A stretch of DNA of 64,000 bases from the NCBI GenBank assembly GCA_965153355.1, contig OZ231126.1, positions 5,208,001-5,272,000 on the forward strand, in the 5' to 3' direction. Position numbers and translations under genes: made by a program. The notes beneath the pieces are model-generated. The model was not told the origin of the DNA, ran no database searches, and saw nothing but the letters and a program-made list of their open reading frames with translations. The stretch is from Flaccisagitta enflata (lineage: Eukaryota). The stretch's first letter is position 1. The number at the start of each line of letters is the position of its first letter. This document shows positions 1 through 64,000 of this stretch, piece after piece.

Positions 1-2193
1 GATTTTTAATCAAAGAAAAATAATTGTTTCTAAAATTAATTACTCCACATTAGGTTAAAAGGGTGAAAAGAAATAACTTATTTTTGCTATGTAATGCACC
101 CAAATGTTGCAGATTGGCAGTGTCATTGGAAATTTCTCAGTTTGGCTATGCCTTGGAAATTTGACCAAGTGTGGTTGTGCCTTAAGGAAGCTTCCTTATT
201 GCAATGATTAAAAAGAAATTATGGTTTTGCGGTATTTAAAGATATGTCCACTTTCATTGATGCCATAGAAACGTCCCGAAATTTCGCATTATGATAGTTG
301 GTGAATCCCATAGTCGCCCCCCCCCTTTACCCGTTCCCTAATGTTCTTTTTGCTGATATTGCATCTACAATTCAACCGGTTGCCTTTTTCCTTGTATAAA
401 GAGCATAATGTATCATTTGAAATGATCGTCGTTGTTGACAGCGTGTGCGTCTCTATCGACCTTGACACGTTTACAAGACAATTTGACATTTTAGTCAGGC
501 GATTTTATACAAAAAGTTAGCTCCAATTTTATTCTTCACACATGTACACATATTTTTGTCGAAGCATAGCATGCGTTAAATGCAAAATGCATACTTCTAG
601 TCTGTCTTCTGCGATGAAATTTTTACTGTGGTAGGCAAAGGGTCTGATTTGTGTTCAGTTAAAATTTCATCTTACTAGGTCAACTGGAAGTATCGTTTTT
701 TTTTTTTGCGTTTCATACTTGCCATGCTTTGACAATGATATGTGTACAGGTGTTAGTCTTCCGGTCTATTTCGGGACTTTGACTAGCCGTATTATCCAGG
801 TGTGTCATTACTCAAAAGTTCTTTAGCAAAAGTTTTTGGACTATCAATTTTTATCGTTAAGCGGTTAAACTTTCTAGTTTTGATAGTGAAGAACTTAAAC
901 ATAAAATCAAAAGTGAAACTTCATAAGCATTAAAATAATTTCTTAAAAAACGATTATATTAAAACAAGATTTTTAAAATTAAAATTCTCGTAGATCGATA
1001 TTGATTATTTGCTCTAAGTAACATCTGTATCTGGACACACCCGACTGTATTGTTCCAGGCAAAAGACGTTTCCTTAAAATTTACCGAGTTTATGCTAAAA
1101 CGATGATGCTAATATAGCTCGTGATTCATTTAACAGAACGTCGTCTTAGCCAACTTTCCCAGTCCGTCGAATTAGCAAAGATTTATGATCTTACATGAAA
1201 CCTGTTAGTAACGTATCTAATTTCTTCTTCCTTTTGCGTCTATTTTTAAACCTAAAGCTAGTCGTTGACAGTTTTTCCGTGTGAATCAGTTATTTTACAT
1301 GAATTTCTTTTCAAGCAGGCGCAGGGTTAAGAAGTTCTAACTTTAGTGCCTATTGCAGAAAGACAAAAAGATCTTGCGGTGGACTTTCTCGAACATAATG
1401 TGCGCTAGTGCGCCTCAGCTATGCCGTGCTGATCACGGCTTTTGCTCGACCTGATTCAGCGATGTATGGCAAGGGACTTCAGGGACATCACGTGACGTCC
1501 CTGCTGTCGAGCTGGAAAGTTTGTCGGGCTTGAAAATGTGTTGTCAAAAAAAAATTGTAGACAGAAAGAAAAGAGAGAGAGAGAGAGAGAGAGAGACTGA
1601 CAGACAGACAGACAGATAAACATTACAAAAAAAAATCATTGAACCAAATTCTATGGGGGAAATGAAAAACGAGTTTACAAAACAAAATGAGGCAAGGGCA
1701 TAATTGATGCGTTGATAATTAGTATGCTTTGCCCCTACCTGCCATACAGTTTTTCTAGATACTTTCTTATAGGAATCAGTTGAAAACAGATCTATTTGAT
1801 AAAAAAAATAACCATCTAGATGAAAATCTCTCTTTTATTTGTTAGGTTCTATCTAGCATTGGCTTGGAAAGCATATGAATCATAGCAAATCAGTTAAAAG
1901 CTGTCGTGCTTAGATTTGCTGTCGTGCATGGAATTGGCTGTGAAGTCCCTAGGCTCCAACATCGCTGACCTGATTATTCTATCGGCTTACTGTAAATTTA
2001 AAAAAGAAAATAAAAAAACATCGAAAATGAGGACATAATCATTGACAGAATGGACAAAAAAAAAGTCTCGCGAGTAATGAATAGTAAACATTGACTGTAC
2101 ATGAACGCAGTTTTGGAATGGAGATTTAAGATTTAAGAATGTATAAACTTGACGCGGAAGCGACGTTTCAAGTGAATCTCTTGAAACTTTAAG

Positions 2194-2767
2194 GATCAAA
2201 CGGAAGTCGTGCCCCTGGACGGACCAGACGGAATCCACCTTTGTCTGCGACGAAGTGATTTATGGGGTTTGTCGGGAGGGCGGGGGAAAGGTGCGTGTGT
2301 GGGGGTGTTTGTGGGTTGGTGTGTGGGTGGGTGTGTGGTGATAGAAGTTGTAGCGGCGGCAGGTAAAAGACCATGGGTTGAGAAAGGGGGGGATGGAGAA
2401 ACCGGGCGGGTATATTTTGAGGGGGTGAAGAAAACGGGGGCATGGGGAAAGAAATAATGAGATTAGTGAAACGGTTCCTTCAGAATTTGAGAAAGCTTTT
2501 AGATTTTCCTGGAGGATGGTTCAAAAAACTTGAGGTATAATCAATTTGACCGTGTTCAAAAAAGAAAATTTCTTGATCGTTAGAACGATGATCCCATACC
2601 AATGGAACCGCATGCAATGCTGGGTAAGATTTTTTCGAAGTTGGAAAGATTTCAAGATGGATAAGGAGTGAAAACTGGGTGGTTAAAAAGGGAAGTTGAT
2701 TGGAGACTCTCTTGCGGAGAGAGGATTTATCCGTTTAACACCAGAATGTTTGAAATCAAACAAGTGA
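2194..2767 (+). other. Candidate 3' exons of an unidentified small spliced gene
   Basis: Four AG/GT-bounded blocks (2194-2254, 2484-2534, 2584-2623, 2745-2767) join in phase: IKRKSCPWTDQTESTFVCDE/NLRKLLDFPGGWFKKLE/NDDPIPMEPHAML/ECLKSNK*. No homology recognised and no start codon found. Confidence 0.25.
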
Positions 2768-3071
2768 CTTTATAAAACTTGAAAAAATCGGACCAAATTT
2801 CTGATCAATAGAAAAAAGACCAAGTCATTCTCGAGAGAAACCACAAAAGCCTCATGGCGCTTTCGATGTAGTGCTGCATGGTATGTGGCTGACATTTCTG
2901 TGAATCCTCTCAAACTTGCCTCTACGATCCTATCAAACTACTAAACACACACCAAATGAACTCTGGTCGTTTAAATCAGACAAGCGACGTTTGCTTCATT
3001 CATCGATTAAGTTAATTTTAGAGACTGAAGAGACGCCTACACACAGGATTAAGATTACGATCGTTATCGTC

Positions 3072-3607
3072 TCATTTCCTCGGCGCCGCGGCGCCGCCTG
3101 GGGGTTGACTCAGATCCGGCTTTCTCTTGACGTGGTCACCCTCGTGTTTCTTCGATTCTTTCCCTTTGGATTCTTTAGAGGAATTGAGGCCGAGGGCGCT
3201 TGACGCTTTACGGCCGATACTCGTGGTCATCAAGCCACCAGACATTCCCTGCGTAGTGTATTTATCGTCCATCAAATTGAGACGCAAATGAAACTGATCA
3301 GAGGTTTTTGCACTTAGCTTGATTTTGGCGACATTGAAAGTGAGTGATCAACTACGTCAGCGAGCCTGTAATGACGCCGAGCTTGTGAGTGAGCGAACTG
3401 AGCATGGATCATTCCCAATCGATACAGAATCTGACTCAAAATATAATCAAGAAGAAAATACTCGGTGCGCTAAGATTGCCTTTAGGATTCTCTTTGGAGT
3501 GGCGGGGCTTTTGAAGCCTTTGCTGGCGCTGAGATTGGAATGTCCAGGATGAGGCATGTGGAATATAGAGGACGGAAGCAAATGATCCGACCCGGTGCCT
3601 TTATCCA
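3072..3607 (-). CDS. Candidate distal C-terminal exons of NKIRAS (3607-3480, 3248-3072)
   Basis: Phase-1 acceptor at 3608-3609 fits the NKIRAS exon-6 donor. Reads MDKGTGSDHLL...PKRILK, then a GC donor, then GMSGGLMTTSIGRK...AAAPRK*. Confidence 0.4.
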
Positions 3608-3786
3608 CTACACATTGAAAGGCGAATGAAGGAGGGGGGGGGGGGGAGAAGGGGGAAGTCGATGGGGTGGTTCAAAAAAGTGGTGAGGCCAGGGTAGTTG
3701 AGAACTAGTCATCCAAGGATCGCACATGGTCAGCGGTACCCGATGCCCTGCTTGGAGTGATCAAGTGAAGTAGTGGAGAGAGAGCA

Positions 3787-4301
3787 GGGCAGCGGCCCCA
3801 AAGGGCCGATGTCCTGTAGGACACAGGGGGGAATTTTGAGACGTCCTGAGGTATATTAGGTCTGAGAAGATGGATAGAGGTCATTGAAGGCGGTTTTGAA
3901 GCCTGGAGGGCAGAATTAGGTTCTGAAGATTAAATTTTAGGTTTGAGGGGCAGGCTTGAGGCCCAGAGGACAAATTTGAGGCCTAAAGAGCTTATGTGAG
4001 GCCTGGAGGGTGGATTTGGGGTATGGAGGGCTAATTTGAGGTCTGGAGGGCAGATATGAGGTCTGGAGAGCTGATTTAAGGTCTCAAGGGCTAAATTGAG
4101 GTCTGAATGGGCTTCTCAGCCCATTCTGATGGCTCAGAGGGCCAAAATCAGGCCTGAGAGAGCAAAATTGAGGCCCCCGATGGCCAAGGGGGGGGACGGA
4201 CGGACGGACGGACGGAAGGACGGACGGACGGACGGAAGGACGGACGTCTCAAAATTCCCCCCTGTGTCCTACAGGACATCGGCCCTTTGGGGCCGCTGCC
4301 C
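3787..4301. mobile_element. Non-autonomous element with ~60-bp inverted repeats, internal ~21-bp degenerate tandem repeats and (GGAC)n
   Basis: gggcagcggccccaaagggccgatgtcctgtaggacacagggg... at 3787 has its reverse complement ending at 4301. Related copies lie at ~20116-20949 and ~26245-26715. Confidence 0.75.
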
Positions 4302-5076
4302 AAAAAGGGACGAGGTACGTTGCAAGGGCGATGTTCGCTTCAAGGATACAAATACACGCACTGTATTGGTTTGTACAAAAAGCTATGAAAGCGTTATTTT
4401 AGTTGCTAGCGGAGGGAGAGGGGAAGGGGGGAGTTGTAGCAAACGAAAAGTATTTGCTTAAAGCCTAAAGCGAGTTCTATAAACACTCGGAACACTGGTC
4501 CTTGACCATTGGACACTATCTTTTATGACTGTCGACTCCATGCATCCAAGTTATATATAAAATTAGATCCCGAGTTCCACAACATTTGGAGGGTCGAGCT
4601 CCTTTGTCCACTACTCCATTTCTCTTGAAGCAAGCAATGTACAATGCACAGTAAAACAAATCCGTATGAAAAGTCAAGAAAAAAAATCTTTAAACGTTTT
4701 TTCTTTTTTGGTTGAAGAAGGAAAAAAAAAATACGGATAAAGTAGATCAAACCTTAGTGAGTGGGGGGATTTTAAAATTCTACACCACGGTATGATCCGA
4801 TGATGAAGATGCCAAACTTGGCGACGGGTCGATGGTAGCTTGTGACAGACTACGCCACCAAAATGGATGGCTTTTGTCTTAATAAATGTAAAAAAAAAAG
4901 ATGTGCATTTGTGTGTGTTTGTATAAGAGATAAAAATGATGAAAATTCGGCAAATGCGTGATTGTGATTTGTTACATATTTTTTAAGACAGAAAAAAAAA
5001 GCGAAGTGGTTCAGGGATAAATGATAGAATTACATGAAACGGCACCGATTGCTTTTAAAGCAATAGTTGAACTTAC

Positions 5077-8000
5077 TTGGTGGTTGAGTCATTTTGGAGA
5101 CCATTTGCACGACGGGCTCAAACAGCGTCTTCCGGTCAGCCACAGTCGCCTCCCGGAAAAGAACTGCGTGTGATGAGGAGATATTAATAACACATGGATA
5201 GGGAAACTGATATGGTATGATGAACTTGCAGTGTAGGGGGGGGGGGTGAGTGGAGCTATTTGGGACACGGGAAATTCGGGACAAAGTGAAACAGCTTTTT
5301 CCAGGTTGGGAAGAGTTGCCTGGTTTTTGTCTTGCAACCGCACCTTGCCCGGTACTTCCACACTGACCAATTGCATTTCCTATTCATCCAGGCATGAAGA
5401 ATCTATGGGACGTGTCCCAAACAGCCCCACTCCTCCCCACAGAAGTATGAACATCATAAATTTACAAATTAAACCGTCTGGAGTAAGTGTGTGTCCAAAA
5501 TATTATCATTATGTCTTATGTACTATTTTGTTATATAATTTGGTGAAGTAGTTAAAGCTCGTTTCTACCTTTCTCTCTGGCGGCCCATTGCTCCACGTGC
5601 TTCTTCGGCACTTGACGGTTGGCTTCCAAATCGCACTTGTTGCCTATCGCAATGATGGTCACCTGAAACAACGAAACAGTCCTTACTAGTACTTCAAGCA
5701 GCAGCTACTGGGAAGCAAATGCGCGCAAAGTTTTGTGTGTGGGGGCCGTTATATACCTCTTTCTTTTCCGCTTTGAATCTGTCAATGTCGCGCTTGAGTT
5801 TTTCCACGCACATGAACGATTCCATGTTGTCGATGCTGAAGAAGAAAAGTGGACGAATCATGAAAATGAAAAAACTGGTATCTTCAGAAATCACATAATA
5901 TCTGACTATTATTTGAATCTTACGTTAAGTTGCTGGAAATGTTAACCCCCTTCCCCTCTTCAACTCTCTTATACGCACCTGTAGACAAGGATGAAGCCAT
6001 CTGCCATGCTGATGTAGTGCTTGGGCACCTCCGAGAGTGGAGATTCCTGTATGAGATGTAAGATAAAGTAACTTAAAGTTATGACGTTTTATTCTGTAAA
6101 AACGTTTTGATGATTGGGTGTCCTACAATGGCAGTCTACCAATGTGTGATTGGAGTCTTGCCACGCTATGGGAATTCCCGATTTTACAACCAAAAATGGT
6201 GAGAAAAAGAAACTCAACTTCATTGTATTTCGGCTTAGTCAATTCTTAGTCCTGGGCGTTTCAATGAGGCCATACAACCAAAATTTGATCTTTTTCTGAC
6301 ACGCTTTTCCTGATTTTTGAAAAGAAAGCCTTCAAGATTCCACTCGCCGGCGCATCATCGCGCTTCAGCAACGTCTCGTCAGAATTCAGACTCAGTGCAT
6401 CGTGACGCGAGACTCGATCGACGCGCGCGCTCAAAGATGCTCCGTCTTGGAGTCCTCCATCCGCACTCTCAACGCCTTCCACGATCATGGGACCTTCGTC
6501 GCTTGGCGATCTCTGGTGTCGAGGATGTGGCACCAAGTTCGGAGGACAGTGGATTGGACAGAAGTCAGGGGACTGAAGGTCTGACAATGGCCAACATGTC
6601 GCGTCATTTATTTTGGCAAGGGCAGTGACAAAAAACGCATGTAAACGCCACAAAGCCAGTTGAATAGTAGTTACTAAAGGACTAACCAAAAGAAGTATCA
6701 AACTGCCTTCATAGCGACTAAGAATCAAGGAGATTAGGCTTTGATTAATGGTCTTTGAGGGGGCGGTAGTACACTTACAGACAACTCAAAGGACTGATGA
6801 TTGATGATATTGCCTCATCTTCCTCCTTTTATTCCTCTTATTTTAACAAGTATTTGTGCCGGGAAATGGTCGATACGGAACTACGATTGCGTCGTCAATG
6901 CGTTTGCGTGGAATGGGGAATGGACGAACGAGTTTTCATCTGCTGCTCAGCCTTTGCAGATCAGGAAGATGATCACTGGGAAGCTATCGTACCCATCAAA
7001 TCCACCGTTGCAGGTTCGCCATTTGAGTCTTTAAGAAGTGGGTGGGAAAGAATTCAGCGTGGTAATGGAAATCATATGCACTGTATACAAAATACATGGG
7101 CAATTTGGCAGATGAAGGGGACCGCGACTTTACCCGTCTGGAAGTTCCTGACTTTGGGTGTCGCGTCGTGAAGGAAACCATGGAGTTTGCCGCAAAGAGG
7201 ATGAAAGAGGATTTGGCCATTCATCCCCGAGACTGTGAAAGGAGAAAGGAGGGAAATTTCGGTACGACGATCATTTACGATCGCTCTACGGAAGGCAAAA
7301 AGCGGATGAAAGAGCAGTATCATTCGTTGGAAGAATGGAAGGCGTCGGAAGATGTCGATGTTCCGTTGGAGGATTACGACTACGGAGTGGGAGAAGAGTT
7401 ACGAGAAAGTGGCGGGAATTACGGAACTTTCGAAGAAGGACAACGCGACGCTGGTCATGAGGAGACACCCGCGATGGCTGGCGGAATCTCGGCAATAATC
7501 GCCGATGGCGGCGCAGCTGGAGATTTTGTTGTATCTGGAGTATGGGAAGAGATGGAAGCGGGGGAATCCTCGGTCGATTTAAATGAGTTTTCGGCCGATT
7601 ATGATAGAATCGATTTAGCATCCGTGGAGGGGATAACGTCGCTGGCCGACCGGATGAAGGATACTTCCGGGACGTGGACGGCAACGGGCGCCGGAGACGC
7701 GTCCGATCGACTCGATATTCCGAAGATGAGTCGCATTCCACGAGCGATGACGACGACGACCAATGAGATGCGCGATGTAGAATCATCACATCGTCAAAGG
7801 ATAAAAGCCGCACGTAGAAGATCAAGAATCCCCATCGTCCCGACTTTACAACTGAAAAGACGCGCCAGCATCGCCGCCATTCCTCTGACGCCTCCCAGAC
7901 AAGGCGTCGTTTTGACGCCGCCCAGACACGGCGCCGCTATGGCGCTATCGGCGCAGCTATGTGTAATTGATTATGGCGTATTGGAAAACGGGGAATGTGA

Positions 8001-8871
8001 CTTAAGCTCAGATGGACCCTCGAAGGGATTTCAAAAGGCGAGAAGGAGCTTGATTCCGAGGGCTAGTGGTGTCATGGCGAAAATGGGCACGGGAGAAATG
8101 TGATTTTCGAATAACGTACAGCTCATGGGAGACCAAGAGAATGGTATTAAGTCATGGCAGTGATGGAAATTCAGAGGTCTTATTGGTTTTTTCAGTATAA
8201 ATACTTAGATTTTGCAATTTCATGGTGAGTTTCTTAAGTGTAGAAATACAGTTGTAGATTTGATTGGACATCCATTGTATGCTTATTCCAACTCATAAAT
8301 TTTAAATTATCACCTCGGCCTCTTCCATCTTTTGAAAATTTTCAATGGCGGTGAGGGGAACTTAGGCAAGATATTCCTGAATTAAAAATATTTATGAACA
8401 GCATTGTTTGGTCGCCATAAATTTTTTGGATTTGGGCACTTTCTTCACAAGGCACAAGAGGTGTTTGTACTTACCAAACCGGCTGTGTCGTAGAAGCATA
8501 CTCGCTCTTTCTCAGGTCCTTTCGGCCCATTGGTCCTGTCGCTCTCTATTAAACCCATGTAACAGTCTTCAATGGTAGGGCACAGATCCTGCGGGTATGG
8601 TTGGAAATATTTTGGTTGTACCCTTGCAATCAGGTCAATCATGGACTTGGATGAATTGTGAAATGTGAATACTGGTCAGTGAATGGGGTTACTTTCTTCA
8701 GGGGACTATTACAGCATTGCCTTAACATGAAAAGTCTACAGTTTTCTTCACTTAAACAGTTGTACTTACCACTCCTATCATGTTGCTCTCAGGATAGATA
8801 ATTTTGTTAATTAATGCAGTTTTTCCCGTCTTTGTTTTCCCAAAGACAACGACTTTGTTTACTTTTCCCAT
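5077..8871 (-). CDS. NKIRAS: NF-kappaB inhibitor-interacting Ras-like protein (kappaB-Ras), core exons
   Basis: Exons 8871-8770, 8588-8475, 6046-5979, 5835-5757, 5662-5569, 5163-5077. Motifs: MGKVNKVVVFGKTKTGKT (P-loop), TIEDCY, FYDTAGL, PKHYISMADGFILVYS, IAIGNKCD, EATVADRKTLFEP. The 3' end is ambiguous (exon 4877-4780 or exons 3607-3072). Confidence 0.88.
5232..5442. mobile_element. Small MITE-like inverted-repeat element in an NKIRAS intron
   Basis: gtgagtggagctatttgggaca near the left end pairs imperfectly with tgtcccaaacagccccactcc near the right end. Confidence 0.45.
6168..8103 (+). CDS. Putative orphan gene (~475 aa, SxIP motifs) nested antisense in NKIRAS intron 2
   Basis: Exons 6168-6198, 6337-6578, 6851-7013 and 7112-8103 are all GT-AG and phase-compatible (1428 nt). 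The last exon is the 335-aa ORF in the track. Confidence 0.6.
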
Positions 8872-9980
8872 AGTTTTTCTTTGCAGATCGCCGAAAAGTA
8901 ATTGAATACTCTCAAGGTATACAAACTGCCCACATTTCTGGATGTTTTGAGAGACAATTCACAAAAAATCACAAAAATTATCCATAACCAGAAGGTTGTC
9001 CTTTGAGTCGATGATCATTTGTTGGATATTTTGGTTTGGCTTTGCTGCTCACCAAGCAGACTGGATTGGAAAGAAAACCTTCCCCTCATCTAGGCAACTG
9101 CTCATGGTATGCTAAATCTGTTGAAAATCATAAGGATATAAATGTTTATTGATAATTTCAGGATATAAATCAATAAGTATTTTAAATGATATGGATAAGA
9201 TAAGAAAAAAAAAAGTTGCATGTGAATGTGTCGAGACCATCAAGAAACTATTATAATCACTGGCCATGCAATTTTAAAAATATGTGTCTGAAAAAGGGAT
9301 TAGCTCAAAGAATTCTTGGACACAAAATTCATTCGGAACTTCTGATTTCACCGCCTTTCTCTGATCTAATTTTCCATCAGAACATTCTCTGTTATTAAAT
9401 AAAAAGAACATGATTTTCTTAAACATCAAGGAGTGATGCAAGATAGAAAAATGAAGTTGTCTTTCAGGGGATTTCATCAGAAATCGTTTTCACTCTTAAC
9501 TTAATACAAAAAAATAAGAAAAAAACAAAACAAAAAAAATTCTAAACTTGATGAAATATGCAGGGTAAGACCCTTTTTTAGCTTCTCCCAGCGGCACGAG
9601 TTTTTATTCATGCTTAGCTTCTGCGTCATTGCTCTACTGCTCTAGCCTTGGAACCAATTAACTACACATTGATTTAGTTTAAATTTTAGTTCATTTTAGC
9701 GTCTTTTGTTATCTTTGCCCCTCCCTATCTCCACAACTTTTAAGTTAGCCTTCATAAAAAAGTATATGAAGATTATCATATGCTACCCATCATTGATTCC
9801 CGCACACCGTGAGCCTGTTTTAACTTCGACAGAAATCGGGAAGAGGAGCTGGAAAGGCTCAGTAAAGGAGGATCAAAGTCCCTTTTTTTTCCTCGCCCAT
9901 CAAACTCAATTCTTCATTCCTTCTCCGTGATTAAACTCGACCTATTCGTCAATCCATTCAATCAATCAATCTCAGTAATC

Positions 9981-11736
9981 ATGCGGTGGCAATTTAAGGA
10001 AGATAATGCCCTCAGTAAGTACAATCAAGGTTGGGAGGGAAGTTTGCTTGCTTGCGAAACTAAGGAAGGAAAGGAAAGGCTCAATTCTGTCCTATATCCG
10101 AGCAACGCAATTTGCTTGGCCTGGGTGGGGATATGTGCGAGTGTCGACATGATTCTTTGGGGGATCAGCTGACGAGCTCTTTGTTCTTGATTCTCATTCC
10201 TATTTCTGATACTATAAGTGGTTAGGAAGGGGGGGAGGAGTGAATCTGAAAGGTTGCTCCATATAACCGCTCATAGGACGTGTAGGACAATTTTAAAGTT
10301 TGATGAATCATTCAATGATTTTGCAGAATCATTTTGATTGCGTAACTGGCTTGAAAGATGGTCGTTGAGGGACTGTGGAACAGTCCCTGGGTGTATGATC
10401 TAGCTCTTGGAACGATAGTAGGTTTAGGGGTCCAGTGAAACCAAAATTGTCTTAGAACCATCACGCTACTACCATCTAGATAGAAAGTATCAATTGATAT
10501 TTAAAAACAGGAAAATTCATGGTTGTGTTGTTCCTTAGTTGTTTTCTAATTTGTTATTGTCAAACAGTCATTTTGATAATTGCGCTTGTTTCATTCGTTC
10601 TCTCTCCAGATAATCGGCAAGCAGAATCAGCTAAAATCAGGACCAAATATCCGGAGAGAATCCCGGTACGCATCTCATTTTGAAAATGTCTCTTGCGTGT
10701 GCAGTTGTTGCTCATTCATGCATTCACGACCTTGGCCATCAATATTTGGATAGTTGAAAAGAATTTTCAACTTTGGCAGTGTCTTGCTCTCAAATGCGAC
10801 TTATCTGGGGTCAGTCGCTCCTTGTTGAGCAGCAGTTCGTTTTTTTTCTTCCAAATTTGATGCTTCTCTTCAGTTGACCCAATTTATTTATGGCCAAGAT
10901 GATAATTTGAGAGCTTTTGCCGGTTTCATCAGTAAGGTTTTGGGTTCTGCCAGGTGATCGTGGAGAAAGTGCCGAACACTTCGATTCCTGACATTGACAA
11001 GAAGAAATTCCTGGTGCCCAACGACATTTCCGTGGCGCAGTTCATGTGGATCATCCGGAAACGAATCCAACTTCCTTCGGAGAGAGCCATCTTCCTCTTC
11101 GTAGGCAAAATACTACCCCAAAGCAGCGCCAGCATGGGGCAAATATATCAGGAACACAGGGATGAGGTATTCATGGATACAACACAATGAAGTGGCTCCT
11201 CTCAACCTTATTTTCCTTGCGAATTGCCTTACTGGCTGGCAAGCTGATTGATTGATACACTGGATGGATGACTGGCAGGAATGCTGAATGACTTGCTCAC
11301 AAGATGGCTAGCTGGAAGGCTGGCTGACTGACTGACTGATAGATTGGGTGGATGACTGACTGGAATCTGAATGACTTGCTCAAATGCTGGCAAGCGGAAA
11401 GGCTGGATGACTGGTTGGTTTGTTAGGTGGCTAGTAGATGAGCTGACCAACTTATTATTTTGCTACTGATTATCTTGCTTTCGCCGTACTTGTTTATATC
11501 TCCTTGCTTGTTGCCCCTTTACCAGGATGGCTTCCTCTACATAGCCTACAGCGGAGAAAATTCATTCGGAAGGTAAATCACTTTGTCTCTCAATGTTTCC
11601 CAATTGTGGGGGGAGCATTTTGGTTCTCTTTGTCTTCATCCCGTTTCCTGCGGACAGCTTTGACTCTTTCTTATGGCTTTACTTTTGAGATACCATAAAA
11701 ATGAAACATTTGTTTTCTCTACCCAGCTCGGAGTGA
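9981..11736 (+). CDS. GABARAPL2: ATG8-family protein, GABARAPL2/GATE-16-like
   Basis: Exons 9981-10014, 10610-10665, 10954-11166, 11526-11572, 11727-11736. MRWQFKEDNAL...KIRTKYPERIPVIVEK...DIDKKKFLVP...DGFLYIAYSGENSFG-SSE*. Confidence 0.93.
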
Positions 11737-13209
11737 TTTCCTCCTGATTTCCATTATGGTAACGGCTCCATCAATGGCCCTCCGTCAACAACAAAAACAA
11801 ACAACAACAACAACAACTTTACTTCGCCTCGAAAACAAAACAAAAACACTCGATCAGACCTCGAAAAAGAAAGTGGGGGGGGGGGGGAGAAAGAGAAATG
11901 AAAGGAAACCTCGAGTCGATATTTCGAGACAACATGTCCTGCGATTTTAATACGAATTTGTCCATTTTTCTTGTCATTTAGACATACACCTGATTATACA
12001 CATCTGTTTGGTCATAAGCTTTGATCCTTTTGCGGAAGAGCCAATGGAGGCCATGGCAGAAAAGGTTATAACTGCTTCTCTGTTAGTATCCTAGGATCAT
12101 AAAAGGGGAGGGGTGTTAGGAGATTAGTAACAACAGGTTAACTGTCAAGTTTTTCGTCATAATCTATCTCTCGAATAGGTTTTAAAAAATATGAAAATGA
12201 TTGCAATTTAGTCACTGTAGTTTGATTAACTCCATATTAATAGTTGTGTATTTATTGTTACCACGACCCTTTATCTCTCTTCGAATATGCCGTCTCGAGC
12301 GTGATTTAACTCATGAAAATTAGTTTGTGTTCTTCTGCGCATTACGTTATGTATGAACTTTATACATGTCTATCCTTAGTGTAGCTGTTGTTGCATGAGT
12401 TCCTCTCTTGTCACGCAGACGTATTTGGCGAGTTGGTTTCGAAGTGCGAGAGGTGGTTCTGTGCGAACTTTGAGCTTTTCCCATTATTTCAAGAGCAATC
12501 TCTTTACACGAAGATATCAAAGCTTAATCAGCAGCTGACAGAGCCAGATAAAAGATAAGGAATCATCGGTCATTGCGGCTTTCATGGCAGTTCGTCCCAG
12601 TTACGGAGGGATACTTTTCCTACATTTAATAATTTAAAGTAAGGAAACCGGAAGCTAGTCATGAAACAAATCGTTTTTGTATGGGGGGGAGGTCATATGA
12701 TATCGCGTCGTAGAATGACGAACTTAAAAACTTTTAAAGCAAATTTAACCCCACAATGTCAAAGGAAACCGTAAAAGACTGTCAAAAAATAAGGAAGCTA
12801 CTTAGTTTCGCACTAGTCAATACTCGCTTCTGCGCATGTCCAATCATTTTCCCTGTGGTGGAAAAAGAAATGTTTTTGATACATATATCATGTCGGAGTC
12901 ACTATTGAATGCTATTTTCATTGCTATATTCGGTCAGGTTTATTGAAATTAACCTTTCCATGGGTTTAACACTAACGATCAATGATATAACTGATATATC
13001 ATGTCTTGTACCGCGTTTCTCTATTTGTCTCTTTGAAATAAATCGCCAAAAAATAAAAAAAAAACACATCGAACCTACATATACAAATCTTGTATCACCT
13101 CTTTTTTTTTTTCTTTTCTCTCTTTTTAGAGTATATTGATAGGGGAAAGTTGTAGCTAAATGAATCTTTATTGAATCGAGGAGACTTGCATATCTCGAAA
13201 TTTCTAATC

Positions 13210-25286
<12,077 letters not shown>

Positions 25287-27439
25287 ACAGAAACTCACGG
25301 GAATATTGCGCATAACACAAATATAACATGAATAACATAACATAAATGGACGATTTACAGTTGGGACTGCCAGTAATTGACAGTGAAGAACTGCGCTCTC
25401 TCTTTTTGTGCGGTCCCCTCAACAAGAACTTGAGGGCGTGCATATATTGCCTCACAAGTCACAAGTCACAAGCGCATTTTGACTTAATCTAAGGAAGAGG
25501 GTTGGGGGAGCGCTAAAAAGGTGACCGAATAGATATTGCCCTGGGCCGAGGTTGTTGTCAATCAATGAGGACAGTATCGTGTCTTGTCAGTTATTCACGA
25601 TCGTATTGTGCGAACGACTGCATGTGCCCGTGCTATCGCATTGTCTTCGATTCGCGTACGTACTGTGTACGCGTACGTCGAACATGATGAGCTCAACTCT
25701 GGGACTATGGGAATTAGAGAAATTCGTCCACTGTGATTTTATGGACAGGCATGTTATTTTTGCCTCACAAACATCTATGAATTGTTTTAACTCGTCCTCC
25801 CTCTTTACCTTTCTTTGTTATTGTCTCTCAACAGCGTAACCTTAATAACCCGCAAATTGTATCTTTTATATTCATGACCCATTATTTGAAACAGAAGTTT
25901 AGACTAGTTCCAGTCACAAGTCATGATGGACAAGATAGTGTTCGCCAATTCGAAGAAAATATCAGAACTCCTGGCGCAGCCCCTAAAAGTGATCAGTTAA
26001 TCGGTCAACACTCCAGAGCGAGTTCTGAATTGTTCACCATCCTCGTAGGAAGATAACCAGAACGGGTACATGCCCCAGGGCCTGATAATGTTTGAGTGAA
26101 TAGAAAGTGATCATTGATTTCTTTTGAATCCAATCTCCCATGTTTTTAATTGCGGACACGTAATCTTATAACAGGCTTTGTCCGTTCGTCGTTCCGTGGG
26201 TTCGGGATGATCAAGTTGAAATGTGGGAAAACGGGCGACTCTTTTTGGGCAGCGGTCTCGATGGGAATGAAGTCTTGTAGAACACAGGGGGACTTTTGTT
26301 TGTGCGTCCATCTGTTCCTTTGTTCGTTCACACCCCCCCCCAAGCCCCCATCAGGTCATTGAGACTTCAAATCCACCCTTTCAGGTCCAAAATCTGTCCT
26401 CACAGGCCTTAAACCTGCCATCTCACCCTTCTAATCAGCTTTCTCAGACCCTTGATCAGCCCTCAGGATTTAAATCAGCCCTAACAGGCCACAAGTCAGC
26501 CTTAGCAGGCCTCAAGTCAGCCTTTTCAAGCCTCAAATTCGCCATCTCACTCTTAGGCCTCAAATCAGCCCTCTCATGCCTAAAATCAGTCTTCTCAGGC
26601 TTCAAATTGGCACTCTGGCCCCAAATCAGTCTAATCAGGCCTCAAATCCACCCACGAATGCACAATCTAAAGTCCACCGGTGTTCTACAGGGCTTCGTTT
26701 TCCTAGGGGCCGCTGACCTGCTTCCCTTCACTCAAATTTACAATCTCCTAGAGCAAGGCAACGGGCATCGCCGACCACATATTGCTCTTGGGCGACTGGT
26801 TGAGTATGTTTCTGGGGGGATCTGGATGGGGGTTGGACGCCCCTGCCTACCCGTCTGCAACGATATGGTAACCCGATGAGCCGTGTTAATTGTTGATTTG
26901 AGGAATGATATAAGCGTAATACTGCGGTCTGATGTCCAGGCCCACAACTACAGATTCAATGGTAGCAAAGCCGTCTGAAGAGGTCAAGTGCTTTGCTCTT
27001 ATGTCTTGTTTTCCTCGCTCTTCCCTGCCTGCTTTAGAATCCTCCTCGGCGATCCTCTGCCTTCTGAAACCTTACCATGGCCCCGTCCTTGGGAAAGCAC
27101 TTCACAATCGTTCATCGCTGTTATTTAATAAGACGCAATATGTAATAATGGAGCTTGAAGTAAAATCTGGTCCATAAAGTAGTCAGCTAGGACATGATAC
27201 CACTCTATTAACTTCACAAACCAAAGTTATTACGTGGTTCTTAAGATGATCCGGAGCTATGAAGAAAAACGCGTGTTGTCCATCGCTGACACAACAGACG
27301 TACAAGAGGAATGTCAATTGGGTTACCGCCTGTTTCTGAGGCCTATTGATTCCTTGCGTGACAAGTCAGCGGGAGGACCATCTTCGTGCAACGTCGTCAC
27401 CTGTCTTTAGAGCCCAATAATTGGTCGGCATTATCCATT

Positions 27440-28221
27440 TGAGATCGTTTAGCGTCTAGTTTCTTAGCAAGCTCCTGATGCGTTATCGCGAAAACTGACT
27501 CCACTGCGTAGCTGCGCTAAAGATTTGGATCGCACACCCGCTTAGAACGAATTGTTGAGATGAGCGGTCAAGTTGTCCGCGAAATCAGTCTATTCGTGGA
27601 ATCCTGACGGACAGAGAAAAAGGAAAAAGGTTAAGACAAGCTCTGTACATCAATGAAGGATACTTCTGTATGGCGCCAAAATGATAAAAGGTCAAGGACT
27701 TACACGGATGTTGTCGAACGGTTTCCAATCTAGGCGCAGGGCAGGGAAGTCGGGGAAAAAGCATCAAAAATCGAGTCTTTAACTGAGATCGTGTAATCGA
27801 ATGTCAGAAAGAAAGTCAGGGAAGCTACTTTTACTTAACCTGGAAATAGCAAAAAATGAGTCAAAACATCACGAGATTTGAAATTATTTGGCAGCAATGA
27901 AACAATAATAAACAGACTCGTCACGTCGTGGGAATTCGATAGAGGGGTCGAAGTCTTTCCTCCTCTAAGCGGTTGAGAAGATATAGTTCATCAATTCTCA
28001 ACCGGAAGTCAGCGCTTCCGGCGCGCGCGCGTTCCTCCCCTTCCTCCGTCGATCGAAGATCTCTCTCCTTCTTCCTCGATTTCCTCCACTCTGCAGTCGA
28101 GCGGACGCCATCTTGGATTTTCGATGGCGAGCCCCTCCTATTCTCCGGATCCGCGGAGTCGAATGCGTCCGATCGAGCGCTTCTTGACCTGGAGATGGTG
28201 GGGAATGTGGAGATTCTCACA
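27440..28221 (-). repeat. 3' LTR (782 bp)
   Basis: Direct repeat of 39133-39921, preceded by the PPT and followed by the TSD. Confidence 0.95.
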
Positions 28222-29056
28222 GTCCCCCATTTGAAATATTGCCAAAAATTTCAAATCTCGTATCTAACTAGTTTCTTGTCAGGGAATACCGTTCATTCTA
28301 AAAATTTACAAGCTATGACAACATCCGGGGCTCATCTCAAAAACAAAAAATTTTTAAATATTACAAAGACACCATTATAAATATCGTGGATCTCGCGCGG
28401 ATAAGACGATTCAGAAAATGGGTTCTAGGAGCAGAAACACCTACCACCGTCGATCGTCCGGGCTATCGCTACGGTCTGGTCATGAATCGCTCCTCTCGCT
28501 CCATTCTGCCTCCAGTCTTCATGCTAAACAAGAAAAAAAAGTAACGATACTAGATCCACGGGAATGATGGACTGAAATAAATAATTAGACTATATGCTAA
28601 GTGGTCTATACTAGTGTATAAACTATCCTAAACTACGTACCGACGCCCAGTTAGGATTGTCCATCACTCCAGCACGCACGTCTCTGAAATGTAAGCGGGG
28701 GGGTTCCCACACCCGGAATGGGTATGGAGAAACGGATCAGGAGAGTTAGAACTGATTCTCATTCCACAAATCATACGCTTAATATTCTAATTTGGTACAA
28801 TTGGTTCATGAGCAATTCAAGACCCCCCCTACCCCTCGACACTTACGCGGGAGAGTCGCAGGGGGGTCCCCGGTGGGACCCCCTCCCCCGACCGCCCTCT
28901 AGAGAAGCGAGGACGGCCGGCCTGTCCGTCACCGGAAGCATCTCGAGTCGCCATTGGATGATCAACCGCTAGTCTTCCGCGACGACGTAAAACGTCGGTA
29001 TGATACGCGCGATTGAAGTGGGAAGACGATGGCCGGGATCATGGCGACGAGACCCT

Positions 29057-31396
29057 CTACTTCCGGCCTTTACCCCTGCCGCCCTTTCCTCCACGATAGG
29101 ATGGCGCGTCGTCTTTCCTACTGTGGCGTGGAGGGGGGTTTCTGCCGGAAGGTGGCGCGTGGTCGCTCGACGGCGCGAAGTGGCGTTGAGTGCCGGAAGT
29201 CGACGGCATTTGTCCGTCGGACTGAGAAAACTCCGCGCGGACGCGGTCGGCTTCCTTCTTCGCGTCGGACAGCAGCTGGGCCATCTGAGCGACCTTTGCG
29301 TCGTGCTCACCGACAACCTTCATCCTAAAGTTGTATTGTTCGATGAGCTTCCTCGCCGATCTGGCTCTATCCACGGCGTGATCGGCAGCGTAGATCGCGC
29401 GATCCATCGGAGATGAGTTGGGATAGAAGGCCGCCGGAAGAATGTCTACAACCTTTTGAATATCCTTTGACCGAGGATGACTTGGCAACTTGATGGCGGG
29501 CCAACATCGCTTGGTCAGAAGGTCCTCCGGCGATCGGGGAGGGCGATGTGAAGGAGAAGAAGCGGATGCCGTCGACGTTGACGACCTGTTGGACGTCGAC
29601 GCATCTCTAGGCTTCCTTTTTGGACGACGATTCTTCTTCTTTTTGTTGGCGTTTTGCTCCTCTCGTCGCTGTTGGTCGTCGTTGACGGGAGGAGGAGGAG
29701 GTGGGGGCAGATTTGCGGCTGCCCCTGCGAGCACACCCCGATGATTGTTCGTTGTCGTCGTCGTTTGAGTTGGGACACGGATTGGTGAAATGTCACGTGA
29801 CCGCTGGCGTTGAGGAGGAGGAGGCCGGGGAGCGGGATCATGTGGTAATCTCGCGGGACCATCCATCACCGTCGATGATAACGATGCGGATGCATCCGGC
29901 GGTCCACCCCTGCTCACCCGACGTCTCTTCTCTCTCACTTCGATTTGCAGATTGTTGGCGCCAGCATTGGCTCGTCGATCGTCTCTTGAATGATGTTGTG
30001 GAGGATCCTGCGTCGCGGGCGTCTGACGCTGATCGCTGCCACTTCCGGTCGAACGAATAGCCTCTGCGATCCGACGAGCAGCTCCTTCACGTCGTCTTTT
30101 CCTCTGATTTGAGGCTTTTCCACTGGAAATATCTCTCAAAGTCCCATTTCCCATGTCCGCCGTTGCTCCAATAGATCTGATGTTGATGATCTTGCACAAT
30201 TGGAGCGTCTCGCGTGTTTCAACCGTCGCAATCTCACCGTCCTCTTCAACTAATTCGTCTCTAACTCTTTGTGTCGGAACATATGCTCTTCGCTCGGCTT
30301 GTGGATGAAGAGCATCTCTCTCCGCGCGTAGGCGACGCTGCGTGTCGTGGTATATCGCAGTGTGCTTCCGCTCGATGAGGGCGTCGACTTGGGCGTTGTA
30401 GATCTTCACTAATTCGACAGCTTGTTCCTGCGAGATGGAGGACAGATCACTGATGTACGGCGGGATCACCAGCGTCGCGTCAGGTGATGCTTGAAACGGC
30501 GCCGGCGCGGTCGAGTCTGCGGCCGGCGTTACTTGTAACGTCGGCGACTCCACGACCGCCTGCGACGTCTGCGGCGGCGGCGGCAGAATTGGGGGAGCAA
30601 GGAAGGAGCAGTAAGTACCCCAAGGGGCCTGTAGTCAGGTCGAGCAACCTCCCCGGGAGAAGTCCTCTCCTTCCGTCATGTTCGTTAGTGTCCATCTTAT
30701 CGCCCTCACTGTCATCCTGGTCTCGTAATCGTCATCCGTCTGCCGCCGTGTGTCGTCGTCGTCATCGTCAAAGTCCAAGTTGTCAGGGTCATTTAAATCC
30801 TGTCGCTCCACTTCCTCTGCTCCGCGTGGCGGCGGGGGGGCGTCCGTGGTGGAGGTCGACGTCGACTCCCCCATGAGCGCCTCCACTCCCGAGACTGCCG
30901 TATCGAAGCTTTCGTTGGCAGCTTGTTCTCTTTTCGCCTTTCTTGCCGCCCGGAGCGCATCGTCGGCTTGACGACGCGCTTCACCGGCGGCGCGCTTGTC
31001 GGCAAAGGCGTTGGCATCGAACGCGTTGAGGGCCCGAGCAGGAAGAGGGTCCGTAACGGTCCACGCGCCGGAAGACGAGTCGTTGAAGAGATGGCTGACC
31101 CCGTCGATGACGTCATCAGCTCCTCCAGCGACGGACTGTTGCAATCCGCGAAGCCTGCGTTGTTCTCTGAGGGACGCAGCCCTGGCCTCCTGCTCCTGTC
31201 TCCTCCTCTTCTTCTCCGGGTCTTTCTTCTCTTCCTCCACTTTCTTCTTCTCCTCTTCCACTCTCGCCCGCTCCTCTTCCATCCTCCTCGTCTCCTCCTC
31301 ATGGCTCCTCACCAAATCGGCCTGGGCTCGCGCCATGCGCTGCCTCCTCGCTTCGCGGATCTCGTCCGGCGTGCCTTGGTTATTCTGCTGCGACAT
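29057..31396 (-). CDS. Accessory ORF(s) of the BEL/Pao element downstream of integrase (253 aa + 498 aa, same frame, one TGA between)
   Basis: ATG at 31396 follows an acceptor at 31409-31408. Protein is charged/coiled-coil, Pro/Arg-rich, with a basic RGG-like end and no signal peptide or TM helix. Confidence 0.6.
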
Positions 31397-31939
31397 GATG
31401 GATCTTTCTGCAACAGTTATGCGACGATACCGACAAGGGGAAGCTTTTAGCGTAAGATAGTGTAAACGCCTGTTTTTGGAGAAAATTCAGATTTCGAGAT
31501 GTAACAAGACGGAAAGAGGAAGACATATCCATTAACATTGAGGAAGATTAAATGGTATACGCAGACAAAGAAATAAGACTCTTCGATCAGCGCCTCAAAT
31601 GACCTCCATACTCAACAGTCAATGATATGGATAAAACGGAAAAGGAAATGACGAACAAATGCCTTTATATGGTCAATACAAGATTGAAATGGCATGGCAA
31701 ATTTAGATTGTCAGTCAATCATGCAGACACTCTCAACTGACTGGGGCACCATGTACCTCTCTCTCTCCTGTCTTCACACACAAAGACATATCAGACAGAC
31801 CGACTGAGAAAAAGTAAACAAGACCAAAAAATAATCATGAGAAAAAAAAATCCTCATTTTCGGCATAGTCTTTGCAAATAGAAACACTTGTGCTTCTCTC
31901 TGGTCTACTTTCTCTCTCTCTCTTCACACTTATCCGTTT

Positions 31940-34900
31940 TTAATCTGAATCCAACTCCAATCGGACGATCTTCGACCGATCCTTGAGAACAATCTTGCCG
32001 TCGGGGCGTCGGATCTGTGCTTTCCGGACGTGACCACCAGATCCTTCCACTTCGACGACGCGTCCCAAAGACCACTGATGCCGATGAAGCGTCTCGTCAA
32101 CGATGATGACCAATGCATCTTTTTTGATGTTCACTTCCGATTTTGTCCATTTGCTCCTTGCGTGCAGCAACTGAAGGTATTCGGCGCGCCATACCTTCCA
32201 GAAGGCGTCAACGCGGGCCTGTGCGTTTCTCCATCGGCATCTCGTTCCCACGGCGTCGTTTCCGGTCTCTGGAGGAAGAATAGCTGCCGACGAGTGTGAG
32301 AACGTCGATGGATGCAAGATGTTGACCGGCCTCAGCGCTGATGTATCGCTAGGATCGTCGCTCAAAGGCGTGAGAGGTCGACGGTTGAGAATTCCCTCCA
32401 CTCAATCATGCTGTTTGGAAGACGTCGTAATGGAGCACGTGACCGGAAGTAATGGACGCCAAATGTTTTTTGAAAAGGGATACGACCCTTTCCCATACGC
32501 CGCCGTAATGAGGAGTCCCCGGAGGAATGAAGTCCCATTGGAGTCCATGCTGCTGCAGAGCCACTGTCGACGACGCGTTCCACGACTGCATCTCCTCCTT
32601 CATGACGCGATTCGCCCCAACCAGGTTGGTGCCACAATCTGATATGAAGCGACGCACCGTTTGCCGTCTCGCCGCGAATCTAATGATGGCGTTGATCATT
32701 GCCTCTGTGTCCATTTTAAACAACACCTCCACATGCACCGCCCTCGAAACCATGCAGGTAAATACAACCGCCCAGACTTTATGATCCGCCCTGCCGTTGA
32801 GTTTCACCAGGAAATGACCCATGCAGTCGAGTCCCACCTCCTCGAACGGCGCCGTTGGAATAAGTCGTCGTTGAGGAAGAGGCGCCATCTGCTGCTTCAT
32901 AGGATCTTTGAAGTTCCTTTGGCACGTAACACAATGGTGGATGACCGTCTTCACTGCCTGGAGACCACGAAGAATCCACACAAAGCGTCGCAGTTGGCAC
33001 AAGACGTGTTTTGGGCCTGCATGAAGATCCTGATGATGGACATGGCGAATCAAAGAAGCGACGTTTGGATCCTTCGACGGGAGAATCATCGGATATTTTT
33101 CATCATGGCCAATATCCGCATTCACAAGTCTGCTCCCGACACGCATCGTTCCTTTCTCGTCGACAACCGGATTGTGATGGCGTAAGTCTTGCAGATCACT
33201 TTGGCGCCGGCGTCGTTGATCAGCGGCGTCGTTTTTCCCACCGCCTTCAGTTTGGTTATTTCTCCACGGAAGTGTTTGTACTGGATTGCGTTGATCAAGC
33301 GGCGTTGTGCATCGTATACTTCAGCCATAGACACAGAATACGGGTTTGGCAGCGTCATCGTTGCTGCTCTTGTTTTCGCCTTCACCTTCTGTCTCCATCG
33401 CTGCGCACACTTCACAACCACGGCGATCAGACGCAACTTTGCCACCCAATCCTGGCGACGATCAGCCACTGAATAAGCGAACATCTCCTTTTCCTTCTCT
33501 CCTTCCTTCTCCTCCACCGTTTCCGTCGCGACGGCGTTGATTGACGCTTCCGGCGCCGTCGCGATGTTCATCACCGGCCACTCAGATTTGGGAAGGTAGA
33601 GAAACTTCGGACCGAAATGGAAGATGTCCCATTTTCCTTGTCGCCGGCGTCAATACCCCACGAACAATAGTCCATGAGGTTATTCTCCGAATCAACCCAC
33701 CTCCATTGAGAATCACTTGAGCCGCTGTGGATTTTTGAAAGTCGGTTTGCGAAGAAGCTTGGACGTTTAGACTTATGGTCGAAAATCATCTTCAGCACCG
33801 CCTCTGAATCTGACCAGAGCGTCACCATGTCCTCAGTCACCTTTGGAATGGTCCTCTTGATGAACAGTTTGAGTTTCACCGCTTTCTCTGCCGCTGTCAT
33901 TTCTAACCTCGGCACTGAATTATGGTGCGACGCTTTTGACGCATCAAGAGGGACGACGTGAGCCTTGGCGCACAAAATGGTAACGCGGATTGTTCCATCC
34001 TCATCTTCCACCAACCAATAGCCCACTACCCCAAAACCAGGGATGGCGGCGTCGCAGAAGATGTGAACTTCACGTCGAACGGCCTTCACAATGCCCCATT
34101 CAATGTGGCGCGGAATTTCAATCTGGATCAGCAATGGAGTCGCAGAGTACCATTTGGCGAAGCGTTTGATTAACGCCTCCTCCATCGTCGAATCCCATCC
34201 CTTCTCGGAAGCTCTCGTCAACTGAAGACACCTCCTCCCTTCAAGGGCGCGGGGGGCAGTGAAGCCTAATGGATCATAGTTGTCGGCTTGCATGGAGACC
34301 AATTCGCGAGGAGTCGTTGCCACCCTCTTGCATGCTTCTGGATCGCATCTGAAGATGAAGCAGTCCGTCGACGGCAACCATTGGACTCCCAAGACCTTCG
34401 TCGGCTCCTCGAGTTTGGCGCTCAAGTCGACTGCGACATTCGGATCGTCGTCCATCACCTCCACCGCGTTCGATTTCCATTTAGTTAACGTAAATCCGCC
34501 GCTTTTCATGGCGGCGATGAGATCCTGCTTCAGCTGCAGTGCTTCGTCGACTGAATCCGCACCACCAGAGCCATCATCGACGTAGAAGGCATGCCTCAAC
34601 ATTTCGTAGACGTTTTCCGGGAAGTCGGGCTTGATCTTCTCTGCGTGATGGCGTAAAACATAGCTGGTGACGAGACTCGATGACACAGATCCAAAGATGT
34701 GCGCCAAGAAGAGCATCACGACTGCCTCTCTCATGCTTTTGTCAGTGAACCACATATATCTGAACGTGTCCGCGTCCTCAGGATGGACGCGGACATTATG
34801 AAAGAACGCCTTTATATCAGTCATCAGACCGATTTTATAAAGGCGAAATTTCATAAGAACTTCAGTCAAGACGTTCATGATATTCGGACCTCCAATCAGT

Positions 34901-35934
34901 AGTTCATTGAGGCAGATGCCACCAGTCTCCGCGCGTCCATCGTGACAAATCCGCGTTTTATTTCTTTCCTCCACTACATGGATAGGCAAGTACCAGCGTG
35001 GCGATGAGATGCTTGCGTCGTCATTCGTCGGATCAATCTCAATCGCCACGCCCGTATCCACAAATTTGTCCATTTCTTTGAAGACGCGATCGCGGAGGTC
35101 ATGATTATTTGAGAGTTTGTATCGGAGACTTTTTGTCCTCTTAATCGTCATCGCGCGTGCGTTAACGGATTTGATAATCTCGATGATCTTCTCCTTGTCA
35201 TAGCGCCATGGAAGTCCCACGACGTATTTTTGGAGTTTCTCGTCGAAGTATATCGTCTCCATCACTCGTTTCACCGCGCGACGATTCTCTTCAGACTGGC
35301 CCATTTCTTCCTCCGACACAATGGCGAAGTCGTGATAGAACATGCGGTCGAGAGATTTGCTCAATGCGACGTTATCCACGTGGATTGCGTTAATGACAGC
35401 GGTATCATCTGATCTTCGTCCACTCTTCCCTGCTACAGTCCATCCAAAACCGCATCTGAAGGCTGTCAAAGATCCTGATGGACCTCTTCTTGCCTCCACA
35501 GGCATCGTCGCGTCGTAATGGGCGGCGCCGATGATCAATTGGACAGGACCATTTGCTTTTGGAAATGGAATATCGCGAAGATGAGATTGATTTGTGAAGT
35601 CGCGTTGGCATGGAGCAATATCCGCTTCACCCGTCAATAATTCTCCCGTTAGTGCGTTGCTGATGTGGACGTTGTATTCCTCGTCAATCGATGAAAGGAT
35701 GAAGGACGCCAAAACTTTCTCCTCCACCACCTCACAATTGACCGTATGCACGCGCATCAGCATCTTTTCAGTTGGTAAGTCTAATTTTTTAACGATTTGA
35801 AGCGATAAAACGTCACGATCCGCACCGCTGTCGATCATCCCCAACACTACGGTGGAACGGCCCGTCGATGCGTTGGTGATCTTTACAGGAACAATCGGTC
35901 GCGTGACATCATCCTCCGCGACCACCGTCCTCAT
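31940..35934 (-). CDS. pol: BEL/Pao pol (protease, RT, RNase H, integrase), frameshifted
   Basis: MIDSGADRD protease, FYVDDG RT, HIFCDAA RNase H, HVHHQDLHAG...CVTC zinc motif, ISDCGTN and GGVWER integrase core, LNRRPL...FWKVWRAEYL C-terminus. Split over ORFs 33571-35934, 33122-33574, 32406-33146 and 31940-32401. Confidence 0.93.
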
Positions 35935-35952
35935 CGCGGAGGTGGCAGCGAG

Positions 35953-38900
35953 TCATGCCTCCATCACCCTTCCTTCATCAGATGCAGAGTCATCCGTCGA
36001 CGAGCTGCTTGGGGGTGCTGGAGGAACGGTTTTGGCGGCGGCAGCGGCTGCGGCTAATGCGGCGGCATTCGGCGTCTTGAACGTGATTCCTTCTCCATTC
36101 CCTTTTGGCTTCCATTGGCGGTCGTGCAGCAAAGTTGCGTGTCTCTTGTTGCAAGATGAGCATGTTGGCTTGTCTTTGCAGTCGCGCGCCGAATGGTTTG
36201 GGCAGAAACAATGAAAACATAGACGTTTCTCCGCCAACTTCTTCACTCGATCCTCTGCTGATGGGATGGCTTCCAAAACATTGCACGAATGAGAATTGTG
36301 ACGACCTCCACAAATATTGCAGATGTCGTTGGGTTGCTGTTTCGGAGGTGAGTTGACGAGCTGTTCCTTAAACGTCGCCGGACCAACTGCAGTCGCTGCA
36401 ACCTTCGTCGGTTTCGGCGCCATGCGTGTTGGTTCTTTGAGGTTGTTGTACGATACCCAATGTTTCACTTCCTCGATGAGTTCTTGGAAGCCGTAAGCCG
36501 TGCCATGGCGAGCTTGTTCACGCGCGCTCGCTTTCCAATAGTCCGTCGAGATGTGTGGCACCCTCGCGTTGATGATGCGGCGAATGTGGACGTCACGATC
36601 ACACTCTCCAGGTACATTCAGCAATTCTGCGACGTTTTCCAGTTTGTACAACGTGCCAATCAATGATTGATGGGCTCTCATATCGTTTTCTGGGACCTTT
36701 CCTTTCCTGCAGATGCTGTCGACGGCCGATTGGAATGGGTTGGCGCTCGTGTTGAACATCTCGTCCAGGCGTCTCCACAAGGTGCTGTAGACACGGCGCA
36801 TATTGTGCGCCTTGATGATAAGTTGTTGACCGTCGATAATTTCCTTCGCTGGATTCGCGAAGACGTTGGCCAATTCAGTCACTTTGTCGATTTCGTCTAG
36901 CTCGATGTTGGAGGCGGCATTTTCGAATTTAGACTTGGCGATGATGTAGTCGATCGGCTCGAGGTATCCATACGCTTCTCTTGGACGTGCTGCGCGCATT
37001 TCCCTCAATCCCACGTCCTTTGCTCTGACGCGGGCGTCGTAGGCGATCGGGTTGTCGATGAAAGAGGCGGCGTTCATCCTCTCGGCGAAGGACTGCGAAT
37101 GTGCGAGGCCATTTCGCGCGGAGTCACTTCCGGTTTGACGTCTTTGATACATAGGAGGCGACGGCGTTGGGGGTGGCGTCTTCCTCGACTTCCGTCTGTC
37201 GACGCGTTCGAACCCCTCGTCATCGAAGACGTCGTCGACCAGAGGGCGCTGACTCCCGCGTACATTTCGGGATGCTTGTGGAGCTGGAAGATCACCCGCG
37301 ATCTGGCGGACGATGACGGGTGAGCTTGGTGATGGCGGCGTCGATTTGCGCGGTGGAACACGTGTCTGCAAAACGACGCTGTCTTCCAGGTTGAGATCGC
37401 TGATCAATTGTTGGACCCTTGCCATTGCGTCCGCGTGATCCATCGCGTACTTTTCTTGTTCCGCTGCATCTTGTCTCGTGCGCAGTTGCTCGTGGAGAGG
37501 ATGTTCACGTGCGGCTGGGGGTGGCGTCTTGGAAGGTGGTTGTCTCTGCTGGCTTTTCTTTTGCGCCTCTCTCCTCTTCCTCTCCTCCTCCTCTTTCTTT
37601 TTCTTCTCTTCCTCCTTTTTCTTTTCTTCGCGTCTTTTCTTCTCCTCCATCCTCTTTCTTTCTTCCGCGTCTCTTTTTGCCACCGCCTTCCTTCTCTCCT
37701 CCTCTGCTTTCCTCTCTGCTTCTCTCCTTTTCTTTTCTTCTCTCTCCTCTTTCTCTCTTTTCTCCTGGGCGATCTTGTTTTTCAAGTTCGTCCTCCTTTT
37801 CTCCTCCTGCTCCTTTCTCGTCTCCTCTGCCTTCCTTCTCACTTCTTCAGCGTGGATGCGTTGTCTCTCCTCCTCCTCCTCCTTCTCTTTCTTCCTCCTC
37901 TCTCCTCCTCCTTTTTTCCTCTCGTCAATTCCGGCAGTGACCGCGTCTGTCCGGGCAGTAACGGCTGCGTCTATTGCGATGTTTGCCGTCAACTGCCGGG
38001 CATTTTCTTCGCGTTGTTGAGATACAGATCGCGAGCTGGACGAATCGCGTGTTTGCGCGTGCTTCTCTCGCCACCGAGCGTCGAACTTGGTTGACGTCGT
38101 TGACCAGACGTTGGACGACGTTCCACCATCGCGTCGCCTTGAGCGTTTTTCGCCGTCGACGATCGACTGCTGTAGCATGTTGAGAAGATCTTGTGTGGGA
38201 GGGGCGCCGCCAACGGCGCCTGGAGGGAGGTCGGCGTCGTTGTTCGGCCATGACGTTTCCATCGCGTCGTCGGCGTCATCGTCTCCATCGTCTCTAGCCG
38301 ACAAGAAGCGCGACCTCGCCGGCGTCGCCGGCGTCGGAGGTTCAAAGTTTATACGTATCTCCTCGGCGTCTTGTATCGCGCCTGGCGTATGGGGCGGCGC
38401 GTTGTGGCGTTGTTCCGCTGCATGAGATTCGCCGCTTCCGTACCGACGGGCAAGTCGTCCTCTCCCGCGTCTCCATCGTCGCCGGTTGTGTTCGGCGTCG
38501 ATTTGCGTCGTCGTGAAAGGGACTGGACGAAATGCGTCGACGACCCCATCGTCATCTCGAGAGCGCGTTTTGCTCCAGTCTCTGGTGACTCGTCGTGGAT
38601 GTCGTGGTAAGTCGGCAGGAATAGATGCGACGCAAAAGTGTTTTTGTCGTGGAAGCATGATTGGTCCCACAGTTTCCGTACTTCCGTCAATGAGCTTTCG
38701 GCAGTCGATAACAGTGACGCCGCTTTGTCGGGATTGTTGGTCGACTCTGCATGTGAGTAAGTCTTTGTCTGGTTGACAAGTCGCCACGCCGCTAACCACA
38801 CCTCCTTTCGAAGGCAGTCCATATCTTGGTAAAAGTCCAATATATCGTCGTCGTCGAGGGTATCGGCTTGTTTCAACGCCGACATGTATGCGTTGCGCGT

Positions 38901-39089
38901 GTTGCGTAGCGCCTTTCGTAACCCGCGAAGCGTCGTAGCCACGGGGTCCATTGCGCCCGCGTAGACAGATGAGTCGGAAACGACAGACACACAGTCGGCT
39001 GGACGAAAGGCTTTTCTGCGTTGATTGGGCAGCGAAGGTGGCGGCATTGACATCGCGTCGGCGTTGGCGTTGTTGTTGGCGGTCGACAT
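35953..39089 (-). CDS. gag: BEL/Pao gag (one frameshift near 38400)
   Basis: Triple Cys/His knuckles CNICGGRHNSHSC, CFHCFCPNHSARDC and CSSCNKRHATLLH, typical of BEL/Pao. Long E/K-rich coiled coil. Confidence 0.88.
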
Positions 39090-39132
39090 CGTTGACGTTG
39101 CGTGGATCGTTGATGGTTTTGATTCCACGAAT

Positions 39133-39921
39133 TGAGATCGTTTAGCGTCTAGTTTCTTAGCAAGCTCCTGATGCGTTATCGCGAAAACTGACTCCACTGC
39201 GTAGCTGCGCTAAAGATTTGGATCGCACACCCGCTTAGAACGAATTGTTGAGATGAGCGGTCAAGTTGTCCGCGAAATCAGTCTATTCGTGGAATCCTGA
39301 CGGACAGAGAAAAAGGAAAAAGGTTAAGACAAGCTCTGTACATCAATGAAGGATACTTCTGTATGGCGCCAAAATGATAAAAGGTCAAGGACTTACACGG
39401 ATGTTGTCGAACGGTTTCCAATCTAGGCGCAGGGCAGGGAAGTCGGGGAAAAAGCATCAAAAATCGAGTCTTTAACTGAGATCGTGTAATCGAATGTCAG
39501 AAAGAAAGTCAGGGAAGCTACACTTACTTAACCTGGAAATAGCAAAAAAATGAGTCAAAACATCACGAGATTTGAAATTATTTGGCAGCAATGAAACAAT
39601 AATAAACAGACTCGTCACGTCGTGGGAATTCGATAGAGGGGTCGAAGTCTTTCCTCCTCTAAGCGGTTGAGAAGATATAGTTCATCAATTCTCAACCGGA
39701 AGTCAGCGCTTCCGGCGCGCGCGCGCGTTCCTCCCCTTCCTCCGTCGATCGAAGATCTCTCTCCTTCTTCCTCGATTTCCTCCACTCTGCAGTCGAGTGG
39801 ACGCCATCTTGGATTTTCGATGGCGAGAGAGCCCCTCCTATTCTCCGGATCCGCGGAGTCGAATGCGTCCGATCGAGCGCTTCTTGACCTGGAGATGGTG
39901 GGGAATGTGGAGATTCTCACA
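39133..39921 (-). repeat. 5' LTR (789 bp)
   Basis: Direct repeat of 27440-28221; differs by a few substitutions and short indels. Confidence 0.95.
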
Positions 39922-40105
39922 CCATTGGTCCTATGTTTCGACATGCATTACGATATTGTAGCAACGCGATGAATGGATTATGACATGTACACTTACCTTT
40001 TTACTTCCGCAGGCGCAAGTCCTTGATTAGCACAAAAAAATTGACTTTTATTGAACTTTAATTTGCCGTAAAAAGAAATCGAAACTGTGAAATTCGTTAT
40101 TGACG

Positions 40106-43100
40106 ATGGCGTTGCTGACGAAGGGATTGTTCCATTTGTTGCGGACGTCGTCTCGTCTGTCGACGCCGTGCTTCATAGCGCCGGTCAAAGGCGCTTCCAT
40201 CGCTTCCGCCGCCACCTCGTCCAAGTCGCCGACCTCCGCCGCCAACGCCTCCGCCAACATCTCGGCCAATTCATCTTCGCGCGTGAAAAAGTTCCAAATT
40301 TACCGATTCAATCCTGAGAACCCGGGAGAAAAACCGCGCAAGGAAATCTTCGAAGGTACAGTAGATCTCGTCTAGACTTGAGATAACGGCGGCAAGCATT
40401 GTGGAAAAACAAATGAAGCCAGGGGAGTCGGGTGTGTCAATATATAAAAGGTCTTTTGATCAGCTCATCATCATCAGGGAGTGTGAAGACACTAATTACA
40501 AGACACTTACCATTTTTATTTTTTTCAATTTCAATCATCTTCCGTTTTTTTAGCGCGAGTAAAGATTGTCAAAAATATATATACTTTTAGCGACTCTACC
40601 CAGTTTTGTTGAAAATGAGACTGATATATCATTCAAAAAATTATGTTTTTTTTGTTACTATTTCTTCTTATGAAAAGTAAAACATTTTGACCAATTCTTT
40701 TTAGATTAAAGAATAAGATAAGAAATGGGTTCTGATTTTTATTCTTATGATCAAGAATCCCGGTGCAAAACCAGCTGCACTACAATATACAAATTAGGGG
40801 CTAAATGGAGATTTGAAAAAAACGGAAGACGAATGAAATTAAGAAAAACAAAAATGGTAAGTACCTTAGAATTAGTGTCCCAACACTCCTTGATGATGAC
40901 AATCTGATCAAAAAAGTTTTTTGAATTTTGACACACCCGACCAGGGGAGTGATATTTGAAACATAGACTTATAAAGGGATAGTTTATTACCCATGATAGC
41001 TGGTTGCTATGGAAACGCATTTCTATGTATTTTCGCTAAAATATCAATATTTTGAGAAATTTTTTGAGGGAACATTTTTTAAACTCAAATTTGCTACAAC
41101 TTTCCCACAGTATGATCTGTAAGAATGTCGCTCCTTTAGCGGTTGCCAGGGGTCGTCACACATGGATAGCTCCCTAGCAACGGCCAAACGAGCGATATTC
41201 TTACAGAACATACTGTGGGAAAGTTGTAGCAAATTTGATTTTAACCAATGTTCCCTAAAAAATTTTTTCAAAATATTGATATTTTAGCGAGAATACATGG
41301 AAATGTGTTTCCATGGCAACCAGCTATCATGGGGAATTAAGCATCCTTTGACTAGTCTATGATCAAAATATCGCTCCCCTGCCTTCATTCCTCTTTCCAC
41401 AATGCTTGCCCCCGTTATCTCAAGTCTAGACGTGATCTACTGTACGGGTTGGCCAGCTAGTTTTGTTAGCTAATGGTAGTACAAATAGTGCTCATCCCGT
41501 TCGGTATCTCGGTAATAAATTGAACGTTGTACCGAATTTCTTTATCTTTTTAGTGGATCTGAACAAGAGTGGGCCGATGGTTTTAGACGCGTTGATCTAC
41601 ATCAAGAATAATCTCGACTCCAGTCTCACCTTCAGACGCTCTTGTCGCGAAGGTAAATCACGACGTTAAGTGAAACCCCACTACAAACGATTCAAAGCGT
41701 TTATCCAACTGCTACCGCCCCACCCCATTTAGGCTTTTGCTATTCCTGTGCGTTGAAACTCCTCTATTCTGAAAATCTAGCTGTAGTGTAATTCTTCCCC
41801 TTCCCCCGGCTTCGTATAGTCTGAAATCGTACTTTAACGCAATTTTTTCCCCTTCCCTTTATCAGACATCTGTTTTTCTTCTTGTTTTTTTTTCTGTAAA
41901 TAAAGAGGAGAGCATGGCAAACAAAATCAGTGGTGGGCAAAATTGCATAAGAATGGAAAAGTAACAGTAGTTTTTTTTACGTATAAGAAGATCAAAAATG
42001 AATGTATACAAAGGCACAAATGGGAATCACAGAATCACGGAATCATTCTTGTTGAATCTGTGAGCAATCTAAATATCTGCGCCAGCAACGGAAATTTGGC
42101 TGTAACGCTATTCCTCTCCCCCCCCCCCCCCTTCTTCGCTTTATCAGGCATTTGCGGTTCGTGTGCGATGAACATCAACGGCCGCAACACTTTGGCCTGT
42201 CTCTGCGCAATCGACGATCCAGCCAAAACCACGAAAATCTATCCCTTGCCGCACATGTACGTCGTCAAAGATCTCGTGCCAGGTGATTGGGGATCAGTGC
42301 TGGGAGGTTTCCATTACGCATACGGCATACAGGGGATAAGTTGGTTGCCGGATGATTCTGGATCAGTGGTGGGAGTGCTGTATGTGATTCCAGATCACAG
42401 TTTTGACGGCTGGGAGATTCCAAATATGAGGGTTAGTCGGTTCCAAAGAACTTGGAGTTTGTGGACAGTCTCGAATCTCTGTGGTCCAACCCCGAAGATT
42501 TAGCGATGATGATATCGATGACCCTAGGATGTGCGATGACGAGTGACGACGACGATGATAGCGATAATGACCTATCAAATATCCTATCAGCCCCGATGAC
42601 AATTCCTCATTCTCTCCCTCATGTACCTCCGCCTCCCGACTCGGGTCTCTTTACCCCTCACCATTATTTCAATCCACGACTCTCTCGTCTCCCCCCCCTC
42701 CCCCCTCATGCAGATATGACCAACTTTTATCAGCAATACACGAGCATCGAGCCGTATCTTCAACGTGACGGCGAACAAGTCTTTGGCGAGAAGGCTCATT
42801 TTCAATCGGTCGAAGATCGAGCCAAACTGGATGGTCTGTACGAGTGCATTCTCTGCGCTTGCTGCACGGCCAGCTGCCCCAGGTACTTAAATCAAATTGG
42901 ATTACGTCATTTAAATGCTTGGTCTGTCTGTCGGTCACACTAAGCTTTTTGGCGGGATCAGAAAACCGTTTTAATTCAAATGGTTTTTTAATTAATGTTT
43001 AAAGAAATCAGACGAAAAAAAAACACATCAAATATCACAATGATAGGTTTCGCTTCAGCTGATCTTTAAAAGCCTCTTTCCAGCCCACTGTTTACTCGAG

Positions 43101-43533
43101 CGCGATCTAGCGTCAGAGTCGTTCATTATCTATTGGGCTTGAGTATTTCTCCTCATCGGCTTGGAGCTGCTTCAACGTCTGCGATTCTGATCGACTTCCG
43201 GTCATAACTTCGTCTTTATCGAAGTTGTTGACGTCGTCGTCGAAGAGCATTTCCCGAATCGGATCCGCGGCGTTTTTTAACGCCATTGATTTCCGTCTGT
43301 AAGGGTCTTCTCTGTCGAAAGGAATTGGTTGCTCTTTCATTCTCATTTTGTTGCGATCTTCGTTTGCGGCCTGTAGCTTGTGGGCGCGTGATTTGAATGA
43401 AGCCTGATCATTTGGAGTTGTGAGGCAATTTATGGTAAAATTTGGGTTGTGCTGGCCAAACAGCTCACAAGGATTACCTCGATTGAATAGATCGCAAATG
43501 GCGATAAGTACGCAACAACGTTGGTAACTACGC

Positions 43534-43574
<41 letters not shown>

Positions 43575-43583
43575 GACATTTTC

Positions 43584-43616
<33 letters not shown>

Positions 43617-46543
43617 AACAATAACAATAACAATAACAATAACAATGACAACAACAATAACAATAACAATAACAATAACAATAACAATAACAATAACAAT
43701 AACAATAACAACAACAACAACAACAACAATAACAATAACAATAACAACAACAATAACAATAACAACAACAACAACAGAGCCCAACGATGACAATAAAAGT
43801 GAGGACAGAAACCAATTACAGAAACCAATTTCTCCATTCACAAACCTTAAGTTTGGGAACTTCCAACGCCATGGCTACTGACAGGAACACGACGAGAGCC
43901 ATGAGCCCCGCGGCCACCATCCCGACGTAACCCACGTATCGTCTTCGTCTCGTCGTCGTCGTTGTCGCTCGACTTTCCAAGCGTCGAAGTAACTCGGCTG
44001 TCGATCCGTCCGCGCTCTCATTGTCAACTATGTCTCGCTGCGGATTACAATTGGCAATTAAGGATTTCACGTTTGATGCAGTGGCAGCTCAATCATTACC
44101 CTTGTCCTTTGAATATTTTCCTTCGTCAAAAAATGATGTTGCATGAATAAGTTCGTCATTGTTCGTGTAAGCACTTGTTAGCGTCGTCGTTTCTCCCACG
44201 GTTCTTTTGACTTCCACTTTGCACTCAATTTGCAGACTAAATACTTTGAGCTATCCCACCCACCAAACTGCGGTCAACCGCTTTTGCATCCCTACTTTTA
44301 TCTGACGGTTCAAGCGGCAGATCACCACACAAAGACTTTTAGCTCAACACGGACACTTATCAGTGGGTCACCTCTGCCATTCCTCCGATGCTTCTGCTCG
44401 ATTGCTTGTCAGTTGGTAAGTCACTCTTATAAGATTGAGGATCCGTCTCTAATATTTCAAATGGTCCCGGCGTGAGGGAAAGGCTTGCATGCTCTTCGTC
44501 GCTTGGAATGCCCATTGGTCGACTGTAGTTCTGTACAGATTCGTATCGAGACTAATTGTATGGTCTTATAAGACTTTTACGTTAAAGGCCGTGCACTTAA
44601 AAGTCCTGGTCTAATACCACACCAGTTGAGCTCAACAGGTTTATATTCCCAAAAGCCATATAAATAGATTAAACATCGATTGAGCCAAATGTAACAAGGC
44701 CAGACACACCAGATGAGCAGAAATGTGAAAACTGCTTGTAAATCTAAGATGTTAGTGACCGACGGACGTACGGATGTTCCAATTTAGTCGCGTCCGTGAC
44801 CAATAAAGATTCTTACTTCATTGTAAAGCATGAGGGATGGAGTTTCGGCGGCTAGAGCCGCGTCGGGGTCGCCATCCATCGGCGTCATCATTTTTGAGAT
44901 TTTGGGGAGATTCGAAATTAATTGAAATGAAAAATGAGATTTTTGCTTTTGGCTTCTCTGCTCCTGGAAAACCGTAAATCGGTCATGTTTGACCTTTTTT
45001 TTAAAGCATCGTCTAAAACTACAGGGTGTATCACATCAAACAGGACAAAAGAAAACGATGTATTTTTGTTTCTAGAAGTGCAAAATCATTTCTGAAAACT
45101 GTTTCTAAAAGATAACTTCAGACGATTTTTGAATGATACAGACTTTTGCTAGTCACGGTTAACACATACCCTCAACAAAACCATGAAAAAATGCCTTTTT
45201 TAGCAAAAAATGCTAATTTCTATCCCAATTTAAGGTTTTTCCTTAGATTTTCCTTGCTATATACAGATATAGATGACAAAAAATGGTCAGAAATGTTTGT
45301 CAGTTAAGCTAGGACACTGAAGATTGGGATTCCCACATGACCTTTATCAAAATTGTATTATTCAATATAGTTATTGACTTTTTTGTCAATGCGCATAAAA
45401 ATTTTTTGTGATGAAAATTACAAAAAAGTCTCTGGACCCAACCAATACTGTACAATTTTCTCATTTTTTGCACAGGTATGATTCTACCTCACAATATCTT
45501 TATTTCAAGACCATTGCCAGGATTGTAGCACCATTTGTTTGGAAATAAGAGTGGGATAAAAGGATGCTTGTCAATGCACAACAAAACAAGAAAAAACTCA
45601 AAGTAAAAACTGTACTTTGCTTTAAATAATACAAAGGGATTCAGTTTTCTTAATGAGCCTTTGGCAAAATACAGATATAAAAATCGTTTTTCAAGAGCTT
45701 TCCGAACCTGTTTACAGAATCATTCTACCATTTCTAGAAGCAAAGATACATCGTTTTCTTTGGTCCTGTTTGGCGTGGTACTCCCTGTAGTGGAATGTTC
45801 ATTGATGTTTGGGTCCTGCTGAGTATGGGAGGTGATGTTAATATGCATCGTAAACTGATTGTTGATCAACTTTGACATTTCTCCCTTTGCATTTCAGCTA
45901 CTGTTGAAATGGCGATCGTTATTTGGATCCCGCAGTGTTGATGCAAATGCACTGTTGGATGATCAACTCATTCTTTCCTCTCTTCCCTTTCAGCTACTAG
46001 TGGAATGGCGATCATTATTTGAATCCCAATGTGTTGCTTCAAATATACCGTTGGATGATCAACTCATTCTTTCCCCTTTTTCGCTCAGCTATTGGTGGAA
46101 TGGCGATTGTTATTTGGGTCCCGCGGTGTTGATGCAAATATACTGTTGGATGATCAACTTATTCTTTCCTCTTTTTCTCTCTCGGCTGCTGGAGGAATGG
46201 CGAGTGTTATTTGTTCATAATGTACTGTTAAATGATCAACTCATTCTTTCGTATCTTCCCTTTAAGCTACTGGTGGAATGGCGATCGATATTTGGGTCCC
46301 GCGGTGTTGATGCAAATGTACCGTTGGATGATCGACTCTCGTGACCAGTCTTTGTTCCACCGCATGGAGAAGATGCAAGGAGATTATTCCCTCTACCGAT
46401 GCCACACCATCATGAACTGCACCAAGACGTGTCCCAAAGGACTCAATCCGGGACAAGCCATCGCCGGAATCAAGAAAATCATGATGGACTATGGAAAAGA
46501 AAAGGAAAAGCACGAGCAAGCGCATGGCAAACAAGCCAAATGA
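40106..46543 (+). CDS. SDHB: Succinate dehydrogenase iron-sulfur subunit
   Basis: Exons 40106-40355, 41554-41652, 42148-42282, 42714-42882, 46267-46543. Motifs: [50 protein letters not shown]. Confidence 0.97.
40359..41442. mobile_element. Tc1/mariner-pogo-like MITE with TA TSD, containing a nested foldback (~40943-41381)
   Basis: ta|cagtagatctcgtctagacttgagataacg... pairs with ...cgttatctcaagtctagacgtgatctactg|ta. Internal inverted arms of ~190 bp. Confidence 0.8.
43113..44891 (-). CDS. Putative multi-exon orphan membrane-protein gene nested antisense in SDHB intron 4
   Basis: ATG exon [10 protein letters not shown]...YNE|gtaaga (44891-44817), further AG/GT blocks, a hydrophobic helix [22 protein letters not shown], and a terminal exon ASFKSRAHK...IDNERL*. 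Internal phases are not fully resolved. Confidence 0.4.
43533..43775. repeat. (CAA)n/(AACAAT)n microsatellite
   Basis: Directly visible. Confidence 0.95.
45022..45787. mobile_element. Tc1/mariner-like MITE
   Basis: ta|cagggtgtatcacatcaaacaggac... pairs with ...gtcctgtttggcgtggtactccctg|ta. Confidence 0.75.
45860..46340 (+). repeat. ~96-bp tandem repeats spanning the acceptor of the last SDHB exon
   Basis: Five copies of polypyrimidine-ag-CTACTGGTGGAATGGCGA...GATGATCAACTC; the last is the true exon. Confidence 0.9.
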
Positions 46544-46550
46544 TGGAGAT

Positions 46551-46771
46551 AGGAAGGAAGGATGGAAGGATGAAGGAAGGAAGGAAGAAAGAAAGGAAGG
46601 AAGGAAGGAAGGAAGGAAGGAAGGAAGGAAGGAAGGAAGGAAGGAAGGAAGGAAGGAAGGATGGAAGGATGGAAAGAGGAAGCAAGCCAGCCAGCCAGCC
46701 AGGAAGGAAGGAAGGAAGGAAGGAAGGAAGGAAGGAAGGAAGGAAGGAAGGAAGGAAGGAAGGAAGGAAGG
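46551..46771. repeat. (GGAA)n microsatellite just after the SDHB stop
   Basis: Directly visible. Confidence 0.95.
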
Positions 46772-47358
46772 GCTTGATGTATATGGCTTGATGTATATGG
46801 CTGGAAACTACAGAAAAACAAAGAAAGAAACAAGGAAGGGGACCCTATGTAGGAATTGTGGGAAGATATGGACTGAGGAGATCAATATTGATTACAATTG
46901 TTTAAACGGGAAAGCTACTTTCTTTACTTGATGCCAAGAGGCGACTCTCGGTTGGTCATGCTTCGTTCAATCCCGATACTCTCGCTATCATTACTTAAAG
47001 CTTTTTTTTTTTTTTTTGGCAAGCAGTTATAATCACAACTTGTGACCTTGTGTTTTATAACTTTTTTTTCGCGTGAACTTTAAATCAATGAGATATTGAT
47101 CTCTAGAGTGACAAATTATAAGAAAGATTAAACTGTGATACTATATCAACAAAGAGAGATTGTCTCCCGCTTGAATATCCGTTTGAAATATATCCGGCTT
47201 TCATCACGTGTCTTCGTTGTCGTAACGCGTGTCACAAATACGCGTCTCTCGCGCTTCCTTGCGCCGATTTGCCCTTCTCCGACGTTTGTGACCACAAAAC
47301 CAACGACTGTCCTCAGCGAGGAGGAAGAGGAGAAGGTAAATCCTTCGATAACCGAAAG

Positions 47359-49490
47359 ATGGCGTCGCAAAGCGCAGGAATCCAACAGCTTCTTATCGCC
47401 GAGAAGAGAGCCGCCGAGAAAGTGAGTTAAAATGGTTGTTGAATATTGAATTTCAGGGATGACATCTGAGAAATGAACATGCCGAATTGCCGATGTGTAA
47501 GCGATGCGGAGGCCAGGATGGGTGCCTAAGATCATGACAAGGCCTATCATCTGGGTTGTCAAAAAAGCCACTTTTTTTAAAAAAAACAGTTTTAGCCGGC
47601 TAAAATGGATTAAACCGGCTAAAATCCTGTGTTTTTTCAAACGCCGGATTTTTTCAAAAATGCGCCATGGAAGTAGTAGCAATCAGTATAAATATGCTAA
47701 AATAATGTTGATATATAGTGCTAGATGAGAAAAAAAGCTACACTTGACCTTGTTAGCGATGGAATCAATAACAGTTGGAGCTGCAGTCACCTTTTGATGT
47801 CTCTCAACTGATCAATCCTAAGTCACCTTTTTATCCTATGATGAAGGTAAGCGAGTAAGAGAAATGATCAGGGATCAGGGATATGATCAGGGAAATACAG
47901 TAGGACCCCGCCTCATCGGTCCCATTGGGACCAAAGATTTTTCACCTTTATCTCAGGTTTACCTTTAAAGAGAGGTAAAATAACATTAAATACTATAATT
48001 TGGGACCTGAAAATGTTGACCTTTATTGATGGGGAACCTTTAAAGGCGGGGCTGTTATTGCGGGGTCCCACTGTATTCAGAGAAATGATCAGAGATTGTG
48101 ATTTGTGGTTCAATTCACGATTAAATTGATTAAATATGATAAATTTAATGATATATCAATAAGGCGCATGTTTGATAAAAAATTTGGAATTTTCCCCTGC
48201 CACTAGCAACACGGATAACTAAAGAGAGAAAAAAGAGGTGTATGATTTTGAGAGGAATACAAAAAAAGAGGTGTATGATTTTGAGAGGAAAACAACAGCT
48301 GCTCTGAAGTCAAGACAAGAAAAAATTCGTTGAAAAAAAACCTGGTTTTTGGGAAATTTTGGATTTTCGGTGATTTTACAAAAATTTTTTTGAAAAAAGC
48401 CAATTTTAGCCGGCTTTTTTCAAAAATCGTTTGAAAAAAGCCAATTTAATCCAGCCGGTTTAATCCGGCTTTTTTCAAGTGGCTAAAATCAGCGTGACAA
48501 CCCAGCCTATCATTACATGCCTATATGGCCTATCATGACATGGCCTATCATGACATGGCCTATCATGACATGGCCTATCATGACATGGCCTATCATGACA
48601 TGGCCTATCATGACATGGCCTATCATGACATGGCCTATCATGCGCTAGAATAGATTAATTAATCATGCGGCAGACGTATATGGTTTTAAAAACTGCCTGC
48701 AATGGTCATTAACATTCAATTTTAAGAACACGCGGGAACATAGGAAGATATTTGACATCAAATTGGTGATACCTCAGGTCCTGACTGCTAATTAAATGCC
48801 GCCATCATTCCTCTCTTCAGGTGGAAACCGCGCGGAAGCGGAAGCAGAAACGGTTGAAGCAGGCGAAAGACGAGGCTCAAGCGGAAGTGGAGGCGTATCG
48901 TAACGAACGCGAGGCCACGTACAAGGAACGCGAATCCGCCCACATGGGATCAAGAGGAGATTTGGAGGCACGGATCAACGGACAGACGGAGCAAAAACTC
49001 AAAGACGTCGAAACCGCCTTTCAAAGTCAGTGAAATGATCATCGTCACCATCAACATCATCATCATCACGCTCAACATCATCATCATCATCGTCATCCAC
49101 ATCATCAGCGTCATTATCATTACCGTCATTATCATCACCGTCATTATCATCACCGTCATTATCATCACCGTCATCACCATCATCATTGTTTCTGATCTCT
49201 TCGCTGAAAATGACGTTGTGACAGTATGTGATCATATGTGGCCCCTTGATTGCCATCATTTGCCTGTGTGTCATCTGTCGGTCTGTCCGGCAAACTGTCC
49301 ATTTGTGTCGGCTATCTTGGTCTCGGGTGGGAAAACCGGCAGCGATTTGATTGAGCCCGCCTTACAAAAACTTGTCTTCTTATCTCATTTACTTTGCGCA
49401 GAAAACAAAGACGATGTGCTAAATGGTTTGATGGATCTAGTCATGGATGTGGAACCCCAACTACACAAAAATCAAAAACATTTTCTTTAA
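47359..49490 (+). CDS. ATP6V1G: V-type proton ATPase subunit G
   Basis: Exons 47359-47421, 48821-49025, 49402-49490. [48 protein letters not shown]...DVEPQLHKN. Confidence 0.95.
47551..48505. mobile_element. hAT-like non-autonomous element with a nested pogo-like MITE (47898-48073)
   Basis: TIR ctgggttgtca/tgacaacccag with 8-bp TSD CCTATCAT (47543-47550, 48506-48513). Nested ta|cagtaggaccccgc...gcggggtcccactg|ta. Confidence 0.75.
48525..48642. repeat. 15-bp tandem repeat (catggcctatcatga)n
   Basis: About eight copies. Confidence 0.9.
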
Positions 49491-49831
49491 ACTGTAAACC
49501 AAGGGATGAACCTATGTATAGAAATAGGGAGAATGTTTTCCGGCTTTTCATATCAAAATTGACCGCAGATGTCTAGTCGCCTATTTTTTTACGTTTTACA
49601 CGTCCATCGCTGTGTTTTGAAAGACCGTCTCGTGGTGTTCCGGATTTGATGCAATTTAGTCGTTTGTACTGTTCAATCCAATGGCTCGGTCAAATGTCAC
49701 ATGCAAGTGAATCTTCGCTATCTCTTTTCAACTCTATCTATCAGTCGTTCCCTGAATCCCTGTGTAATGAATTCATTGGTAGTGAGGGGGAGCGAAGCTT
49801 TTTTGTCCTTTTTTCATAGTGGAGTTAATGT

Positions 49832-50125
49832 ATGACACAGCATGTCAGTGGACTAAATCTAAATGAATCTAAATGAATCTAAATGAATCTAAATGAATCT
49901 AAATGTAAATGGATCTAAATCTAAATGAATCTTAATCTAAATGAATCTAAATGAATCTAAATCTAAATGAATCTAAATCTAAATGAATCTAAATCTAAAT
50001 CTAAATGAATCTAAATCTAAATGAATCTAAATCTAAATGAATCTAAATGAATCTAAATGAATCTAAATGAATCTAAATCTAAATAAATCTAAATGAATGA
50101 CACAGCATGTCAGTGGACTAAATCT
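49832..50125. repeat. (ATCTAAATGA/ATCTAA)n minisatellite bracketed by a 29-bp direct repeat
   Basis: atgacacagcatgtcagtggactaaatct occurs at 49832 and 50097. Confidence 0.9.
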
Positions 50126-50581
50126 TGATGCCGTTTTAGTTTGTACATATCTCTTGGTAAAATATAGCAACTAGGTTACTCAACACACCGCAAAAGATTT
50201 TTCAAAGGTTTATTCAGCAGATTTAAATTTTAATAGGTTTTTTATGCAAGGTTCGAACCGATGCATATTCTCGCACCCCCTCACTATCATTGGATACGAC
50301 TAAAGCCGATTTTTTTCTGGTCAACATATTTTGCTCAGTTTTGGTTTTCTTAAACATGAAAAAAAAAACAACAGTGGTTAACTTCGTCATTATTGATGTT
50401 GAGCATCAGATCTGGGGCACCTTGATGTGCGCTTTAAAAATCGTGGTTCATATCATATCAAAACGACTCTACAATAACACAGTACGCGCGCGCCGAGCTT
50501 TTTGCTGATGAATAACTGCCATCGTTTTAGTGTGTGTTATTTCTTTGACCGGTATATACTATTTCTAACCATATCTAAATG

Positions 50582-50672
<91 letters not shown>

Positions 50673-52827
50673 TTTAAAATGTAATAAATTTACATTGAAT
50701 CTCTGTCTCAAATTTAAGGATTTTTCCATCTCTTTGTCAAATTGGTAATAAGTCGTGATCTTTTTAACCATTCTCATAAATATCATAAAAGTTGTGTGTG
50801 GAGTTTTGCATACACAGCCATTCATTACCATCAATTGAGTTCACCAACAAGTCCATCAGGCAGCTCGTAATCTCTCTTTTTGATAATGTGCATCTCTGTA
50901 AAGTGACTGTTTGATCTTGGTCCATAGATGACCTTTTTTTCGCTCTCTTTGATAATATTTTTGGAACATTCCTTTTCATCTAAAAAAAAATATTCTTTTG
51001 CTCCGTGAATTTGTCTCATAGAATCGTCTTCGTTTTATCGAGCACGCTCATATAAACAATTATTCAGCTTGCTGTATTTTTCTCTTTCTTTCTCTTCTTC
51101 TCTTTCTCTCTAAGAAGTTAGAAAAACGGTAGACATCTCGGTTGAAAACCGTGGCGCATTTTGTGTAGCGTCACGTTGGTCTCGTCGGGAAAGAGTTCGA
51201 AACTGAAACTCAAAACTACTTCAATTCGAATTGTTGTTCCAAAATGTCGCAATTCCCCGTCAAGACGAAAAGAGGCCGAGCAGCCGTCAGGTATCGTCAT
51301 AGGGCGTGTTTTTAGTGAAGATGAAAAACGCGATAATTCCCGTTGAAAGCGTTTACAGCGTAAACACATTTAAGAATTTCAACTGTCCCTTGAAGTGAGT
51401 GAAGTAAGTGAGCCTGTGAATGGAGTGAGCGAAGGAGCGAAGCAAGCGCAGTGAAGCGGAGCGCTGCAGAGCAAGTGAACGGTGCAAGTGAACAAACGTA
51501 GCGAGCGACCAAGTGGCACGTTCAAAACGCGATTGTCTCTGACTAGAAACGCCACCTCACCCGTATGGCCGTATTATGTAAACTTATGTTTAAAGCTTTT
51601 TTAAGATTTCCTAGGCCGCCAACACGGCTACCCTCGTCTCGTATGGGTGTGTAGGGCCTGTATTTAATGTCAGTTGATCATTTGGGCAGGAACAGTGAGG
51701 AAGAAGACCGCAAAAAAAAAAAAATGATCTAAGACAAGTGTGACCGATCAACCAACGGACAGACAAAGCGGGGTGAACACTGAACAGTCGTGTACCACGC
51801 GACTAAAAACCTTGAAAAATTTATTGAACTTCTAATGTTTTGACTTATGACCCAAATTTAGTCAAAAGTTAAATTAATGGTCTGAAAATGTCGCGATGAT
51901 GTCTTCGATGATAACTGACATCAATTTGTCTTTGCAGCGATTCACAAAAGATCTTCAACGAGGGGGCGATTCGTTACAATTTGGGCGTGATTGATTATTG
52001 CCGGACGTCCATGTCCGCCTTGTCCGGAGGAGCAGCCGGAATTCTAGGACTCACCGCGCTCCAGGTAACCTGGTAACCCGGACCAATGACGTCAAAGCTA
52101 ATATGAGTATGTACATGGTACGGTACTCTACGGGTCTGCTAACAAGGCTGAATACACGGCCACCACAAGTGCGTGCGGGTGGGCCGAAGCAGGGGCAGTG
52201 ATGATGGTCATCAGTGTGTTTGGACACGCATGGACGATGGGGTCAAGGAATGCCATCATGAGTTAGCGCGACCGATCGACAGACCGGCCCAGATAGAAAA
52301 CACTCTGGAAGTTGGAGTCTGTAATGTATAAAACTAACAGATAAGCACGAGAATATATCCATATAGAATCATTTTGCGGGGAGAGAAAAATAGAAAATAT
52401 GTCCTAATGACTGACAGTCTACTGTAGATCAAACCCATCGCGTGCATACTGATCATATTTTTCTCTCCTTTTCCTTTCCGTTGACAGGGTTTCATCTTCT
52501 ACTTCATTTCGGCCTTTTCGTTGTCCATCATGTTGCTCGTGTTCAAAGCCGGCTTAAAAACGTGGGATCAATATTTCTTATCACGATCTCCCGTTCTAAC
52601 GGGCGGACTCATGAATCAATTGTTTACCTTCTTACTATGTTGGACGTTTCTCTACGGAATGGTGCACGTTTATTGATGAATAAAAAGACGCTCTCGAGCG
52701 AATGACACAAACTTGCTTTACGTATGATAGGATTCGAAATACTAGATTTTTCGGATTTTCATTCTTATTCTAAATTTCCATTTTGAAAATTTGTCTCATT
52801 CTCTTTCCTTCTTTCTTCTTCTATTTT

Positions 52828-52898
<71 letters not shown>

Positions 52899-53083
52899 GG
52901 GATTCAAACCATATCTATACATGATGATTTACCCCTTTTAGTCACATTCCAGAAACTTGACCTGTGTGATAAGGAATAAAGTGAAGAATCAATTTTCTCG
53001 CATTTTAAAAAGCATTTCCGCAATGACATTGAAACAATGAATAACAATCATTTGCCTCAATCATAAGCTGAAGTCACACCATC

Positions 53084-56000
53084 ATGATGTCCGCGATTTA
53101 CCGCGCAACGTCCGGTTTCATTGAGATTGAAGCTTCCGTAACTCGTCTTTCTCGCACCTTTTCTTGTCTTTGCGCCGCTTCGCAATCAGACAGACGATCG
53201 ACCGTCTCGCCGAGACGGAAGACCAGTGTTTCTAGTGTTTTATCATGGGCAGGGACAACCATTGTCGCATCAGGAGCGAATATGAACGCGAAAATGACGA
53301 CCAAGAAAGCCATGACGACCTCGTTGTCTCTACAACCACGTTTGTCAGGCAGCAGCAACGCGAACCGAAGATTATTATTTTCGAATCCAACGTTTCATCG
53401 GCATTCCTTCACCACTTCCTCAAAAACAACAACAACAACATCATCAACAACCACATTAACGAGTATCCGAGCTTTTACTGAACGATTCCAACCCAAAAAC
53501 TTGGTCCAACTCGCCCCTCGGTCGTCTCAGCCTTATCTTCTTTTGATGCGGTTGGACAAACCCATCGGGACTTGGTTGTTGTACTTGCCGTGCACTTGGG
53601 GTATCGCTATGGCAGCCGCGCCTGGAGCATGGCCCGATCTCGGAATGCTCGCTCTTTTTGGCACCGGTAAGTCGGGTTGTTCTTCTGCTTGTTCTTCTGC
53701 TTTCACGTTTATTCTCAAGTGATTGTCTCCGATGTTTTTATTGTTGCTGCAAATGACTGCGTATGCCGTATGATTTGTTGAAGCCAACGTTTGTGTACAG
53801 ACGCAGGCACTGTACTGCACTGATGCGCGGTGCGGGATGCACTATCAACATACATGTGGGATTGCGACTAAAGGTGTGATGTTATCCACCACGCTCTGTG
53901 CTGATGTACGTGATGCGAGATGCAATGTCAATGACATGTGGGATTACGAGCAGAAGGGTTATCTGTTGTGATGTTATCCTACTGGCGCTGTGCTGATGCG
54001 TGGTGCAGGATGCACGATCACGACATGGGATCTTGACTAAAAGCGTTGTTTCCGTTGTGATATTATCCTACAGGCGCTGTGCTGATGCGTGGTGCAGGAT
54101 GCACGATCATGACATGGGATCTTGACTAAAAGCGTTGTTTCCGTTGTGATGTTATCCGATAGGCGCTGTGCTGATGCGTGGTGCGGGATGCACTATCAAC
54201 GACATGTGGGATCGTGACTTTGACAAACATGTTGAAAGAACAAAAGCTCGCCCTTTGGCTAAAGGGGACGTCTCCATAAAGCAGGCAACCGCGTTCTTAG
54301 GTATCATTGTTTGTGGTAATTTAAAGGTTTGTGCGTGCTTGATGTGTGCATGTTTTGGATTTGTTTGCTTGCGCGTGCTTCTTTGGCTGAGTTTGTTTGG
54401 GTTTGTTTGTTTGGATGTGCTAGTTTGTGTGTGCTTGTTGGTCTTTGCTTATTTAGCTTAGCTTGTTTGGGTTTGCTTGATTGTGTGTGCTTGTTTGGCT
54501 TTGCTTGATCGTGTGTGCTTGTTTGTGTGCGCGCCTGTTGCTGTTTGAGCGTTTGTATGTTTATTAAGGTCCATTTCTCTTCCGCCTCTCTCCCCTCTCT
54601 CTCTTACAGCATTACAACTATCGGCTTCGTGATTGATCTTGTTGCAACTTATCTGGTATTCCGTGTTTTTGGGCGCATCTTCATTGCTCATTGTGATGAC
54701 ACACCCCCTTTCTTCCCTCTCTCTTACAGCATTACAACTATCGGCTTCGTTATTGATCTTGTTGCAACTGAACTGGTATTCTGTGTTTTTGGGCGCATCT
54801 TCTTTGCTCACCATGATGACTTACCCTCTTTCTTCCTTCTCTTACAGCATTACAACTATCAGCTTCGCTATTGATCTTGTTGCAACTTATCTGGTATTCC
54901 GTGTTTTTGGGCGCATCTTCATTGCTCATTGTGATGACACACCCCCTTTCTTCCCTCTCTCCTACAGCATTACAACTATCGGCTTCGCTATTGATCTTGT
55001 TGCAACTGAACTGGTATTCTGTGTTTTTGGGCGCATCTTCTTTGCTCATCGTGGTGACTTACCCCCTTTCTTCCTTCTCTTACAGCATTACAACTATCAG
55101 CTTCGCTATTGATCTTGTGGCAACTGAACTGGTATTCGGTGTTTTTGGGCGCATCTTCTTTGCTCATCGTGGTGACTTACCCCCTTTCTTCCTTCTCTTA
55201 CAGCATTACAACTATCAGCTTCGCTATTGATCTTGTGGCAACTGAACTGGTATTCTGTGTTTTTGGGCGCATCTTCTTTGCTCATCGTGGTGACTTACCC
55301 CCTTTCTTCCCTCTCTCACAGCATTACAACTATCAGCTTCGCTATTGATCTTGTTGCAACTGAACTGGTATTCGGTGTTTTTGGGCGCATCTTCTTTGCT
55401 CATCGTGGTGACTTACCCGCTGATGAAGCGCTTCACTTACTGGCCTCAATTCTTCCTCGGTCTCGCCTTCAACTGGGGCGCTCTCTTGGGATTCGCCGCC
55501 GTCAAGTGAGAATGGAATCGATTGATGTCAGGTCATCGGGGAAATAAAAATGATAACGATTTCTCCTCCGTATTGCGCCGTTATTACTCGCGTTGAATTC
55601 ACGCTTGCGGGTGGGCACCGTGGGCATTGGGGCAATAATTCGGGTGGGCAGGGGTAGTATGGGACAGGGCGTGGGCTGTAATCAGGCTGGGCATTGATGT
55701 CAGGTCATCGCGTAAAAATGATAATTTTCTCCTCCGTCGATTTCGCGTCATTCTTGCAAGACGGGTGGGCAGGGGTAGTATGGGACAGGGCGTGGGCTGT
55801 AATCAGGCTGGGCAGATGCAGTCGCGTTCAGCCATTTCGCGTCATCTAAAGACAAAACCTTGTACAGAGTCGCTTTTCTTTTTACTCCGTTCTTTGTTCA
55901 TAGTCATCCTTTAGAATTCATTAAACCTTCATTTAAGTCATTCAACTTCCATTTCCTCTCTGACTCCAAACCCCCCCCCCCCCCCCCAGTGGTTCTCTGA

Positions 56001-57463
56001 ATTTTCCGATTGTGGTTCCGTTATACTGCGCGGGGATTTGTTGGACGATCATTTACGACACGATTTACGCTCATCAAGACAAAACCGACGACGTCATCGT
56101 GGGAGTCAAATCCACGGCGCTGCTCTTCGGCGAAAAGGGGACGAAACCGGCACTGGCCATGTTCGCCACTGCGATGACAGCATGCTTGCTCACTTCAGGT
56201 TATTATTGTATTTTTTATCCTAGCAGTCTCGACCATCTTTGCCACTACTGTGATTGCGTGCTTGCTTACTTTTGAATCAGAGGTGTCGATTATGTGTAGC
56301 TTGGTAGCAATGCAACGTGGCAGGTAAGCGCCAAAAAGCGGCAGATAGTGGTGGTCAAAGAGGTAACGGGGGGGAAAAAGGGGGAACAGAGAAAGACAGG
56401 AAGAAAGGGAGGAAGCGGGGAAGATTGCAAGCTAGGTCTCGCGCAGGGAAGGAAGGACGGAAGTAGGAAAGAAAAGAAAACCATGTAATGTGGTTTCTAA
56501 TTTGAACACTAGATTTTCGATTTTGCCTAATTTGAACACTAGATTTTCGATTTTGCCTGCACTAGCTCTCTGTCACTGTGTAATTTTGACATATCCGCGG
56601 TAGCGCTTGCCGGTTTTTTCATCGTCCTGAAACTCTTCAGATTTCGGCTCTAAAGTTCGGTTTATGAAATCCTGATTTGCATATTGCAGTTGAACGTTTC
56701 AAACACGTAAAACAATATTCCATAAACAAGAAAATCATTCGCTGTCAAATATTTCAATCTGCTTTTGACTACTGATAGGCCAGACGCAAATGCAAACAAT
56801 GAGTGAATACATTCATTAAGGACAGTTTCCTCTTACTCCCGATACCGATTGAGTTTATTCCTAGGGGTAGATATGAACAAAAAACTGCTTAGTAAAGCGT
56901 AATGTCCTTTCGTTCGTCTTCCCTCGTAGCGAAAGCTGTTGTGCAGCGGTGCGGCTGCTGTTGTATTTTCCACGCAACGTAGCGATCAAGCAGAATCGGC
57001 CGTCGGCACTTCTGCTTCTGATAAGGCAATCGGCACCTAACTCCCCTTGGAAATCCTAGCTTTAATTATGTAAACGACTGCCAGCTTAGGCACCAAACTC
57101 AGATCTTTGCCCACTGCCTGCTTACACTCTCCAGACTTGGCTTTATTGGCACCAAACTTAGCTGAACTCATCTCTCGCCCGATCTTAGGTTATTTCGCCG
57201 GACAGACGCTTCCGTATTACTTAGCCATCGGTGGTTCCGCTCTTCATCTTTCTCATCAATTGATTACTTTGGACATAAACAACGTCGCCGATTGTTGGGC
57301 CAAATTCGTCTCCAATACCAAACTCGGTCTCATCATCTTCTTCGGAATCGTAGGCGGAAAACTCGTAGCCAAAAACGAAGAGGACGACGATGCTTCGGAT
57401 GATCTCGCGAGTGCTACGCCTGTTACGATGGTGGCTGATTCTGTCAATGTCGCGGCAAGTTGA
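53084..57463 (+). CDS. COQ2: 4-hydroxybenzoate polyprenyltransferase, mitochondrial
   Basis: Exons 53084-53666, 54163-54300, 55322-55505, 55990-56198, 57189-57463. Motifs: [54 protein letters not shown]. Confidence 0.96.
53800..54220 (+). repeat. ~89-bp tandem repeats spanning the acceptor of COQ2 exon 2
   Basis: Four degenerate copies of gcgctgtgctgatgcgtggtgc..ggatgcac precede the true exon start at 54163. Confidence 0.88.
54585..55420 (+). repeat. 118/120-bp tandem repeats spanning the acceptor of COQ2 exon 3
   Basis: Exon-like starts at 54610, 54730, 54848, 54968, 55086, 55204 and 55322 (true). Confidence 0.93.
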
Positions 57464-57811
57464 TTTCGATCGCCGTCGTGTAGTCCAAGCTGTGCCCGAC
57501 GAGACCAATTCCATCTAACTGCCGTGCAAAATGATTAGGTCGCAAATCCCAAGAGAATGCCTCAGAACGTTGTTATTTCTCGTTGCGCAAAAAAGAATAA
57601 AAAACAATTGTCAATTCCAGTCCAACTCTTGAAAATCTTGCTCCTAAACAAAAATCATTCGTCAATCGTTTTTCATTGTTTTACAGATGATGGTTTTTGA
57701 GTAACCCCGTTTGACGTAACATTTGTAAGGAATAAGAGAAACCATTCGATTGGAAAACCCAGTTGACATATACTTCATGGTTATTGAGTTTGACTTTTGA
57801 CTTATGAAAAA

Positions 57812-58296
57812 ATGGATCCGTTGGTCATTCGGGTGCTTTCAAACTTGATTCATTCGCCGATCGGTCGGAAATCGGCGCTGGTTTCCACCGCGCCCTTCGT
57901 GGCTTTGCGCGCCGCCAGTCAATCGTCGGCGCTCACGTCCGTGGCTTTACGCGCCGCCGCTCATTCGTCGCCGCTCACATGCGCCAGTTGGTCACGCGGC
58001 GTCGTAACGTGGCAGTCCGACGACGCGGAAAACGGGAATCGTCTTCATCAACAGTATCGTCTTCATCAACAGTATCGTCATCGTCATCATGTAGGGTCAT
58101 CGAAAGTATTACGCTTCTCCGCCTCTTCTTCCTCCATCTCGCCCACTTCTTCCTCCTCCACTTTCTCTTTAGTAGGCCAACAACAACAACAACAACAACA
58201 ACGGCGGATGCTTCATCTTGATCGTAGATTCTTTTTCACGCCATCGACGTCTTCCTCCTTTTCCTCTTCCTTGCTCCGCCACTCCAGCCCTCTTTT

Positions 58297-58342
<46 letters not shown>

Positions 58343-61300
58343 CCCCGCCGTCAATTTCACGTTTCCGGTCGATGGGACAAACGCGATTATTACGAAGTGT
58401 TGGGCGTCAGTAAAAACGCCACCACCAAAGAAATTAAAAAAGCTTATTTTGAAAAGGCGAAGAAACTGCATCCGGACGCGAACCCCAACGACCCGTCGGC
58501 TGGCGAGAAGTTCCAGGAAGTCTCCGAAGCTTACGAAGTGTTGAGCGACGACGGGAAAAAGTCGCAGTACGATACTTACGGAATGGCCGGGGATCCCGCC
58601 AGCGCATCCGGTGGTGGAGGAGGAGGAGGAGGAGGACCCGGAGCCAATCCATTCGCGGGAGGATTCGGCGGATTCGGATTTCAAGGTATGGCAAAAAAAA
58701 ATAATCCTGTGGCTGTGTCTATTCTGTGAAGTATGCTAGTAAAGCAACGCGGCAGGCAAGCCTCAAAAGTGTGGTGGATGTGGCCAGCCAAGGGGGGTCG
58801 GGGGTGGAATGGAGAGGAAACATTAGCAATAGCGCTTGTGCATATCAGCCTTTGTTTCATTGATCTGTGGATGAAATCTCCATTTACATATTGCATTTAT
58901 ATATGTTATTATATATTTTGGGCCGGGACCTATCAGGGTTACAGAATATTCTTTAGCACTCAGCTACTTGAATCTATGTTAGCGCCTTATGCCCTTGTTA
59001 GCTGTTAATTGAGCACTTTATCCCTTGGGGTAATACCACCCTGGTCCCAAGCTCAAAACTATAATTGGTATTGGTAATCCCAGTGAACTCTATCATTAAA
59101 CTATCTTGGGAATTACTTGTTCCTAATCAGCAATCCTATAAATAAATCCACAATGGTTAACTTTTAGAACAAAACACAAGAGTTTATTAATTGACAGAAA
59201 TTATCAGGCATTGAGAACATAAGAGAATAAAAGTTTTCTGATCACTTGATAAAATATTACCTCCCCCTCAAGTTCCCCCTTAGAGTATTTTAGTTTAAGT
59301 TATAAGATATTGGACTACTTAGAATTATTTTATCCCAATTTATATCAAAACTCCCACTTAAATGGACTCTGGCTAATACTTAGTCTCTACAGAGACTTAA
59401 CAACCTTTACAGTGTCTCTACTGAGACTTTACCACTCTTACAGTGTCTCTACTGAGACTTGAACACTTTTACAGTGTCTCTACTGAGACTTGAACACTTT
59501 TACAGTGTCTCTACTGAGACTTAAACACTTTTACAGTGTCTCTACTGAGACTTGAACCCCTCAACAATGTCTCTACTGAGACTTGAACACTTTGACCGTG
59601 TCTCTACAGAGACAGAGTTACCTTAGTGGAGTAGTAATAAAATAATACTTAAGGCTTTATCACTTAAAATAAGATTAACTTAGACTTAAGTTAGAAATAG
59701 AGTTAGAAGAGAAATAAGTAACTTTAGCACTTAGACTATAGATAAAGTATAGTGGAATCATTAAGTGACAAACCACACTTATAATTATCAATACCTTTGG
59801 TAGAAGTTGACTGACAGAGGTCAGATAATAATTTCAGCTTATTTATTTGGAAGAGCAGGAGAGATGTCCTTCTTCTAGGAAAGCCAAAATCTGAATGAAT
59901 TACCTGGGAAAATCTACTCCACACATCAACTTTGTTTTGCCTCCAGCTCCCTGGAAGGAGCTAATTTGTGCTGGTTCCAAGGAGCAGCCTTGCTCCCCAA
60001 TATGAGCTCCATAGGAATTGGATGTTTAACATTGTGCTCCTATGGAGGAGCTAGCTAGCTCCAAGGAGGGAGCTTAATTTGATCTGCCACCCATGAGCTA
60101 CCTTGCTCCCTGGAGGAAGCACCATTGGAATAGGCCGTTTAACATGGAGCTCCCTCAGGGGAGCAGCCTTGCTCCCCGGAGGAAGCTAAAACTCACTGAT
60201 TTCACATTGTACTAATAATATTGGAGTAGGATACTATGAGAATGATACATTTACATACTTATTTAACACAACCATTGGGTTAAATACCCTAATTGCCAGA
60301 GTTTGAGCTAATACTATGTTATTTTAATCCTTTCATTTCCCCCCCTTTTATGTGATCAGATTTTAGATAAAAGTTATCATGAGAAACAACAATCAATACA
60401 GTAGCAATACAATTAGCAGGAATTAACAGTGATTTACAAAACAGTGAGCAATTCAACAGCTAATGTAACTAAGTTGATAGTAGGGCCCATAACTAGATAG
60501 CTTATTCAAAAGCTAATTAATCACATTAGAAATGCCCCTTGTAGCTAGATAGTAGCCCCAAATGACAGGGAACTATAAACATAGTTAAGCCATGTCACAT
60601 ACTTACCCATTCCACTTTTTACAACATATGTTTTAGACAGGCTGACAAATGTTCTTTATACAAGAATCGGATCATTCTTATCGTCAGATAATTATTTGTT
60701 AGTCTGAAACAAAGGTTCCTATGAATTCTTGATAACCATGTCATATGGCCCAGTATCCATAATTTCGTTTTACCCCCGAGTATGATTTCGTTTTGTTCAA
60801 AGAGTTGAAATAAATCAGAAAATTGCTGCTTTTGGACGAAATGCTTCTTGTCGCACTATTGCTTCTTGACGAAAGTGTTTTGGCCAATATACGCTGCGGC
60901 GATGTTGAGTTGCATGTGCGGAATAATCACAGATTCAGTTGAGTAGCGCTATACCTAATGGTTGATCACTTATGATAAACAGAAGGTTGCTTCCCCATTT
61001 GTTCAACCCCTTTGACTCTCTTTCCTTCCCCCCCCCCCCCTTCCTTTGTCCTTATTCCTGCTTCTCCTCCAAATCAGGTTACCAGTCTCAAACGAATCCC
61101 GAGGATTTATTTCGTAAAATCTTCGAGGATTTCGGTGGTTCGTTCGGCGGCGCGGGAATGGGAGGAGGAGGAGGGGGATTTGGACGAGAGTCAGTTCAAG
61201 GATCGACGCAAGAAATCGTCATGGATTTGAGTTTCCAGGAGGCCGCCAGGGGAGTCAACAGAAAGGCGGCTATAAACGTGGTAAGTGTATGAAGGGGGGG

Positions 61301-63870
61301 AGCCGGGGAGGGGAGGGGGAGAGAGTAGGGGGAGGCGGATTTGGACGAGAGTCTGTTCAAGGATCGACGCAAGAAATCGTTATGGATCTGAGTTTCCAGG
61401 AGGCAGCCAGAGGAGTCAATAGAAAGGCGGCTATAAACGTGGTAAGTGTATGAGGGGGGGGGGAGCCGGGGAGGGGAGGGGGAGAGAGTAGGTGGAAGCG
61501 GATTTGGACGAGAGTCAGTTCAAGGATCGACGCAAGAAATCGTTATGGATCTGAGTTTCCAGGAGGCAGCCAGAGGAGTCAATAGAAAGGCGGCTATAAA
61601 CGTGGTAAGTGTATGAAAGGGGGGAGGGGAGGGGGAGAGAGTAGGGGGAGGCGGATTTGGACGAGAGTCAGTTCAAGGATCGACGCAAGAAATTGTTATG
61701 GATCTGAGTATCCAGAAGGCAGCCAGAGGAGTCAATAGAAAGGCGGCTATAAACGTGGTAAGTGTATGAAGGGGGGGGGGGAGGGGAGGGGGAGAGAGTA
61801 GGGGGAGGCGGATTTGGACGAGAGTCAGTTCAAGGATCGACGCAAGAAATCGTTATGGATCTGAGTTTCCAGGAGGCAGCAAAACGAGTCAATAGAAAGG
61901 CGGCTATTAACGTGGTTAGTTGAGAGAGCGGAGGGGGCGGGAGGAAGTTAATAAGAGGCGATTCGATTGGTCTGAGGGGAGGTATATAACCTGGTATATA
62001 ATGTTTCGCTCTGGCGGAAAAAGCAACTGTACTTGTACCTAGTGGATCAGCTTTATTGGATATTAGACCGATGGTCAATCATTGTCCTCTCTGAATCCTT
62101 GTTCATGTTTGTATGCGAGATGGGGTGCTCAATATCGTCTCACTTGTCAGTTTATCAAGCATCAAGACCGCACAAATTTGCGCGTAACTCTTATTTCTTG
62201 CTGTTTGTGCATTTTCTTTGCCAAGGTGGAGATCTGTCCTAGTTGCAAAGGAAATCGAACGACGAGCAAAGACGGTTTGACTAAATGCACTCATTGCAAA
62301 GGATCCGGAATGGAGACGTTTACTCAAGGACCTTTTGTCATGAAGAGCACCTGTCGGAAGTGCGCTGGTTAGTAAAGATACCGCGATGTAAACGGGTGAA
62401 AGAATGAATTTATGATTGAAGGGTCCCGAATGGAAACGATTACAGACGGGACCCTAATAAGAGCGGAGGAGGGACCAACAGTTTTAGCATCACCCCCTAC
62501 AGTTTATGTGGCTCAAGCAAATTTCTCACTTACTGTGGCGGACTATACTTTAGATGGATACAATTGGCGCCACCGTAGTGATTTTTGAATTTCCACCTAG
62601 AACACCCCCAAATTGTCAAAATTGAAGAAAAAATTGCTCATTTTTTATGTAGGCCCCGGGGAGTAATTTTGCGAAATTTAAGGGTGTTCTAGGTGGAAAT
62701 TCAAAAATCGCCACGGTGGCGCCATTTGTATCCACCTAAGGTGTAAACCGCCATAGCAAGTGAGAAGAATGCTTGAGCCATATAAGCTGTAGGGGGTGAT
62801 GCTATAACTTTGGGTCCTCCTCCGCTCTTATTAGGGTCCCGTCTGTACTCAAAGGACCTACTGTCATGAAGAGCACCTGTCGGAAGTGCGCTGGTTAGTT
62901 GAGATGCCGTGATAGGAATGAATGAATAAATGAATGAACGAATGAACGAATGAATGAATGAATGAATGGAAAAATACCCTAAAGAGTCTTCAGTGCTTTG
63001 GTAGTGAGACGACAGCATTTACAGTACTTGTTACCACAATAACGAGTGAGAATAGATGAACCTTAAAATTGTCGATTTTCAATGGTTGCAATCATGATGA
63101 AAGCGTTTCTCCGACTCGCAGGTCAAGGAACGATGTTAAAGGATCCATGTATGGAGTGTTTCGGCAAAGGCCGCGTTCAAGGCCGGAAAGAAGTGACAGT
63201 TCCAGTCCCTGCCGGCGTGGAAGACGGACAGACCATCCGGATGTCTGTCGGTGACACCGAAGTCTACGTCATTCTCAGAGTCGCGCCGAGTGAATATTTC
63301 AGGAGAGAGGGCGCTGATGTGCATTCCGGTAAGATTTGGATTTATTTGCTCTTGCAGCAATGGCTTCACCAGTAATGGCCTGCTATAAGTTCATATAATC
63401 TACCAATCAGAAGAACTAACAAGCAATATCTCACCCGAACAACATGGCACTCAAACGCATTACCAAACGAATTATCAACCAAACGGAGTATACTCAAACG
63501 GATTATCAACCAAACGAATTATCATCCAAACAAACTATAATCTAAACCATCTATCGACCAAACAAACTATCGACCAAACAAACTATCGACTAAACAAACT
63601 ATCGACCATACAAACTATCGACCAAACAAACTATCAACCAATCGATCCACCAATCGATCTATCAATTACCAACCAATCGATCAACTTAGAGATCATTGAA
63701 TCCATAGTTGTTTTCACATTTTTAATGAACCCGTGTTTCAGATTTGAAAATCTCCGTGGCTCAGTCGGTTCTTGGGGGATCGGTTCGCGTCCGCGGCATC
63801 TACGAAAACATGGACGTGGATATCCCAGCTGGAACAGGCTCGCATAAGATCATCAAACTCTCCAACAAAG
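57812..63870 (+). CDS. DNAJA3: DnaJ homolog subfamily A member 3 (Tid1), mitochondrial; partial, continues beyond the window
   Basis: Exons 57812-58685, 61078-61280, 62226-62367, 63122-63328, 63742-63870. J domain DYYEVLGV...HPD, G/F region, CxxCxGxG repeats, PAGVEDGQT. Confidence 0.95.
59380..59615. repeat. ~31-bp tandem repeat (acagtgtctctactgagacttgaacactttt)n
   Basis: About seven copies within DNAJA3 intron 1. Confidence 0.9.
61177..61922 (+). repeat. ~160-bp tandem repeats spanning the donor of DNAJA3 exon 2
   Basis: Five copies of ggatttggacgagagtc...taaacgtg|gtaagt plus a G-rich tail; the first copy is the true exon end. Confidence 0.93.
62443..62845. mobile_element. Palindromic MITE with TA TSD
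   Basis: ta|cagacgggaccctaataagagcggagga... pairs with ...tcctccgctcttattagggtcccgtctg|ta, and the element is inverted almost throughout. Confidence 0.85.
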
Positions 63871-64000
63871 GTAAGCGCAAACGCATCAAGCCAGATTTCA
63901 AACATGGCCCGCCTGTGACGATTGTGGTTTCCAAAGCTTTGGAAATGCCAGTCGGACATATGACCTAAGTGTGCACAAAAACGATATATAAACACATGTG

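Follow-up and report, generated by a model that had tools for sequence, protein, structure and literature searches.

Organization and classification of the element

The 64-kb window (the whole stretch of DNA that was analyzed, in which all coordinates below are positions unless a locus is named) contains a BEL/Pao element of 12,482 nt that lies on the minus strand and is complete with both LTRs. From 5' to 3' on its sense strand it comprises the following features:

39922..39926, minus strand: target-site duplication AATGG, upstream copy, with the identical 5 nt at 27439-27435
39133..39921, minus strand: 5' LTR, 789 nt, TGTGAG...GATCTCA, delimited from repeat families and sequence
39297..39300, minus strand: TCAG after a pyrimidine-rich tract, a candidate initiator with the putative RNA start at A39298
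39285..39296, minus strand: candidate self-primer GATTCCACGAAT (5' arm), whose 3'-terminal U is complementary to A39132, the base that follows the LTR
39121..39132, minus strand: candidate primer-binding site ATTCGTGGAATC (3' arm), adjoining the terminal CA of the 5' LTR
35956..39089, minus strand: gag, with its ATG at 39089-39087 and Cys-His knuckles near the C-terminus
35953..35955, minus strand: TGA-CTC in frame at the gag-pol junction, a candidate site of programmed readthrough
31943..35952, minus strand: pol, with a DSGA protease motif at its start, reverse transcriptase, Peptidase_A17 region, integrase and DUF5641, in four frame pieces
29057..31486, minus strand: third reading frame of 808 codons, interrupted by one stop and rich in proline and charged residues
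28222..28231, minus strand: polypurine-like tract AATGGGGGAC, adjoining the 3' LTR on its 5' side, with GGGGGA at 28228-28223
27440..28221, minus strand: 3' LTR, 782 nt, delimited from repeat families and sequence, with a second copy of the upstream 12-mer at 27603-27592
27435..27439, minus strand: target-site duplication AATGG, downstream copy, matching 39926-39922

The only differences between the two LTRs are a few small indels and substitutions. At the outer edge of the 5' LTR the loose ends of 10 contigs from one sequencing run (X1) continue into internal sequence bearing the polypurine tract, which confirms 39921 as the first base of the LTR and moves it by one from the 39920 given in an earlier, sequence-only reading of this DNA. 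A39132, the base that follows the 5' LTR, is by coincidence the same letter as the one with which the target duplication begins beyond the 3' LTR.

Searches of the pol product against Pfam recovered Peptidase_A17 (at 2e-28), RVT_1, Integrase_H2C2, rve and DUF5641, and the identical set of domains is found in 96 pol homologues, the nearest of which are unnamed metagenome proteins. The proteins P0003-P0035 stand for dozens of further families, with pol identities of 36-56%. Based on the content and order of the pol domains the element is a member of BEL/Pao (Belpaoviridae), and the TG...CA termini of its LTRs, the short target duplication and the polypurine tract are those of this superfamily. 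A pol of the Ty3/gypsy chromovirus type, as is found in the Tf1/sushi clade, is not what it encodes, the assignment to BEL/Pao being the same by Pfam and by all homologues. Elsewhere in the window we noted a MITE-like inverted repeat of 210 nt with a 20-nt loop and 87% complementarity (40942-41381) and several tandem arrays (54482-55435, 61144-61969 and 18350-19073, with periods of about 118-120, 160 and 150 nt).

Coding regions and the gag-pol junction

Translation of gag in this copy needs a change of frame, from the ORF that holds the ATG (38349..39209) to a second one (35953..39141), and its C-terminal part displays 29% identity to that of L001, a related metagenomic locus described below. 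The pieces of pol are 93-99% identical to an uninterrupted protein of 1332 amino acids (P0001). The frame breaks in gag and pol reflect either decay of the copy or indels introduced in assembly; the latter rivals decay as an explanation because the LTRs likewise differ only by small indels.

In all ten related elements that we compared (the window element, L001-L005 and L007-L010) gag and pol occupy a single frame with one TGA between them, followed by CT[A/C/G]; in L001 this TGA lies at 4965-4967. The open frames are long on both sides of the TGA, with the contigs of L002 and L004 beginning inside the upstream frame. UGA-CUA is a readthrough-prone context, and the conserved arrangement looks like programmed stop-codon readthrough, judging from its recurrence across these elements. 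The accessible text of the ICTV profile for Belpaoviridae, in contrast, describes gag and pol as continuous or overlapping, and readthrough is not among the arrangements that it lists.

The third reading frame of the window element matches no Pfam family. L001 likewise has a third frame downstream of pol (9031-10560, more than 510 codons), also charged, proline-rich and without a Pfam match, and a BLAST comparison of the two recovered no similarity between them. This frame brings the element to 12.5 kb, above the 4.2-10 kb that the same text of the ICTV profile gives for genomes of the family.

A self-complementary site at the edge of the 5' LTR

The sequence-only reading had pointed to a 12-mer directly following the 5' LTR with a perfect complement inside the LTR, repeated in the 3' LTR, and this is borne out directly by the letters: GATTCCACGAAT is the exact reverse complement of ATTCGTGGAATC, with all 12 pairs being Watson-Crick and 152 nt separating the two arms. 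Equally sound was its observation that the pairing stops exactly at the LTR edge, since the flanking bases are mismatched on both sides (A39133 opposite A39284, and G39297 opposite A39120). As it had further noted, a TGG-initiated tRNA site is absent from the LTR edge: no TGG occurs at offsets 0-4, and the sole TGG begins 5 nt in.

A pattern search of the 64 kb allowing up to one mismatch recovered only the three sites (39132-39121, 39296-39285 and 27603-27592), against 0.41 expected by chance. When the LTR was shuffled with preservation of its dinucleotides, an edge-anchored complement of at least 12 nt arose in 24 of 100,000 shuffles, and the same match with offsets of 0-5 allowed arose in 21 of 20,000. 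This rarity of the edge-anchored match indicates that the self-complementary site is real and unlikely to be a product of chance. The placement of the site directly 3' of the 5' LTR, with a perfect complement within the LTR (12/12 in the window element and 9/9 in L001), is one of the defining features of the self-priming class of elements, for which Tf1 is the model.

Folding of the RNA from its putative start to just past the site predicts, in both the minimum-energy and the centroid structures and for both the window element and L001, that the helix between the 5' end and the site closes the structure. The folding energies of the whole leaders are ordinary (z-scores of -1.13 for the window element and +0.41 for L001), so that only the closing helix is noteworthy and not the leader as a whole.

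The upstream arm abuts the TCAG at 39297..39300, which we take to be initiator-like. Two further candidates in this region were set aside. A second minus-strand TCAGGATT, at 40317, lacks a partner downstream and resembles host sequence, and a match at +28 of the putative RNA start of the window element to what we take to be the consensus of the downstream promoter motif is absent from L001.

A related family in which both arms have changed

A search of metagenome contigs by means of a 22-protein pol alignment yielded 10 loci, nine of which stop short of the junction between LTR and leader; a corresponding search of viral contigs gave 52 pattern matches, none of them a relative. The one locus that reaches the junction, L001, encodes a pol 43% identical to that of the window element. 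Here, the sequence CTTTTACA is followed, directly after a CA and about 390 nt before the ATG of gag, by the site ATTTAATCC at 1889-1897. The perfect 9-bp complement of this site, GGATTAAAT, is preceded by CTGCCTCA and lies at 1751-1759, 138 nt upstream of it. The upstream arm ends in a base, U in the RNA, that is complementary to the one immediately following the CA, and beyond it pairing is impossible. As the contig holds only one LTR, the probable LTR edge of L001 was placed from this CA and from the pairing.

Most of the region surrounding the arms aligns poorly between the two families. What they have in common is TCAGGATT together with the pyrimidine-rich tract (1748-1755 in L001), and in both the upstream arm is located at TCAG, with that of L001 starting within this conserved motif. 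The outer parts of the helix are identical in the two families (GGATT/AATCC and AAT/ATT), whereas its center differs on both arms together, being CCACG:CGTGG in the window element and A:T in L001. The sequence-only reading had held that relatives which keep the site but lose the complement in the LTR would count against it; this is not so in L001, where both arms differ and are still perfectly complementary. In 87 of 20,000 shuffles the reverse complement of the L001 9-mer arose at some position within the following 400 nt, a figure that does not yet take the CA into account, and a general test with unanchored positions gave 164 of 5,000 shuffles, which is weak when taken alone. Part of the complementarity in L001 may be inherited rather than independent.

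The remaining loci offered no further usable pair of arms. The contigs of L007 and L009 start in the leader, without the junction, and that of L008 extends 551 nt upstream with no definable LTR end, its sole CA-anchored match being a low-complexity 8-mer (CCCCTTTT/AAAAGGGG). The 9-mer of L005 falls inside gag and is for the most part a palindrome.

A tRNA-type site in an outgroup and searches for tRNA sequences

We also examined a more distant BEL/Pao element, L011 (6906-14499 of its contig), which has 25% pol identity and serves as an outgroup. Both of its LTRs read TGTTGG...CCAACA and its target duplication is CTCCC. Its primer site is TGG-initiated and begins 3 nt after the CA, and the longest complement of this site in the LTR is 6 nt. 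The 17 nt of the site equal the start of the tRNA-Tyr-GUA antisense probe printed in the accessible text of PMC12268536. A classical tRNA site is hence easily recognized where it is present, as in L011, and no such site is recognizable in the window element or L001. Relative to the 3' LTR, the 5' LTR of L011 carries an insertion of 741 nt (7038-7778). The contig that carries L011, a complete BEL/Pao element of animal type, is assigned to a bacterial metagenome-assembled genome, which probably reflects contamination of the bin with host DNA.

A search for tRNA genes found none in the 64-kb window or in 12 loci. Rfam gave no match at the gathering score across the window, and with the E-value relaxed to 10 over 38900-40000 it returned three chance-level matches with nothing tRNA-like, a search that a short fragment would escape. 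Judged by eye against the tRNA positions that we take to be invariant, the sites of the window element and L001 do not run on as the complement of a tRNA 3' terminus would. In the full-text literature the 12-mers turned up in three papers only, unrelated ones that by their titles are probably primer listings.

Abundance of the family and variation around the site

The element family is extremely abundant in its host, with a summed word depth of up to about 2.9e5 over 38900-39960, and is also encountered in marine metagenomes from several studies and in metatranscriptome libraries. Over the same interval 1100 contigs were aligned, 112 of them at less than 90% identity. All four runs consist of assembled contigs, from which the starts or ends of RNAs are not readable; DNA and RNA contigs alike break near 39293-39300, and because those of DNA do so too the breaks are no signal of a transcription start. 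Variants occur at 39080, 39116, 39138, 39177 onward, 39310, 39327 and 39333, and among the variants listed (40 of 85) none falls inside either arm and none is compensatory within the family. The majority of contigs carry a single additional base following 39116, immediately 3' of the primer site. A single DNA contig of run X1 joins 39139 to 39293 and lacks nearly all of the sequence between the 12-mers; with a depth of 25.9 and a shorter side of 23 nt, this join is probably noise or a rare deleted copy. As the family is both very abundant in the host and seen in metatranscriptome libraries, material for a direct test of priming exists.

Proposed mechanism and alternative explanations

Based on this arrangement we propose, as the reading that we find moderately probable, that minus-strand DNA synthesis in this BEL/Pao clade is primed by the element's own RNA in a Tf1-like manner and not by a host tRNA. 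Transcription would start at or beside the conserved TCAG, at about A39298, and the nucleotides near the RNA 5' end (39296-39285) are predicted to fold back onto the observed complement at 39132-39121, directly 3' of U5. By analogy with Tf1, the RNase H of the element could then cut after U39285, leaving a short RNA with its 3'-OH paired to A39132, and extension of this primer into U5 by the reverse transcriptase would set the DNA end at the terminal CA. Plus-strand strong-stop synthesis would subsequently copy the primer and thereby rewrite the primer site in every cycle, which might explain how the two arms remain fully Watson-Crick paired while differing jointly from one family to the next. 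The sequence-only reading had arrived at the same interpretation: its geometry holds, the arms of L001 covary, and L011 combines a tRNA site with an LTR devoid of the complement, while the start of the RNA is placed from the TCAG. Its further suggestion that self-priming evolved independently in BEL/Pao draws on two families and one outgroup. More tentatively, we posit that a whole clade of marine-animal BEL/Pao elements, comprising at least two families 43% identical in pol and perhaps all of the relatives known as proteins only, has swapped host tRNA priming for Tf1-like self-priming, joined with gag-pol readthrough at UGA-CU[A/C/G] and a long third ORF; this broader version is a real possibility for which we would claim somewhat less than an even chance.

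An alternative that we regard as unlikely is binding of the site by a small RNA of the host, for instance half of a tRNA or another piece of one, as known from copia-type elements; the copy in the LTR would then act as a regulatory stem that masks or presents the site. Half-tRNA sites without a leading TGG are indeed known from Ty1/copia lineages (accessible text of PMC6317226), and the ICTV profile, in the part available, has Belpaoviridae as tRNA-primed. Yet the sites of the window element and L001 differ, such that each family would need a different host RNA, and each LTR would also have to carry the sequence of that RNA at the same TCAG. Moreover, across the two families the 21 pairs are without exception Watson-Crick and stop at the LTR edge, neither of which a masking stem needs, and the relaxed Rfam search of 38900-40000 described above points the same way, short fragments aside. 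The match might alternatively lack any function, an explanation to which we assign very little weight: CA-anchored matches of 8-10 nt are frequent, with one to several in each locus, and the 9-mer of L001 by itself is not rare (the 164 of 5,000 shuffles above), but the anchored 12-nt match is (24 of 100,000), and the arrangement recurs at the homologous TCAG in L001 (87 of 20,000 before requiring the CA).

A purely structural role for the pairing, in packaging, dimerization or translation control or as a U5-type stem, with priming taking place elsewhere, for example at the TGG located 5 nt (window element) or 10 nt (L001) past the LTR, appears to us improbable. CGTGGA does occur soon after the LTR in both families, and additional stems at the primer site are needed in Rous sarcoma virus and Tf1, according to the accessible portions of PMC5445492 and PMC5443660. 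However, the sequence after these downstream TGGs shares just TGGA between the families, and in neither does it continue like the complement of a tRNA T-arm when set against the positions that we take to be invariant. The implied spacer of 5-10 nt also exceeds the 3 nt of L011, and a structural role would not account for a helix that, in the one family as in the other, stops exactly where the LTR does.

Implications

BEL/Pao is the least studied of the LTR-retrotransposon superfamilies, and in the accessible text of the ICTV profile its replication is called "poorly understood" and is assumed to be tRNA-primed. Hairpin self-priming has been suggested, in the part of PMC3601003 available, as an ancestral state. 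If self-priming were true of the whole clade, the mechanism would be present in all three LTR-retrotransposon superfamilies, whether by new origin or by retention, a distribution that bears on this idea of the ancestral state. The BEL/Pao clade would then represent a third, independent example and help define what an RNA needs in order to prime itself. On a practical level, annotation pipelines that seek only tRNA-complementary sites would report "no PBS" for such elements.

No paper in the full-text literature was found to link self-priming with BEL/Pao, the search lying outside subscription journals, Repbase reports and supplements; a BEL/Pao survey and the paper on Sinbad leave primer sites unmentioned. 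The novelty asserted by the sequence-only reading has to be narrowed in one respect, as self-priming outside the Tf1/sushi group had already been predicted for Tcn1 and the TAR lineage (accessible text of PMC6317226).

Comparison with known systems

For these, namely the Tcn1 clade and the plant Ty1/copia TAR lineage (Houba, Osr-1), the prediction was made in silico from the complementarity between the LTR and the site, as described in the accessible text of PMC6317226. Both belong to superfamilies other than that of the window element and reside in plant or fungal hosts. In the retroviral U5-IR-type stems, U5 pairs at the primer site and aids initiation (PMC5445492, in the part available). 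Unlike the duplex of the window element, such stems flank a tRNA site and do not fill the whole site up to the LTR edge.

The domain set and order of pol, the TG...CA LTRs, the 5-bp duplication and the polypurine tract are those of canonical Belpaoviridae (genus Semotivirus), some members of which also possess a third ORF, as stated in the accessible text of the ICTV profile. That text describes a primer site of 18 nt whose complement is the 3' end of tRNA-Arg or tRNA-Gly, in agreement with the premise of the sequence-only reading that BEL/Pao elements are described as tRNA-primed. L011 fits this canonical picture, but with tRNA-Tyr. The window element departs from it in its self-complementary site without a leading TGG, its length of 12.5 kb and the in-frame TGA between gag and pol.

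The length of the duplex is 12 bp in the window element and 9 bp in L001, and that of Tf1 is 11 nt. As in Tf1 of Schizosaccharomyces pombe, Tj1 of S. japonicus and the Tf1/sushi group, the site adjoining the 5' LTR finds its complement further upstream in the element itself, in the LTR or the putative start of the RNA; cleavage there would leave a 3'-OH flush with the LTR edge, and a recognizable site of the tRNA type is lacking (accessible text of PMC4600332 and PMC6317226). In Tj1, too, gag ends in a stop codon, and its self-priming was proposed on this same kind of evidence (PMC4600332, same part). The pol of the window element is that of BEL/Pao and not of a Ty3/gypsy chromovirus, unlike in Tf1/sushi, and whereas self-priming, with the RNA start and the cleavage, has been demonstrated for Tf1, the start and cleavage proposed for the window element are putative. 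The window element belongs to BEL/Pao and appears to operate in the manner of Tf1.

Follow-up and report, generated by a model that had tools for sequence, protein, structure and literature searches.

Tf1 and Tf2, Ty3/gypsy elements of Schizosaccharomyces pombe, are self-priming LTR retrotransposons (Levin 1995; Lin & Levin 1997, both as cited in PMC5341516), and self-priming has been predicted in Tf1/sushi elements, Tcn1 chromoviruses, and TAR Ty1/copia elements (PMC6317226). The excerpts of PMC6317226 that deal with Tf1/sushi, Tcn1, and TAR do not name BEL/Pao elements and mention neither an intron nor a split primer. Achilles, a BEL/Pao element of the olive fly, is tRNA-primed through a tRNA-Tyr site (PMC4580426). 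A word search of the BEL/Pao survey PMC3118150 returned none of the terms PBS, primer binding, tRNA, intron, and self-priming. No report of self-priming in BEL/Pao elements or of an intron-split primer was found in open-access full text. Splice sites in or near the LTR are familiar from retroviruses, for example the major donor in the R region of deltaretroviruses.

Here we describe an LTR retrotransposon in a 64,000-nt stretch of Flaccisagitta enflata DNA (the window) whose 5' LTR carries a predicted intron directly in front of a putative self-primer. The window element resembles retroviruses with LTR donors in having splice signals inside LTR-derived leader RNA; in retroviruses such splicing makes subgenomic mRNAs and plays no role in primer formation, unlike what we propose here. 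It resembles Tf1/Tf2, as these are presented in the excerpts consulted, in having beside the 5' LTR a site complementary to the element's own LTR and in needing no tRNA, and release of the primer by the element's own enzyme, as in Tf1/Tf2, is proposed for it likewise. It differs from these Ty3/gypsy elements in belonging to BEL/Pao and in the predicted intron, which precedes the primer and in relatives interrupts it. For the window element, as for Tf1/sushi, Tcn1, and TAR, the case for self-priming is built on complementarity between LTR and binding site. Achilles, from what its published description offers, shares with the window element the superfamily, a Pao-type pol, and TG..CA LTR ends, but in place of a tRNA-Tyr site the window element and its marine relatives have one complementary to the element's own LTR. 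Our main reading, to which we give a probability of about 0.58, is that a small spliceosomal LTR intron (39396-39297, 100 nt) has its 3' splice site at the AG 39298-39297 and that its removal is coupled to self-priming.

The element and its primer-binding site

On the minus strand, positions 27440-39921 of the window are one BEL/Pao (Semotivirus) LTR retrotransposon of 12.5 kb. Its 5' LTR (39133-39921, 789 nt, TGTGAG...GATCTCA, ends read directly) forms a direct repeat with the 3' LTR (27440-28221), in which the same 12-base self-primer (27603-27592), acceptor, and donor are present; the two LTRs are ~99% identical, and 39132-39431 matches 27439-27738 at 100%. The LTRs have the TG..CA ends (TGTGAG..TCTCA) and the 5-bp target-site duplication expected of BEL/Pao, the latter being AATGG at 39922-39926 (minus strand) with its second copy at 27435-27439, limits that were read at both LTR ends. 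A purine-rich tract (AAATGGGGGA, 28223-28232, minus strand) adjoining the 3' LTR was read as the plus-strand primer site.

The pol region (31943-35934, minus strand), located by Pfam matches and by tblastn with P0001, encodes protease, reverse transcriptase, RNase H, and integrase. Its Pfam matches are to Peptidase_A17 (2e-28), RVT_1, and rve/Integrase_H2C2, in the Pao-type domain order. P0001 is an uninterrupted 1332-aa Pol from public assemblies that is 98% identical to, and colinear with, the window pol; relative to it the window pol changes frame near 33634, 33188, and 32405, despite the ~99% identity of the LTRs. The pol of the window copy is therefore in four pieces and three frames, and the copy is defective. 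The gag-like region (35953-39089, minus strand) comprises ORFs 39089-38349 and 38658-35953 and has no Pfam match. The first ATG past the binding site is at 39089, and its 246-aa ORF overlaps a 901-aa gag-like ORF in another frame. The gag-like frame is open from 39141 and has a single stop at 35955-35953, after which pol goes on in-frame with its first ATG at 35934, an arrangement suggestive of readthrough of the stop codon or of reinitiation. Between pol and the 3' LTR (29057-31486, minus strand) lie two contiguous in-frame ORFs of 283 and 525 aa with no Pfam match, and a relative, L002, likewise has a long ORF past pol (from about 9386). Elsewhere in the window are a 210-nt inverted repeat pair (40942-41381, 87% complementary, 20 nt apart) and further repeats (54482-55435; 61144-61969; 21287-21461 and 24734-24964) that include tandem arrays of ~118/238 nt and ~160 nt and long (AC)n tracts.

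Directly past the terminal CA of the 5' LTR (39134-39133) lies the predicted primer-binding site, ATTCGTGGAATC (39121-39132, minus strand). It is complementary at 12/12 positions (39132-39121 vs 39296-39285) to the 12-mer GATTCCACGAAT (39285-39296, minus strand), which was read as the opening 12 bases of the exon that follows the acceptor, and such a complement anywhere in the 790-nt LTR has a probability of ~5e-5 by arithmetic. The arrangement that defines Tf1-type priming, a site next to the 5' LTR that is complementary to the same LTR, is therefore present in the window element. In the predicted fold, the minimum-energy and centroid structures alike pair the 12-mer with the binding site; the stability of the fold of 39298-39100 as a whole was not above that of shuffled sequences (z = -1.13). 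The 12-mer of the window element is whole without splicing, and splicing would add 1 bp, with a 1-in-4 probability by chance, and 0.9 kcal/mol.

Splice signals in the LTR and RNA contigs

The preliminary description had stated that the 12-mer directly abuts a branch point, a pyrimidine tract, and an AG, and each of these was read at its place on the minus strand: the predicted 3' splice site (39297-39328) consists of a branch-like CTTAAC (39328-39323), a pyrimidine tract (39323-39299; 18 of 20), and CAG (39299-39297). Over both strands of the window, 26 of 128,000 positions have an acceptor of at least this strength (18 or more of 20 pyrimidines and a YAG), which puts the probability of one abutting the 12-mer at ~2e-4. 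Exactly 100 nt upstream of the acceptor, and in both LTRs, is a GTAAGT donor (39396-39391) that was absent from the earlier list of signals; the probability of a GTAAGT within reach of the acceptor is 0.12, and the joint probability of this donor and of an acceptor at that exact base is therefore small. The signals of a spliceosomal intron (GTAAGT, CTTAAC, 18 of 20 pyrimidines, and CAG) are all present at 39396-39297, and the predicted 100-nt intron (GTAAGT...CAG, minus strand) has a 101-nt counterpart at the same place in L002. Upstream of it is a predicted 26-nt exon (39397-39422, minus strand) bounded by an acceptor-like CCTAG, whose AG is 39424-39423, and by the donor at 39396; in L002, too, YAG is followed after 26 nt by GT.

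Both donor-like sequences that had been named originally, CCAG|GTTAAG (39533|39532) and GTAAGT (39527-39522), are present in the 5' LTR (39522-39533, minus strand), but the GTAAGT at 39527 reads GTAAAAG in the 3' LTR and in contigs of all three RNA runs (39522/39523); it is private to the 5' LTR copy and was rejected as a feature of the family. The best donor for the acceptor at 39297 is the one at 39396, rather than 39532 or 39527, and the latter two may instead belong to an upstream intron of 105-110 nt ending at 39423. A TATA-like TTTATTATT (39606-39598) and TCA(39573)AATC together resemble a promoter consensus and could mark a start. One reading of the LTR is accordingly that a start at TCA(39573)AATC would give a 41-nt exon, a 110-nt intron (39532-39423), the 26-nt exon, and the 100-nt intron. 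A start at 39573 agrees with the conserved splice signals, and a start at TCA(39298)G agrees with the Tf1 rule that the primer stands at the start of the RNA.

RNA runs matching the stretch are marine metatranscriptomes, every one containing under half of the sampled words. RNA contigs of runs X1-X3 were placed on 38700-40000 at 90-99% identity, and the raw-read run X17 gave 0 reads on the stretch. The X1-X3 contigs over the LTR cross 39297 and 39396 unspliced and have no joints and no clustered 5' ends, although contigs cannot show transcription starts. A loose contig end at 39921 runs into a purine tract, which is the context of the 3' LTR. The contigs neither show nor exclude splicing or a start site; the 3' end of genomic RNA, or DNA, would yield an unspliced LTR in any case. 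One X1 contig (record 3, 308 nt, 39704-39396) stops exactly at the last base common to the spliced and unspliced forms, and X1 has no contig over 39218-39395; with ~50 contig ends on 1,300 bases, the end at 39396 is only a hint.

Self-complementarity and split primers in marine relatives

Dozens of relatives of the window Pol, at 35-55% identity, were found in marine assemblies, named animal proteins reaching ~30% at most. A profile scan of metagenome contigs yielded 507 relatives, the best 80 of which were analysed (L001-L080); a profile search of IMG/VR and prokaryote genome collections found no relatives. Repeat pairs were present in 15 loci plus the window element (16 sequences), and 8 of these 16 were used, in which the LTR pair fixes the 3' end of the 5' LTR (window, L060, L070, L049, L011, L035, L047, and L056). 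The remainder (L010, L017, L018, L045, L053, L059, L064, and L069) were left out because the repeat reaches the contig end and the 3' end of the LTR is not fixed.

In 7 of the 8 sequences with a fixed LTR end, the sequence past the LTR is complementary to the LTR. The complement is contiguous over at least 10 nt in five (window 12, L060 14, L070 12, L049 10-13, and L011 10) and exists only across an intron in L047 and L056, whereas L035 has no complementarity between post-LTR sequence and LTR. A site starting with TGG directly past the LTR occurs in 0 of the 8. Self-priming thus looks like the rule in this lineage, as judged from complementarity. Unanchored inverted repeats of at least 11 nt upstream of pol gave 39 matches vs 39 in reversed controls, and L019, L021, and L040 are therefore not counted as shown; a 16-mer of L002 from the same unanchored scan was rejected as its binding site.

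Split primers were sought by scanning for three features together: the primer core behind a pyrimidine-rich AG, a binding site with CA in front of it, and a donor upstream of which the complementarity continues. Among the 80 loci plus the window element (81 sequences), the lenient form of the scan gave 19 hits in sense vs 3 in antisense. The strict form, which adds strict donors and at least 3 junction-crossing bases, gave 9 of the 80 loci in sense (L002, L010, L034, L039, L045, L052, L056, L068, and L072; best 80 of 507), compared with 0/80 in antisense and 0-3 per replicate in 20 shuffled replicates. In these nine loci the binding site pairs across the exon-exon junction once a GT..AG LTR intron is removed, and the adjacency of AG and primer proposed in the preliminary description is observed across families, an LTR intron acceptor abutting the primer core in each. 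The introns are 75-423 nt long (mostly 75-200), and the end of the upstream exon supplies partners for 3-8 bases of the binding site; these exon bases vary by family, each site matching its own. The primer/binding-site duplex is more stable when spliced in 10/10 families, by 2.6-12.8 kcal/mol in nine relatives and by 0.9 in the window element. The earlier suggestion that splicing defines the primer gains strong support, for cis-splicing, from these junction-crossing sites; the same sites, whose added bases come from the LTR's own exon, speak against its version with spliced-leader trans-splicing.

L002 is the closest relative with a 5' region among the best 80 of 507 (43% Pol identity). It has GTGAGT, a 101-nt intron, a pyrimidine tract, and TCAG|GATT, with the binding site directly past ..TTTTACA, and a YAG lies exactly 26 nt upstream of the donor in L002 and the window alike. 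Junction-crossing complementarity is weak in this clade, amounting to 1 base in the window and an extension from 9 to 11 nt in L002, but the spacing (100/101-nt intron, 26-nt exon) is shared while the LTRs are otherwise diverged, which argues for working splice sites in both. Conservation of intron position and signals around a diverged interior is seen in L002 (101 nt), between L060 and L072, and between the two LTRs of L056. In L056 the layout is AACG|GTAAGG..(98 nt)..CCAG|ATTGTTAT with a 12-nt site abutting the LTR CA; its LTRs are only about 78-80% identical, and donor, acceptor, and both primer halves are kept in both.

A precise intron loss was observed in L060, whose 3' LTR reads ..ACACAGAT|GTAAGT..(117 nt)..TTTTTAG|TTTTCGTTAC.. 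and from whose 5' LTR precisely this 117-nt stretch is missing. Past the 5' LTR is a site complementary to 14 bases, AGAT plus TTTTCGTTAC, that are contiguous only without the intron. Both LTRs lie in one contig, at 1-214 (intron gone) and 6935-7265 (intron kept). Because reverse transcription should make the LTRs alike, L060 stems from recombination, from the assembly of two variants, or from RNA; the asymmetry could reflect an assembly chimera of two variants, so the locus documents the loss of the intron rather than which LTR carries it. In L072, which is diverged from L060, the exon parts and the 14-nt site are kept and the intron (GTGAGT..ACAG, 109 nt) has a different interior.

Two further observations concern the sequence upstream of the donors. 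In L002 a segment of the upstream LTR (1149-1164) is a perfect 16-nt complement of 1636-1651, a stretch made up of the 3' part of the 26-nt exon and one base, the first, of the intron; this complement was matched in 0/200 shuffles and could mask the donor, but such masking was rejected as a general mechanism, as it is significant in L002 only and not in the other nine families. In a post hoc inspection, an AG was found 9-13 nt upstream of the donor in nine families outside the window/L002 clade, where the distance is 26 nt; this AG is acceptor-like in five families and is part of AAG, unlike an acceptor or an initiator, in six loci.

Competing readings and a model of splicing-coupled priming

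The main rival, raised in the preliminary description and in our judgement less probable than splicing, is that TCAG is an initiator, transcription starting at A39298 (or G39296) and the 12-mer forming the 5' end of unspliced RNA as in Tf1; the upstream signals would then lie in U3 and be relics, or act on the 3' LTR copy only. Such a start suits the 12-mer, which needs no splicing, and a 5'-terminal primer settles plus-strand transfer without added assumptions. In the contiguous-primer relatives L011, L049, and L070 the primer is not preceded by AG, and an A mostly lies 1-2 bases upstream. GGACA (39271-39267), at +28 to +32 from A39298, fits the downstream promoter element (consensus RGWYV), a match with ~2% probability by chance. 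As far as the excerpts of PMC5341516 go, the self-primer of Tf1/Tf2 is part of R, and it depends on the start site used whether priming can take place. TCA(+1)G fits the initiator TCAKTY (PMC3601003) in part, up to +2 only, but the G at +3 departs from this consensus and TATA is absent near -30. A plain promoter also leaves unexpected the GTRAGT at 100/101 nt and the YAG 26 nt further up, which are common to L002, and nine other families pair across a spliced junction and must therefore start upstream of the donor.

The remaining readings appear far less probable. That a spliced leader is joined in trans at the acceptor, so that the mature RNA would be leader plus 12-mer, is compatible with the strength of the acceptor and with the presence of the family in marine plankton metatranscriptomes, since some animal groups in marine plankton trans-splice. 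We nevertheless consider it most improbable: a consensus cis donor lies 100 nt upstream, the primer-completing bases of relatives are supplied by the upstream exon of the LTR itself, and in L060 the LTR without the intron has LTR sequence joined to LTR sequence. The RNA contigs, which can miss rare forms, have no loose ends at 39297, no spliced-leader RNA or other Rfam family was matched within the window, and a leader 5' of the primer would leave a non-matching tail at plus-strand transfer. It is scarcely more credible that the primer is real and the resemblance to splice sites is due to chance or a dead relic. The sense strand of the LTR is indeed pyrimidine-rich, with five acceptor-like sites, and the window copy is defective in pol; the joint probability calculated above is small, however, and the same layout occurs in L002 and eight further families. 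Equally remote, in our estimate, as the spliced leader is the use of a host tRNA as primer, at TGGAATCAAAACC (39127-39115) overlapping the site of the 12-mer, with the LTR match serving RNA folding only. TGG stands 5 nt past the LTR end, a usual place for a tRNA-type site, and the site of Achilles, as its published description gives it, is an 18-nt tRNA-Tyr site (PMC4580426). On the other hand, the implied acceptor stem would be very A/T-rich, TGG past the LTR is absent in most relatives, and every family's site matches its own LTR. A tRNA scan found no tRNA genes within the window.

Cis-splicing coupled to self-priming is supported as a trait of the lineage by the sequences of the relatives, and for the window element itself the splicing reading is probable on the strength of the signals that it shares with L002. 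In the model that we infer, transcription would start in the 5' LTR upstream of the donor, and excision of the intron would place the 12-mer directly behind a short upstream exon. The RNA would then fold so that the 12-mer and the last exon base (13 nt) pair with the binding site adjoining the LTR. Cleavage of the RNA by the element's RNase H at the 3' border of this duplex, as in Tf1/Tf2, would leave a new 3'-OH to prime minus-strand DNA. Because the template would lose its primer region through this cut, the progeny LTR would, after first strand transfer, have its primer, intron, and upstream exon copied from the 3' LTR copy in the RNA. An unspliced 3' copy would pass the intron on, whereas splicing of that copy would mean its loss, which would explain both its persistence and an occasional precise loss such as that in L060. 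With one or more upstream exons tens of bases long, the primer would not be at the 5' end of the RNA, and plus-strand transfer would need an extra stop or cut.

It is quite possible, if short of probable, that in a large marine BEL/Pao lineage the host spliceosome licenses reverse transcription, the primer being completed or placed by splicing at the 5' end while the 3' LTR copy remains unspliced, with intron-less LTRs arising when both are spliced. Self-priming is known from Tf1/sushi-type elements and a few plant elements, and judging from open-access full text, self-priming in BEL/Pao and a primer interrupted by an intron are apparently undescribed. Annotation tools that seek tRNA-type sites or contiguous self-complementarity would miss split binding sites. 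The model, if true, would provide a simple account of how introns persist in, or vanish from, LTRs, and if splicing assembles or positions the primer, replication of these elements would be tied to nuclear RNA processing, a new control point.
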